Shown one piece after another: positions 1 through 64,000 of a DNA stretch of 64,000 bases. The translations under genes were made by a program, and so were the position numbers. Each line of letters starts with the position of its first letter. The stretch's first letter is position 1. The stretch lies in contig CAVRFK010000003.1 in assembly GCA_963720365.1 (NCBI GenBank), forward strand, positions 32,381 through 96,380. Reading direction: 5' to 3'. This stretch comes from an uncultured Gemmatimonadales bacterium. GTDB taxonomy: Bacteria > Gemmatimonadota > Gemmatimonadetes > Gemmatimonadales > GWC2-71-9. A model generated the notes under the pieces. The model worked only from the letters and a program-made list of their open reading frames with translations, was not told the DNA's origin and made no database searches.

Positions 1-1496
1 TGCTTCCGGTTCACCACTTCGTCACCGAGCGCCGCCTCTACGAGGCCGGCCTGGTGAACTACTGGGGCTACGGCACCATCGGCTTCTTCGCTCCTGACGT
101 GCGCTACGCCAGCGGCGGCATCGGACAGCAGGTCGCCGAGTTCAAGACCATGGTGAAGCGGTTCCACCGCGCCGGCATCGAGGTCATCCTCGACGTGGTG
201 TACAACCACACCGCGGAGGGGAATCATCTCGGGCCCACGCTCTCGTTCCGCGGCATCGACAACGCGTCGTACTACCGGCTCGATCCGCAGAACCGCCGCT
301 TCTACGTGGACTACACCGGCACCGGCAATACGCTGGACATCCGACACTCGCGCACTCTTCAGCTGGTGATGGACAGCCTCCGCTACTGGGTGCAGGACAT
401 GCACGTGGACGGGTTCCGCTTCGACCTGGCGCCGGTCCTGGCCCGCGGCGACGTGGACGTCAGCCCGTTCGCGGAGTTCTTCGACGTGGTGCGGCAGGAC
501 CCGCTCGTCTCCAAGGTCAAGCTCATCGCGGAGCCGTGGGACCTCGGGCCCGGCGGCTATCAGGTGGGCCGCTTTCCCATCGGCTGGGGGGAGTGGAACG
601 GGAAGTACCGCGACAGCACGAGGCAGTACTGGCGCGGCGAGCCGGGGCAGGTGGGCGAGTTCGCCTCTCGGCTCGCCGGCAGCAGCGATCTCTTCGAGGC
701 GAGCCAGCGGAGCCCGCAGGCGAGCGTCAACTTCGTCACCTGCCACGACGGCTTCACCCTGCAGGACCTGGTGAGCTACGAGAGCAAGCACAACGAGGCC
801 AACGGCGAGGACAATCGCGACGGCACCGACGACAACCGAAGCCGCAACTGGGGCGTCGAGGGCCCGACCGAGGCGGTGCACGTGATCCGCATGCGGGAGC
901 GGATCAAGCGCAACCTCCTCGCCACGCTCGCGTTCTCCCAGGGCGTCCCGATGATCTCCCACGGCGACGAAGTGGGACGGACCCAGCAGGGGAACAACAA
1001 CGCCTACTGCCAGGACGGCCCGCTGACCTGGATCGATTGGCGGCTCACGCCGCTCCAGCGACAGCTCCTGGCGTTCACCCGCAGCGTCTTCGCCATCCGC
1101 TCGGCGAACGCGGTGCTCCGCCGGCGCAACTACTTCCGTCACCAGCCCGACCACCCGGGCGGCGCGAAGGATCTCACGTGGCTGCGTCCCGACGGCCAGG
1201 AGATGACCGAGGCCGACTGGGCCGATCCGAACAATCACGTGCTCGGCATGCTGATCCTCGGCGAAGCCACCGACGAGATGGACGAGCGGGGGCGGCGGCT
1301 CATGGGCGACGCGATCCTGCTGCTCACCAACGGCGGCGCCCGGTCCCGTCCCTTCACGCTGCCGATCATGGAGGCGCCTGGCGTGTGGAACGAGATTCTC
1401 AACACCGCGCATCCGGTCCCGCGCGTCATCCGCCAGGGCAAGCTGAGCGTCGTGGCGCATTCGATGATGCTGCTCCGATACGACCGTCCGCGGTAA
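1..1496 (+). CDS. treX: glycogen debranching enzyme, GlgX/TreX type (5' end upstream of window)
   Basis: Frame is open from base 3 (..LPVHHFVTERRLYEAGLVNYWGYGTIGFFAPDVRY..). GH13 debranching motifs present: VYNHTAEG, DGFRFDLA, EPWDLG. Stop at 1494-1496 directly abuts treY. Confidence 0.85.
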   Translation, partial: LPVHHFVTERRLYEAGLVNYWGYGTIGFFAPDVRYASGGIGQQVAEFKTMVKRFHRAGIEVILDVVYNHTAEGNHLGPTLSFRGIDNASYYRLDPQNRRFYVDYTGTGNTLDIRHSRTLQLVMDSLRYWVQDMHVDGFRFDLAPVLARGDVDVSPFAEFFDVVRQDPLVSKVKLIAEPWDLGPGGYQVGRFPIGWGEWNGKYRDSTRQYWRGEPGQVGEFASRLAGSSDLFEASQRSPQASVNFVTCHDGFTLQDLVSYESKHNEANGEDNRDGTDDNRSRNWGVEGPTEAVHVIRMRERIKRNLLATLAFSQGVPMISHGDEVGRTQQGNNNAYCQDGPLTWIDWRLTPLQRQLLAFTRSVFAIRSANAVLRRRNYFRHQPDHPGGAKDLTWLRPDGQEMTEADWADPNNHVLGMLILGEATDEMDERGRRLMGDAILLLTNGGARSRPFTLPIMEAPGVWNEILNTAHPVPRVIRQGKLSVVAHSMMLLRYDRPR

Positions 1497-1497
1497 T

Positions 1498-4353
1498 GTG
1501 GTGGCCGAGATCCGCGCGACGTACCGGCTCCAGCTGCACGCCGGCTTTCCGCTGTCCGCCGCCCGCGCGGTCGTCCCCTACCTGAGTCGGCTCGGCATCA
1601 GTCATCTCCACTGCTCCCCGATGCTCGAAGCCCGGCGGGGCAGCACCCACGGCTACGATGTAGTGAATCCCTGGCGCCTCGACCCCGAGCTGGGTGACGA
1701 GGCGGAGCTGGCCGCGCTCCACGCCGAGCTGGCGGAACGGGGCATGGGACTGGTGCTCGACATCGTGCCCAATCACATGGCCGCGTCGAGCGAGAATCCG
1801 GCGTGGGACGACGTGCTGGCGCACGGCCCCGCGTCGTCGTTCGCGCGCTGGTTCGACATCGACTGGCGCGCCACCGAGCGCGAGCTCCGCGGCCGGGTGC
1901 TCCTGCCGATCCTCGGCGGACCGCTGAGCGACGTCATCCGGGACGGACAGCTGGACCTGCGCCCGCGCGATGGCATCCCACGGCTCCGCTACTTCGAGCA
2001 CAGTCTGCCGCTCGATCCGTCCACCCTGCCCGTCGTGCTGGACGGCGCCGTGACGGCCGGATGCGCCGCCCTGTATCCGGAGCATCCCGCCTGCACCGAG
2101 CTCGCCGACATCGTGAAATCCCTCCGGCGGTTACCCCGCCGTGCCGCGCGACGCCCTACCGCGCTGGAGCGCCGGCGCGAGGCGGCGCCGACGATCCTCG
2201 GCCGGCTGTCCACGCTCGCGACAAGCGTGCCGGAGATCGCGAACGCTCTCGAGTCCGCCGCCGCGGAGTTCGTCACGGGTGAGGGAGGGGCCCGCCGGCT
2301 GCGCCGGCTGCTCGACGCGCAGGTGTACCGGCTGGCGCACTGGCGCCGCGCGGCCCGGGAGATCAACTACCGCCGCTTCTTCGACGTGAACGACCTGGTC
2401 GCGCTCCACATGGAGGACCCCGAGGTCTTCGAGCAGACCCACGCGCTGGTGCTCGACTGGCGACGCCGGGGCTGGGTGGACGGATTCCGGATCGACCATC
2501 CAGACGGGCTGCTCGATCCGCTCGGCTATTTCCAGCGGCTGGCGGACGCCGCATTCCCGGAGAGCCGGTCCGCCCCGCCGGTCTACGTCGAGAAGATCCT
2601 CACCCCCGCCGAGCCACTCCGGACCGACTGGCCGGTGGCCGGTACCACGGGATACGACTTTCTCAATCGCGCCGAGGCGCTGTTCATCGATCCGGCGGGT
2701 TACGCGAGCATCGAGGCGGATTACCGCCGCGCGATCCGGCAGCCGCTGGAGTTTTCCGCCATCGCACGTCAGGGCAAGCGGCTGGTGCTCGAAGGGGGGC
2801 TGTCCGCCGGAGTCCGCCGCCTGGCCGACAGACTGCTGCGGCTGTCAGGGCCCGGCGGCTTCCTCCCGGCGGTGACTCGTCAGGATCTGATCCGTGCCAT
2901 CGTGGATACGGTCGTGGGGTTGCCGGTGTACCGCACCTATGTGGATGCGCGCGCGCCGGTACCGGGCTCACCGGACCGCGAGCTGCTCGAAGGTGCGCTC
3001 GCGGATGCCCGCGCACGGGGACGCAACACGCCGGCCGCACTGGACCTGTTGGAGGCGGCGCTGCTCGGCCGGGAGGGCCCGATGCGGGCGTCCGAGCTGG
3101 AGCGCTTCCGGCTTCGCTTCGTCGAACGATTTCAGCAGCTCAGCGGCCCGGCGACGGCGAAGGGTGTCGAGGACACGGCGTTCTATGCCTACGCGCCGCT
3201 TCTCTCCAGGAATGAAGTGGGTGGTGGACCGGAGGCTTCGCTCTCGGACGCCAAGCCTGAGTTCCATCAGGCCAACGCCGTCGCCGCCAGGCGGTGGCCC
3301 GGTGGCATGCTCGCCGTGACGACCCACGACACCAAGCGCACCGCCGACGTCCGCGCGAGACTCGATGTCTTGAGCGAGATCCCCGAGGAGTGGGCCGAGC
3401 GGGTGCACGCTTGGCGGCGGCTCAATGTGGCCTTCAAGCAGACCCTGCGGGGGCGCCGGGTCCCGGAGCCCGCAACCGTCGTCCACATTCTCCAGGCGAT
3501 GGTGGGGATCTGGCCGCTCGACCCGCTCGGTGTGGGCGATCTGGATGTGCTGCGCGAGCGGCTCGGCGAGTACATGCTGAAAGCGGTGCGCGAGGCCAAG
3601 GTGCGCACGACCTGGACCGATCCGGACGAGGAGTACGAGCGCGCGCTGCTCGACGACATCGCGGCGCTGCTGGATCCGCACCGTTCGCCGCGCTTCCTCG
3701 ATGACCTCGAGCGCTTCGTCGCGCGCGTGGCGCACGCGGGTCTCTGGAACAGCCTCGCGCGCACCGTGCTGCAACTGGCGTCGCCCGGAATACCGGACAT
3801 CTACCAGGGCGACGAGCTCTGGAATTTCGCGCTGGTGGATCCGGACAACCGGCGGCCGGTGGATTTCACGCTCCGGGAGCGGCTGCTCGACGAAGTGGAG
3901 CGTGAAGCGACGGACAGCGCGCGCCGCGAAGGCTACCTCCGCTCGCTGATGGCCGCGCCCGACAACGGACGGCTCAAGCTCCACGTCCTCCGCGCGGGGC
4001 TCGCGGCTCGGCGCGAGCGGCCCGCGCCGTTTCGGTCGCCGCACTACGCGCCGCTGGATGCCTCCGGGCCGGCCGCGGAGCGCGTCATCGCCTTCGGCCG
4101 GGGGGACGACGGCGCCAGGATGATCGCCGTGGTGCCGCGGCTCATCGCCTCCCATGTGGTCGGCGGTGGCGCGCCGACCGACGCCGCGCTGTGGGAGGGC
4201 ACCACGCTCCGGCTCCCCGCCGGCTGGCCGTCGCGGTGGCGCTGTACGCTGAGCGGCGCCGCACTGCAGGCCGACGCCGCGGCCGGGTTGCGGGTATCGG
4301 ACCTCTTCGGCATCCTCCCGGTCGCGTTGCTGCTCGACGATTCCGCTTCCTGA
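1498..4353 (+). CDS. treY: maltooligosyl trehalose synthase
   Basis: 951-aa uninterrupted ORF with GTG start. N-terminus ATYRLQLHAGFPLSAARAVVPYLSRLGISHLHCSPMLEARRGSTHGYDV is the typical TreY signature. Follows treX with a 1-nt gap. Confidence 0.85.
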   Translation: MVAEIRATYRLQLHAGFPLSAARAVVPYLSRLGISHLHCSPMLEARRGSTHGYDVVNPWRLDPELGDEAELAALHAELAERGMGLVLDIVPNHMAASSENPAWDDVLAHGPASSFARWFDIDWRATERELRGRVLLPILGGPLSDVIRDGQLDLRPRDGIPRLRYFEHSLPLDPSTLPVVLDGAVTAGCAALYPEHPACTELADIVKSLRRLPRRAARRPTALERRREAAPTILGRLSTLATSVPEIANALESAAAEFVTGEGGARRLRRLLDAQVYRLAHWRRAAREINYRRFFDVNDLVALHMEDPEVFEQTHALVLDWRRRGWVDGFRIDHPDGLLDPLGYFQRLADAAFPESRSAPPVYVEKILTPAEPLRTDWPVAGTTGYDFLNRAEALFIDPAGYASIEADYRRAIRQPLEFSAIARQGKRLVLEGGLSAGVRRLADRLLRLSGPGGFLPAVTRQDLIRAIVDTVVGLPVYRTYVDARAPVPGSPDRELLEGALADARARGRNTPAALDLLEAALLGREGPMRASELERFRLRFVERFQQLSGPATAKGVEDTAFYAYAPLLSRNEVGGGPEASLSDAKPEFHQANAVAARRWPGGMLAVTTHDTKRTADVRARLDVLSEIPEEWAERVHAWRRLNVAFKQTLRGRRVPEPATVVHILQAMVGIWPLDPLGVGDLDVLRERLGEYMLKAVREAKVRTTWTDPDEEYERALLDDIAALLDPHRSPRFLDDLERFVARVAHAGLWNSLARTVLQLASPGIPDIYQGDELWNFALVDPDNRRPVDFTLRERLLDEVEREATDSARREGYLRSLMAAPDNGRLKLHVLRAGLAARRERPAPFRSPHYAPLDASGPAAERVIAFGRGDDGARMIAVVPRLIASHVVGGGAPTDAALWEGTTLRLPAGWPSRWRCTLSGAALQADAAAGLRVSDLFGILPVALLLDDSAS

Positions 4354-4368
4354 TTCCCGGAGCCCGTC

Positions 4369-5181
4369 ATGCGTCTTCACCCCGTTGACCCAGGCGTCGC
4401 GCCACCGCTCCGGGATGAGGACGCCCGGCTTCGCTCCGCTGAGGATGCCTCCAAGAAAGACCTGGACGAGGAGCTGGACCGACTCACCGAACGGCTCGAC
4501 GCGCTGCAGCAGGCGCTGCACGCGGAGGGCGCCCGCGCGGTGCTGGTCGTGCTGCAGGGCCGCGACGCCTCCGGCAAGGACGGGACCCTCCGGAAAGTCT
4601 TCGGCCCGCTCGATCCGCTCGGCGTCACCGCCACCAGCTTCAAGGCGCCGACCGAGCTGGAGCTACGGCACGACTACCTCTGGCGGGTGCACCAGGCCGT
4701 GCCGCCGCGCGGGGCCATCGGGATCTTCAACCGCTCCCATTACGAAGACGTGCTCGTGGTGCGCGTCCGCCGGCTGGTGCCTGAGTCGGTGTGGCGGGCG
4801 AGGTACGAGCAGATCAACCTGTTCGAGCGGATCCTGATCGAGAACGGCACCGTGATCCTCAAGTTCATGCTGCACATCTCGCGGGAGGAGCAGCGGGAGC
4901 GCCTGCTGGCGCGGCTGGAGGATCCGGAGAAGTACTGGAAGTTCAACGCGGGTGATCTGAAGGAGCGGGACCTCTGGGACGACTACACCGAGGCGTATCG
5001 GGAGATGATCCTGCGCACCAGCACCCCGGCGGCGCCGTGGTACGTCGTACCCGCGGATGCGAAGCGGGTCCGCGACGTCCTGGTGGCCCGCACGGTGACG
5101 GAGACACTGGAGCGCATGGACCCGCGGTATCCGGGGCCTCCCTCGGAGCTGGAGGCTCTGCGGAAGGCGTTGCGGCGTTGA
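4369..5181 (+). CDS. polyphosphate kinase 2 family protein (polyphosphate:nucleotide phosphotransferase)
   Basis: 270-aa ORF with PPK2 Walker A-like LVVLQGRDASGKDGTLRKVF, plus FNRSHYEDVLVVRV and WYVVPADAKRVRD motifs. Confidence 0.8.
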   Translation: MRLHPVDPGVAPPLRDEDARLRSAEDASKKDLDEELDRLTERLDALQQALHAEGARAVLVVLQGRDASGKDGTLRKVFGPLDPLGVTATSFKAPTELELRHDYLWRVHQAVPPRGAIGIFNRSHYEDVLVVRVRRLVPESVWRARYEQINLFERILIENGTVILKFMLHISREEQRERLLARLEDPEKYWKFNAGDLKERDLWDDYTEAYREMILRTSTPAAPWYVVPADAKRVRDVLVARTVTETLERMDPRYPGPPSELEALRKALRR

Positions 5182-5185
5182 GAGG

Positions 5186-5651
5186 CTAGATCCGGCCGTC
5201 CGGCCCGATGATCACGAAGGTGAGGGTGCCGCCCACCACGAAGAACGGTGCCTTGGTGCCGAGGTTGTCCTGCAGCGCCTTCATCAGCTTGGCATTGCTG
5301 GAGCTCAGCACCACGCCGAGCTGCATGGTGCCGCTCGGTCCGCCGCCGGGCGGAACGAAGTTGTCCCAGTCGAGCGTGTACTCCGGCTTGGAAAAGCTGA
5401 AGCCGACGGGCAGGTACTGCACCAGTGCCGGAGGAACCGTCCCGGCACCCGTCTCGTTGGGCCAGGCGCCGTGCTCGAACCAGGCGCTGTAGGCCGCCAG
5501 GCGCACCGCCTGGAGGTCGGCCGTCGCGCTGGCGGAGTAGGCCTTGTGCTTCAGGTCGATGTACTTGAGCAGCGCCAGGGTCGACAGGATGCCGAGCACG
5601 ATGACGACGATCAGGATCTCGATGAAGGTGAACCCCCGGCGACGCGCTCAT
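5186..5651 (-). CDS. type IV pilin / pseudopilin-like protein, frame broken inside the signal peptide
   Basis: ATG at 5651 (ATGA overlap with the stop of 5648..6184) encodes MSASPG. A run of 5 C (5634-5638, + strand) follows. Dropping one base joins it to FTFIEILIVVIVLGILSTLALL.. (G-1/F+1/E+5 prepilin signal), which continues as ORF 5186..5599. Confidence 0.7.
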
Positions 5652-6184
5652 GGGGTTCTCCGGGCAATCACTTCGAAGCTGTGGCCGAGAAAGCGGGGCA
5701 GGGGCTCGCCCGAGCCCAGGGTGAGCTCGATGCCTCCGTCAATGCCGATCAGGCGCCAGTCGGCAGAATCCAGCGGCTGGTAGTTCATGCCATCCACCTG
5801 CGCGCCGGCGTCGACGAGCGTGGCGGGCAGCTTGCCGGTCTGCGCCCGGTATCGCTCGATGTGCTGGGCGACGTTGGACATCCCGATCCGAAGGCTGGCC
5901 TCCTTGATCGCCACCGACTCGGTGCCGGTCGTGGGGAAGAGCCACTCCGGCCTCTGCAGATACAGATAGGCGCAGAGCGCGATGACCACGCCCATCAGCG
6001 CCAGCACGGCTGGACGCACGCCGCCGCGGTTCCGGCGCTGAGCCTCGGCCTCGCGCTGCTCGGCTTCGCGGTCCTGCGCCTGCTTCTTCAGGACGCCGTC
6101 GAACGCCTCGAGCAGCGCCTGCTTCTCAGGCGAGGCGCCGGGCGTAGTGGCGGTTCCGCTTTTCTCCTTGTTCATCGGGGCCAT
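5648..6184 (-). CDS. hypothetical single-pass membrane protein (pilus-module associated)
   Basis: 178-aa ORF with a charged Lys/Glu/Arg-rich N-terminus, one TM helix (VLALMGVVIALCAYLYL) and a periplasmic domain of about 100 aa. Sits between a CheY-like gene and the pilin. No family recognised. Confidence 0.5.
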   Translation of the reverse strand: MAPMNKEKSGTATTPGASPEKQALLEAFDGVLKKQAQDREAEQREAEAQRRNRGGVRPAVLALMGVVIALCAYLYLQRPEWLFPTTGTESVAIKEASLRIGMSNVAQHIERYRAQTGKLPATLVDAGAQVDGMNYQPLDSADWRLIGIDGGIELTLGSGEPLPRFLGHSFEVIARRTP

Positions 6185-6211
6185 GCCTGCGGTCGAGTGA
6201 GGTTCCGACGT

Positions 6212-6616
6212 TCAGTTCGAGACTTTCTCGCCGGCCAGTGCGCGGTGTACCATCTCGGGAAAGCCGCGGATGTCGATCGGCTTGGTGATGTAGCCGTCGA
6301 AGCCCGCATGCAGTGCCCGTTCCCGGTCGCCGCTCATCGCGTGCGCGGTCAGCGCCAGCACCCGAGCGCTGGCATGCGCTGAACCACGGATCTCGGCGAG
6401 CAACTCGAAACCGTCCTTGCCGGGAAGCTGGATGTCCATCAGCACCAGCTCGGGATCGATCCGGGCGATCGTGTCGAGCAGCCCTTCCCCACCGGGCAGT
6501 CCCGTGACCTCGTGACCCTTCAGGGTCAGGAGGGTCCGAAACAGCTTCATGTTGTCGGGACTGTCTTCGACGATCAGAATCCTCGCCACGATTTGCACTC
6601 CGGGGGCAAAATCCAC
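6212..6616 (-). CDS. single-domain response regulator (CheY/DivK-like receiver)
   Basis: 134-aa ORF. Receiver hallmarks: ILIVEDSPDN, LVLMDIQLPGKDG, LALTAHAM, GYITKPI. Confidence 0.8.
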   Translation of the reverse strand: MDFAPGVQIVARILIVEDSPDNMKLFRTLLTLKGHEVTGLPGGEGLLDTIARIDPELVLMDIQLPGKDGFELLAEIRGSAHASARVLALTAHAMSGDRERALHAGFDGYITKPIDIRGFPEMVHRALAGEKVSN

Positions 6617-6689
6617 GCCATCTCGCCCGAAATTCGGGTCTGGGCGCGGGTCGGAACCGGCTTGCCCCGTTGAAGAAACCCGCTGCGAA

Positions 6690-8886
6690 CTAGGAGCTTA
6701 CGCGCTTGAGCACCGCCCGGACTCGCGCCACCAGCGACCGGGTCTGCACCGGTTTGGTGAGGTAGTCGTGGGCGCCGAGATCCAAGGCCTTTTCCTCGGT
6801 CTCGCCGTGCTGTGCGGTCAACATGATCACCGGCAGGCAGGCGGTTTTCACCTGGGCCCGGAGCTCTTCCAGCACGCCCAGACCATCGAGCCGGGGCATG
6901 TCCACGTCCAGGATGACCAGGTCCACGCCGCCCTGCTGCGCCAGTTCCAGGGCATCCAGCCCGTCGGCGGCCTCCAGGACCTCGAACCCGTCGCGCTGGA
7001 GCACGCCGCGGATCAGGCGGCGCATCTGGGCATCGTCGTCCGCCACCAGGACCCGCACCGGGCCCGCTGCCTCCACCGGCGGCAGGGCGATCGGCAGGAT
7101 CGGCGCGGCGGCCGGCACGGACGCCGGCGCATGCGACTGACCTGTCGGAGCGACGGCGGGCCCGTCGTCCTGCACCCGCTCGCCCAGCACCCGGATCACT
7201 TCCTCCAGCGACGTCGTACCCTCGTAGACCCGCTCGAGCCCGCTCTCCCAGAGCGTGTACATCCCGATCTTCCGCGCCGCGGCGGTCAGCACGTCGGGCA
7301 GCGCGCCCTGGTCGATCAAGCGGGCGACGTGTTCGTCCACCGGCATGATCTCGAGGATCGCCGTCCGGCCGCGATAGCCGATGCCGTCGCAGGCCTTGCA
7401 GCCCACCGCGCGGCGGGTGACGACGTCCTTCCGGCTCGCGGGCGGCCGCGCGTCGGCCGGAAGCGCCGAGACCGGGATCGTCTCCGCGCACTTGAGACAG
7501 AGCTTCCGCACCAGTCGCTGCGCCACGACGCCCTTCAGCACCGCCGCGATCTTGAAGGCGTCGATCCCCATATCGCGCAGCCGCATGACCGCCGACGGCG
7601 CGTCGTTGGTGTGCAGGGTCGAGAGCACGAAGTGGCCGGAGAAGCCCGCCTGTACCGCGGTGGTCGCCGTCTCGAAGTCACGGATCTCGCCGACCAGCAC
7701 GATGTCCGGGTCCTGCCGCAGCACCGAGCGGAGCGCCTTGGCGAAGGTGAGCCCCTGCGCCTCGTTCACCTGAATCTGCGAGATCCCCGCGACGTCATAC
7801 TCCACCGGGTCCTCGACCGTCACGATGTTGACCTTGCCCGTCCGCAGCTCGTTGAGCGCGGCGTAGAGCGTGGTCGTCTTGCCGCTGCCGGTCGGACCGG
7901 TCACCAGCATCATGCCCTCGCGGTGGCCCATCAGGCGCCGCATGACGTCCAGCTCGCGGTCCGGCAGACCCAGGTCTCCAAGGGTCCCGCGCAGGTTGGT
8001 CTTGTCGAGAATCCGGATGACGACCTTCTCGCCCCGGCGCGCGACGGGGATCGTGGAGACGCGGAGATCCACGACCTGATCGTCCACCCGGGCGGTGGCG
8101 CGGCCGTCATGCGGGCCGGAGCGGGTCGGTCACGTCGAGCTTGGCCCAGACCTTCACTCGCCGGACCAGCGCGGAGCCGGCGGAGGCGGGGAGGCGCATG
8201 ACTTCGCGCAGCACGCCATCGACCCGGTAGCGCACCACCACGCCGCCCTCGGTGGGCTCGGCGTGAATGTCGCTCGCGCCTTCGCGGACGCCGTCGCTGA
8301 TCATCGCGTCCACCAGCTTCGCGACCGGCGCGTCGAGCGCGGTATCACCGCCGCCCGCCTGCGTCGTCGCGGCATCCACCGCCTCGATCCGGGCCGGCTC
8401 CAAGCCGCCGAGGATCCGCTGGATGGCGCGCTCGGGGCGGTACATCTCGTCCAGCCGCGCGGCCAGCGCGGCAGGCGACGCGATCTGGAAGACCACGTCC
8501 CGGCCGGTGACGAAGCGAAGCGTCTGCTCCAGGTCGAGGTTGCGCGGATCGGCCGTGGCGACCCGGATGACCCGGTCGTCGGCGGAGATGGGAACGACCT
8601 GGTGCTTCCGGGCCAGCGCCTCGGGCAGCAGCGTGATGGTGCGGCTGTCGGCGGTCGCGAGATCGGCGGCCGCCACCCGATAGGCGCGCGAAACTGCCGC
8701 GACGATCGCCGCGTCGGCCACGCCGTCGGCTACGGCGGCGACCCACAGCGAGCCACCGTCCCGCTCGGCCAGGCGCTCGGCCTGACGGGGCGTGAGCACG
8801 CCGTTCGCGACCAGGAGAGGTCCCAGCCATGAATCGTCGGAGACGGGTTTTTGCGCGCGCGGAGCGCGTTGAGAATCAATTGCCAT
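6690..8886 (-). CDS. GspE/PilB-family secretion ATPase with N-terminal T2SSE_N-like domain and C-terminal receiver domain; one frame break
   Basis: N-part in ORF 8107..9090 from ATG 8886 (..DIHAEPTEGGVVVRYRVDGVLREV..KLDVTDPLRP). C-part in ORF 6690..8087 (HDGRATARVDDQVVDLRVSTIPV, Walker A GPTGSGKTTT, DPDIVLVGEIRD, CxxC..CxxC). C-terminal REC: VLVADDD..LVILDVDMPRLDG..DYLTKP. One extra base near 8110-8116. Confidence 0.8.
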
Positions 8887-8987
8887 ATCGGTACGTTGCT
8901 GGCCTGTTCTCTGGTCACCAACGGCGGCCGCTGCCGCCTCATCCGGGCGGGAGTCTCGGCGTGCCGAATTCCAGGGGCTCCTGATCA

Positions 8988-9837
8988 GTGCGCCCATCCT
9001 CGCTGGCGGTGATCGGTCTGGGCGCGATCGGCGGATCGCTCGCCTGGCAGTCCCGCCTCGCCGGCGTGCCCCGCGTCGTAGGCTACTCACCCTCGCGTGC
9101 CGAGGGGGTGGCGGCGTTGAAGGCCTCCGCCATCTCCGAGATTGCCGACAGCCCAGTCAAGGCGGTGCGTGGCGCGGATCTGGTCGTTCTGGCCGTGCCG
9201 CCCGCCCCGACCCTCGATCTTATCGGCCGGTTGGCCCGTTCCCTTGAGTCCGGCGCCGTCCTGACCGACGTCTGCAGCGTCAAAACGCGCGGTCATGGCC
9301 GCCGCGGCCGACTCCGGCATCGGCGACCACTTCGCCGGGTCCCACCCGCTGGCCGGGACCCATGTCTCCGGCTTCGAGGGGGCGAGTCCCGACCGGCTGC
9401 GGGGCTGCGTGGTCTACGTCTGCGAGACCGGTAGCCCCAATGGGCCGCAGACCGCCCGGGGGGTGATGCGGTTCTGGGAGGAGGTCCTGGAGGCGCAGCC
9501 CATCCTCATCGATGCCGCCGCGCACGACCGCCAGCTCGCCTGGACCAGCCACCTTCCCCAGGCTGTGGCGTTCGCATTGGCCAAGGCGCTCTCGGACCGG
9601 CAGCTCGGCGGGGTCACCTACGGCACCGGGGCCCGGGACACCACCCGGCTGGCCGCGAGCAATCCGGACCTGTGGGTGGACATCCTGCTGCAGAACCGGG
9701 ACCACGTGGTTGAGGCCCTCGGCAGCGTGGCAACCGAGGTGGACGACCTGCGGCAACTGCTCCGGGCAGGCGATCGGCAAGGGTTGGAGCTCTATCTGGA
9801 GACCGCCCGCGTATTCCGGCTCGGCCTCGACCGATGA
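8988..9837 (+). CDS. tyrA: prephenate/arogenate dehydrogenase, one frame break
   Basis: ORF 8988..9434 (GTG start; AVIGLGAIGGSLA Rossmann motif, VLTDVCSVKTR) joins ORF 9295..9837 (..FAGSHPLAGT..AAAHDRQLAWTSHLPQ) after removing one base near 9287-9294. ATGA overlap with aroA. Confidence 0.75.
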
Positions 9838-11106
9838 AGGTGAGCGGAACCGTACGCGCTCCGGGCGACAAGAGCATCACCCACCGGTCGCTGCTGTTCG
9901 CGGCGCTGGCCCGGGGCCCGAGTCATGTCGGCGGGGCGCTCACGTCGCTCGACGCGAAATCCACCGCCCGGGTCCTCCGCCAGCTCGGCGTCGCGATCTC
10001 GCCGCTGCGCGAGGGCCAGGTCGTCACGGTGGGGAGCCGCGGCCGGCTTCGCGCGCCGGACCGCACGCTCGACTGCGGCAACTCCGGCACGACCACGCGG
10101 CTCCTGCTCGGCCTGCTGGCCGGCCACCGCTTCCGCGCGACGCTCACCGGCGATGCCTCGCTGCGCCGCCGCCCGATGCGCCGCGTCACGACGCCGCTCG
10201 CCGAGATGGGCGCGCGCTTCGAGGAACGGAGCGGCGACGGCCTGCCGCTCACGATCCGGGGCGGCGCGCTGCGTCCGCTGCGGTACGCGATGCCGGTCTC
10301 GAGCGCCCAGATCAAGAGCGCCCTCCTGCTGGCCGGCCTGGTCGGCGAGGTCCCGGTGGACCTGCGGGAGCCCGGCGGACGCTCGCGCGACCATACCGAG
10401 CGGATGCTCCGCGCGTTCGGCTACGAGGTGACGGAGCGCGACGGCTGGATCGAGTTCCGCCCCGGCGGCCGGATCGAGCCGTTCGACATCCAGGTGCCCG
10501 GCGATCCCTCGTCCGCCGCGTTCCTGGTGGGCGCCGCCGTCCTCGCCGAAGCCGGCGAGCTCCGCGATCGCGGGCGTCGGCGTGAACCCGACACGCACCG
10601 GCTTTCTCCGCGTGCTCGAGCGCATGGGTGCGCCGGTCGCCGTCGAATCGGACGACGTGAGCTTCGGCGAGCCGGTGGCCGACCTGGTGGCCCGTCCCGC
10701 GCGGCTCGAGGGCACCGAAGTGGCGGCGGGCGAGATCCCCGGTCTCATCGACGAGATCCCGCTGCTGGCGGTCGTCGCGTCCCGCGCCGCGGGCGAGACC
10801 GTGTTTCGCGACGTCGCCGAGCTGCGGGTGAAGGAGAGCGACCGACTCGGTCTCATCGCGGAAAACCTCCGCGCGGTCGGGGGCAGGGCGGAGGTGCGCG
10901 GTGACGACCTCCATGTGGAAGGCGTCGCGGCGCCGCCGCGCGGCCGGGTCCGCACCGCCGGCGATCACCGGATGGCGATGGCGTTCGCGGTCCTCGGCGC
11001 CCTGCCCGGCGCGCGGGTCGCGGTCGACGATATGGCGTGTGCCGCCGTCAGTTTCCCCGGGTTTCCCCGAACGCTGCGCCGGATCACCGGCAGGAGCGCG
11101 CGATGA
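9834..11106 (+). CDS. aroA: 3-phosphoshikimate 1-carboxyvinyltransferase (EPSP synthase), one frame break
   Basis: ORF 9834..10904 N-part (APGDKSITHRSLLFAAL, LDCGNSGTTTRLL, SAQIKSALLLAG) joins ORF 10582..11106 (NPTRTGFLRVLERMGA, ELRVKESDRL, DHRMAMAF). One extra base near 10560-10567. Confidence 0.85.
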
Positions 11107-11816
11107 AGGGTGGCGTGATCGCGATCGACGGCCCGTCGGCCTCGGGCAAGTCCACCACCGCCCGCGCGGTGGCGGAGGCGCTGGGCTTCTCGCATCTCGA
11201 TTCGGGCTCGCTGTACCGCGGGGTGACGCTGGTCGGCATCCGGGAAACGGCTCGCCGCACTCAGGCCGGCGAGGATCCGCTCGTGGTGGTGGGGGCCGAG
11301 GGAATGCTGCGCGCGGCCGAAGACCGGGGATTGATGCTGCAGCCCGACGGAGCGGGGTTCGCCGCCTACCTGGAAGGCGAGCCGGTGGACGCGGAGATCC
11401 GCGGCGCGGAGGTGACCGCGCGGGTGTCGGCGGTGTCCGCCGTCCCGGTGGTCCGCGAATGGATCAACACCCGCCTCCGGGCGATGGTGCGCGCGGGGCG
11501 CGACGTCGTCGTGGATGGACGGGACATCGGGACCGTGGTATTCCCCGACGCGGAGCTCAAGGTGTTCCTGACCGCGTCGGCCGAGGCGCGGGCCGGGCGG
11601 CGGATCAACCAGCGGGGCAACCCGGTGGATCAGGGCGGACTCGAGGCGGAGGCGGCGGCCCTCGCCGCCCGGGACCAGGCCGATTCGAGCCGGGTCGTGG
11701 CGCCACTCCGGGCCGCCCCCGACGCCGTCCCCCTCGATACCACCACCATGGCCTTCCCCGACCAGGTCCGCTTCATCGTCGAGCTGGCTCGGCCGATCTT
11801 CGGCTCCCGCGCCTGA
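11103..11816 (+). CDS. cmk: cytidylate kinase
   Basis: ATG 11103 overlaps the aroA stop (ATGA). MKGGVIAIDGPSASGKSTTARAVAEALGFSHLDSGSLYR and VVDGRDIGTVVFPDAELKVFLTAS. Confidence 0.85.
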   Translation: MKGGVIAIDGPSASGKSTTARAVAEALGFSHLDSGSLYRGVTLVGIRETARRTQAGEDPLVVVGAEGMLRAAEDRGLMLQPDGAGFAAYLEGEPVDAEIRGAEVTARVSAVSAVPVVREWINTRLRAMVRAGRDVVVDGRDIGTVVFPDAELKVFLTASAEARAGRRINQRGNPVDQGGLEAEAAALAARDQADSSRVVAPLRAAPDAVPLDTTTMAFPDQVRFIVELARPIFGSRA

Positions 11817-11855
11817 CCCTCCTGTCTCTCCGGTCCCCCAAGTTCATATCCCACG

Positions 11856-11884
11856 TTGCGTTGGGGCCATCTCCGGGTTATCCT
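11856..11884 (+). promoter_or_regulatory. candidate sigma70-type promoter for rpsA (TTGCGT-N17-TATCCT)
   Basis: Hexamers at 11856-11861 and 11879-11884 in the 165-nt gap upstream of rpsA. Pattern resembles the other candidate promoters in this window. Confidence 0.3.
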
Positions 11885-11981
11885 TCAAGGCTACCTCACG
11901 AGCACATCCGCTCGCGTGGTGACTACCCCAGCCCGCGGCCGTGCATCGCCTCGGCGCACAACCTAGGATGGTACGCCCCGA

Positions 11982-13688
11982 ATGCTCGATCAACTTCAAC
12001 CCTCGACCGAACAGTTCGCCTCCCCCAGCGGTTTGCGTGTCCGGCAGGACCTCTACGACGAAGACTACTCCGACGCAGATTACGAGCAGATGCTCTCGAT
12101 GTACGAGGGCACGATGTCGCAGATCGTCGAAGGCGAGATCGTCAAGTCCAAGGTCCTTCGCGTCACCGAAAACGCCGTCATCCTCGACGTCGGCTTCAAG
12201 TCCGAGGGATCGGTTCCCCTCGATGAGTTCAAGGATCCCCAGTCACTCAAAGAAGGCGATGAGGTCGAGGTCTTCCTGGAGCACCTGGAAGATCAGGAGG
12301 GCGCGGTCGTCCTCTCCAAGAAGAAGGCCGACTTCATGCGGGTCTGGGAGAAGATCCGCGTCGCCCACGAGAGCGATCAGCCGGTCGAAGGCACCCTGGT
12401 CAAGAAGATCAAGGGCGGCGTGGTCGTGAACCTGATGGGCGTGGACGCGTTCCTCCCCGGCAGCCAGATCGCGCTCCGCCGGGTGCCCAATATCGACGAG
12501 CTGCTGGGCCAGACCTACGAGTTCAAGATCATCAAGCTGAACAAGCGGCGGCGGAACATCGTCGTCAGCCGGCGGGTGATCCTGGAGAACGAGCGGGCCC
12601 ACAAGCGCGAGCACCTCATGAAGGAGCTCGCCGTCGGCCAGGTCCGGAAGGGCGTGGTCAAGAACATCACCGACTTCGGCGCGTTCATCGATCTCGGCGG
12701 CGTGGACGGCCTGCTGCACATCACCGACATGTCCTACGGCCGGGTCTCGCATCCGACCGAGATGGTCGCGATCGGCCGCGAGGTCGAGGTCAAGATCCTC
12801 GACATCGACTGGCAGCGCGAGCGCATCAGCCTGGGCATGAAGCAGCTGCAGTCCTACCCCTGGCAGAACGTGGCCGCCAAGTACCCGGTCGGCACCCGGG
12901 TGCAGGGCAAGGTCGTCTCGATCACCAACTACGGCGCGTTCGTCGAGATCGAGCCGGGGATCGAGGGCCTGGTGCACATCTCCGAGATGAGCTGGACCCG
13001 CAACGTCCGGCACCCCTCGAAGATCGTGAGCATCGGCGAGACCATCGAGGCCGTCGTGCTGAAGGTGGACGAGGCGGAGGAGAAGATCTCGCTCGGCATG
13101 AAGCAGACCGAGCAGGATCCCTGGATGGTGCTGCCGCTCAAGTACCCGGTGGGCACCCGGATTCAGGGCAAGGTCCGGAACCTCACCAGCTTCGGCGCCT
13201 TCGTCGAGATCGAGCCGGGCATCGACGGCCTGATCCACATCTCCGACATGTCGTGGACCAAGCGGGTCCAGCATCCCTCGGAGGTCGTGAAGAAGGGCGA
13301 CGGGGTGGATGTGGTCATCCTCAACATCGACGCCGAGAACAAGCGCATCTCCCTCGGCCTCAAGCAGGCGGAAGAGGATCCCTGGCTCCGCATCGGTGAG
13401 ACCTATCCCATCGGGATGGAGCTCCGCGGACGCGTCGTGCGCCTGATGGACAAGGGCGTGGTGGTAGACCTCGGCAACGACATCGAGGGCTTCGTCCCCA
13501 TGTCGCAGCTCGGCATCCCCAACATCGAGAACCCGGGCGACGCGGTGAAGGAAGGCCAGCCCGTGGACCTCAAGGTGCTCGAGGTGGACCCGATCCATCA
13601 CCGCATCGTGCTGATGGTGACGAACTATCCGGACGAGCCGATCATCCCGCCGGTCCGCCCGGTGATCGAAGAGACGGCGAATCAGTAG
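11982..13688 (+). CDS. rpsA: 30S ribosomal protein S1
   Basis: 568-aa uninterrupted ORF with six S1 OB-fold repeats (recurrent G.V..I..FGAFV.. motifs). Confidence 0.9.
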   Translation: MLDQLQPSTEQFASPSGLRVRQDLYDEDYSDADYEQMLSMYEGTMSQIVEGEIVKSKVLRVTENAVILDVGFKSEGSVPLDEFKDPQSLKEGDEVEVFLEHLEDQEGAVVLSKKKADFMRVWEKIRVAHESDQPVEGTLVKKIKGGVVVNLMGVDAFLPGSQIALRRVPNIDELLGQTYEFKIIKLNKRRRNIVVSRRVILENERAHKREHLMKELAVGQVRKGVVKNITDFGAFIDLGGVDGLLHITDMSYGRVSHPTEMVAIGREVEVKILDIDWQRERISLGMKQLQSYPWQNVAAKYPVGTRVQGKVVSITNYGAFVEIEPGIEGLVHISEMSWTRNVRHPSKIVSIGETIEAVVLKVDEAEEKISLGMKQTEQDPWMVLPLKYPVGTRIQGKVRNLTSFGAFVEIEPGIDGLIHISDMSWTKRVQHPSEVVKKGDGVDVVILNIDAENKRISLGLKQAEEDPWLRIGETYPIGMELRGRVVRLMDKGVVVDLGNDIEGFVPMSQLGIPNIENPGDAVKEGQPVDLKVLEVDPIHHRIVLMVTNYPDEPIIPPVRPVIEETANQ

Positions 13689-13707
13689 GTGAGCCAGTAA
13701 GCAGGAT

Positions 13708-13774
13708 TGTCACCCTGAACGCAGTGAAGGGGACCATGGCTGCCATGGTCCCCTTCGCTTTGCTCAGGGTGACA
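13708..13774. repeat. palindromic REP-like element (copy 1), likely bidirectional terminator
   Basis: TGTCACCCTGAACGCAGTGAAGGGGACCATGG (13708-13739) faces CCATGGTCCCCTTCGCTTTGCTCAGGGTGACA (13743-13774). Lies between convergent rpsA and 13786..14313. Confidence 0.65.
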
Positions 13775-13785
13775 CTGTCTCCCCG

Positions 13786-14313
13786 CTAGAGGTCGAGATC
13801 TTCCTCGAGCGAGAAGCGCAGCGGCGTATCGTCCTTCACCTCGCGCCCCGTCTTGTCGAGCAACCCCCAGGCGAGTCCGCCGCCCGCGCCCACGATGGCG
13901 CCTTCCAGCACGCCCGCGCCGGTCACGGCGCCCACGACGGCGCCCGCCGCCGCGCCGACCGCCGTCTTCTCCTTGGTGCCCAGCCGCTCGCGGTCGGTGT
14001 CGGCCTTGGCCTCGTCGCTGGCGACACTGCGCATGTCGCCGTCCACGTGCACCTTGGTCAGGCGAAGCGTGGCCGCGTCATTCTTCTCGCCGCTCCGCAC
14101 CAGCTTCACCTCGGCCGGGGAGCCGGCCACGATGACGACTTCGCCGTCCACCACGACGTCTCGGGTCACGCTGGCTTCGAAGCTGTCGCCGATATTGTCG
14201 CTGGAGATCGGGACGTCTTCATCGAGGGTCACCGGAATGTCGGTGCCCCGGGGGATCGTAGACGACGGTCCCCGCCAGTGCTGCCAGCGCTACGCTCATG
14301 GCTCGGAACATGA
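13786..14313 (-). CDS. hypothetical exported protein with C-terminal glycine-zipper segment, one frame break
   Basis: AAGGAGG, then ATG 14313 gives MFRAMSVALAALAGTVVYDPPG. Frame changes within the C4G5 run (14246-14254, + strand) into ORF 13786..14232 (TDIPVTLDEDV... AVGAAAGAVVGAVTGAGVLEGAIVGAGGG). Confidence 0.45.
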
Positions 14314-14456
14314 TGCCTCCTTTGCGCTCTGGATCGAGCGAACCTCAGCTATATACGGCCAGACGGGCTTGCGAACGCCGCCGCCGAGACCCCCATTTTG
14401 GCGTGACCCGTCTCACTTCGGGGCCTCATCCGCCTGCCGGGCGGTCGGTTACGGAC

Positions 14457-14485
14457 TTCGCGCCCGCGTCGCGCCGCGCTATCTT
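14457..14485 (+). promoter_or_regulatory. candidate promoter for pccB (TTCGCG-N17-TATCTT); implies leaderless or near-leaderless mRNA
   Basis: TATCTT at 14480-14485 ends 8 nt before ATG 14494. No Shine-Dalgarno sequence in between. Confidence 0.35.
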
Positions 14486-14493
14486 CTCCGGCC

Positions 14494-16047
<1,554 letters not shown>

Positions 16048-16055
16048 CTCGTCAC

Positions 16056-16084
16056 TGTCATCCCCAGCTCCGCTCGGGATGACA
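16056..16084 (+). terminator. short hairpin related to the REP-like family (copy 4, mini variant)
   Basis: TGTCATCCCCAGC-TCC-GCTCGGGATGACA: 13-bp stem with one mismatch, 9 nt after the pccB stop. Arm termini match TGTCA(C/T)CC..GAGC of the larger elements. Confidence 0.45.
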
Positions 16085-16156
16085 TACCCACCCTCAAGTT
16101 CTCCGGCCCGATGCCGATACTAGCAGCGCATTCCTCTGCTCACGCGGGGGATCATC

Positions 16157-16858
16157 ATGGCATCGACCACCGGAGATCCGATGATTCGTCGAGCTCTACC
16201 CATTGCGGTTGCCCTGAGCGTGGCCCTGCTGCCAGGCCGGGCTGAGGCGCAGCACGCATCCCCGGCGCCCGCGCCAATGGGGGCCTACACGGTTTCCGGC
16301 GAGTGGCTCCACCTCAACAGCGGGTCGCTCCGTCGGGATGCCCTCCCGAGCCTCGGCTGGAGCATCGGGATGGACCATCCCCGCGGCTTCCGTCTGGAGG
16401 CGGGCTACCTGCGCGTTGCCCGGCCCGGCACGACCGCCAAGGGATTCACCGCGGGCGCCGGCTGGAACTTCGTCCGCGACCGCGTGACGCTCCGTCCCGG
16501 CGTGTCGGCCCTCATCGGCGTGGCCGAGCGGATCGGCGATCGCGACGGCTATGACTGGCAGGGCGTGAACGGCACCCCGCTCGAAGGCGACACCGGGCAC
16601 CAGGATCGGGTCGGCTATCAGCGAGGCACCACGCTCGGCGGCAGTCTGAATTTCGCCGCCGACTACTACGTCGGCGCCGGGATGTCGATCACGGCCTCGC
16701 TCCGGCAGTGGGTCTTCACCGGCGGCGTCCTCAGCGAGGACCGCGATCGCGTGCTCGCCGGCTTCGGTCTTTCGGTTCGTCCGGGCGCCCTGGTGCAAAG
16801 CCTCCGCGGCCGGCCCGCCACCCAGATCAGCTCCGCTGAAGAGGAGAACGCCCAGTGA
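16157..16858 (+). CDS. hypothetical exported protein (possibly outer-membrane beta-barrel)
   Basis: 233-aa ORF. Signal-like IRRALPIAVALSVALLPGRAEAQ. Gly/aromatic-rich alternating segments. GTGA overlap with the next gene. No family recognised. Confidence 0.4.
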   Translation: MASTTGDPMIRRALPIAVALSVALLPGRAEAQHASPAPAPMGAYTVSGEWLHLNSGSLRRDALPSLGWSIGMDHPRGFRLEAGYLRVARPGTTAKGFTAGAGWNFVRDRVTLRPGVSALIGVAERIGDRDGYDWQGVNGTPLEGDTGHQDRVGYQRGTTLGGSLNFAADYYVGAGMSITASLRQWVFTGGVLSEDRDRVLAGFGLSVRPGALVQSLRGRPATQISSAEEENAQ

Positions 16859-18544
16859 GCCGCCCCGTCTTCACCACCGCGCGGGGCGTCCTGGCGTCGG
16901 CGGTCCTGCTGGCCGGCTGCGGCGAGGACTTCGCCACCGGCCCCGAGAAGTTCACCGGTGAGCTGGACGTCACCAACTGGGCGGATACGCTGGTCGTCGG
17001 CGATCACCGCGCGGTGACCGCGCGCGTGCTCGACGCACAGGGTCGGGAAGTGCTCGGCCGCTCGATCCAGTGGACCATCGCGACACTGGGGGTCGTGGAC
17101 ATCGCGGTCCCGGGGTCGAACAACACTGCCGTGGCACAGAGCGCCGGCAGCGCGGTGCTCTCCGTGGCCGGCGGAACGGCCGTCGCCATGGAGGCGCTCA
17201 CGCCCGGCACCAGCACGGTGTCGTTCGTATTTGCCGACGAGCTGTTCCACGAGACCACCGCCGCACGGACGCTGACGGTCGTGACCGCCGGGATCCAGCT
17301 TGCCAGCGCGCAGGACACCACGCTGACCGCTCTCGGGGATACGGCCCTGCTGGTAGCGAGCGCCCTGGGACACGATCAGGACGGCGTGAACGAAGCGCGC
17401 GCCGGACTCGGCGTCGAGTGGGCGCGCATCGGCGCGGGCGCCATCGATCTGCTCGGCAACGGGGACTCGGTGCACGTCGTCGCCCGTCAGGATGGCACCG
17501 ACACACTGGTCGTGTCGCACGGCTTCTGTCGCGTCGGTGCGGTCTGCTCGGATACCGTGCTGGTGCACGTCGTAACGGGCAGCGAGCCGCCGCCGCCTCC
17601 GCCGCCTTCGGTGACGATCAGTCCGGCCACTGCGGACCTGCAGGTCAATCAGCCGCAGCAGTTCACCGTTGCCGGCACGTCCGGACCGTACGTCTGGTCG
17701 GCAGGCGGCGTGGATGGAGGGAACGCGGCGAACGGAACGGTGGACGCGAATGGCGCCTACGCCGCCCCGGCGGTCCGTACCGGCCGGCGGCACGGTGCAG
17801 GTGTGCGTGCGGCTGTCGGCGCAGCCGTTGGTTTCCGATTGCGCGACGGTGACGATCACCGCCCTGCCGCCGCCGCCGCCCGCGGGTGCCGACGTGGTCG
17901 TCGTCAACGACGTGGACATGTGGTCGGCCGGGTATGGCATGAGCGCGGGCAATCAGAAGTTCTTCGAGAACCTCGTCGGCTACACCGCGGCTGGCCCCAG
18001 AGCCGGAGGCCACACGGTGATGTCCTGGACCGGCGCCAGTTCCGGCTGCGGTGCAGGCTGCAACTTGAATGGCGGGTGGTACACCGAGGCGGTCACGACC
18101 AAGCTCACGAGCCTCGGGTATACCCTGGTCGACGATAGCGGCTCGTTCGCCAGCATTCCGGCGGACGTCAAGGTGATCTTCATCTGGATGCCGAGGGAGA
18201 CGCTGGGCACGGCTGACCTGAACGCGCTCAAGCAGTTCGCGTCCGAGGGCGGACGTCTGGTCGTCGTCGGCGAGAACGGCTTCTTCTACGGGGATGAGGG
18301 CATCGCGATCGAGAACGAGCTCCTGGCCAGCCTGGGATCTCAGCTCGTCAACCAAGGGGACTGCTACTTCGGGTTCGGGACTGCCGAGAGCAGCCACCAG
18401 CTCGTGGCCGGTGTCGCGCAGGTCGAGCTGCCCTGCGCGTCCACCATGACGCCCGGGACCAACGACTACACCGTGGTGCGCGACGAGGTGTCGGGCAAGA
18501 CGATCATCGCGGTGACCAGAATCGATCTGACGCCGATCCCCTAG
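16855..18544 (+). CDS. lipoprotein with Big_2-like Ig domains and an unassigned C-terminal domain, one frame break
   Basis: Lipobox SAVLLAGCGEDF. ORF 16855..18138 carries repeated ..V.A.GTSTVS/ATVTIT Ig-like segments and a PPPPPPP linker. It joins ORF 17669..18544 (VPAGGTVQVCVRLSAQP...) with an extra base near 17768-17775. Confidence 0.5.
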
Positions 18545-18567
18545 CAGGGGCCGCGTTGGCAGGGACA

Positions 18568-18602
18568 CGAGCAGTCATCCGCCGTTCGCGGGTGACTGCT
18601 CG
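18568..18602 (+). terminator. hairpin terminator after the lipoprotein gene
   Basis: CGAGCAGTCATCCGC-CGTTC-GCGGGTGACTGCTCG: 15-bp stem with one G-U pair, followed by GTCTGTGTGTG. Confidence 0.5.
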
Positions 18603-18734
18603 GTCTGTGTGTGAGGCTCTGTCTGGTGCCTCGCTCAGGGGCTCGGACGTCTCCCTTGCGTCGGTTCCTGGCAGGGGGCTTCCCGGAGGGCTCCCCTAGC
18701 CAATGTCACGCGGCCATACCATCTTGAGACGTCC

Positions 18735-19751
18735 ATGTACGCGCCCTCCCTGCCAGTCAAGGAAGCCGCGCCAGCCCACCCGCTGGATCTTCGCCGCGCC
18801 TTCGCGGCGACGCTCCTGGCGTGTGTCGCCGCTGTCGTTCCGCTCTACGCCCAGGGTGCCATCGATCCCAACGTAGCGCCACGCGCCGCTGCGCTCGAGC
18901 GCGAGGGCGAGCGCCACATGGCGATCGATCTCCTCGGCCGCTACCTCGCCACCGCCCCGGACGACGGCCGAGCCTGGCTTCAGCTCGGCCGCTTCTATCT
19001 CTCCGACGCGCGCGACTGGCACCAGCACGGCCATCGGGGCACCCCCGACGGTCTCCTCTACGTCGATTTTGCCGGGACGGCACTCGAGCAATCCATCCGC
19101 CTGGCGGTCGACTCCGGCGTGATCTTCCGTGGCATCGCCGAAGTCGAGCGGGCCCTGATCATGGTCGAGCAGATGGGGTGGGCCGCGGCTCGCGGCAGTC
19201 TCGGCCGGGAGCGCGCGCCGCAGATGCCCCCGTTCGTGCTGGAGCTGGGCGCGAACCTGCTGGCGTCGTGTCCCGCGGGCGGCGTGCTCCTGACCGGCGG
19301 CGACCTCGAAGCGCTCTCGGTCTGGTACGGCAGCATGGAACAGCCCTCCCTCGACGTCCTCCCGATCCGCCCCGATCTGTACGCGACCGACTCGATCTAC
19401 CGCCAGCGCATGGCGCAGGCGATGGGCGTGGATCCCTCGCTGCCGGTCCAGCGGGCGCTGGGCGACGTGGCGCCGCGCCGCACGCTGTGCCTGAGTCCCG
19501 GCACCGACAGCGCCGCCGCGCCCGCGCTCGCGTGGGTGCCGTACCGGCTGGTGCGGGTGAGCCGCCCCGCCGTGCCCGGAACCGAAACGATGAGCGTCAA
19601 CGAGCTGCTGAAGGCCGTCCGGCAGAACCCGTCCCCCTGGGTGGTGGACGTGCGCGGCGTGTACGACCGCGCGGCGGACCACAACCTCATGCTCTGCAGC
19701 AGCCTCCTCCTCCTCTTCGGAGATACGCCCCCGCCCGCCTGCCAGCCGTGA
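18735..19751 (+). CDS. hypothetical exported protein
   Basis: 338-aa ORF. Hydrophobic N-terminal segment AATLLACVAAVVPLYAQG. A helical, TPR-like stretch (DLLGRYLATAPDDGRAWLQLGRFYL). Stop overlaps the accC GTG start (GTGA). Confidence 0.4.
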   Translation: MYAPSLPVKEAAPAHPLDLRRAFAATLLACVAAVVPLYAQGAIDPNVAPRAAALEREGERHMAIDLLGRYLATAPDDGRAWLQLGRFYLSDARDWHQHGHRGTPDGLLYVDFAGTALEQSIRLAVDSGVIFRGIAEVERALIMVEQMGWAAARGSLGRERAPQMPPFVLELGANLLASCPAGGVLLTGGDLEALSVWYGSMEQPSLDVLPIRPDLYATDSIYRQRMAQAMGVDPSLPVQRALGDVAPRRTLCLSPGTDSAAAPALAWVPYRLVRVSRPAVPGTETMSVNELLKAVRQNPSPWVVDVRGVYDRAADHNLMLCSSLLLLFGDTPPPACQP

Positions 19752-21241
19752 AGCGGGTGCTCGTCGCCAATCGCGGGGAGATCGCCCTCCGCGTCATTCG
19801 CGCATGCCATGAAGAAGGACTGGAAGCGGTGGCGGTCTACTCGGCCGCCGACCGCGCCGCCGCGCACGTGCGCGCCGCCGACCGCGCCGTCGAGATCGGT
19901 CCCGCCGCTCCCTCCGACAGCTACCTCCGGGCCGACCGCCTGGTACAGGCCGCGCTCGACACCGGCGCGGAGGCGATTCATCCGGGCTACGGCTTCCTCG
20001 CGGAGCGGGCCTCGTTCGCCGCCGCGGTCGAGGAGGCCGGCCTCATCTTCGTCGGGCCGCCCGCGTCGGCCATCCGCGCCATGGGCGACAAGACCGAGGC
20101 TCGCCGCCGGATGCGCGACGCCGGTGTCCCCGTGGTGCCCGGTGGGCACGAGCCGATCACCGAGCCGGATGTGGCTCGCCGCCTCGCGGAGGAGCTCGGC
20201 TATCCCGTGCTGGTGAAGGCGGCGGCGGGTGGTGGCGGGAAGGGAATGCGCGTCGTGCGTACGCCCCAGGAGCTCGCGCCGGCACTCGAGACCGCCGCGT
20301 CCGAGGCGCGCAAGGCGTTCGGCGATGCGAGCGTGTACCTGGAAAAGCTCATCGAGCGCCCCCGCCACGTGGAGATCCAGATCCTCGCCGATCGGGAGCG
20401 CACGATCCATCTCGGCGAGCGGGAATGCTCGGTACAGCGGCGCCATCAGAAGCTGGTCGAGGAGGCGCCGTCGCCGGCGGTGAATGCCGAGCTGCGCGAG
20501 TGGATGGGCTCGGCCGCGGTCGCGGCCGCGGAGGCGGTGGGCTATCTCGGCGCCGGTACGTGCGAGTTCCTGCTCGCCGCGGATCGCTCGTTCTACTTTC
20601 TGGAGATGAACACCCGCATCCAGGTGGAGCATCCCGTCACCGAGCTGGTGTATGGCGTGGACCTGGTGCGGGAACAGCTCCGCATCGCGGCCGGTGGCGC
20701 GATGCGCATCCCGCCGCGCTGGCTGGAGCCGCGCGGGTGGGCGCTGGAGTGCCGGATCACCAGTGAGGATCCGGCCAACGGATTCCTCCCCTCCACGGGA
20801 CGCATCGAGCGGTTGCGCGTTCCCGGCGGTCCCGGCGTGCGCTGGGACGGCGGGGTCGAGAGCGGCGATGAGGTCACCCTCTTCTACGACTCGCTGCTGG
20901 CCAAGCTCATCGTGTGGGCGCCCGACCGCCTGCAGGCGGTGGACCGCATGGCGCGCGCGCTCGACGAGCTGGTGGTCGAGGGCGTCGTGACCAACCAGGG
21001 TTTCCACCGCCGGCTGATGGCCGACCGGCAGTTCCGCGACGGCGACATCGACATCCAGTTTCTCGATCGGCGTCCCGATCTCGCCGCGCCGTCGCTCTCC
21101 GACCGCGAGGCGCTCGATCTCGCGATCGCTGCGGCGCTCGCCGAGCACGAGGCGCGGTCCCTGCGCCGGCCGTCGGTCTCGGACGGCGACTCCGGCAACG
21201 GCAACTGGCTCAACCGCGCGAGGCTCGAGTCGCTGCGGTGA
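19748..21241 (+). CDS. accC: biotin carboxylase subunit of an acyl-CoA carboxylase
   Basis: GTG 19748. VKRVLVANRGEIALRVIRACHEEG, HPGYGFLAE, MVKAAAGGGGKGMRVV-type (LVKAAAGGGGKGMRVV), EMNTRIQVEHPVTE. The upstream part of ORF 18821.. is an out-of-frame overlap. Confidence 0.85.
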   Translation: MKRVLVANRGEIALRVIRACHEEGLEAVAVYSAADRAAAHVRAADRAVEIGPAAPSDSYLRADRLVQAALDTGAEAIHPGYGFLAERASFAAAVEEAGLIFVGPPASAIRAMGDKTEARRRMRDAGVPVVPGGHEPITEPDVARRLAEELGYPVLVKAAAGGGGKGMRVVRTPQELAPALETAASEARKAFGDASVYLEKLIERPRHVEIQILADRERTIHLGERECSVQRRHQKLVEEAPSPAVNAELREWMGSAAVAAAEAVGYLGAGTCEFLLAADRSFYFLEMNTRIQVEHPVTELVYGVDLVREQLRIAAGGAMRIPPRWLEPRGWALECRITSEDPANGFLPSTGRIERLRVPGGPGVRWDGGVESGDEVTLFYDSLLAKLIVWAPDRLQAVDRMARALDELVVEGVVTNQGFHRRLMADRQFRDGDIDIQFLDRRPDLAAPSLSDREALDLAIAAALAEHEARSLRRPSVSDGDSGNGNWLNRARLESLR

Positions 21242-22470
21242 CGGCGGTCCGCATCGTCCGACTTGCCACCGGTGGTGACGGGGTGGGCGGGCTGGAGGAT
21301 GGGCGGACGGTCTTCGTGCCGCGGACCGGAGCGGGGGACCTGGTCGAGCTGAGCCAGGTGCGGACGTACCGGCGCTACGCCCGCGCGCGGATCGGTCGCC
21401 TGGTGGAGCCGTCCCCCGATCGGGTCGTCCCACCCTGCCCCCACTACGTGAAAGACGAGTGCGGCGGTTGCCAGCTCCAGCACCTCACGGCCGAGGCGCA
21501 GCGGGCGGCTCGTCGCGGATCCGTGGGCGACGCGCTTCGCCGGATCGCCCGCCTCGACGCGCCCGATCCCGAGATCGTGCCGGCGGAGCAGGAGTTCGGT
21601 TACCGCACCAAGATCACGCTGGCGGTGGATGAAGGCGGCCGCCGCATCGGTCTCCACCCGCTCGACCGTCCCGATCGCGTCTTCGAGCTGGGACACTGCC
21701 ACATCACCCGCGACGAGCTGATGCATCTGTGGGCCGGGTTGCGAGCGCTCCGTTCGCTGCTGCCGGCGTCCCTCCGCCAGCTCGTGCTCCGGCTCGATCG
21801 CAATGGGGGCCGCCATGTGCTGCTGGTCGTCGATCCCGCGGCGAATGCGTGGCAGGGTGGGGCAGCGCTCGCGTCGGGGCTCGCCGGCCGCGGCCTCGAC
21901 GCCACGCTCTGGATCCGGCCGGAAGATGGCGAGCCGCGACCGATCGACCTCCGGGCGGGAGAGCCGGAGCCCTATCCGGCGACCGTGTTCGAGCAGGTGA
22001 ACCCCGCGATGGGCGACAAGGTCCGCGCGTTCGCGATCGACGCCCTGGGCGACGTGGCCGGGCGGCAGGCGCTCGACCTCTATGCCGGGATCGGCGAGAC
22101 GACCGCGATCCTGGCCCGGGCAGGGGCCCGGGTCCAGAGCGTGGAATCCGACGCTCGCGCCGTGGCGGAGGCGGAGGCTCGCGGCCCAGCGGCCGAGCGC
22201 CTGGTGGGGCGGGTGGAGCGCGTGCTCGACCGGTTGCGTCGTCCCGACCTGGTGATCACCAACCCACCGCGCACCGGCATGGACGAGCGGGTCACCGCGG
22301 CGCTCGCGCGCTTCAGGCCCGAGCGGATCGTCTACATCTCCTGCGATCCCGCCACGCTGGCGCGCGATCTGAGCCGGCTGCCCGGCTACCGGTTGACCGG
22401 GGCGCTGGCCTTCGACTTGTTCCCTCAGACCGCGCACGTCGAGACCGTCGTGACTTTGGAGCACGCGTGA
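21238..22470 (+). CDS. TRAM-domain RNA (uracil-5-)-methyltransferase, RlmD/RumA/TrmA family
   Basis: GTG 21238 overlaps the accC stop. 4Fe-4S Cys cluster CPHYVKDECGGCQLQH. SAM-binding DLYAGIGETT. C-terminal ITNPPRTG and YISCDPATLARD. Confidence 0.75.
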   Translation: MTAVRIVRLATGGDGVGGLEDGRTVFVPRTGAGDLVELSQVRTYRRYARARIGRLVEPSPDRVVPPCPHYVKDECGGCQLQHLTAEAQRAARRGSVGDALRRIARLDAPDPEIVPAEQEFGYRTKITLAVDEGGRRIGLHPLDRPDRVFELGHCHITRDELMHLWAGLRALRSLLPASLRQLVLRLDRNGGRHVLLVVDPAANAWQGGAALASGLAGRGLDATLWIRPEDGEPRPIDLRAGEPEPYPATVFEQVNPAMGDKVRAFAIDALGDVAGRQALDLYAGIGETTAILARAGARVQSVESDARAVAEAEARGPAAERLVGRVERVLDRLRRPDLVITNPPRTGMDERVTAALARFRPERIVYISCDPATLARDLSRLPGYRLTGALAFDLFPQTAHVETVVTLEHA

Positions 22471-22964
22471 AATACATCGTCACCATCGCGGGGCGAACCT
22501 ACGAAGTCGACGTGAACGGCGATCAGGTGGGCGTCGCCGGCAACAGCCACACCGCCGCGCTCCGCTCCTCGGCCGACGGGGTGTCGCGGCAGCTGATGAT
22601 CGACGGGCGGCCGCGCGGGCTGACGATGCGGAGCCCCGGGCGCGGCCAGTGGACGCTCAATGTCGGCGGCGACCGCTGGGAGGCGGAGGTGATCGACGAG
22701 CGGACCCGGCATATCCGGAGCCTCACCGGCGCCGCGGACCAGGTCCGCGGCCCGGCCGCGCTGCGCGCGCCGATGCCGGGTCTGGTGGTTCGGGTGGTGG
22801 TCGAGCCGGGGCAGGAGGTCGCCGCCGGAATGGGCCTCGTGGTCCTGGAGGCGATGAAGATGGAGAACGAGCTCAAGGCTTCGGCGGCCGGAACCGTCAC
22901 CGCCGTCCGCGCCCAGCCCGGCGAAGCGGTGGAAAAGGGCCAGGTTCTGGTGGAGTTCCAGTGA
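22467..22964 (+). CDS. biotin carboxyl carrier protein (biotin/lipoyl attachment domain)
   Basis: GTG 22467 overlaps the preceding stop. C-terminal biotinylation motif VLEAMKMENEL in a roughly 70-aa hammerhead domain. Confidence 0.75.
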   Translation: MKYIVTIAGRTYEVDVNGDQVGVAGNSHTAALRSSADGVSRQLMIDGRPRGLTMRSPGRGQWTLNVGGDRWEAEVIDERTRHIRSLTGAADQVRGPAALRAPMPGLVVRVVVEPGQEVAAGMGLVVLEAMKMENELKASAAGTVTAVRAQPGEAVEKGQVLVEFQ

Positions 22965-22992
22965 GGACCCCCCGACGCCCCGGGGCCTCCCC

Positions 22993-23022
22993 TTGACCCT
23001 CTCGCGTCAGACAGGCTATCTT
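22993..23022 (+). promoter_or_regulatory. candidate promoter for rplM-rpsI (TTGACC-N18-TATCTT)
   Basis: Hexamers at 22993-22998 and 23017-23022, about 75 nt upstream of the rplM ATG. Confidence 0.4.
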
Positions 23023-23097
23023 GTGAGTCTGTTTCGGTTTGACCCCGTTTCGACCTTAAGCGGAACGGCTTCGGAAAACCCCAAAGCGGCAGCGCTC

Positions 23098-23550
23098 ATG
23101 AAGACCTTTACGGCCACACCCGACGACATCACCCACGACTGGCATATCGTGGACGCCGCGGGCGTGCCGCTCGGCCGCCTGGCCAGCGTGGTGGCTCAGC
23201 TCATCCGCGGGAAGCACAAGCCCACCTACACGCCGCACATGGATGGCGGCGATTTCGTGGTGGTGGTGAACGCCTCGAAGGTGCGTCTCACCGGCCGGAA
23301 AGAGGAGAACAAGACGTACTTCTCCCACACCGGCTACATGGGGCACGAGCGGCACACGCGCGCGCGCGACCTCCTGTCCAAGCATCCCGATCGGGTGATC
23401 GAGAAGGCCGTGTTCGGCATGTTGCCCAAGAGCTCGCTGGCGCGGCAAAAGATGCGCACCAAGCTCAAGGTCTACGCCGGCGCGGAGCATCCCCACGTGG
23501 CGCAACAGCCCAAGCCGTTCTCCGTCACTCCCTCCAAGGCGAGCGCATGA
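23098..23550 (+). CDS. rplM: 50S ribosomal protein L13
   Basis: MKTFTATPDDITHDWHIVDAAGVPLGRLAS.. is the canonical L13 N-terminus. The upstream part of ORF 22993.. has no homology-like content. Confidence 0.9.
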   Translation: MKTFTATPDDITHDWHIVDAAGVPLGRLASVVAQLIRGKHKPTYTPHMDGGDFVVVVNASKVRLTGRKEENKTYFSHTGYMGHERHTRARDLLSKHPDRVIEKAVFGMLPKSSLARQKMRTKLKVYAGAEHPHVAQQPKPFSVTPSKASA

Positions 23551-23948
23551 CCGCGGTACCCGAATTCCGCTGGCAGGCCGTCGGCCGGCGCAAGACCAGC
23601 GTCGCCCGGGTCTACCTGACCCCCGGCACCGGCAAGTGGGACATCAACGGACGGACGCTGGGTGACTACTTCCCCCGTTCATCCCTGGTCCAGCACATCC
23701 AGCAGTCCTTCACCGCCACCGACACGCTCGGCGCGTTCGACGTGCGGGCGCACGTGGATGGCGGCGGGCAGGCCGGGCAGGCCGGCGCTCTCCGGCTCGC
23801 GATCGCGCGGGCGCTGGTGGAGGCCGACGGGCAGCACCGCACCAAGCTGCGCACCTCGGGTCTGCTGACGCGGGATCCCCGCGCGGTGGAGCGGAAGAAG
23901 CCGGGTCGCCCGGGAGCGCGGAAGCGCTTCCAGTTCAGCAAGCGGTAG
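23547..23948 (+). CDS. rpsI: 30S ribosomal protein S9
   Basis: 133-aa ORF. GRRKTSVARVYL, GGGQAGQAGALRLAIARAL, and C-terminal RKKPGRPGARKRFQFSKR. ATGA overlap with rplM. Confidence 0.9.
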   Translation: MTAVPEFRWQAVGRRKTSVARVYLTPGTGKWDINGRTLGDYFPRSSLVQHIQQSFTATDTLGAFDVRAHVDGGGQAGQAGALRLAIARALVEADGQHRTKLRTSGLLTRDPRAVERKKPGRPGARKRFQFSKR

Positions 23949-24023
23949 GAGTACTACCCTACCCGGCACCGCCGGGCGGGGATGTGCAGAAGGGCGGGTC
24001 CGCCTGACCGCCCAAACAACTCA

Positions 24024-24084
24024 CACCGGCGGATTCCGCGCCTGGTGCCCCTGCGGGGGTTGGCGCGGAAGATGAACCCGGTGG
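24024..24084 (+). promoter_or_regulatory. structured 5' leader of rpsB (nested hairpins)
   Basis: CACCGG (24024-29) pairs with CCGGTG (24079-84). TTCCGCGCC (24034-42) pairs with GGCGCGGAA (24062-70). Inner pair CCCC-TGC-GGGG. Located 40-100 nt upstream of the rpsB ATG. Confidence 0.3.
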
Positions 24085-24121
24085 ACGAATAACCACTCGA
24101 ATGGAAGGACGTCACACCCGC

Positions 24122-25015
24122 ATGGCACAGCCGCTACTGCAGGACCTGCTCGAGGCCGGCGTTCATTTCGGCCACCAGACCCGCCGCTGGAACCCGAAGA
24201 TGCGCCGGTTCATCTTCGCCGAACGGTCGGGCATCTACATCATCGATCTCCAGAAGACCCTTCGTCAGATCCAGAAGGCCCAGGAGCTGCTCCGCAGCGT
24301 GGTCCTCAAGGGCGAGGGCGTCCTCTTCGTGTGCACCAAGAAGCAGCTCAAGGCCATCGTGCAGGCCGAGGCGCAGGCCGCCGGCGCCTTCTACGTGACC
24401 GAGCGCTGGCTCGGCGGCATGCTCACCAACTTCCAGACGGTAAAGAAGCAGATTCGCCGGCTCCGGGAGCTGGAGCAGGGCTCGGCCGACGGCGACTTCG
24501 AGAACTACACCAAGAAGGAAAAGCTGCTCTTCGAGCGCGAGCGGGTGAAGCTGAGCCGCAACCTCGAGGGCATCAAGCTGCTCGGCCGGCTGCCGGGCGC
24601 GCTGTTCATCGTGGACGCCAAGAAGGAGAAGATCGCCGTCGCCGAGGCCAACAAGCTCGGCATTCCGGTGGTCGCGATCGTGGATACCAACGCCGATCCC
24701 GACGTCATCACCGTCCCGGTGCCGGGCAACGACGACGCGATCCGTTCGGTCTCCCTCATCACCGCGGCGCTCTCCGATGTGATCAAGGAGGCTCGCGCCC
24801 AGATGCCGATGCGCGAGGTGGCCGAGGATCTCGAGGCGGAGACCTACAGCACCGACGCCGGCTCCGAGGGCGATTCCGAAGCCGACCGCAAGCGCCGGCG
24901 GCCGCGGCGGAAGCGCCGGCCCAAGCCGGAGGCCATCGCGGCCCGGCTCAAGACCGATGCCGAGGGCGGCGCAGAGACACCAGCCCCGGCCGGGGCCGGC
25001 GACGTCGGCGCGTAA
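24122..25015 (+). CDS. rpsB: 30S ribosomal protein S2 (with charged C-terminal extension)
   Basis: MAQPLLQDLLEAGVHFGHQTRRWNPKM.. is the canonical S2 start. The last 60 aa or so are Asp/Glu- then Arg/Lys/Pro-rich (RKRRRPRRKRRPKPEA). Confidence 0.9.
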   Translation: MAQPLLQDLLEAGVHFGHQTRRWNPKMRRFIFAERSGIYIIDLQKTLRQIQKAQELLRSVVLKGEGVLFVCTKKQLKAIVQAEAQAAGAFYVTERWLGGMLTNFQTVKKQIRRLRELEQGSADGDFENYTKKEKLLFERERVKLSRNLEGIKLLGRLPGALFIVDAKKEKIAVAEANKLGIPVVAIVDTNADPDVITVPVPGNDDAIRSVSLITAALSDVIKEARAQMPMREVAEDLEAETYSTDAGSEGDSEADRKRRRPRRKRRPKPEAIAARLKTDAEGGAETPAPAGAGDVGA

Positions 25016-25043
25016 GCGCGGCGGACCGGATCCGTGAGAGCCT

Positions 25044-25079
25044 CCGCCGCTCCTGGCCCGTGCGGGCCGTGAGCGGCGG
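25044..25079 (+). terminator. rpsB-tsf intergenic hairpin (attenuator/partial terminator)
   Basis: CCGCCGCTC..GGCCC-GTGC-GGGCC..GAGCGGCGG, followed by TCTTACTATT. Confidence 0.4.
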
Positions 25080-25115
25080 TCTTACTATTCAGCCCGAGGT
25101 TTACCAGAGGAAGCC

Positions 25116-25721
25116 ATGGCAAGCGCGACGATTTCCCCGAAAGATGTGAGCGAGCTCCGGGCCCGCACCGGCGCGGGCATGATGGATTGCAAGCGGGCGC
25201 TGGAAGAGGCCGGCGGCGACATGAACAAGGCCGCGGAGATCCTGCGCAAGAAGGGGATCGCCAAGGCCGAGAAGCGCGCCGGCCGGGTCGCGTCGCAGGG
25301 GCTGGTGGTGAGCTACATCCATCACAATGCGCAGGTCGGCGTCCTGCTCGAGCTCAACTCCGAGACCGACTTCGTGGCGCGCAACGAGGCCTTCGGGCAG
25401 CTCGCGCGCGACCTCGCGCTGCACGTGGCCTCCGCCGATCCGATGGGCGTGAACCCTGAGGACATTCCGGCGGATCTGCTGGAGCGCGAGCGGCGCATCG
25501 CGGAGGAGCAGGTCGCGGCCGAGGGGAAGCCGGAGAACATCCGGGCCAAGATCGTGGACGGGAAGATCAAGAAGTTCGTGGCGGAACGGACGCTGCTGGA
25601 GCAGCCCTACGTGCGCAACGACAAGATCACCGTGGGCGAGCTGATCAAGGAGGCGTCCGGCAAGCTCGGCGAGGCCATCTCGGTCCGCCGCTTCGCCCGG
25701 TTCCAGATCGGGGCCGCCTGA
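25116..25721 (+). CDS. tsf: elongation factor Ts (short form)
   Basis: [42 protein letters not shown] (UBA-like N-domain). 201 aa. Confidence 0.9.
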
Positions 25722-26434
25722 TGGCCCTCGCCTACACCCGCGCCCTGCTCAAGCTGTCGGGCGAGGCGTTGGCGGGGGAGAGGGGAAGCGGCCTCGACTT
25801 TCACGTGGTCGAGGCTTTTGCGGAGGAGATCAAGGCGGTGCACGCCCTCGGCGTGCACCTCTCGCTCGTGGTGGGCGGCGGCAACATCATCCGCGGCGCC
25901 ACGGCCAGCCGGGAAGGCCTCGACCGGGTCTCCGCCGACTACATGGGCATGCTCGCCACGGTCATCAACGCCCTGGCGCTCCAGGACGTGCTGGAGAAGA
26001 TCGGCGTGGACACGCGGGTGATGACGGCCGTGCGGATGGAATCGGTGGCCGAGCCCTACATCCGCCGGCGCGCCATCCGCCACCTGGAAAAAGGGCGGCT
26101 GGTCATCTTCGCCGCGGGCACCGGCAATCCGTTCTTCTCCACCGACACCGCCGGCGTACTCCGGGCCCTCGAGATCGAGGCGCAGGTGATCCTCAAGGCC
26201 ACCAACGTGGACGGGATCTACACCAGCGATCCCCGGAAGGATCCCAACGCCACGTTCATCCGCGAGCTGACCTACCAGGAAGCGATCATCAAGAACTACG
26301 CCGTCATGGACGCCAACGCGTTCGGGCTCTGCAAGGCCAACCAGCTGCCTATCGTGGTCTTCAACATCAACCGTCCCGGCGCCATCAGACGCGTTCTCGA
26401 AGGCGACCAGGACATCGGAACCATCGTCCGATGA
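25721..26434 (+). CDS. pyrH: UMP kinase
   Basis: [51 protein letters not shown]. Confidence 0.9.
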
Positions 26435-26985
26435 GCACCATACCCGAGCTGGTCAAGCACGCGAAGGAGCTGATGCACAAGGCGATCGACGCCACCAAGC
26501 GTGAGGTCGCCGGCATCCGCAGCAACAAGGCCACGCCCAACCTGCTCGACCTCGTCCGGGTCGAGGCCTACGGCAACACCGTCCCCATCAATCAGGTGGC
26601 GATGGTCGCGGCCCCGGAGCCCCGCCTCCTCACCGTGCAGCCGTTCGACAAGTCCTTGTCGCAGGCGATCGAGAAGGCCATCCGCGACGGCGGCCTCGGG
26701 CTCAACCCCGCGACGCAGGGCAACCTGATCCGGGTGCCGCTGCCGGTGCTCTCCGAGGAGCGGCGCAAGGAGCTGGTGAAGGTGATCCACAAGCTGGCCG
26801 AGGACGGGCGCATCGCCGTGCGCCACGCGCGCACCGACGCGCTCTCGCGGGTGAAGAAGCTCGAGCACATCTCCGACGACGACAAGACGCGGGCGGAGAA
26901 GGACATCCAGAAGCTCACCGACGAGCACATCAAGCAGATCGACGGCCTGATGCACGCCAAAGAGGCCGAGATCATGGAAGTCTGA
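26431..26985 (+). CDS. frr: ribosome recycling factor
   Basis: 184-aa [51 protein letters not shown]. Confidence 0.9.
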
Positions 26986-26988
26986 CGG

Positions 26989-27696
26989 ATGAGCGACGTC
27001 CCTCATCACATCGCGATCATCATGGACGGCAACGGGCGCTGGGCCGCCGGCCGGGCGCTGCCCCGTCCGCTGGGGCATCATGCCGGCATGAGCTCGGTGC
27101 GCGAGGTGGTGGAGGGCTGTCTCGAGGCGGGCGTCTCCGTGCTCACGCTGTTCGCGTTCAGCCAGGAGAACTGGCAGCGCCCGGCGGGTGAGATCGAGGC
27201 GCTGATGAGCCTGCTCGAGGAGTATATCGCCCGGGAAGTGAGCGAGCTCCGCCAGCAGGGCGTGGCCGTCCGGATCCTCGGCGACCTCGACCGACTCAGC
27301 GGCGGCGCCCGCCGCGCGGTGGATCGGATCGTGGCGGAAACCGCGGGCGGCACCCGCCTCGCGCTCAATCTCTGCATCTCCTACGGCTCGCGCTCCGAGA
27401 TCGTGCACGCCGCCCGCCTGCTGGCGGAGGACGTCGCGGCCGGCCGGATCGTGCCCGCCGAGATCGACGAGACGGCGTTCGCCCGCCGGCTCTACACCGC
27501 CGAGTGGCCCGACCCCGACCTGCTCATCCGGACCTCGGGCGAGATGCGGATCTCCAACTTCCTCCTCTGGCAGCTCGCCTACGCCGAGTTGTACGTGACG
27601 CCGGTGCTCTGGCCCGACTTCACCCGCCAGCATCTCTTCGAGGCCATCCTGGAGTTCCAGCGGCGCGACCGTCGGTTCGGGCGCGTCCCGGCCTGA
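26989..27696 (+). CDS. uppS: undecaprenyl diphosphate synthase (di-trans,poly-cis-decaprenylcistransferase)
   Basis: HIAIIMDGNGRWA, LTLFAFSQENWQRP, DLLIRTSGEMRISNFLLWQLAYAELY. Confidence 0.9.
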   Translation: MSDVPHHIAIIMDGNGRWAAGRALPRPLGHHAGMSSVREVVEGCLEAGVSVLTLFAFSQENWQRPAGEIEALMSLLEEYIAREVSELRQQGVAVRILGDLDRLSGGARRAVDRIVAETAGGTRLALNLCISYGSRSEIVHAARLLAEDVAAGRIVPAEIDETAFARRLYTAEWPDPDLLIRTSGEMRISNFLLWQLAYAELYVTPVLWPDFTRQHLFEAILEFQRRDRRFGRVPA

Positions 27697-28565
27697 TGGC
27701 GTCCGAGCTGGTCCGCCGAGTCGGGTTCGCGGCCATCGCGATCCCGCTCGCGCTCGCCATCACGTGGTACGGCGGCTGGCCGTTCGCGCTGCTGCTCAGC
27801 CTCGCCACCGCGCTCGGCACCGCCGAGCTGTTCGGGCTCGCCGAGCGGGTAAGCATCCGGCCGGCACGGCAGCTCGGCATCGCCACCGCGGCCGCGCTTC
27901 CGGTGCTCACCTGGCTGGCCCTGTCGGTGCCCGGCATCGGCGCCGATGTGGATCAGGGCGGGCTGTACTTCGGCGCTCTCTGGCTCGTCGCGCTGCTCTG
28001 CTGGGCCCTGGCGGCGCGCGCGCCGACCGGCCGGCCACTCGAAGCTGTCTCGGTCACGCTGCTGGGCGTGTTGTACACCGGCGCGCTGCCCGCGTTCGCG
28101 GTGATCATCCGTCACGTCGATCTGCCGGTGCGGAGCTGGGCCGGCGCGTGGCTGGTGTTCTTCCCGCTGATCGTCACCTGGATCTGCGATACCGCGGCGA
28201 TGTTCGGAGGCCGTACCTTCAAGGGGCCCAAGCTGGCGCCGACCGTGAGCCCGGGAAAGACCAGGTCCGGGGCGGTGCTCGGCGTGATGGGCGCGGTGGC
28301 CGTGGCGCCCCTCTTCTCCGAGTGGATCTTTCCGAAGGTGGGCATCGAGCTGGGCTTCGGGCCGGCGGTGGCGATCGCCGCGGTGCTGTCGGTGGTGGGG
28401 CAGGTCGGTGATCTCGCCGAGTCGCTGGTCAAGCGCCAGGCGGGGGTCAAGGATTCGAGCCGGCTCATTCCGGGCCACGGCGGTGTGCTCGACCGGCTCG
28501 ACTCGCTCTATTTCGTGGTGCCGGTGACCGCGGCGATGTACCGGTATTTCGAGGTGATCAGGTGA
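27696..28565 (+). CDS. cdsA: phosphatidate cytidylyltransferase
   Basis: ATG 27696 overlaps the uppS stop by 1 nt. Multi-TM protein with C-terminal signature SLVKRQAGVKDSSRLIPGHGGVLDRLDS. Confidence 0.8.
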   Translation: MASELVRRVGFAAIAIPLALAITWYGGWPFALLLSLATALGTAELFGLAERVSIRPARQLGIATAAALPVLTWLALSVPGIGADVDQGGLYFGALWLVALLCWALAARAPTGRPLEAVSVTLLGVLYTGALPAFAVIIRHVDLPVRSWAGAWLVFFPLIVTWICDTAAMFGGRTFKGPKLAPTVSPGKTRSGAVLGVMGAVAVAPLFSEWIFPKVGIELGFGPAVAIAAVLSVVGQVGDLAESLVKRQAGVKDSSRLIPGHGGVLDRLDSLYFVVPVTAAMYRYFEVIR

Positions 28566-29698
28566 ACGGCAACGGCGGGAGGCGCGGAGTGGCGGTGCTG
28601 GGCTCCACCGGCTCGGTGGGGCGCAGCACGCTCGACGTGCTCCGGCGCCAGCGGGATCACTTCGAGGTCGTCGCCCTCACCTGCGGCCGGAACCGCGAGG
28701 AGTTCGAGCGGCAGGTCGCCGAGTGGCGGCCCGCCTTCGCCGGACTGGCGGTGCCCGGTGCCGACGAGCGCTGGCCCTGCGGGCCGGACGTGCTGGTCGA
28801 AGCCGCCACCCATGCGGACGTGGACATCGTCGTGAACGCGGTGGTCGGCGCGGCCGGGCTCGACGCTACCCTCGCCGCGCTTCGGGCGGGGAAGCGGGTG
28901 GCGCTGGCCAACAAGGAAAGCCTGGTCATGGCCGGGGACCTCGTGGTCCAGGCGGCCTGCGCCGGCGGCGGCGAGATCGTGCCGGTGGACTCCGAGCACA
29001 GCGCGGTGCTTCAGTGCGTGGCCGGCCGGGACGCCGGGCTGGGCCGCTTGATCCTGACGTGCTCCGGGGGGCCGTTCCGGGAATGGCCTCACGAGCGGAT
29101 CCGCGAGGCCACCGTAGAGGAGGCGCTGCGGCATCCGACCTGGCGGATGGGTCAGAAGATCACGGTCGACAGCGCCACCCTGGCCAACAAGGCACTCGAG
29201 GTGATCGAGGCCCACTACCTGTTCCGGCTCGGCTACGATGCGCTGGAGGTCGTGGTCCATCCGCAGAGCATCATCCATGCGTTCGTCGAGTTCTGCGACG
29301 GGAGCGTCATCGCCCAGCTGGGCTTCCCGTCCATGGAGCTGCCGATCCTGTACGCGTTGACGCATCCCGGCCGCCTGCCCGACACCGGCGTCCGGAGGCT
29401 GGACCCGGTCGCCGCCGGGCCGCTCACGTTCGAGCCGGTCAGGCGGGACGTCTTCCGGGCGCTGGACGCCGGCATGGCCGCCGGTCGCGCCGCGGGCACG
29501 GCGCCTGCCGTGTTCAACGCGGCCAACGAGGTGGCGGTCGCCGCCTTCCTGGATGGAGCGATCCCCTTCGGGCGGATCAGTGAGATCATCGAGCGGGTGC
29601 TGGAAGCGCACGCACCCGCCCCCGCCACCGCGGTGGAAGCGGTGCGCGAGGCCGACCGTTGGGCGCGATCGCGTGCCCGTGAGCTCGTGAGGACTTAA
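28562..29698 (+). CDS. dxr: 1-deoxy-D-xylulose 5-phosphate reductoisomerase
   Basis: VAVLGSTGSVGRSTLDV, LANKESLV, PVDSEHSA, HPTWRMGQKITVDSATL. Confidence 0.9.
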   Translation: MNGNGGRRGVAVLGSTGSVGRSTLDVLRRQRDHFEVVALTCGRNREEFERQVAEWRPAFAGLAVPGADERWPCGPDVLVEAATHADVDIVVNAVVGAAGLDATLAALRAGKRVALANKESLVMAGDLVVQAACAGGGEIVPVDSEHSAVLQCVAGRDAGLGRLILTCSGGPFREWPHERIREATVEEALRHPTWRMGQKITVDSATLANKALEVIEAHYLFRLGYDALEVVVHPQSIIHAFVEFCDGSVIAQLGFPSMELPILYALTHPGRLPDTGVRRLDPVAAGPLTFEPVRRDVFRALDAGMAAGRAAGTAPAVFNAANEVAVAAFLDGAIPFGRISEIIERVLEAHAPAPATAVEAVREADRWARSRARELVRT

Positions 29699-31064
29699 GT
29701 GCTGACGACTATTCTCGCTCTCATCATCGTGCTCGGCGTGCTGATCTTCATCCACGAGGCCGGCCACTTCCTGGCCGCCAAGTGGGCGGGGATCTACGTG
29801 CATCGCTTCTCGCTCGGCCTCGGGTCGCCGATTCCCTGGCTGACCTTCCGCCGCGGCGAGACCGAGTACTCGATCTCCTGGCTTCCCCTCGGCGGCTACG
29901 TGAAGATGGCCAGCCGGGAGGAGGACGTGACCAGCTCCGCGCTGGAGGGCGGCCACGTCGAGGCCCAGGTGCCACCGGATCGCGTGTTCGAGGCGAAGCC
30001 GGTCTGGAAGCGGATGGTGGTGATCCTGGCCGGCGTGACGATGAACGCGCTGTTCGCATGGCTGGCCTTCTCGTTCCTGGCGGGCAAGAACGGACGGCAG
30101 ATCGATCCCACGACGACGGTGGGCCAGGTACTCGACGAAGCGGTGCCGCCGGGCGCGGAGGCGCTGCGGGAGATCCCGATCGGCTCGAAGATCGTCGCGA
30201 TCAACGGCCGGCCGGTGTCCTCCTGGAACGACGTCACCGATCAGATCGCCAACGCGCCCGAGCAGGAGCTCAGGATCGAGCTGGAGGGCGGCAAGACCGT
30301 CGTGCTCCCGATCCATCCGGACGCGCTGGAGGGACGGCTCAAGGCCACCCAGGCGATCCAGCCGCATCGCCTGGCCGTCATCGGCGCGGTGCTGCCCAGC
30401 CGGCCGGCCGCGCGCGCCGGCCTGGCCGCGGGCGATACCATCGTCGGGTTGAACGGACAGCCGATCGGCCAGTGGTACGATGTGCTGGCGGGGCTGCAGC
30501 GGAACACCGGCGAGCCGATCTCGATGGAGATCGGCAATCAGCACCGGGCGTCGCACGGTCAACCTGACGCCCGAGGTGCAGACCATCGAGGGACTCGACG
30601 GCAAGCCCCAGAAGGTGGGCCGGGTGGGGATCTCGGTGAAGCTCGATGTCCGGTCCGAGCCGCTGGGCCCGGTGGACGCGCTCGAGGAGGGATGGACCGC
30701 GACGGTGTCGTCGTCCACCCAGATCGTGCGCACGGTCCGGGGATTGTTCAGTGGCCGGATTTCCCGGCGCGAGGTCGGCGGTCCGATCATGATCGGCCAG
30801 CTCGCCGGCGAGAGCGCCCGCATGGGCCTGGACCCCTTCCTCGCCTTCATGGCCCTGATCTCCATCAACCTGGCGGTCCTCAACCTGCTGCCGGTGCCGG
30901 TTCTGGACGGGGGCCAGTTCCTCTTCCTGCTGGCGGAGGCGGTGATTCGGCGGCCGTTGCCGCTCCGCCTGCGGGAGCGGCTGACCGCGGTGGGGATGGT
31001 GCTGATCGTGCTGCTGATGGGGTTGGCGTTTTCGAACGATATCCGGCGGCTGTTTGGGGGGTAG
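29699..31064 (+). CDS. rseP: RIP metalloprotease RseP (site-2 protease), one frame break
   Basis: ORF 29699.. (HEAGHFLAAK zinc motif, PDZ-like segments) joins ORF 30480..31064 (GGPIMIG, NLAVLNLLPVPVLDGG) after removing one base near 30545-30551. Confidence 0.8.
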
Positions 31065-31075
31065 GTGGGCTCCCC

Positions 31076-31105
31076 TTGCCCCACTCCCCAAACTCGGGTT
31101 ATTCT
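31076..31105 (+). promoter_or_regulatory. candidate promoter for rpsO (TTGCCC-N18-TATTCT)
   Basis: Hexamers at 31076-31081 and 31100-31105. An alternative -10-like TACAAT lies at 31113-31118. Confidence 0.3.
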
Positions 31106-31154
31106 TCACAGCTACAATGGATTACGACGTTTTGAACCCAAGAGGAACAGCAGC

Positions 31155-31415
31155 ATGAGCTTCGACAAGCCAGGGACGATGGCCAAGCATCAGGCGCACC
31201 CGACGGATACCGGGTCTACCAAGGTGCAGGTCGCCCTGCTCACCGAGCGGATCAACTCCCTCACCGACCACTTCCGGACCCACGCCAAGGACCATCACGG
31301 CCGGCGGGGACTGCTGAAAATGGTCGGCACCCGCCGCCGCCTGCTGACCTATCTGAAGCGGAGCGATCTCCAGACCTACCGGGCGCTCATCGAGCAGCTT
31401 GGTCTCCGCCATTAA
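31155..31415 (+). CDS. rpsO: 30S ribosomal protein S15
   Basis: ..[52 protein letters not shown].. ATG 31155 gives 86 aa, close to the usual S15 size. The start could instead be ATG 31179. Confidence 0.85.
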
Positions 31416-31429
31416 GCCGTTTGTTCGCC

Positions 31430-31466
31430 AGAGGGCGTCCCGATCCAACGCATCGGGACGCCCTCT
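31430..31466 (+). terminator. perfect 15-bp hairpin between rpsO and pnp (terminator / processing-site candidate)
   Basis: AGAGGGCGTCCCGAT-CCAACGC-ATCGGGACGCCCTCT, 15 nt after the rpsO stop. No clear U-tract. Confidence 0.55.
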
Positions 31467-31523
31467 CTGCATTGATGTGTTCAGGCAGCAAAGAAACCAG
31501 AGCCCACAGAGAGAGAGAAGGCA

Positions 31524-33614
31524 GTGACAGCGCAAAGGATCGAGACCCAGTTCGCCGGACGTCCCCTCGTCATGGAGACCGGCCAATGGGCAAGACAGGC
31601 CGCCGGCTCCGCGGTAGTCCGGTACGGCGACACGATGGTGCTGGCCGCGGTAACCGTCTCACCCAACATCTCCACCCTCCCGTTCTTCCCCCTTACCGTC
31701 GAGTATCGCGAGAAGACCTACGCCGCGGGCAAGATCCCCGGCGGGTTCCTCAAGCGTGAGGGCCGGCCCTCGGACAAGGAAATCCTGGCGAGCCGTCTGA
31801 TCGACCGCTCGATCCGGCCGCTCTTCCCCGAGGGGTTCAAGAACGAAGTCCAGGTGTTCGTCACGGTGCTCTCGGCCGACCAGGAGAACGACGCCGACAT
31901 CCTCGGCGTGGTGGCGGCCTCGACGGCGCTCAGCCTCTCGCCGGTGCCGTGGAACGGGCCGCTGGCCGCCGTGCGGGTGGGCCGGGTCGAAGGCAACTGG
32001 ATCCTCAACCCCACCTTCCAGCAGCTCGAGTTCTCCAGCATCGACCTGGTCGTGAGCGGCTCCGCCGACTCGGTCGTCATGGTGGAGGGCGGCTCGCTCG
32101 AGGTCTCCGAGGCCGAGATCCTCGAGGCGCTCAAGGTGGCGCAGAAGGGGATCCGCGAGGTGATCGGGCTGGAGAAGCAGCTCATGGACAAGGCGGGCGC
32201 CAAGCCGAAGCTGGCGTGGGTCAAGGCGGAGATCGACGCGGAGCTCCAGGGCCGCGCCACCGACGCCGCCGAGAACGCGATGGCGCAGGCGATCAACGCG
32301 GCCGACAAGGCCTCGCGGTCCGCGGGCGTGAAGAGCGTGAAGGACAAGACGCTCGCCGCCCTGCTGGCCGACTATCCCGAGCGCGGGCGCGAGATCTCGA
32401 ACCATCTCGAGGACATCGAGTACCGCGTCATGCGGAAGCAGGTGCTGGACAAAGGTGAGCGGGTGGACGGACGCGACCTCGACACCATCCGGCCGATCAA
32501 CATCGACACCGGCGTGCTGCCGCGTACGCACGGCTCCGCCGTGTTCACCCGGGGTCAGACCCAGGGGTTGGTCTCGGTCACGCTGGGCACCAGCGACGAC
32601 GAGCAGCGGATCGACAGCATCGACGTGGCGGGCGAAACCACCAAGTCGTTCATGCTGCATTACAACTTCCCGCCCTATTCGACGGGCGAAGTGAAGATGA
32701 TCCGCGGCACCAGCCGGCGTGAGATCGGGCACGGTGCCCTGGCCGAGCGCGCGCTGCAGCCGCTCCTGCCCCAGTACGAGGACTTCCCGTACACCTTGCG
32801 CGTGGTGTCGGAGATCCTCGAGTCCAACGGCTCGTCCTCGATGGCCACCGTGTGCGGCGGCTCGCTGGCGCTGATGGATGCGGGCGTGCCGATGAAGGCG
32901 CCCTGCGCCGGCGTCGCGATGGGCCTCATCAAGGAGAGCGAGAAGGTCGCGATCCTGACCGACATCCTGGGCTCCGAGGACCACCTCGGCGACATGGACT
33001 TCAAGGTCGCCGGCACGGAGAAGGGGATCACCTCGATCCAGATGGACATCAAGATCGAGGGCCTCGATCTCAAGATCATGGAGCAGGCGCTGGAGAAGGC
33101 CCGCCGCGGCCGGCTCCACATCCTCAAGGAGATGGCGAAGGCGCTTCCCGGTCCCCGGACCGAGCTGTCGCAGTACGCGCCGCGCATCTTCACGATGCAG
33201 ATCAAGCCCGACAAGATCGGGGACGTCATCGGTCCCAAGGGCAAGACCATCCGGGGCATCCAGGACGCCACCGGGGCCAAGATCAGCATCGAGGACAGCG
33301 GCGTGGTGACGATCTCCGCGGTCGGCGGCGAGGCGGGCGAGAAGGCCCGCGCGATGGTCGCCGCGATCACCACCGAGCCCGAGGTCGGGCGGACCTACGA
33401 GGGGCCGGTCAAGAGCACCACGGCCTTCGGGGCGTTCGTCGAGATCCTCCCCGGCGTGGAGGGCCTGCTGCACATCAGCGAGCTCCAGCACGGCCGCACC
33501 GAGAAGACCGAGGACGTCGTCAAGAAGGGTGACATCGTCCAGGTCAAGCTGCTCGAGGTGGACGAGCGGGGCCGCATGAAGCTGTCCCGGAAGGCGCTGA
33601 TCCCCAAGGAATAG
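31524..33614 (+). CDS. pnp: polyribonucleotide nucleotidyltransferase (PNPase)
   Basis: 696-aa uninterrupted ORF with two RNase PH domains, KH (IGPKGKTIRGI) and S1 (GAFVEILPGVEGLLHISEL). Confidence 0.9.
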   Translation: MTAQRIETQFAGRPLVMETGQWARQAAGSAVVRYGDTMVLAAVTVSPNISTLPFFPLTVEYREKTYAAGKIPGGFLKREGRPSDKEILASRLIDRSIRPLFPEGFKNEVQVFVTVLSADQENDADILGVVAASTALSLSPVPWNGPLAAVRVGRVEGNWILNPTFQQLEFSSIDLVVSGSADSVVMVEGGSLEVSEAEILEALKVAQKGIREVIGLEKQLMDKAGAKPKLAWVKAEIDAELQGRATDAAENAMAQAINAADKASRSAGVKSVKDKTLAALLADYPERGREISNHLEDIEYRVMRKQVLDKGERVDGRDLDTIRPINIDTGVLPRTHGSAVFTRGQTQGLVSVTLGTSDDEQRIDSIDVAGETTKSFMLHYNFPPYSTGEVKMIRGTSRREIGHGALAERALQPLLPQYEDFPYTLRVVSEILESNGSSSMATVCGGSLALMDAGVPMKAPCAGVAMGLIKESEKVAILTDILGSEDHLGDMDFKVAGTEKGITSIQMDIKIEGLDLKIMEQALEKARRGRLHILKEMAKALPGPRTELSQYAPRIFTMQIKPDKIGDVIGPKGKTIRGIQDATGAKISIEDSGVVTISAVGGEAGEKARAMVAAITTEPEVGRTYEGPVKSTTAFGAFVEILPGVEGLLHISELQHGRTEKTEDVVKKGDIVQVKLLEVDERGRMKLSRKALIPKE

Positions 33615-33621
33615 CCCTTTC

Positions 33622-34887
33622 GTGGAAACCGAACTTCTCGACGAGGGGCTGCACCGGACCACCGCACCCAGCGGGCTGGTCGTCTACTCCGAATCGCTGC
33701 CGGGCGTGCGCTCGGCGGCGATCGGGATCTACATACGGACGGCCAGCGCCCACGAGCGCCGCGAGCAGATGGGGATCTCCCATCTGCTCGAGCACATGGT
33801 GTTCAAGGGCACGGAGCGGCGCAGCGCCCGCGACCTGGCGATGGAGCTGGAGGTGCGGGGCGGCAGCCTCGACGCCTACACCGGCCGCGACGCCACCAGC
33901 TACCAGGCCCACGCGCTCGACGCCGACCTTCCGCTGGCGGTGGACCTCCTCACCGATCTCGTGCGGCGCCCGCTGCTGCGCGAGAGCGATCTCGAGCCGG
34001 AGCGGGGCGTGATCCTGGAAGAGATCAACGGCGTGGCCGACACGCCCGACGATCTCGTGTTCGAGCTCCACGCCGCCACGCTCTGGCCCGACCATCCCTA
34101 CGGCTACTCCATTCTCGGCACGCCCGATACGCTCGGCGCGCTCTCGGCGGACGACCTTCGCTGCCTGCACCAGACCGGCTACAACCGGGGCAACTGCGTG
34201 ATCGCGGCGGCGGGCAACCTGGAGCACGACCGCCTGCTGGAGGTTCTGGAGCGGGAGGGCTGGTTCGAGGGCACGGCCCGGGAGCCCACCAGGCGGCCGG
34301 TGGCGCTCGAGCCGGCGGCACGGGGCGTGTCGCGGTGGGAGGAGCGGGACACCGCGCAGACCCACGTGGTGTTCGGCGCCGAGACCTTCCCGCTGCGCGA
34401 TCCCCGGCGCTTCGCGCTCGCGATCCTGGTCAACGTCTTCGGCGGCGGCATGTCCAGCCGGCTGTTCCAGCGGGTGCGCGAGGAGCTGGGTCTGGCCTAC
34501 GCGGTGTTCGCCTACAAGAGCTTCCACCAGAGCTCGGGCCAGCTCGGCGTGTACGTCGGCAGCCAGACCGCGAGCGCGGACCAGGCGGTGGACGCGATCC
34601 GCGCCGAGTACGACAAGCTGGCGCGCGAGGGTCTGCCGCGGGACGAGCTGGAGTCGGGCAAGCAGCAGCTCAAGGGACAGATCATGCTCTCCCTGGAGAG
34701 CCCGCTCGCGCGAATGGGCCGGCTCGCCGGGTTCAGTCTCCACGACGACCCCTACCGCCCGCTCGACCGCACGCTCGCCGAGATCGACGCGGTGACGGAC
34801 GACCAGGTCGCGGCGGTGGCGGCGGAGTTCTTCCCGGCGGAGCGGCAGACGGTGATGCGGTTGGGACCAGCACCCAGAAAAGCGTAA
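33622..34887 (+). CDS. M16 family zinc peptidase (insulinase-like)
   Basis: 421-aa ORF with the inverted zinc motif HLLEHMVFKGT. Confidence 0.75.
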   Translation: METELLDEGLHRTTAPSGLVVYSESLPGVRSAAIGIYIRTASAHERREQMGISHLLEHMVFKGTERRSARDLAMELEVRGGSLDAYTGRDATSYQAHALDADLPLAVDLLTDLVRRPLLRESDLEPERGVILEEINGVADTPDDLVFELHAATLWPDHPYGYSILGTPDTLGALSADDLRCLHQTGYNRGNCVIAAAGNLEHDRLLEVLEREGWFEGTAREPTRRPVALEPAARGVSRWEERDTAQTHVVFGAETFPLRDPRRFALAILVNVFGGGMSSRLFQRVREELGLAYAVFAYKSFHQSSGQLGVYVGSQTASADQAVDAIRAEYDKLAREGLPRDELESGKQQLKGQIMLSLESPLARMGRLAGFSLHDDPYRPLDRTLAEIDAVTDDQVAAVAAEFFPAERQTVMRLGPAPRKA

Positions 34888-34911
34888 TCCACTCAGGAGC
34901 AGAGGCCCCGC

Positions 34912-36024
34912 ATGCTCATCGGCGTCCCGAAAGAGATCAAGACCAACGAGAACCGGATCGCCCTCGTCCCCGCCGGCGCCGAAGCACTGACCGCCGCCGG
35001 CCACACGGTCTTCATCGAGCAGGGCGGCGGAATCGGCAGCGGCTTCCCGGACGACGCGTACACCGCTGTCGGCGCGAAGATCCTGCCCACCGCCGACGAC
35101 GTGTGGAAGCAGGGCGAGATGATCATGAAGGTGAAGGAGCCGATCGCCGTCGAGTGGCCGCGCATGCGGAAGGGGCAGCTGATCTACACCTACTTCCACT
35201 TCGCGGCGGCGGAGGAGCTGACCAGGGCGGTCATCGATTCCGGCGCGGTCGCGGTCGCCTACGAGACGGTCCAGCTCGCGAGCGGCGAGCTGCCCCTGCT
35301 CACGCCGATGTCCGAGGTGGCCGGACGGATGTCGGTGCAGGAGGGGGCCAAGTACCTGGAGAAGGTGTTCGGCGGCAGCGGGATCCTGCTCGGCGGGGTG
35401 CCGGGCGTGGCGCCGGGCGAGGTCGTCATCATCGGGGGCGGCGTGGTCGGCATCAACGCGGCGAAGATGGCCGCGGGGCTCGGCGCCCACGTCACCATCC
35501 TCGACATCTCGCTCGACCGGCTCCGGTACCTCGACGACGTCCTCCCCGCCAACGTGGACACGGCCTACTCCAACCGTCACAACATCCTCGACGCCATCCG
35601 GCGGGCCGACCTGGTGATCGGGGCGGTGCTGCTCCCCGGCGCCAAGGCCCCCCACCTGGTGAAGCGGGCCGACCTCAAGCTGATGAAGCCCGGCTCCGTC
35701 ATCGTGGACGTGGCGGTGGACCAGGGCGGCTGCGTGGAGACCATCAAGCCGACCACCCACGAGAACCCCACCTACTTCGTGGATGGCATCCTGCACTACG
35801 CCGTGGCGAATATGCCGGGCGGCGTGCCCCGGACCTCCACCCTGGCTCTCACCAATGCCACGCTCCCGTATGGACTTAAGCTGGCCAAGCTCGGGTGGCG
35901 TGCCGCCTGCAAAGCTGATCCGGCGTTGCGGTTGGGGCTCAACGTGGTCGAGGGTAAGGTGGTCTATCCGGGGGTCGCCGAGGCGTTCCACCTCCCCCTG
36001 ACCGACGCCGGCACCGTCCTCTGA
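34912..36024 (+). CDS. ald: alanine dehydrogenase
   Basis: [53 protein letters not shown]. Confidence 0.85.
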
Positions 36025-36458
36025 TCCAGGTCCTGCTCACCCGCCTCCCCCATGGTGAGGGTCTCCCCGTGCCGAGCCTGGCCACCCCGGGCTCGGCGGG
36101 GTACGACCTCGCCAGCGCGGAGGCCGGCGTGCTCGCCCCCATGGAGCGGCGCCAGTTCGCCACCGGGCTCGCCATCGCGGTGCCCCCCGGCTACGAGTGT
36201 CAGATCCGGCCGCGGTCAGGCCTGGCGTTCAAGCATGGGATCACCCTGCCCAACACGCCGGCGACGATCGACAGCGATTATCGCGGGGAGATCAAGGTCA
36301 TTCTGATGAATCTCGGGAACGAGCCCTTCGAGGTGACGAGGGGCATGCGGATCGCGCAGATGATCGTCGCGCGGGTCGAGCACGTCGAGTTTCAAGCGGT
36401 GGAAACGCTGCCGGCCTCGGTCCGCGGGGCGGGAGGGTTCGGCAGCACGGGGCGATAG
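36021..36458 (+). CDS. dut: dUTP diphosphatase; start codon uncertain (possible CTG at 36021)
   Basis: Frame contains (L)[29 protein letters not shown].., [25 protein letters not shown]. The first canonical start (GTG 36069) would delete the conserved N-terminal strand. No ATG/GTG/TTG lies between the in-frame stop at 35955 and 36069. Confidence 0.7.
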
Positions 36459-36474
36459 TGGGGCGTTCACTCCC

Positions 36475-36504
36475 TTGAATGCGGAGACGGCCATTCGTTA
36501 CCTT
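36475..36504 (+). promoter_or_regulatory. candidate promoter for mreBCD (TTGAAT-N18-TACCTT)
   Basis: Hexamers at 36475-36480 and 36499-36504, about 28 nt upstream of ATG 36532. Confidence 0.25.
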
Positions 36505-36531
36505 GTGACCCATGCTTCCGACTTCTTCTCG

Positions 36532-37569
36532 ATGAAGCTTCCTTCTTTGAACTTTACGTCGTGGCTCCCCGCGAACGAAATCGCGGTGGACCTCGGCACG
36601 GCCAACACGCTCGTCTACGTGAAGGGCGAGGGCATCGTCCTCAACGAGCCCTCGGTCGTGGCCATCGAGAAGGCGACGGGGAAGATCAAGGGCATCGGCC
36701 TCGAGGCCAAGCGGATGCTGGGCCGCACGCCCGACGGCATCGTCGCCGTCCGGCCGCTGAAGGACGGCGTCATCGCCGACTTCGACGTCACCGAGAAGAT
36801 GCTGCGGTACTTCCTCAAGACCATCATCGACAAGCACGTCTTCCGGGTGAAGCCGAAGGTCATCGTCTGCGTCCCGTCGGGCATCACCGAGGTGGAGCGC
36901 CGCGCGGTCCGCGACTCGGCGGAGACCGCCGGCGCCAAGCAGGTGCTGATGGTCGCGGAGCCGATGGCGGCCGCGATCGGCGTCGGACTCCCGGTCGAGA
37001 CCCCCACCGGCAACATGGTGATCGACATCGGCGGCGGCACCACCGAGATCGCGGTCATCGCGCTCTCCGGCATCGTGTCCGACACCTCGATCCGCACCGG
37101 CGGCGACGAGCTGGACCAGGCCATCGTCCAGTTCATGCGCAAGAACTACAACCTGCTCGTCGGCGAGCCGACCGCGGAGGCGATCAAGATCAAGATCGGC
37201 TCCGCCGCCCCCACCGGGGACGAGCGGGAGATGGAAGTGAAGGGCCGCGACCTCGTCTCCGGCATCCCCAAGACCGTCCGGGTCCACTCCACCGAGATCC
37301 GCGAGGCGGTGCAGGAGCCGATCCAGCAGATCGTGGACGCGGTGCGCCGCGCGCTCGAGATCACCCCGCCCGAGCTGGCGAGCGACATCGTGGACCGGGG
37401 CATCGTGATGACCGGCGGCGGCGCCCTGATCCGCGGGCTCGACATCCTCCTGGCGCAGGAGACCGGGCTCCCCATCCACGTGGACGAGGATCCGCTCACC
37501 TGCGTCGTCCGCGGCACCGGGCGCATTCTCGACGACTACGAGAAATACCGCAGCGTCCTCTCCGCCTGA
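36532..37569 (+). CDS. mreB: rod shape-determining protein MreB
   Basis: [45 protein letters not shown].. The ATG 36532 spacing to DLGTANT matches known MreB. The TTG at 36475 would add 19 aa and sits in the putative -35. Confidence 0.9.
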
Positions 37570-37571
37570 GC

Positions 37572-38637
37572 ATGACCAGCGCGTCGGATCGCTCCTACAC
37601 GCGCCGGGACACCGTGATGTTCCTCGCCTGCCTCGGCCTGTCGCTGGTGGGGCTCTTTTCGCCACAGAAGTGGGGCAACAGTATCGCGGACACCCTGCGC
37701 GGCACGGTGCTGGCGCCGCTCGTGTGGCTTCAGGCGCGCGCCGAGGAAGGGAAGACGAGCCGGGCCCGGCTCCGAGCCGTCACGGTCCAGCGTGACTCCG
37801 CGTCCTACCTCGCCCAGGGCATCCCCGCCCTCTCCGCCGAGAACGACCGCCTCCGCAAGCTCCTCGACCTGAGCCGCCGGGTCTCCAGTCCCTACGTGGC
37901 GGCCGAAGTCCTGCGCCAGTCCGTCGCGACGGACGGCCGGACCCTGCTGCTCGACGTGGGCCGGAGTGACCTCGTGTCGGAGTTCGATCCCGTCGTGGCC
38001 CCGGAAGGACTGATCGGGATGGTGGTGTCCGCGGGGCCGCGCTCCAGCACGGTGATGACGTGGGCGCATCCGGAGTTCCGGGTCGGCGCATTCACCGTCG
38101 GTGGGAACGCCAGCGGCGTCGTCGCGCCCTCGCTCTCCAGCATGGGCGCCCGAGGGCGCCCTCGAGTTCCGCGGGGTGCCGTACCGAGATTCGGTCACCA
38201 ACGGGACGCTGGTGCTCTCCTCCGGGCTCGGCGGGGTCTACCCGCGGGGCATCCCGGTGGGTACGGTGATCGGGGTGGTCCGCGAGCAAGCCGGCTGGGA
38301 GCGGGTCTACCGGCTGATGCCGGCCGCCAACCCCGGCTCGGCGAGCCACCTGCTCGTGCTGGTGTCGTCCTCCGGCACCAGCCAGGAGCGCGCCTTCCCC
38401 AGCGACTCGGCGATCGAAGCGATGCGCCTCGACTCGATCGCCAAGGTGCGGGCGGCGGATTCGGTGGCCGCGGCGAAAGTCCGCCGCGCCGACTCGCTCG
38501 CCGCCGCGAATGCCGCCGCCAAGGCCCGGCGCGACTCGCTCGCCGCGGCGCGGCCCAAGCCGCCGGCGCCTGCGCCCGCCGCCCGCCCGCCTGCCAGGCC
38601 CGATTCGGCGCCCGCGCCGAGAGACACCACCCGGTGA
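37572..38637 (+). CDS. mreC: rod shape-determining protein MreC, one frame break
   Basis: ATG 37572. N-part: TM, coiled coil, LIGMVVSAGPRSSTVM. C-part is ORF 38101..38637 (EGALEFRGVPY..LVLSSGLGGVYPRGIPVGTV). Extra base near 38146-38152. Ala/Pro-rich tail. Confidence 0.8.
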
Positions 38638-39132
38638 CCGCCACGCGCGCCAACCGGATCCAGCTCGCGCTGGTGATGGCGCTGCTGGTGCTGCTCCATT
38701 TCTATCTGCGGCCGCGGCTCTGGAGCGCGCGGGTGAGTCCCGACTTCCTGCTCATCGCGCTGGTGTTCTTCGCCATGCGGGCGGGACCCGGAGCGGGGGC
38801 GGTCGCCGGATTCATCGTCGGGGTCATCAACGACTCGCTCACGCCGGCCGCGTTCGGCGCCGGCGCGCTGGCGCACACGATGGTCGGATACCTCGCGGCG
38901 TGGGGACGGGCGGTGTTCTTCGCCGACAATCTGCTGGTGAACGCCGCGTTCGTCGCGGTGGCGCTCTGGGTGCGCGATCTGGTCCTGTTGATCGCCAGCG
39001 GCACGTCCCAGGGCCGCCTGTTCCTGGAGCTGACCCTGAACAGTCCGCTCCAGGCGATCTCCACCGGCGGTGTTCGCGCTGCTGGTGCTGGCGGCGTTCC
39101 GCGAGTGGTTCGCCATCAGGCTCGACGTATGA
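38634..39132 (+). CDS. mreD: rod shape-determining protein MreD, one frame break
   Basis: GTG 38634 overlaps the mreC stop. Multi-TM. The C-terminus FALLVLAAFREWFAIRLDV* is in the +1 frame after an extra base near 39066-39073. Stop overlaps the mrdA ATG (ATGA). Confidence 0.7.
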
Positions 39133-41052
39133 ACGGCTTCGACTCCTACCGCGTCCGCGAGCGCGCCGACGTCGCCCAGTGGGTACTGGTCGCGACCTTC
39201 GTGCTGCTGATCGGCGCGTTCTTCCGGACCCAGGTCATCCAGCACGAGAAGTTCCAGCTCCGGGCCGAGACCAACCGCCTGCGCCCGATTTCGCTCACCG
39301 CGCCGCGGGGCACCATCTTCGACCGGAACGGCAACGTCATCGCCGAGAACGTGCCGGGCTACTCGGTCAAGGTGCTGGCGCCGTCGGTGGACTCTCTGCG
39401 GGCCCTGCTCGCCCGGATCGGCCGGTTCGTGCCGATCGACACGGCCGAGGTCGAGGAGGTGGTGCGCCGGTACAGCCAGGCTCGCTACCAGCCCGCCGTG
39501 GTCTTCGGCGACGCCACCTTCGAGACCATCGCGCGACTGGAGGAGCACCGGGCGGTGCTGCCGGGACTCGTGATCCAGTCGGAGCCCAAGCGGCTGTACC
39601 CGGCCGGCAAGGCGGTGGCGCACCTGGTCGGGTACGTCTCCGAGGTCACCGAGAACGACCTCACCGCCAACCGCTTCCCGGGCGCCGAGCTCGGGACCAT
39701 CGTCGGCAAGGCGGGGCTGGAGCGGCAGTACGACGACTCCCTGCGCGGCATCGAGGGCGTGCGGTACATGGAGGTGAACGCGCGCGGACGCCTGGTGCGC
39801 GAGGACGCGGGCGGCGCGTCGCTGCAGCCCACGCCGGGGCAGCCGATCGTCACCACGATCGACCTCGAGCTCCAGCGCTATATCGACAGCATCTGGCCGG
39901 CCGGCACCCGCGGCGCGATGGTGGCGATGACACCCGGCGGGCAGATCCGGGCGCTCTACTCCTCGCCCTCCTACGATCCGAACGTCTTCGTCGGCGGCAT
40001 CTCCCGGGCCAACTGGCGCGCGCTGAACGACGACGAGGCGCGCCCGCTGCTCAACCGCGCCATCCAGACGCGGTACCCCCCGGCCTCGCCCTTCAAGCTG
40101 GCCATCGGCGCCATGGCGCTGAAGCGCGGCCTGATCGGGCTCGACACCCACATGCCGACGCCGTGCCGGGGCGGCATGCGCCTGGGCAACCGGGTCTTCC
40201 GCTGCTGGAAGAAGGAAGGGCACGGCTCGCTCGACCTGATCGGCGCGGTGGCCAAGAGCTGCGACGTGTACTTCTACCAGGTGGGTCTGCGGCTCGGACT
40301 CAAGGCGATCATGGAGGACGGCGTCCTCATGGGGTTCCGCGACCCCAGCGGGATCGACCTCGGAGAACGAGAAGAATCCGATCTGGCCGGCCTCGACCGC
40401 GTACTTCGACAAGCTGTACGGACCGCGTTACTGGAGTCCGCCGGCAACCACACTGAACTTCTCGATCGGCCAGGGTGAGATCACCGAGACGCTGATCAAC
40501 ATGATGAAGTTCTATGAGGGCCTGGCGAGCGACGGCAGGTCCTCCACTCCGTACATCGTCCGGCCCACCTCGACCAAGACGGTGGATCTCGGACTCAACG
40601 CGGCGCAGCTCGACGGCCTCAGGAATTCGCTGATCGCCGTGGTGGAGCGGGGCACCGCGGCGGCGAGCCGGTTCCGGGACCTCGCGGTGGCCGGCAAGAC
40701 CGGCACCGCGCAGAACTCCCACGGGAAGGACCACGGGTGGTTCATCGGGTTCGCCCCGGCGGACAAGCCGGAGCTGATCATCGGCGCGATCATGGAGTTC
40801 GCCGAGCACGGGTCCAGCGTCGCGCCGTACGTGATCCGAACCCTGCGGCGGCAGCTGCTCGGCCCCGACACGGTCGGGACGATCAAGATCAAGGCATTGC
40901 TCGACGAGACGGTGGCCCAGGATACCGCTCCCCGGCCGGTCGAGCTCAACCCCGACTCCGCCGCCGCCCGGGCGCTGGAAGACTCGATCCGGCGGACCGC
41001 GCCCGTGACGCCGGTGGATGACTCGCTACCCGGTCCGCCGGAGCGGCCATGA
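39129..41052 (+). CDS. mrdA: penicillin-binding protein 2 (elongasome transpeptidase), one frame break
   Basis: ATG 39129. PRGTIFDRNGNVIAEN, SPFKL (SxxK), then +1 frame from about 40360 (ENEKNPIWP..LNFSIGQGE..AGKTGTAQ = KTG motif, ORF 40501..41052). Confidence 0.85.
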
Positions 41053-42290
41053 GAGGACCGACCATAGACCGCCAGCTCTTCCTGGTGAGCGCCGGCCTCA
41101 TCCTGTTCGGCCTTCTCACCCTCTACTCGGCGGGGCAGACCGACGTGCCGACCCGCGCGGCCGGCGTGTGGCACCGCCAGTTCGTCTGGGTCGGGATCGG
41201 GATGGTCGCCGCGACGGTCGTGTTCCACGTGTCGCCCAGGCTGCTGGAGTGGCTGGCACCGGCGCTGTACGGATTCAGCGTGTTCCTCCTGGTGCTGGTG
41301 CTGCTGATCGGCACCGGCGCCGGCACGGCCCAGAGCAGCAGCAGCTGGCTGTCGGTCGGCGGGCACCAGATCGGCCAGCCCTCGGAGCTGGCCAAGGTCG
41401 CGACGGTCCTCATGCTCGCCCGATACCTCTCCGGCCGGCGCGAGCCGCCCCGGTCGCTGCGCGACCTGCTGGTCCCGGGCATGATCGTCGGCGTGCCGTT
41501 CCTCCTGGTGCTCAAGCAGCCGGACCTCGGCAGCGCGATCGTCTTCGTGGGGATCGCCTTCGCGATGCTGTTCTGGGCGGGCGTGCGGCCCCGGCTCCTC
41601 TTCCTGCTGGCCTCGCCCGGACTGAGCCTGCTGCTGGCGTTCAACGACTGGACCTGGGGCGCCTGGATGGTGCTCTTCACCGCGCTGCTGTTCGTGTGGC
41701 GCCCGTACATCTCCGACGCGTTGGTGGTCTGGTTCATGAACGTGGCGATGGGCGCCATCGCGCTGCCGCTCTGGAAGCGGCTGGCGCCCTACCAGCAGAA
41801 CCGGCTGCTCACGTTCCTCAATCCCGAGGTCGATCCCCGGGCCGCGGGCTATCACGCGATCCAGTCGCGGGTGGCGATCGGCTCGGGGGGATGGTTCGGG
41901 ACGGGGTACACCGACGGCCCGCAGAAGCGGCTGGCGTTCCTGCCGGAGCAGCACACCGACTTCGTCTTTCCGATCGTCGGCGAGGAGCTGGGGTTCGTGG
42001 GCGTGCTGGTGGCCCTGGTGCTGTTCCTGGCCCTGTTCCTGACGCTGCTCCGGATCTCCCGCCGGGCCACCGATTCGTTCAGCAGCCTGCTGATCTTCGG
42101 GATCCTGGGTCTGCTCTTCACCCACGTCTACGAAAATGTCGGGATGACGGTGAACCTCATGCCGATCACCGGCATTCCGCTGCCGTTCTTCTCCTATGGC
42201 GGATCGTTTTTCGTGATCTGCAGCCTCTGCCTGGGCCTGGCCTTCCGGGTCGCGAACGACTCCCGGCAGTCAGGCTATCCCGATATCTGA
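41049..42290 (+). CDS. rodA: rod shape-determining protein RodA (SEDS family)
   Basis: 413-aa uninterrupted multi-TM ORF. PSELAKVATVLMLARYL, LPEQHTDFVFPIVGEELGFVG, GIPLPFFSYGGS. Confidence 0.85.
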   Translation: MRGPTIDRQLFLVSAGLILFGLLTLYSAGQTDVPTRAAGVWHRQFVWVGIGMVAATVVFHVSPRLLEWLAPALYGFSVFLLVLVLLIGTGAGTAQSSSSWLSVGGHQIGQPSELAKVATVLMLARYLSGRREPPRSLRDLLVPGMIVGVPFLLVLKQPDLGSAIVFVGIAFAMLFWAGVRPRLLFLLASPGLSLLLAFNDWTWGAWMVLFTALLFVWRPYISDALVVWFMNVAMGAIALPLWKRLAPYQQNRLLTFLNPEVDPRAAGYHAIQSRVAIGSGGWFGTGYTDGPQKRLAFLPEQHTDFVFPIVGEELGFVGVLVALVLFLALFLTLLRISRRATDSFSSLLIFGILGLLFTHVYENVGMTVNLMPITGIPLPFFSYGGSFFVICSLCLGLAFRVANDSRQSGYPDI

Positions 42291-42401
42291 CAAGGGCTTA
42301 CAGGATGGGCCCTAGCGCGCCGGGGCCGGATGGCAGAGATTCCATCGGTTCCGGAGCCGCTGTCCCCTCTGTTCGGGTGATCCCCATTTCCTATGGCCGT
42401 G

Positions 42402-43268
42402 ATGGCATGGTTTAAGAAGGAACGAAAGCCACGCACGTCGCAGCGGGAACGTCTCGAGATCCCGCCCGATGCCTGGGAGAAGTGCGACGGTTGCGGGCAC
42501 ATCGATCTGCGCGAGAAGTTCGAAAAGGCGCTGAACGTCTGCCCGGAATGCGGGCGGCATCGCCGCATCTCGGCGGACGAGTACATCGAGATCCTCACGG
42601 ATCCCGGCTCCTGGCGCGAGCTGTACGCCGACCTGCGCTCGGTGGACCCCCTGCATTTCGAGCACTATGCCGAGCGGCTGGCCGCCGCCCGCAAGAAGGC
42701 CGGCGGGGCGGACGCGATCATCACCGGCACCGCCAAGATCGATCGGCTGCCCTTCAATCTCGGGGTCATGAACTTCGCCTTCATGGGCGGGTCCATGGGC
42801 TCGGTCGTGGGGGAGAAGATCGCGCGGTTGGCCAGGCGCTCGCATGAGAAGAAGCTGCCCCTCGTCCTCGTCTCCACCTCGGGTGGCGCCCGGATGCAGG
42901 AAGGCGTGCTGTCCCTCATGCAGATGGCCAAGACCTCCGCCGCGATCGCCCAGCTCCACCTCGAAGCCATCCCCTACATCTCCATCCTGACCGATCCGAC
43001 CACCGGCGGCGTCTCGGCCTCGTTCGCCATGCAGGGCGACGTGATCCTGGCCGAGCCGGGCGCGGTGATCGGGTTCGCGGGGCAGCGGGTGATCAAGCAG
43101 ACGATCGGCCAGGATCTCCCCGAGGGCTTCCAGACGGCGGAGTTCCTGGTCGAGCATGGCCAGATCGACGACGTGGTCCCGCGGGGCTCGCTCCGGGACA
43201 CCACCGCGCGACTTCTGCGGCACATGCAGGGGCAGCGACCGCTGGCGGAGCACGCCGAGCTGAGTTGA
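42402..43268 (+). CDS. accD: acetyl-CoA carboxylase carboxyltransferase beta subunit
   Basis: MAWFKKERKP..WEKCDGCGHIDLREKFEKALNVCPECGRH (Zn ribbon), FMGGSMGSVVGEK. An in-frame ATG at 42393 is an alternative start. Confidence 0.85.
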   Translation: MAWFKKERKPRTSQRERLEIPPDAWEKCDGCGHIDLREKFEKALNVCPECGRHRRISADEYIEILTDPGSWRELYADLRSVDPLHFEHYAERLAAARKKAGGADAIITGTAKIDRLPFNLGVMNFAFMGGSMGSVVGEKIARLARRSHEKKLPLVLVSTSGGARMQEGVLSLMQMAKTSAAIAQLHLEAIPYISILTDPTTGGVSASFAMQGDVILAEPGAVIGFAGQRVIKQTIGQDLPEGFQTAEFLVEHGQIDDVVPRGSLRDTTARLLRHMQGQRPLAEHAELS

Positions 43269-43292
43269 CGCGAGACGGGTCTCGCACGCTCC

Positions 43293-43334
43293 GGCGCCCC
43301 ACCCCGCGGTTCGTAGGGTGGGGCGCTGGTGTTT
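43293..43334 (+). terminator. intrinsic terminator after accD
   Basis: GCGCCCCACCC-(11 nt loop)-GGGTGGGGCGC: perfect 11-bp stem, followed by TGGTGTTTTCTG. Confidence 0.6.
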
Positions 43335-43351
43335 TCTGACGGATCATCAGG

Positions 43352-44585
43352 ATGCCTCTGACCTACGACCAGGCCCTCGACTTCCTCTTCCCCCGGACCA
43401 CGACGATCAAGTTCGGGCTCGCCACCACGCGCGCCCTGCTCAGATCGCTCGGCAATCCGCACGAGGTGGTGCCCACGATCCACGTCGGCGGCACCAACGG
43501 GAAGGGAAGCGTCTGCACCCTGGTCGCCGCGGCGCTTCGGGAGGCGGGCTGGCGCGTGGGCCTGTACACCTCGCCCCACCTGGTCTCGTTCCGGGAACGC
43601 ATCCGGGTGGATGAGGTGCCGATCAGCGAAGCGGCCGTGGCGATGTGGACCGAGCGGCTCCAGCCGCTGATCCTGGAGCGCAAGGCCACCTTCTTCGAGG
43701 CGACGACCGCGATCGCGTTCGCGGACTTCGCCGCGCGGGGCGCGGAGATCGCCGTGGTCGAGGTCGGGCTGGGCGGGCGGCTCGACAGCACCAACGTGGT
43801 GCGCCCGCTGGTGAGCGCGGTGACCAAGATCGAGCGCGACCACATGAAGTATCTGGGCGATACGCTCGAAAAGATCGCCGGCGAGAAGGCGGCGATCGCG
43901 AAGCCGGGCGCCCCGTTCGTCATCGGCGAGCGGGAGCCGGAGCTGGTGGAGGTGCTCCGCCGGGATGCCCACCGCGCCGTCGCCCGGCTGGAATCGTCGG
44001 CGCGCGCCGATATCAGGATCATGCCGCCGGACTACGAGTGGACCGGACCGCTGGGACTGGCGGGTCCCCACCAGCGACGAAACGCCGGCGTGGCGCACGG
44101 CATCCTCATGGCCCTGCCCGAGCGCTGGCGGCCCGATGCCGGAGCGGTCGCTCGCGGCTTCGCCAGTGCGTGGATCCCCGGCCGCCTCGACCGGCGGGGG
44201 AAGTGGCTCTTCGACGTCGCCCACAATCCCGACGGCATCCGCGCGCTGGTGGCGGCGCTGGAGGCGACCCGGCCGCCACGCCCGATCCACGCGCTGGTCT
44301 CGATCCTGGGCGACAAGGAGTGGCCCGACATGCTGGTGCGGCTCGACCGCGCCATCGACCGCGGGGTGCTCACCGTGGCGCCGACCGCCGCCAGCCGGGG
44401 CTGGGACGCGGCCTGGCTCCGGCGCTGGCTGAGCGACGCATCGCGCCCGCCTGCGCGCGCCTCGTGGACGCTGGTGCCCGACTTCACGACCGCGCTTGGC
44501 GGAGGTTCAGCGCGGCGCCGGCACGGTGCTGGTGACCGGCTCGTTTCACACCGTTGGCGACGTGATGGGCGCGCTCGGCATGTGA
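43352..44585 (+). CDS. folC: bifunctional folylpolyglutamate synthase/dihydrofolate synthase, one frame break
   Basis: IHVGGTNGKGS, VEVGLGGRLDSTN, DVAHNPDG. The true C-terminus GTVLVTGSFHTVGDVMGALGM* is in the +1 frame after an extra base near 44496-44502. Confidence 0.8.
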
Positions 44586-44606
44586 GCGGAGACCGGCTGC
44601 CCCGAC

Positions 44607-44612
44607 TATCTT
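44607..44612 (+). promoter_or_regulatory. -10-like TATCTT upstream of hisS (leaderless start implied)
   Basis: TATCTT ends 7 nt before ATG 44620. No clear -35 hexamer was found. Confidence 0.3.
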
Positions 44613-44619
44613 GAGGCCC

Positions 44620-45900
44620 ATGCAACCGCAGGCCCTGCCGGGATTTCGCGACTTCTATCCCGCCGATTTCGCGCTCCGGGACCACATCTTCCGGACCTGG
44701 CGCAGCGTCGCGGCGCGCTACGGTTTCGAGGAGTACGACGGGCCCCCGCTGGAGCCGCTCGAGCTGTACACGGCGAAGAGCGGCGAAGAGATCGTCGGGC
44801 AGCTCTACAGCTTCACCGACAAGGGCGAACGCGAAGTATCCCTGCGGCCGGAGATGACGCCGACGCTGGCCCGGATGGTCGCTGCGCGCGCGAGCGCGTT
44901 CCGGAAGCCGATCCGCTGGTTCTCCATCCCGCAACTCTTTCGCTACGAGCGGCAGCAGCGGGGGAGACTTCGAGAGCACTTCCAGCTCAACTGCGACCTG
45001 ATCGGCGAGTCGAGCCACCTCGCCGACGCGGAGATCGTGGCGCTGGCGATCGATGCGCTGCGGGCGTTCGGCCTCGGATCGACGGACTTCCGGGTCCGGC
45101 TGTCGGACCGGCGGCTGCTGACGGCGGTGCTCCGTGCATTGGAGCTGAGCGAGGCGCAGGTGCCGGTGGTGTACCAGGTCTTCGACAAGCTCCGCCGGAC
45201 CAAGGAAGAGACGTCGGTCGAGCGGCTGGCGGCCGCCGGCATCCCGAAGCCGACCATCGACCGGCTCCTCGGCCTCGCGCGGGCCAAAGTCGTGGGCGGA
45301 GCTGCGCGACGCTCGGCGCCGGGCTGGACGCCGCACTGGCGGAGGGCGAGTCGCTGCGGCGCACCCTCGATGCGCTCGGCGCGATGGGCTTCGGCGAGTA
45401 TCTCGATCTCGACCTGGGGATCGTCCGCGGACTCGCGTACTACACCGGGACGGTCTTCGAGCTGTTCGACGCCAAGGGCGAGCTGCGCGCCATCTGCGGC
45501 GGCGGCCGCTACGACAACCTGCTCCAGTCGCTCGGCGGGGTGGATCTCCCGGCGCTCGGCTTCGGCATGGGCGACGTGGTGCTGGGCGAGCTGCTGCGGG
45601 ACCGCGGGCTGGCGCCGGCAGCGGCGTCGAGCATCGACGTCTTCCTCGCGGCGATCTCCGAGGAGGATCTCGCCGGAGCTGCTCGGTCTCGCGCGCGAGC
45701 TGCGGGACGCGGGGTTCCGGGTCGAGTACGCGCTCTCGCCGCAGGCGGTGGGCAAGCAGCTCAAGCTGGCCGACGCGCGGAACGCGCGGGCCGCGATCGT
45801 GATCGGCCCGGATGATCGCGCGCGGGGCGAGGTGATGCTCAAGGACCTGCGCGGGAAGGGGCAGACGGGGGTGCCGCGGGGATCGGTGCGGGAGCGTTAG
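44620..45900 (+). CDS. hisS: histidine--tRNA ligase, three frame breaks
   Basis: [17 protein letters not shown].., [28 protein letters not shown]. Frame path 1->2->0->1. Segments WAELRD (about 45294-45310), [40 protein letters not shown] (ORF 45384..), then [19 protein letters not shown] back in the first frame from about 45672. Confidence 0.85.
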
Positions 45901-45926
45901 GGAAGCTTTTGGCGGCAGAAGCATAG

Positions 45927-45994
45927 TGTCACCCTGAGCGAAGCGAAGGGGGCATGAGTCAGCCGATGGCTCCTTCGCTTCGCTCAGGATGACA
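45927..45994. repeat. palindromic REP-like element (copy 2)
   Basis: TGTCACCCTGAGCGAAGCGAAGGGG (45927-45951), an 18-nt loop, then CTCCTTCGCTTCGCTCAGGATGACA (45970-45994). Lies between hisS and proS. Confidence 0.65.
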
Positions 45995-46015
45995 AATACC
46001 AGAAAGGAACCACGG

Positions 46016-47465
46016 ATGGCGGAAGCAAAGGCGTTGACCCCGAGGGCAACCGATTTCAGCGCCTGGTACAACGAGCTGATAGCCAAGGCCGAGCTGGCGG
46101 ACTACAGCCCCGTGCGCGGGTGCATGGTCATCCGGCCGAACGGCTACGCCATCTGGGAACAGATGCAGCGCGCGCTGGACCAGATGTTCAAGGACACCGG
46201 CCACCAGAACGCCTATTTCCCGCTCTTCATCCCCCAGAGCTTCCTGAGCCGGGAGGCGGAGCACGTCGAGGGGTTCGCGCCGGAGCTGGCGGTCGTCACC
46301 CACGGCGGCGGCAAGGAGCTGGAGGAGCCGCTGGTCGTCCGGCCGACGTCGGAGACGATCATCTACGCGATGTACGCGAAGTGGATCCAGAGCTACCGCG
46401 ATCTGCCGCTGCTGATCAACCAGTGGGCCAACGTGGTCCGCTGGGAGATGCGCACCCGCCTCTTTCTCCGCACGACCGAGTTCCTCTGGCAGGAGGGGCA
46501 CACCGCCCACGCCACCGAGGCGGAGGCGGAGGAAGAGACGCTGCGGATGCTCGGCGTCTACCGCACGTTCATGGAAGAGTGGATGGCGATGCCGGTCGTG
46601 ACCGGCCGGAAGACGGACAGCGAGCGGTTCGCCGGCGCGCTTCGCACCTACAGCTGCGAGGCGCTGATGCAGGACAACAAGGCGCTCCAGGCCGGCACCA
46701 GCCACAACCTGGGGCAGAACTTCTCCCGCGCCTTCGAGGTCACTTTCCAGACCGCGTCGGGCGACCTCGACCACGTCTGGAACACCTCCTGGGGCGCCTC
46801 CACCCGGCTGATCGGCGCGCTGATCATGACGCACGGCGACGACGCGGGCATGATCTGCCCGCCGCGTCTGGCGCAGTACCAGGTCGTCATCGTTCCGATC
46901 TACCGGAGCGACGACGAGCGGGCCACCGTGCTCGAGACCGCCGAGCGGACGCGGAAGGAGCTGGCCGCGGCGGGCATCCGGGTGCACGTGGATGCCCGGG
47001 ACGGTATGAAGCCCGGCGCCAAGTACTACGAGTGGGAGGGCCGGGGCGTCCCGCTCCGCCTGGAGATCGGCCCCCGCGACATCGCGGCCGGCAACGTCGT
47101 GCTGGCGCGGCGCACCGGCGGCAAGAAGGAGAGCCTGCCGCTCGCCGGGCTCGGCGCCGCCCTGATCTCCGCCCTGGACGTGATGCAGCGCGAGATGCTG
47201 GAGGCGGCGCGCGCGCGCCGGGAGGCCAACAGCATCCGGGGCGCCACCAAGGAACAGTTCCTCGCCCAGCTCGAGAAGACCGGCGGATTCATCTACTCCG
47301 GCTTCTGCGGCCGCAAGGAATGCGAGGCGGAGATCAAGGAGCAGACCAAGGCGACCATCCGCGTGCTCCCCGACGAGGAGTTTCGCTCGCCCACCGTGCC
47401 GGCCACCTGCATGTGGTGTGGCACGGCCCACCGTCACGGAGGCGGTATGGGCGAGAGCGTACTGA
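46016..47465 (+). CDS. proS: proline--tRNA ligase (archaeal/eukaryote-like class IIa form), one frame break near the 3' end
   Basis: [30 protein letters not shown].., [19 protein letters not shown]. The canonical C-terminus [11 protein letters not shown] (stop 47463-47465) is in the +1 frame after an extra base near 47426-47431. Confidence 0.85.
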
Positions 47466-48773
47466 CCGCCGGCCCGGCCGGCGGCGAGCGCGTGCAGGCG
47501 GACACGGCTGGACTCTTCGCCGACGCCGGCCTCGAGCGGCGCGGATCGTCGCTCTATCTCGGCGGGGTCGCGCTCTCCGCGATCGCCGACGGGGCGGGCA
47601 CGCCGTCCTACGTCTACAACGCCGACGTGATCCGGCGGCAGTTCCGCGCGCTGGACGAGGCTCTGGCGCCGGTACCGCACCGCATCGCCTACGCGGTCAA
47701 GGCCAACGCGAACCTGGCGGTGCTCCGGATTCTCCGCGATCTCGGCGCGGGCGCGGACATCGTGTCGGGTGGCGAGCTGGCCCGTGCGCTGGCGGCGGGA
47801 TTCGATCCCGACGCGCATCGTGTTCAGCGGGGTCGGCAAGACGGACGACGAGCTGACCGCGGCGGTCGAGGCCGGCATCGGCCACGTGCACCTCGAGTCG
47901 ACCGCCGAGCTCGCGGCGCTCGGCCGGATCGTCGCCCGGGTGGGCAAGGGCGTCCACGTCGGGATCCGGGTGAATCCCGACGTCACCGCGGACACCCATC
48001 CCTTCATCGCGACGGGGCAGGGCGGGATCAAGTTCGGGGTGCCGGTGGACCAGGTGGTGCCGTTGGCGCTCGCGGTGCGGGAGCATCCGCTGCTGACGCT
48101 CGACACCATCGCGATGCACATCGGCAGCCAGCTTCTCGATCCGCGGCCCTACGCCGAGGGGCTGAACAAGCTGTTGGAGCTGATCGGCCGGCTGCGCGAC
48201 GCGGGCGTGGATACGCTCCGCTCGCTCGACGTCGGCGGCGGAATCGGTATCCGCTACCGGGACGAGCGTCCGCTGAGCCCAGCGGCGCTCGCCTCCACGG
48301 TGGTTCCGCTCGCGCGACAGAGCGGCCTCACGCTGGTGATGGAGCCGGGCCGCTACCTGGTGGGCAGCTCCGGCGTGCTGCTTACCACGGTCTTGTCGCG
48401 CAAGCATTCCGGCGGCAAGGATCTCGTCATCGTGGATGCCGGGATGAACGACCTGGTCCGGCCGAGTCACTACATGGCGTACCACGAGATGGCGGAGGTC
48501 GAGCTGCACGGCCGGCCGCGAAGCGGAGGTGGACGTGGTCGGTCCGGTGTGTGAGACCGGCGACTTCCTCGCCCGCGACCGCACCTTGCCGGGCCTCGAC
48601 CGTGGCGAGCGGATCGCCGTCCTGGGCGCCGGCGCCTACGGGTTCGTGATGGCCTCCAACTACAACACCCGCCCGCGGCCCGCGGAGATCATCGTGGACA
48701 GCGGGCGCTGGTGGGTGGCTCGTGTCCGGGAAGCGTGCCCGACCTCTACCGCGGCGAGAAGGTGTCACCCTGA
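47447..48773 (+). CDS. lysA: diaminopimelate decarboxylase, about three frame breaks; 3' end uncertain
   Basis: ATG 47447. [34 protein letters not shown]. Then ORF 47769.. ([21 protein letters not shown]), then ORF 48529.. ([34 protein letters not shown]). Probable end [11 protein letters not shown] at 48771-48773. Breaks near 47820, 48515 and 48737. Confidence 0.75.
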
Positions 48774-48787
48774 GCTCAGCGAAGGGA
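48763..48787 (+). repeat. half copy of the REP-like element (copy 3)
   Basis: TGTCACCCTGAGCTCAGCGAAGGGA with no matching right arm. Overlaps the inferred lysA stop and lies 7 nt before the guaA GTG. Confidence 0.5.
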
Positions 48788-48793
48788 ACGAGA

Positions 48794-50350
48794 GTGGCCC
48801 AGCACCACGACGGCATCCTGATCATCGATTTCGGCTCCCAGTACACCCAGCTCATCGCGCGGCGGGTTCGCGAGGCCCACGTCTACTGCGAGATTCATCC
48901 CCCCTCCCGCTCGGTGCAATGGATCCGCGAGTGGAAACCGAAGGGGATCATTCTCTCCGGCGGCCCCAACTCGGTCTATGACGAGGGCGTGCCGACGGCC
49001 GACCCGGAGCTGCTCGGGCTCGGCACGCCCGTGCTCGGTCTCTGCTACGGCATGCAGGTGCTGGCCCAGCTCTCCGGCGGCAGTGTGGTCCGCGCCAACC
49101 GGCGGGAGTACGGTCGGGCCAGCGTGAAGGTGGAGGGCGGGCGCTTGTTCCGAGGCTTCGGGCAAGGCGAGGAGACGCCGGTCTGGATGAGCCACGGCGA
49201 TCACGTGGACGTGCCGCCCGCGGGCTACCAGGTGACCGCCCGCAGCGACAACTCGCCCATCGCGGCCATGGAGCATGGAGAACTGCAGCTCTTCGGCGTG
49301 CAGTTCCACCCCGAGGTGGCCCACACGCCGCGCGGCGGGGAGATCCTCAACAACTTTCTCTTCGACATCTGCGGCTGCACGCCCGACTGGACGCCGGGCC
49401 ACTTCGTCGAGACCGAAGTCGCCCGGATCCGCGAGCTGGTCGGCCCCACCCAACGCGTCATCTGCGGACTCTCCGGCGGCGTGGACAGCTCGGTGGCGGC
49501 GGTGCTGGTGCATCGCGCGGTCGGCGACCGGCTGACCTGCATCTTCGTGGATCACGGCCTGCTCCGTCTCCACGAGCGGGAGCAGGTCGAGTCCACCTTC
49601 CGCCGGCACCTGGGCATCGACCTGCGTGTGGTGGACGCGAGCGACCGGTTTCTCGACCGGCTCGCCGGGGTCTCGGATCCGGAGGAGAAGCGGCGCCGGA
49701 TCGGTCACACGTTCATCGACGTATTCGAGGTCGAGGCGAAGTCGGTGGGGAAGGATGTCGGCTTCCTGGTGCAGGGCACCCTGTATCCGGACGTGATCGA
49801 ATCCGTCTCGCCGAAGGGCGGGCCTTCGGTCACCATCAAGACCCACCACAACGTCGGTGGTCTGCCCGAGCGACTGCCGTTCAAGCTCCTCGAGCCGTTG
49901 CGCGAGCTGTTCAAGGACGAAGTGCGACAGGTCGGCCGGGAGCTGGGCCTTCCCGAGGAGATGGTGGGCCGGCATCCGTTCCCGGGGCCGGGGCTCGCCA
50001 TCCGCGTGCTCGGCGACGTGACGAGAGAGAACCTCGACGTGCTCCGCAAGGCCGACCACATCTACATCGAGGAGATCCGCGGCGCCGGGCTCTACGACGA
50101 CATCTGGCAGGCGTTCGCGGTCCTGCTGCCGATCCGGTCGGTCGGGGTGCAGGGAGACTTCCGCACCTACGACCAGGTGATCGCACTCCGGGCAGTCACC
50201 AGCCGGGATGGAATGACGGCGGATTGGTATCCGTTTCCCCCGGAGGCGCTCGCGCGGATCTCGAGCCGCGTCGCGAACGAGGTCCAGGGGGTGAATCGGG
50301 TGGTGTACGATGTGAGCTCGAAACCGCCGGCGACGATCGAGTGGGAGTGA
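48794..50350 (+). CDS. guaA: GMP synthase (glutamine-hydrolysing)
   Basis: GTG 48794. [35 protein letters not shown], and the canonical C-terminus KPPATIEWE*. Confidence 0.9.
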
Positions 50351-50353
50351 ACT

Positions 50354-50381
50354 GCGTAAAGCGTGAACTCTTTACGCTTTA
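50354..50381 (+). terminator. hairpin terminator after guaA
   Basis: GCGTAAAG-CGTGAACT-CTTTACGC followed by TTTA. Unusually AT-rich for this sequence. Confidence 0.5.
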
Positions 50382-50398
50382 CCTGTGCCCTGCTGCGG

Positions 50399-52606
50399 TC
50401 ATGGCATCTCCCTGATCTGAAATTCTCTTCGCCTGGCGACGGCCCACCTGCCGGGGAAACCACTCGCACCTCGATGAGATACCGTCCCGGTTTGAGGCGT
50501 GCCAACTGGAGCGTGCGGTGCGCGCGGACGATCGCCTCGGTCGCGGGCTCGTCGAAGGCCAGCGTCACGACCGGCCGCCGTTCCGCGACGCCGCGCTCGC
50601 CCTTGATCCGAAACACGGCGATCTCGTGGCGATACGAGGCGCCAGGCCGGATCCCGCCGACCTCGTAGTAGAGCTCCATCTCGGCGTTCTCGAGGAAGAG
50701 GTCGAACGGAGTGAGCAGCACCGTGTCGCCCGGACGTCGCTTCCCATGCCGCGCTGGCGCCACGGATGCCGAGTGCCAGGTCACTGATCCAGGGCTTCGA
50801 TCCGCCGCCCGAGGCGGTGACCGTGTCCCTCGGCAGCACGGCGCCGGTGCTGTCGCCGAGCTGAATCGCGGCCCGCCATCTCCAACGGCCGTGGGGGAGC
50901 GCCAGCTCCACCCGGCCGATGAGATACTGGCTCCGTCCCAGCGGCGCTGGCGGGCCGGAAGACGATCGTGGTGTCGACGTCGGAGAACGGGCGGTTCGCC
51001 TCGTCGCTGGCGACGGCGCGCACGCGCGCGGTGTAGCGGACACCGTATTCGTCGCGCTCGGGCGTGGTGCCGGGCTCGGCGATGGCGAACACGAGGTGCC
51101 CGATCGTTCCCGACCCGACCGCGCCGACGGCTACCACGTCGGCCACCGCGCCGAGCGGCCGGGCGAACCGAAGCTCGTGGCTGTCGCTGGACGTTCCGAT
51201 CGCGATGCTCGCCTGGCCGATGCCGCGCTCCCGCGCGCGGGAGCGCGCCGCCCCGTAACGTCCCCAGTGCAGCATGCGCCCGTACACACTCGAGAGCGAC
51301 TGCCGCGAGAGCAGCAGGTCATCCTCGCGCGCGTCGGCCGCGCCGCGCAGGTCGAGCACGCTCTCGACCAGGCGGTAGTCGTACAGGTCTCCGCCGCCGT
51401 TCTGGTCGTAGCCCGAGCTGAAGTGGAAGAGGAGGTCGCCTTCGGCCCGGTCGAACCGCCACGATTCGTTGGGCATGAGACCGAAGACGAACGGGCGCAG
51501 CCGGTCCGAGGGCTCGCCGTGGCGCACGTAGATGATCCCCCGGTCGTCGATCTCCATGCCCCCGGAGCGGTACGCGTCCGCCGCGCCGTAGTACCGCCGG
51601 CTCACCGTGAGGGCGAAGTTGCGCCGCGCGAACAGCAGGCGCCGGTAGTGCTCGCGCAGCCGCTCGCCGTGGGCCCGCATCTCGCGCCGGTCGCGATCGG
51701 TCCAGAAGCGGCGGAGGAACTCCGCGCGTGCCGTACCCTCGACGCCGGTCGAAGGCGGTCAGCTCCGAATCGGCCGCCACCGCGGCGATGTCGGCCCGGT
51801 ATCCGCGAACCGCCACCGGGTCCGCCAGCGCCGCGCCCTCGTAGTATCCGCCTTCCGCGGTCGAATCCCCGGCCGCGAGCCGCGTGCGGGCAAGCTCCAG
51901 CAGCCCCAGCGCGCGACTCCCGCCCGCCGCGAGGTAGCGCTCGAACGCGGCGGCGGCCGCGGCGCCGTTCGCGGCGGCGCGCTCGACTCGCCCGAGCGCG
52001 AGCAGGACCTCCGGTGCGGCACGGGGCACGGCGCCTGCCCGGCGCAGCGCGTCCGTCGCCGAGGTGAGGAGCGAGGTGTCCCGCAGCTCCAGCGTGAGCG
52101 CCGCCAGCGTCTCCGCCGCGGGTGCGAAGGCCGGGTCCGCCTCGCAGGGCCTCCCGCTGGCGGCGCGCGGCGCGCTCCAGTGTCCCCATGCCGACACGGC
52201 TTCCGAGTGCGAGGCGGTCCTCCTGCTCCCACGCCGAGCGCTGCGCCTCCGCCAGGCCGAGCCAATGCCACGCCCATGGCCAGCCGGGCTGCCGTTTGGA
52301 CGCGGCCTCCAGGTTCCTGATCGCCTCGCGGGTATCGGGGTCGATCCCCAGCCCGGCGAGTCGCATCTCCACCATGCCGAGCCTCAGGCGGTCGAGGGCA
52401 TCGTCCGAGGCGCGTCGGAGGGTCTCCCGGATCGCTTGTCGGCGCGCGCGGAGCGAGCCGGAATCGGTGGTGGCGGCGATGGAGTCGGCAAAGGCCGCGA
52501 GCGAGACGCGCTGGGCCGGCGCCTGGACCGCGACGGCGGGAGGCGAGAAGGCGAGCAGGAGCCCGAGGCAAGCGACGGCCCGCCGCACCGTGCGGCCGGC
52601 CCTCAC
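50399..52606 (-). pseudogene. exported GWxTD-like domain protein, at least five frame changes as written
   Basis: GTG 52606, signal AVACLGLLLAFSPPAVAVQA. Successive pieces lie in ORFs 51602..52606, 51319..52197, 50781..51680 (FWTDRDRRE..HYRRLLFARRNF..DDRGIIYVRHGEPS resembles the GWxTD core), 50399..51043 and 50167..50784. The 3' end is uncertain. Confidence 0.4.
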
Positions 52607-52609
52607 GGG

Positions 52610-53062
52610 CTAGACTCCTTTTTCCTCCAGCAACTGAAAGAACTCTTCCGGGTGGGCGAGGGCCGCGAGCCGTTCAGGCATGTTCGCCTCCTTGGCGAAC
52701 TGCGCGATCCGTCCGAGGACGGGCAGGTACTGATTGGAGATCTCGAGCGGGGGCGCGACGATGAGGAACACGTGGAACACCGGCTTGCCGTCGATCGCCT
52801 GAAACTCGATGCCCTTGCGGGACCGGCCGTAGGCGAGGCGGAGGCGGTTGGCGACCAGCGAGCGGCAATGGGGGATCGCGATGCCGCGGCCCATCCCGGT
52901 CGAGCCAAGGCTCTCGCGCCGCTGCAGGACCCGCAGCAGCGTGTCTCCGGCGCGTGGGTCCACGCCGAGCAGGCGGACCAGGTCGGTGAGGACTGAGTCC
53001 TTGTCCGTTGCCTGGAGATCGAGATCGATCGCACCTGGAGTGAAAAATTCCCTGAGACGCAT
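52610..53062 (-). CDS. ptsN: PTS EIIA-Ntr type regulatory protein
   Basis: 150-aa ORF. RESLGSTGMGRGIAIPHCR (active-site His context) and HVFLIVAPP. Confidence 0.75.
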   Translation of the reverse strand: MRLREFFTPGAIDLDLQATDKDSVLTDLVRLLGVDPRAGDTLLRVLQRRESLGSTGMGRGIAIPHCRSLVANRLRLAYGRSRKGIEFQAIDGKPVFHVFLIVAPPLEISNQYLPVLGRIAQFAKEANMPERLAALAHPEEFFQLLEEKGV

Positions 53063-53066
53063 GAGC

Positions 53067-53124
53067 GCGGGGCGGAAGGATTGTCGCAGGCCGGGAAAGC
53101 TGCGGCAACCTAATTCCGCCCCGC
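53067..53124 (-). terminator. long hairpin between the beta-propeller gene and ptsN (terminator or ptsN translational control)
   Basis: GCGGGGCGGAA (53067-77) pairs with TTCCGCCCCGC (53114-24): 11 bp, perfect, 36-nt loop with an inner 5-bp stem. The proximal arm ends 4 nt from the ptsN ATG. Confidence 0.35.
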
Positions 53125-53131
53125 AAAGGTG

Positions 53132-54412
53132 TCAAAGCGGCAAGCGAAGCACCACCGTCGGCTGGAGTTCGTCGGGCTCGGCGATGCGGCCGTCCTCGCC
53201 GAAGCGCTCCCACTGACTGTTCGCCACGTAGTAGAGCGCGTCGCCGACCAGGACCCCGAGGGTCGGCTCGTTGTAGCGCGGATGCGCCCGCTCCAGGATC
53301 TCGCCCCGAATCACCCGGTCGCCGGCCTTGCTCAGGGTGAAGCGGCTGACCCGATGAGGCTGGACTCCGTTCTGAATGCCGATGAGCTTGCCGTCCCGCC
53401 AGTAGAGACCGTCGATCCCCAGGGGGAGCACGCTGTCCGCGGCCTCGAGCGCCGTCACGGTTCGGGCCTGCAGGTCCACCCGCAGGAGACCTCGCGCGTA
53501 GTCGGCGACATAGAGCGTTCGCTCGTCCGGCGTCAGCGCCAGTCCCTGCGCGGAGAGGAACAGGGGAGACTCCAGGAACCGCTCCAGGGTGTCGCCCCTG
53601 GCCGGGATCCGCCAGAGCACCGGTGCGCGGCTGTCGGTCGCGTAGACGTCGCCGGCGCGGGTCACGATCAGGTCGCCGAGGGCGTGAGGCGTGCTGTCGG
53701 CGGGCACGTCGTAGCGCTTGGCCAGCTTGCTGGTGCGCAGATCGTAGCGGAGGACGCCGCTGCGGCCGCTGTCCGCGGGGACATGCCCCGTCGTATGCGG
53801 CATCGCGGTAGAAGCCGCCCAGAGCGCCTGCCGCTTGGAATCCACCCGCAACCCGAGCGCGGCCCAATGGGCCGGCTCGTCCGGCGCGAGCTGGGTGACC
53901 GCGCCGCCCTTGGCGACGCGGAGGATCTGCCCCCGGCGGACCGAGCTGACGTAGAACGCCTCCGTCTTCGGGTCGTAGGCGATGCCCTCGGTGAGCAGCT
54001 CCCGCTCGGGCACCTCGAAGGCCACGCTGCTCGGGGAAACCGGCTGGCGATTCTGCTCCAGCCTCCGCGTCACCTCGGCATAGGCCTCGTTGCCGCGCAG
54101 GCGGACGAAGTCGGAGTCCGTCGCGAGGTCGGCCGAGTAGCCGAGCACGGCGAAGTGCCGCAGGGTGGCGATGGCGCCCGCGGTATCTCCCGTCAGGGCG
54201 TAGGCGGAGGCCAGGGCGTAGGTGACGCCGCCGTGGGCCGGGCGGAGGGCCTGCGCCTGGCGGGCGTGGTCCAGAAAGGCGGGAAGGTCGCGGGACTCGT
54301 AGGCCCGAACGGCCGCCCGGTAGTGGGCCCGGGACTCGGCGACTGGGTCGCCCTGGGCCTGGAGCAGGGCGGGCAGGGCGGCGGCCAGCAGCAGGACGCG
54401 GAGCATGGTCAT
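53132..54412 (-). CDS. exported protein with N-terminal TPR-like helices and SMP-30/gluconolactonase/LRE-like beta-propeller repeats
   Basis: 426-aa ORF. Signal MTMLRVLLLAAALPALLQAQG. Repeated ..EGIAYDP.., ..LYVAD.., ..DGLYW.. blade-like motifs. Function not assignable. Confidence 0.45.
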   Translation of the reverse strand: MTMLRVLLLAAALPALLQAQGDPVAESRAHYRAAVRAYESRDLPAFLDHARQAQALRPAHGGVTYALASAYALTGDTAGAIATLRHFAVLGYSADLATDSDFVRLRGNEAYAEVTRRLEQNRQPVSPSSVAFEVPERELLTEGIAYDPKTEAFYVSSVRRGQILRVAKGGAVTQLAPDEPAHWAALGLRVDSKRQALWAASTAMPHTTGHVPADSGRSGVLRYDLRTSKLAKRYDVPADSTPHALGDLIVTRAGDVYATDSRAPVLWRIPARGDTLERFLESPLFLSAQGLALTPDERTLYVADYARGLLRVDLQARTVTALEAADSVLPLGIDGLYWRDGKLIGIQNGVQPHRVSRFTLSKAGDRVIRGEILERAHPRYNEPTLGVLVGDALYYVANSQWERFGEDGRIAEPDELQPTVVLRLPL

Positions 54413-54498
54413 GGGGGTGGGGTTTGAGGTGAAAACGGGTCCTCTTCAGCGCTACGGACGCCGCTGAGGCCAGGTTCCACACGCCCCAGGCGGGCGCA

Positions 54499-54527
54499 TT
54501 GCCGAGGTCCCGACCGCCAAGTATTTT
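54499..54527 (+). promoter_or_regulatory. candidate promoter for dusB operon (TTGCCG-N17-TATTTT), leaderless start implied
   Basis: The -10-like hexamer at 54522-54527 ends 6 nt before ATG 54534. Confidence 0.35.
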
Positions 54528-54533
54528 CCGGGC

Positions 54534-55513
54534 ATGCAGTTGCCCTTCCCGAGCGAGCACAGGTTTCCCCTTATCCTCGCACCCATGGCCGGCGTCTCCG
54601 AGGCGCCGTACCGCCAGGTGTGCCGCCGGATGGGCGCGGACGTCGTGATCTCCGAGTTTCTCTCGTCGGAGGCGATCCGACGCCGGATCCGGCGCACGCT
54701 GGAGGGCGCCGAGTTCGAGGAGGTCGAGCGGCCGATCGGCATCCAGATCTACGGCTCCGATCCGGCGGCGATGGAGGAGGCGGCGCGGCTCATCACCGAG
54801 CATTACAAGCCGGAGTTCATCGACATCAACTTCGGCTGCCCGGTCAAGAAAGTGGTGCAGCGGAACGGCGGCTCCGGCTGTCTCCGGGATCTCGAGCTGG
54901 TGGACCGGATCATCAAGGCGGTGATCGGCGCGACCCACCTCCCGGTCACGGCCAAGACCCGGAGCGGGTGGAGCGACCAGTCCCGCGACCCCGTCGGCAT
55001 CGCGCTCCGGATGCAGGATGCCGGCGTGCGAGCCTTCACCCTGCACGCCCGCACCCGCACCCAGATGTTCTCCGGCCGCGCCGACTGGGATGAAATCGCG
55101 AAGGTGGTCGAGGCGCTGGAGATTCCGGTGTTCGGCAACGGTGACGTCTCCACCGCCGCCGACATCGTGCGGATGCGCGATCACACCGGGTGCGCGGGCG
55201 TCATGGTCGGGCGCGGCGCCTTCGGCAATCCCTGGCTCTTCCGCGACGGCCAGGCGCTGCTCGCCGGCGAGCCCCAGCCGCCGGCCCCGACCGCGCACGA
55301 GCGGTTCCAGGTCGCCCTGGATCACGCGCGGCTCGCGCTCCGGCTCCAGGGCGACACCCGCAAGACCGTGATCGAGTTCCGCAAGCACCTCGGCTGGTAC
55401 ACCAAGGGACTGCATGGCGCGAGCGAGCTGCGCCAGCGACTCTTCCAGATCGAGTCGGTGGCCGAGGCGGAGTCGATCTTCCTCGAGTACCTCGACCCGG
55501 TCGCCCACGTGGC

Positions 55514-55517
<4 letters not shown>
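54534..55517 (+). CDS. dusB: tRNA-dihydrouridine synthase
   Basis: LILAPMAGVSEAPYRQVCRRMGADVVISEF, DINFGCPVKKV, AFTLHARTR, PVFGNGDV. Confidence 0.85.
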
Positions 55518-56262
<745 letters not shown>

Positions 56263-56266
<4 letters not shown>

Positions 56267-57213
56267 CCATCCGCACCGTCGTGGAAAAATCGGAGCCGCG
56301 CTTCGTCTGGCTCGACGTGGTGGACCCGAGTCCGGAGGAGCTCGACGAGCTGACCGCCGACTACGGCCTCCATCCGCTCGCGGTCGCCGACTGCCTCGAC
56401 CCCGAGCACCTGCCCAAGCACGAAGTCTTCGAGAACCACACCTTCGTCATCCTGCGCGCGATGGACGAGTCCGCCTCGAAGACGGCCGATTCGGTGCAGG
56501 AGCTCACCCGGAAGACCGCGCTCTTCTTCGGGCAGGGGTTCCTGATCACGGTCCACCGCAAGGACCAGGCGTGGCTCACGGCGCTCCAGCAGCGCTGCCT
56601 CACCGGTCTCCCCAACAAGCAGGCGGCGCGCAGCGAAGGGATCCAGGCCCATCTCCTCGCGCAGCTCTTCAATGCCGCGCTCGACACCTATCAGCGTCCG
56701 CTGGAGAACATCGAGAACCGGCTGGACCAGTTCGACACCAAGGTCTTCGAGGGGAGCACCGCGCCGGGGCCGAGCTTCCGCTCGGATCTCAGGGAGATCC
56801 ACTGCCTCAAGCGACAGCTCACGCTCAGCAAGCGGCTGCTCTGGCGGACGGTGGACGTGACCCAGCGGATGGTGCCCGCCGCCGGGCGCGCCGGCACGCT
56901 GTTCCGCGACGTGCAGGAGAACGCCGAGAGCTATCACTTCTACGCCGATGAGCTGGTGGAGGACGCGAACACCCTGCTGAACGTGCAGCTCGCGCTGGCT
57001 TCGCATCGGACGAGCGAGGTCATGCGGGTGCTGACGGTCTTCTCCGTCTTCTTCCTCCCGCTCACCTTCATCGTCGGCGTCTACGGGATGAACTTCGAGT
57101 TCATGCCCGAGCTGCGCGAGCGCTGGGGATATCCCGCCGTCCTGGCCTTCATGGCCGTGGTGACGCTCGCGATCTATCGCTGGTTCCGCAGCCGTGGCTG
57201 GCTCGGCCGATGA
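56263..57213 (+). CDS. corA: CorA family divalent-cation transporter
   Basis: 316-aa ORF with the YGMNFEFMPEL signature (GMN) between two C-terminal TM helices. ATGA overlaps on both sides. Confidence 0.85.
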
Positions 57214-58651
57214 GCTTCTGGACGCTGCTCATCGGCATCCTGGTGGGCGTCGGCGGGGCGATGGCGCTCATCCGGCGCGCGCGGGTGAGCGGCGTGGCGC
57301 CGGGTGTGTCGCCGCATCTGCTGCCGGACCCCGCCCTCGAGTGGCTGCGGCGGGCGCACGGCGCCGCCGGCGTGTGGGTGGCGGAGATGAGCAGCGGCGA
57401 CGGCGAGCCGCACGCCGAGCGGGTGGTGGACGCCGAGCGGCTGTCGGTCGCCCAGATCGTGGCGGTGGACCGCCGGCTCGAGCGGGCGCAGAGACCAGGA
57501 GCAGAGCGGCGCCGAGCGGATGGAGGGCGGCACGCTCGTCTTCCACGCGGCCGCGGGAGTCGCGGTCGGGCTGCTGGTGCCGGGCAGCCCCGACTCGGCC
57601 CGCCTGGAGGCGGCGGAGAGCGACCTCCGGCGCCTGGCGGACGGCGTGCGCCGGCGGCCGCAGATCGTGCAGCTCGCGCAGGCCAGCACCCAGGAAGCGT
57701 CCCTGGAGTCGGTGGGGAGCGTCGGGCTCAGGCTCGCCTACCAGCTCGAGCGGATGCTCGACGCCCAGGTCGTCGTGGCCGCGTTCGAGCGTGGCGACTG
57801 AGCTGGGCGACGAGCCGGACACGGCCGGCACCGTGCGCGTCATCGGCGTCTCCGGCCGCGGCGACCGCCGACTGCTGGACTCGGTGCTCCCGCCCGACAG
57901 CGATCTCGCCCGCGTCGCCCGAGGCGAGATGGACCCGATCTTCTTCGAGGGCGACCCGCTCGCCGGCGTGGTGCCGGACCGCCGCCAGCGGCCCGGCGCC
58001 GTGCTCGTGTTGCCGATGCGCGCCGGCGAGCGCCACGTCGGCGGCGTCGCGCTGTGGCCACCGGGCGGGCGCGAGCCGACGGGCGGCGTGCGCGCGGAGA
58101 TCCTCGCCTCGCTCGCCAACGCCGGGCCCCGCGTGGTGACCGCGATGGAGGCCGACCGGCTCAAGGAGAAGACCCGGCTCGATCCGCTCACCGGCCTGCT
58201 CAACCGGCGGGGGCTGGATGCCGTGCTGAACCGGGTGGACGTGGGCGACGGCGCCGTCATCTACGCCGACCTCGACAAGTTCAAGGATCTGAACGACAAG
58301 CTGGGGCACCCCGCAGGCGACGCCGCGCTCATCCACTTCGCGCGGATCATCCGGGAACAGGTCCGGAACGGCGACGTCGGTGCGAGGATCGGCGGGGAAG
58401 AGTTCGCCATCTGGCTCCCGGCCGCGCGGCTGGACGTGGGCTACCGGATCGCCGAGCGGATCAGGATCAAGCTCAACACGACGCCGTGGGACTGGCGGGG
58501 GCGGGCCTGGGCGCTGAGCGCGTCGTTCGGCGTGTCGGCGTGTCCGGAGACCGGGCGGGAGGTGGGAGATCTCATTCCGCAGGCGGATGCGGCGCTGTAC
58601 GTGGCGAAGAACAGCGGGCGGAACCGGGTGGAGAGGGCGGGGGGGAGGTAG
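57210..58651 (+). CDS. membrane-anchored diguanylate cyclase (GGDEF domain), two frame breaks
   Basis: ATG 57210 with TM (LLIGILVGVGGAMALI). Middle piece is ORF 57520..57801. The C-terminal piece in ORF 57194..58651 carries DPLTGLLNRRG, DLDKFKDLNDKLGHPAGD, RIGGEEF and AALYVAKNSGRNRV. Breaks near 57489 and 57793. Confidence 0.75.
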
Positions 58652-58660
58652 GGTGGACGG

Positions 58661-58692
58661 GCGGTCAGGCGGTCAGGCGGTCAGGCGGTCAG
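58661..58692 (+). repeat. tandem octamer array (GCGGTCAG)x4
   Basis: Four perfect head-to-tail copies starting 10 nt after the GGDEF stop. Confidence 0.9.
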
Positions 58693-58747
58693 GCGATGAA
58701 CGATCACGAATGTCGAAGTAAGTAATTGGCCACTTATGTACTTACAT

Positions 58748-58780
58748 CTGACCGACTGACCGACTGACCAACCTGACCGC
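58748..58780 (+). repeat. tandem octamer array in inverse orientation (CTGACCGA, CTGACCGA, CTGACCAA, C+CTGACCGC)
   Basis: Reverse complement of the 58661-58692 unit (CTGACCGC), with the last base or two variable. Separated from the first array by a 55-nt AT-rich core. Confidence 0.85.
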
Positions 58781-58804
58781 CTCCCCGGACAATCGCCAAT
58801 CCAT

Positions 58805-58810
58805 TATCTT
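58805..58810 (+). promoter_or_regulatory. -10-like TATCTT upstream of ssrA
   Basis: Same hexamer as upstream of rplM, pccB and hisS. Ends 12 nt before the mature tmRNA 5' end. No good -35 hexamer. Confidence 0.3.
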
Positions 58811-58822
58811 CCCACGTCACCC

Positions 58823-59186
58823 GGGGGCGACTGGCTTCGACGGGTATGATGATGAAATTGCAGCGTGCCCAGGTCCCAGAATCCTGGTTAAACCATCTGG
58901 AACGTTTCAACTGCCAACACTGAACTGGCACTGGCCGCGTAAGCTGAGCTAACGCTCGCTTGATGCGCCTTCGGCAGACGAAGCCCGCCCGGGGCGGCGT
59001 CGGTCGAATCGTAAATCCGGGCTGGCCGATCGCATCGCTCCGATGCGTGAGGTGAGACTTCAGGAGCTCGGCCGAGGGGAGGTCGGTTCGGCACCGACCC
59101 GAGGCGACGGCAAGAAGACGAGCCTACGCACGTAGACGCAGTCTCGGAAGCGTATTCGGACCAGGGTTCGATTCCCTGCGCCTCCA
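58823..59186 (+). ncRNA. ssrA: transfer-messenger RNA (tmRNA), tag peptide ANTELALAA
   Basis: 5' GGGGGCGACUGGCUUCGACGGG pairs with 3' ..CGCCUCC-A (7 bp with G3-U). T-arm GGGTTCGATTCCC. Tag ORF GCC AAC ACT GAA CTG GCA CTG GCC GCG TAA at 58913-58942. The 3' CCA is not encoded. Confidence 0.9.
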
Positions 59187-59194
59187 TCAACACC

Positions 59195-59235
59195 AACGGC
59201 GGGCGAGATCATGCGATCTCGCCCGCCGTTTGTTG
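59195..59235. terminator. perfect 16-bp hairpin after ssrA (bidirectional terminator candidate)
   Basis: AACGGCGGGCGAGATC-ATGC-GATCTCGCCCGCCGTT followed by TGTTG. Lies between ssrA (+) and convergent 59257..59826 (-). Confidence 0.7.
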
Positions 59236-59256
59236 CTGCTATCCCTCCGCCGCCGA

Positions 59257-59826
59257 TCAGCTCACGCGGTCGGCGCAGAAGTGACCACCGGACTCCGACC
59301 CGACCACGCCGCTCTGCCACGTGCCGGCGAAGCCCTTGTCGGTGACCTGCTGGACCTGGAGCGCGGTGAACGCGCCGTCGAACCGGCGCACGCCCCACTT
59401 GTTGGCTTCCGATCCGATGCGCAGCATCACCCGCCCCGGGCCCTGCATGACCAGCACGCCTGGGCCGGTCGGCTCGGAGGCCTTGGGATCGCCCGGCGCG
59501 ACCGCGCCGACCGAGGCCAGGTCCACCTCGGTCATGCCGTAGAGGGGCATGGTGAAGCTGGTGTCCTTCATCCCATCGGCCGTTTGCACGCTGCGATAGG
59601 CGCTGTCCTGCTGCATGAGCGACAGCTTTCCCGCGGCTGTGCTGCCGCGTTTGGCCCCGGCCGTCGCAACCAGCCGCAGGGTGTACTCCCCGCCGAGTCC
59701 GTCGGCGGACACGCTCGCGGCCGGTGTTTCTACCGGAGCGCAGTTCTGCGGATCCGAGCTGCCCGCGTTGGCGCCGCTGCAACCCGCCAGCAGCAGCACG
59801 CCGCCGATTCGCCAGGAGGCGCTCAT
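59257..59826 (-). CDS. hypothetical lipoprotein
   Basis: ATG 59826 (ATGA overlap with the upstream protease stop). Lipobox GGVLLLAGCSG. 189 aa. No family recognised. Confidence 0.45.
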   Translation of the reverse strand: MSASWRIGGVLLLAGCSGANAGSSDPQNCAPVETPAASVSADGLGGEYTLRLVATAGAKRGSTAAGKLSLMQQDSAYRSVQTADGMKDTSFTMPLYGMTEVDLASVGAVAPGDPKASEPTGPGVLVMQGPGRVMLRIGSEANKWGVRRFDGAFTALQVQQVTDKGFAGTWQSGVVGSESGGHFCADRVS

Positions 59827-61346
59827 CGCTTGAGCACTCCGACCATGCGACCATCGGGCGTGATCCCGCGGATGGGATCGCTGATGATGTCGTTGACCAT
59901 GTGGCGGCCCCGTCGTTGTCCCGCGACGCGGATGGTGGGGAGGGTGAGCGTGAAGGGATCCGCGCCCCCCGCGTTCACCGTGTAGCCTAGGTCCTCGAGC
60001 GACCGAACCGAGATCGCGCTCAGAGGATTGACCCCGTCGCTCAGGAAGCCGGTCATGACTTCGGGATCGAAGATCTCGTCGCGCCAGTGGCTGTTGATGG
60101 TGCCGGCGCCACCCACGTCCATGACCGGGACCTTGGCGCCGCCGACGTAGGCGGTGCCGCCCGCCGCGTCGAACGCGGCGATCGCGCCCGACACCGGTGA
60201 AGTGGGGATCCTCTTCCGCCGGCGTATTCGGATCGGCTGGGTCCACCAGCAGGTCGAACCCACTCGGCGGCGGGCCCCACAGCGTGCCGAAGCCGAGCAC
60301 GTGGCCCATCTCGTGGAGGATGACGGCATTCAGCGCGCCCTCGGTCTCCAGCAGCTCCATGTCGTCCTCGTCGAACTGCATCCGCCCGATCACGGTCAGC
60401 CCCTCGCCCGTGGTGGCGCCGACCCGCACGAAGCAAGGGCCCGGCCTGGCCGAGCACGCCGAAGGGTCCGTCGATCGGCTCGATGGTCACGAAGATCGTC
60501 ACGTCGTCGAACGGACCGGGCGTCTCGGGATTGTCGCCGCAGGCATTCGGCAGGAAGCGTCTGATTCACGTCGTCGAGGTCGCCGGTGATCAGGGTTTCC
60601 CAGCGCAGCTCGGCCTCGGCGAACGCGAGCAGCTGGGCGTTGCTGAGGTCGGTGAGGTAGCGAACCGTGATGTTGTAGCCGCCCTGCTCGGCCGTGGTGG
60701 CGATGAACTCCAGGGGCTCGCCGTCGATCTCGGCGCCCTCGACCGACGCGGTCAGGGTGTTGACGCCGGACGCGCCGAGTCGCCAGGAGCCGAGCGTCGC
60801 GATGCCGCTGGCGTTCGTCGTCTGCAATTCGCCGGTGATCGTGCCACTCGCGGTGCCCACCGTGAAGCGGACCCGGACGCCCGGGACCGGATTGCTCGAC
60901 CCGTCCCGAACCCGCACCGACGGCGGCGTCGCGACCGCGGTACCGGAAGGAGCCGACTGGCCGTTGCCGTCCGCGATCTCGAGCGAGGCGGTGGATTGGA
61001 CCACGATCTCCGCGGTGGCCGTAGCCTCGCCCGCCGTGGCGGTGAGCTCGGCCGTGCCGGGTCCCTGCGCCGTCAACAGCCCGTCGGCCGTCACCGTCGC
61101 GATCGCGTTCGTCATCCGTGGACCAGGTGACCTGCCGCGTCGGTCAGCGTATTGCCGTCCGCATCCCGCACCGTCGCCGTGAGCTGCTGGCTCTGCCCGG
61201 CGGCGAGGAAGCTGATCTGGTCGGAGGAGCAGCTCGATCTCGGCGGGGACCTGAGGATCCGACCCTCCGCCGCCGCAGGCGCTGACCGCGACGAGAAGAG
61301 CCAACGTCCCGTGGAGCGAGTGGCGACGCCTGTACCAGGATGGCAT
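59823..61346 (-). pseudogene. lipoprotein with Big_2-like domains and leishmanolysin-like (M8) zinc metalloprotease domain; six frame changes as written
   Basis: ATG 61346, lipobox LLVAVSACGG. Ig-like VTWSTDD/NAIATVTADGLLTAQGPGTAELTATAG. Catalytic VILHEMGHVLGFG, and downstream GGAGTINSHWRDEIFDPEVMTG. Pieces lie in ORFs 60396..62417, 61112..61489, 60053..60502, 59257..60429 and 59823..60329. Confidence 0.6.
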
Positions 61347-61520
61347 TGGACGCTCGGGTAGATTGTGGGAGGGTCGGGGATCCACGGGCGGAGAAAAGCT
61401 AAGGAGGTTGGCCGTGAATCCGCCAGTCGCGACTTCTCTGTTGCAGCGAAAGTCGTGCCTGGGGCAGGCGTGATATCTTGCAACACCAACCCCTAAACGC
61501 CCGATGGGCTCTGAGGCAGC

Positions 61521-62765
61521 ATGCGATCGACCGAGGAGATCCGGTCCCACTTCCCCGCGCTCGCGCGGCGGCACCGCGACCGTCCGGTCGCCTACTTCGA
61601 CGGTCCCGGCGGCACCCAGGTGCCGAGCGCGGTCGTCCAGGCGATGACCGACTACCTGCTGCATCACAACGCCAACACGCACTGGCGCTATCCCAGCAGC
61701 CGGGAGACCGACGCGATCATCGAGGCCGCCCGGGAGAGCCTGGCCGATTTCCTCGGCGCCGACCGGTCCGAGATCGCGTTCGGGGCCAACATGACGACGC
61801 TGACGTTCCACCTCGCGCGCGGGCTGGGCCGCGCCTGGGGCCCGGGCGACGAGATCGTGGTGACCGAGCTGGACCACCACGCGAACATCGCGCCCTGGCG
61901 CGCGCTGGAGCGGGATCGCGGCATCAAGATCCGCAGCGTGCCGCTGGCGCTGGAGAGCGGCGCGCTCGACTGGGCCGCGCTGGAGGAGGCCCTGTCGCGC
62001 AAGCCGAAGCTGCTCGCGATCGGCGCCGCGTCCAACGCCCTCGGCACCATCACCGACGTGTCGAAGGCCGCCGCGATGGCCCGCGCGGCCGGCGCGCTCA
62101 CGTTCGTGGATGCGGTGCACTACGCACCCCACCGCCTGGTGGATGTCCGCGCCATCGGCTGTGACTTCCTCGCCTGCTCGGCCTACAAGTTCTACGGCCC
62201 TCACATCGGCGTGCTGTACGGCCGCGCGGAACGCCTCGCCGAGGTGGCCATCCCCAAGCTCGAGCCCGCCCCGGAGACCGCGCCGGAGCGGATGGAAACG
62301 GGCACCCAGAATCACGAGGGGATCGCGGGGGCCGGCGCGGCGGTGGAGTTCCTCGCCTCGCTCGCCGCGGGGTCGAACCGGCGGGCGCGGCTCCGCGCCG
62401 CGTTCGACGAGCTGCACCGTCGGGGACAGGCGCTGCTCGAGCGCTTGCTCGGCGGGCTCGGCTCGCTGGACGGCGTGCGGGTCTACGGCGTGCCGGCCTC
62501 CGCGCCGCGCACGCCGACGGTGGCGTTCACGGTCGCCGGCGCCGCCCCCGACGCGGTGGCGGACGCGCTGGCCGACGAGGCGGTCTTCGTCTCGACCGGC
62601 GACTTCTACGCCACGACGGTCGTGCAGCGATACGGTTTGGAGGAGAGCGGACTGATCCGGGCGGGCTGTGCGGCGTACACGACGGACGAGGAGGTGGACC
62701 GCCTGCTCGACGGCGTCGCGCGGGTGGCGCGACGCCGCCGGGCCGCGGTCAGCTCGCCGGCTTGA
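61521..62765 (+). CDS. class V aminotransferase, cysteine desulfurase-like protein
   Basis: 414-aa uninterrupted ORF. YFDGPGGTQVP, ELDHHANIAPW, and FLACSAYKFYGPH (PLP-lysine context). Confidence 0.7.
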   Translation: MRSTEEIRSHFPALARRHRDRPVAYFDGPGGTQVPSAVVQAMTDYLLHHNANTHWRYPSSRETDAIIEAARESLADFLGADRSEIAFGANMTTLTFHLARGLGRAWGPGDEIVVTELDHHANIAPWRALERDRGIKIRSVPLALESGALDWAALEEALSRKPKLLAIGAASNALGTITDVSKAAAMARAAGALTFVDAVHYAPHRLVDVRAIGCDFLACSAYKFYGPHIGVLYGRAERLAEVAIPKLEPAPETAPERMETGTQNHEGIAGAGAAVEFLASLAAGSNRRARLRAAFDELHRRGQALLERLLGGLGSLDGVRVYGVPASAPRTPTVAFTVAGAAPDAVADALADEAVFVSTGDFYATTVVQRYGLEESGLIRAGCAAYTTDEEVDRLLDGVARVARRRRAAVSSPA

Positions 62766-63325
62766 TCGGGACGACGACCTCGGTCTTCTCCCACTTGAGC
62801 ATGAGGTGCTGCGGCGCGGTCGCGGGATGGGGCTCGATGGTGAAGGTCTCGACCGGCTGGCTCAGCTTCTGGGCCGGCGCCTTGCCCCGGCCGACCTCCT
62901 GCGCCTCGACTTCCTTGGTGTACGAGCTCTCGTGGCCCCACTGGGAGGTGGATCGGTTCACGATCACCTCCCAGTCTTTTTCCCCCGGCACCGTGTAGAG
63001 CGAGTACTTGCCGGGTCGCCACCTTCACGCCGGCGATGTCGAGCGCGATGGGAGTGAAGATCACCGTCGGCTCGTTCGCTCCGGTGCGCCACAGCTTGCC
63101 GTATGGCACGCCCTTGCCGCCGATCATGGTGCGGCCGCGGGCGCTGGGGCGCCCGTAGCAGACCTTGATGGTCTGCTTCGCGAGCGTGAACGTGAGCGAG
63201 TCGAGCGGGCTCTGGCGTCCCTGCACGGGAACGTCGTTCGGGAGGAGCACGGGACAGGCGCTGTCCGCGACGGCCGGTGCCGGCGCGGCCGTGAGACTGA
63301 GCAGGGTAAGAGCGTAGAGCATCAT
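62749..63325 (-). CDS. DUF2911-like exported protein, one frame break
   Basis: ORF 62606..63325 N-part (signal, then KVCYGRPSARGRTMIGGKGVPYGKLWRTGANEPTVI) joins ORF 62749..62991 (PGKYSLYTVPGEKDWEVIVNR..) after removing one base near 63015-63022. Confidence 0.5.
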
Positions 63326-63332
63326 TGCGGCG

Positions 63333-64000
63333 TTACTCCTTGCGAGTGGGTGGAACGACCAGCGCGTCGCGGGCTTCGAGCGCGAGGGCGAGCGCGCGGT
63401 CGGGATCGTCGGCCAGGCAGTTCAGGTGACCCATCTTCCGCCCCGGTCTGGGCTCGGCCTTGCCGTACAGATGCAGGCGGGCACCAGGGCGTCGAAACAC
63501 TTCTTCCCAGCGCGGCGTGCCGCCGGACCAGAGATCGCCCAGCAGGTTCACCATGGCGACCGGACTGAGGAGCGTCGGCTGCGCCAGCGGCAGGCCGCAG
63601 AGCGCGCGGAGCTGCTGCTCGAACTGGTCCGCGGAGCACGCATCGAGCGTGTAGTGCCCGCTGTTGTGCGGCCGCGGGGCGATCTCGTTGACGTAGATGC
63701 GGCCGCCGTTCAGCCACGAACAGCTCGACCCCGAGGACGCCGACGTAGGGGAGCGCCGCGGCGACGCGGGCCGCCGTATCGCGCGCCTCGTCCGCGATGG
63801 CCCGGGACACGCGCGCCGGCACCACGGTGGTCTCCAGGATGCCGTCCCGGTGGCGGTTCTCCCCGACCGGAAAGGCCGCGACCGCCCCGTCGTCCCCCCT
63901 GGCCAAGACTACGGATAACTCCGTTTCCAGTGCCAACCGCTCTTCCAGCACGCAGGCGACCCGGCCGAACCTGGCGAACGCCTGGGCGCCATCCTCCGGG
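63333..64000 (-). CDS. purK: N5-carboxyaminoimidazole ribonucleotide synthase (5' end beyond window), one frame break
   Basis: ELSVVLARGDDGAVAAFPVGENRHRDGIL..GVLGVELFV then, in the next frame, LNGGRIYVNEIAPRPHNSGHYT..GRKMGHL. Break near 63708-63716, stop at 63333-63335. Confidence 0.8.

Follow-up and report, generated by a model that had tools for sequence, protein, structure and literature searches.

The repeat element lying between a GGDEF diguanylate cyclase gene and the tmRNA gene (ssrA) in the window, a 64,000-nucleotide stretch of Gemmatimonadales DNA, is on balance probably one copy of a fast-evolving class of hairpin-forming inverted microsatellites located behind Gemmatimonadales genes, shaped by slippage and template switching and giving rise to a hairpin in the 3' UTR. 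The evidence is a class of elements that recurs after gene ends and whose two arms change in concert. The element is more than a plain microsatellite, since arrays paired in this polar way are found at many loci. A control device for tmRNA was a tempting idea for these arrays, but a wrong one, and it is now removed.

Organization of the element and its neighborhood

The GGDEF gene, with its stop codon at 58649-58651, is the last gene of a conserved block, dus-AIRC-corA-GGDEF. The nearest homologues of its protein are from Gemmatimonadales, and the order dus-AIRC-corA-GGDEF-ssrA is kept in relatives. The repeat element begins 9 nt past the stop codon. The features of the region are as follows:

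57194-58651, + strand: GGDEF diguanylate cyclase gene (ORF list; Pfam PF00990, E 7.6e-36; orthologues and synteny)
58643-58659: weak outer stem extension, GGGGAGGTAGGGTGGAC (inverted repeat I1, 38 nt, 74% complementary; MFE structure)
58660-58695: G-rich arm, GGCGGTCA x4.5, perfect tandem octamers (TRF: period 8, 100% matches, score 72)
58696-58747: AT-rich core or loop, 52 nt, GC 0.37 (base composition)
58748-58780: C-rich arm, CTGACCGA, CTGACCGA, CTGACCAA, (C)CTGACCGC (TRF score 48; inverted repeats I3/I4)
58805-58810, + strand: candidate ssrA -10 hexamer TATCTT, 12 nt upstream of the mature tmRNA 5' end
58823-59186, + strand: tmRNA gene (ssrA), tag ANTELALAA (ARAGORN; Rfam RF00023, 139.4 bits)
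59192-59233, + strand: ssrA terminator-like hairpin (inverted repeat I5: 19-nt arms, 95% complementary, 4-nt loop)

An earlier note on this DNA had described four perfect tandem octamers on the left and four inverted units on the right, and both arrays were confirmed. The left array consists of four whole GCGGTCAG units (58661-58692), to which TRF adds a partial GCG, giving the 4.5 copies. TRF places the right array at 58748-58779, with period 8, 3.9 copies, and 87% matches; an extra C at 58772 separates its third unit (CTGACCAA) from the fourth (CTGACCGC). Relative to an exact reverse complement of the G-rich arm, the C-rich arm, 33 nt long with 39% C, has one mismatch per unit and this single 1-nt insertion, and the I3/I4 inverted repeats between the arms cover 22 nt at 91% complementarity. 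Outside the arrays, GGGGAGG (at about 58643) pairs with CCTCCCC (58780-58786), lengthening the stem weakly. This outer extension overlaps the GGDEF stop codon, and its pairing with approximately 58781-58797 is imperfect.

The AT-rich island between the arrays, previously given as 55 nt (58693-58747), is indeed AT-rich, with 37% GC against about 70-80% in the flanking DNA, whereas its extent is corrected to the 52 nt listed above. It contains an inner 7-bp inverted repeat (GTAAGTA, 58718-58724; TACTTAC, 58739-58745), and its stretch CCACTTATGT..TTACA is common to the window and its closest relative, locus L119 (alignment A1).

Within the 64-kb window, exact matches to the 16-mer formed by two consecutive units were confined to this locus, and neither TRF nor motif matching revealed a second GCGGTCAG array. 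With up to three mismatches, 10 matches were obtained against 3.1 expected, a number that none of 100 shuffles reached. The arrays exceed chance.

On the far side of ssrA, its terminator-like hairpin is directly followed by TTTGTTG and then by a convergent gene.

Folding and terminator tests

Folded as RNA, positions 58640-58800 gave one long hairpin of -80.5 kcal/mol (z -6.7), and as DNA they gave -47.9 kcal/mol (z -8.3); in both cases, 0 of 200 shuffles were as stable. The pairing of the arrays into a long imperfect stem, anticipated in the earlier note, is thus upheld by the predicted fold, in which the C-rich arm is almost wholly paired. Folded alone, the core had an MFE of -7.8 (z -0.6), no better than shuffles. 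The inner 7-bp repeat is therefore present but not above chance as a structure, and a structured AT-rich core or small RNA was rejected on the same value.

The GC-rich stem of an intrinsic terminator was found, with about 30 arm-to-arm pairs and -63 to -80 kcal/mol. However, no T-run follows the C-rich arm (the sequence 3' of the stem is CTCCCCGGACAATCG), the loop measures 52 nt rather than 3-8 nt, and the consensus scan returned no site. Lacking the T-run and having so long a loop, the window element is therefore not a canonical intrinsic terminator. Canonical hairpins with a T-run were not enriched in 20 kb of the window's genome either (5 found versus 5.4 expected), which hints faintly at room for other 3'-end structures. 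The search of Rfam 15 returned at the element only below-threshold matches to generic hairpin (miRNA precursor) models, far under their cut-offs, and the sole match at gathering score across the entire window was the tmRNA.

Two other structures were set aside. Cruciform extrusion in duplex DNA is disfavored by the 52-nt spacer, which is too long, and a DNA or RNA G-quadruplex by the two-G runs, the only ones that the window copy has.

The probable ssrA promoter

The -10-like hexamer TATCTT noticed earlier is present at 58805-58810. It is equivalent in position to the TATAAT or TATATT of orthologous spacers and is conserved in alignment A1; by this comparison, it is likely the ssrA -10 hexamer, and it stands outside the repeat element. 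A -35 box at 17-nt spacing would fall at 58782-58787, and the arrays stop at 58780. The suggestion that CTGACC resembles a -35 hexamer did not hold, because its last copy (58773-58778) lies 26 nt upstream of TATCTT, beyond the sigma-70 spacing. A promoter within or beside the arrays was rejected, since the sigma-70 consensus scan gave 0 sites in 58400-59400 and 0 in 40001-60000. We also discarded a phase-variable promoter microsatellite (contingency locus), as the tract lies neither between the -35 and -10 positions nor inside an ORF.

Orthologous spacers between the GGDEF gene and ssrA

We compared 11 distinct orthologous GGDEF-ssrA spacers, the window included. Five true orthologous loci came from a metagenome scan with the GGDEF protein, whose matches were mostly distant paralogues, and the others were obtained by exact-protein look-up. 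The spacers contained the following:

Window: GCGGTCAG arrays
L119: GGCGGACG/GGCGGTCA x6.9 versus GTCCGCCC x6
L176: GGAACGCC x13.8 versus CCGCCGTC x5.6
L179: GGCGGAAG-type arrays
L175: relic of the C-rich arm only
L120 (same as L121) and L178: REP-like palindrome in place of the arrays
L122: no repeat structure
L177: no repeat structure, 70 nt long
L180 (same as L181): 44 nt, promoter only
L182: 44 nt, promoter only

Paired arrays thus occur in four of the 11 spacers, with units and copy numbers different in each, and the remaining seven have no pairs. Across 87-99% protein identity, the paired layout is kept in those four despite the changed units, and the four have in common the promoter sequence at their flank and the core motif TATGT. 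A crude UPGMA tree of the GGDEF C-terminus, from which L122 was left out because its translation looks frameshifted, gave no support for monophyly of the array-bearing spacers; repeated loss, repeated gain, or recombination might lie behind this pattern.

The pair formed by the window and L119 is the most telling. DNA identity between them reaches 96.7% for the GGDEF gene, 97.2% over the 3 kb before it, and 99.4% for the 5' part of the tmRNA gene, but falls to 69% in the spacer, where nearly all right-arm units differ (alignment A1). The 44-nt spacers (two variants, three loci) consist of T[AT]CCAA-17-TATA[AT]T, placed about 10 nt upstream of the mature tmRNA 5' end, which indicates that close relatives express ssrA without any arrays.

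As far as sequence comparison goes, these results show the element to be hypervariable and dispensable. With seven of the 11 spacers lacking paired arrays, any benefit should therefore be small. The conservation upstream of ssrA that was to be sought in relatives did not emerge; arrays missing from most spacers, with unit and copy number varying freely, are the outcome that the earlier note itself had named as refuting its idea of symmetric protein-binding sites controlling ssrA. An ssrA-specific cis-regulatory element was rejected for the same reason, the arrays being found in 4 of 11 spacers only and with differing units.

Recurrence of the layout at other loci

The motif GGTCAGNNGGTCAGNNGGTCAG, which represents three spaced GGTCAG units, was scanned against 185,579 species genomes, one per bacterial species. 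The scan resulted in at least 118 loci, with 17 from Gemmatimonadota among the matches listed. In 12 of these 17 loci, ARAGORN was run and detected no tmRNA gene near the GGTCAG arrays, and a preferential association of the motif with ssrA was rejected accordingly. Most of the seeded Gemmatimonadota loci show an array, a variable core, and then an inverted array.

In a TRF survey, arrays were paired by reverse-complement unit, a criterion that itself allows 0-2 mismatches between the arms. Under this criterion, about 19 distinct inverted array pairs at unrelated sites were recovered in 246 kb of Gemmatimonadota DNA, a density biased upward because each locus was chosen for containing one GGTCAG array. 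The window contributes one element in 64 kb, the MAG MFD05684.bin.2.194 contributes three in 16 kb (L097 and L101), and about seven further pairs lie in 136 kb of seeded loci. One gene in L097 is flanked by two near-identical copies.

In general, 7-10-nt units make up a G-rich array, which is followed by a variable core and then by a C-rich array of reverse-complement units. The units vary by site and include GGCGGTCA, GGGCGGAC, GGCGGGAGAG, GGCGGAAGA, GAGGGATA, AGTGGGTC, TGGTCAGA, and CAGAAAG. In every polar Gemmatimonadota pair, the G-rich arm precedes the C-rich arm in the 5' to 3' direction, an order that, because of the symmetry, is valid on both strands. Among the loci retrieved, the same layout was found outside the phylum, low-GC lineages included, in Eubacteriales (L104), Lentisphaeraceae (L071), Anaerolineae (L050), Bacillota (L092), and Acidobacteriota (L109), with reversed polarity in one non-Gemmatimonadota case.

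Most surveyed pairs fold into long hairpins (z -5 to -12), and a few fold no better than shuffles (L176, z -0.7; L097, z +2.5). The copy numbers of the two arms are often very unequal, as in L176 (13.8 versus 5.6), L026 (4.4 versus 12.6), and L097 (4 versus 14.8). Unequal arms and poorly folding pairs argue against strict selection for a perfect stem. The cores are heterogeneous as well: some are loops of 8-11 nt, others are REP-like palindromes (L004, L051, and L123) or textbook hairpins with a T-run (L066 and L071), and those of the window, L119, L176, and L179 are unstructured and AT-rich.

Gene orientation was taken from GC3 frame statistics of the flanks instead of annotated genes; applied locally, these statistics recover GGDEF and the convergent gene 3' of ssrA. 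None of the 19 pairs for which both flanks could be scored lies between divergent genes; every one occupies a co-directional or convergent intergenic region, as do the six single arrays scored on both sides. As a general figure, about 15% of intergenic regions are divergent; at this rate, the rough chance of finding none is about 0.05 for the 19 pairs and 0.02 for all 25 cases. Array starts are often 0-60 nt past a stop codon.

Some side observations were made during the survey. The array stands at a contig end in L011 and L090, two of the 17 listed seeded Gemmatimonadota loci, and array elements break short-read assemblies. A REP-like family (GTCAYCCYGARCG...) coexists in the window's genome and sometimes forms the core between arrays.

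Proposed explanation and its alternatives

In the explanation that we prefer, replication slippage would lengthen and shorten each arm, and template switching or repair within the palindrome (quasipalindrome) would keep the arms complementary. Arrays would tend to build outward from a small hairpin already present at a gene 3' end. In the window, transcription would make the element the 3' UTR of the dus-AIRC-corA-GGDEF operon, where it would fold to give a stem longer than 30 bp; this stem might hinder read-through into the ssrA promoter, or else shield the 3' end of the mRNA or fix its position. That the element has some function where the upstream operon ends is plausible. If transcription terminated within the core, the RNA from either side would contain the G-rich arm only.

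The strongest competitor, possible though clearly less probable, gives the same mutational processes no use to the cell: the element would be a neutral by-product of slippage and template switching around hairpins, tolerated where genes end. Consistent with it are the many losses in close relatives, the free variation of unit and copy number, the unequal arms, and the poor folding of some pairs, as well as the cores, which are often older REP-like palindromes or terminators and could have passed on their own location and polarity. It fits less well with the layout kept in the four spacers while the units change, and it requires that G-first polarity and the avoidance of divergent regions both come from the seeding hairpins.

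A more speculative extension of the preferred explanation covers Gemmatimonadota together with scattered Anaerolineae, Lentisphaerota, Bacillota, and Acidobacteriota, and we regard it as a tentative proposal. Tandem 7-10-mers would expand symmetrically on both sides of hairpins at the 3' ends of genes, and these polar inverted microsatellites, an undescribed class, would act as a distinct type of bidirectional transcription barrier or RNA 3'-end module, serving genomes without canonical T-run terminators. RNA polymerase would meet the G-rich arm first from either side, and a mechanism acting on the RNA or coupled to transcription would underlie this polarity. Candidates are a G-rich array in the 3' UTR ahead of the site where transcription ends, a Rho site that becomes masked, or a G-quadruplex in the RNA.

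It is improbable that Rho loads on the C-rich arm, with the G-rich arm covering or exposing the site, or that RNase III cleaves the stem of more than 30 bp and thereby cuts the operon mRNA apart from the RNA downstream of it. The C-rich arm offers one YC dinucleotide per 8 nt with C exceeding G, and C-rich arms are often far longer than their partners, leaving a C-rich, G-poor single strand (CTGACCGC x9.5 in L097; x12.6 in L026). Single arrays are C-rich in the likely transcript in all three clear cases (L059, L101, and L116), the lack of canonical-terminator enrichment is in line with such a signal, and long duplexes are the classical substrate of RNase III. In the window, however, the C-rich arm has only 33 nt and 39% C, and it is nearly all paired in the predicted fold.

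Slightly more doubtful still are iterated symmetric sites for a DNA-binding protein controlling ssrA or the GGDEF operon. Regular 8-bp units with inverted symmetry beside a promoter would suit such sites, a GGCGG core is common to many arrays across loci, and deletion of heptamer repeats in Nostoc altered reporter promoter activity (bioRxiv 10.1101/2022.06.06.494920). Yet the units differ among loci, and even between the window and a relative with a 99% identical protein; GGCGG is absent from GAGGGATA, AGTGGGTC, and CAGAAAG; the 8-bp period is out of helical phase; and the arrays end before the -35 position. Moreover, most ssrA orthologues have no arrays, and the 44-nt spacers keep a consensus-like promoter.

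Least likely is a MITE-like, non-autonomous mobile element with terminal inverted repeats of tandem octamers, inserted upstream of ssrA: the inverted arms around a core, the twin copies in L097, and the patchy occurrence among orthologous spacers recall one, but neither cores nor units are conserved between loci, no target-site duplication or flanking direct repeat was seen at 58640-58800, the 64-kb window holds no second copy, and the promoter flank and TATGT motif common to the four array-bearing spacers fit vertical descent at one site. An integration-site remnant was set aside because islands that target tmRNA enter at the gene's 3' end rather than its 5' side, and Chi-like arrays protecting a cleavable palindrome because the units are too diverse for one motif.

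We consider the class moderately interesting and the single locus of low interest. The elements are natural cases of palindrome and microsatellite dynamics, and two regularities need a mechanism: the arms change together while the units differ by site, and the G-rich arm comes first. The elements sit where terminators should be, in a genome without enrichment of canonical ones, and transcript ending in GC-rich, poorly studied phyla is an open practical problem of annotation.

Comparison with known systems

The earlier note knew of no described element with this layout. That statement stands for Gemmatimonadota, for which we found no description of array or REP-like repeats in the literature, whose coverage was incomplete, so that this absence is not proof; it does not stand in general, since cyanobacteria provide an analogue (PMC2670836), discussed below.

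REP/BIME and REPIN elements are extragenic palindromes at gene 3' ends for which termination, mRNA stabilization, and supercoiling have been proposed (PMC3733652). Like them, the arrays described here are extragenic, form hairpins, and lie at gene 3' ends. REPs, however, are conserved 20-40-bp palindromes copied genome-wide, whereas these arrays are built in tandem and have no conserved sequence. Membership in REP/REPIN was rejected because the unit differs between loci and the window has no other GCGGTCAG array. Intrinsic terminators share the GC-rich hairpin right after a stop codon, and L066 and L071 even enclose a textbook hairpin with a T-run; the window element differs from them in its 52-nt loop, its stem of more than 30 bp, and the missing T-run.

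Ripley in 1982, and later work in E. coli, reportedly described quasipalindrome template switching that copies a change from one arm to the other. This matches the concerted arm-to-arm change seen here, although it is a mutational process and not an element family, and its action at these loci is inferred.

Heptamer repeats of the TAACTGA type are known from marine Beggiatoaceae, some Cyanobacteria, and Bacteroidetes (MacGregor 2015, PMC4679880). They form 169 direct sets versus one indirect set, in most cases placed shortly before a start codon, and an effect on translation was proposed for them (PMC4679880). Both they and the present arrays are abundant intergenic tandem short repeats, patchy across phyla. 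The former, however, are one fixed direct heptamer, while the latter are inverted pairs with variable units just past stop codons. Heptamer repeats in Nostoc influenced reporter expression (bioRxiv 10.1101/2022.06.06.494920). The window element belongs to neither of these two sequence families.

Among described elements, the nearest analogues are the STRR arrays of cyanobacteria, heptamer repeats that form intergenic hairpins, for example in hupS-hupL; roles in transcript stability and in translational coupling have been put forward for them (PMC2670836). The window element resembles them in being intergenic and inverted, with 8-nt units (x4.5 and x4) and a fold of z -6.7, but it is not a member: its units are GC-rich octamers (7-10 nt in the class) instead of AT-rich cyanobacterial heptamers, and its phylum is Gemmatimonadota. 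The order of G-rich arm, core, and C-rich arm and the diversity of units between loci are documented here and were not found in the STRR literature examined. Going by the title of a 1997 paper by Vioque, the gene for RNase P RNA in heterocyst-forming cyanobacteria reportedly contains STRR arrays as well. Tandem-repeat hairpins as such are thus known, whereas their GC-rich, octamer-based, strictly polar variant is new.

Arrays and the GGDEF 3' end

The octamer arrays are associated with the 3' end of the GGDEF gene, not with ssrA. This follows from L123. Of the loci fetched from other genomes and MAGs (L-numbers) that lack ssrA downstream, it matches the GGDEF C-terminus most closely, and it nevertheless carries arrays at 199-460. 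Two array types, GACGGCGG x4 and GGCGGAAGA x4, versus TTCCGCCTC x5, enclose a REP-like palindrome there, and a convergent gene comes next.

The ssrA promoter was compared in the following regions:

window 58781-58822, spacer with arrays
L180 2944-2987, array-less relative
L182 2398-2441, array-less relative
L120 about 1560-1595, array-less relative

In the array-less relatives the ssrA promoter is clear, with T[AT]CCAA and TATA[AT]T separated by 17 nt. The array-bearing spacers (window, L119, L179, and L176) share TTATCTTCCC or TTATGCTTCC, and no -35 box was recognisable in these four. Judged from these sequences, ssrA in array-bearing genomes may therefore be transcribed from a promoter with a -10 box alone, or its RNA may be processed from read-through transcripts. 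The tmRNA of L121 (2075-2436) encodes the tag peptide ANTQLALAA, and the tag is ANTELALAA in the window, L120, and L122.

A REP-like palindrome family

The palindromes, GTCAYCCYGARCGNAGYGARGG plus its inverse, and their half-sites lie in the window as follows:

13708-13774, REP-like palindrome
45927-45994, REP-like palindrome
16062-16083, half-site
48764-48785, half-site

The family is intergenic, directly past stop codons, with seven hits in the window versus 0.07 expected, and among the 182 fetched loci it was confined to Gemmatimonadota. Searches of Rfam and the literature returned neither a match nor a description of it. The palindrome forms the core between the arrays in L004 and L051, as in L123, and takes the place of arrays between GGDEF and ssrA in L120, L121, and L178.

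One further window feature was taken from the ORF list:

52674-55508, minus strand, 944-aa ORF

It had no Pfam match and is overlapped by the plus-strand dus gene (54534-55517), whose product carries PF01207 in orthologous loci. In this high-GC genome it is probably a shadow ORF.

Distribution of the array architecture

Two near-identical array elements stand on either side of a single gene of about 0.9 kb in L097:

L097 1872-2086, array element
L097 2960-3138, array element

They have the left arm and core in common, with CTGACCGC(C) x15 and x9.5, and a third element is present in L101, from the same MAG. The pair hints that whole elements are duplicated or mobile.

Octamer arrays also lie at extreme contig ends:

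L011 52-86
L090 1-33

Short-read metagenome assemblies probably fragment at repeats of this kind, so that arrays would be under-counted in MAGs.

The array, core hairpin, and inverted array also occur in MAGs of other groups:

L104 7687-7930, Eubacteriales
L071 3067-3302, Lentisphaeraceae
L050 743-909 and 3999-4085, Anaerolineae
L092 1890-1972 and 2210-2287, Bacillota
L109 372-512 and 3122-3314, Acidobacteriota

The second L109 element is the sole case of C-first polarity observed. The architecture is the same in these elements, with very unlike units (AGTTGGTC, AGAGGTC, ACGAATG, and GTAAGGG).
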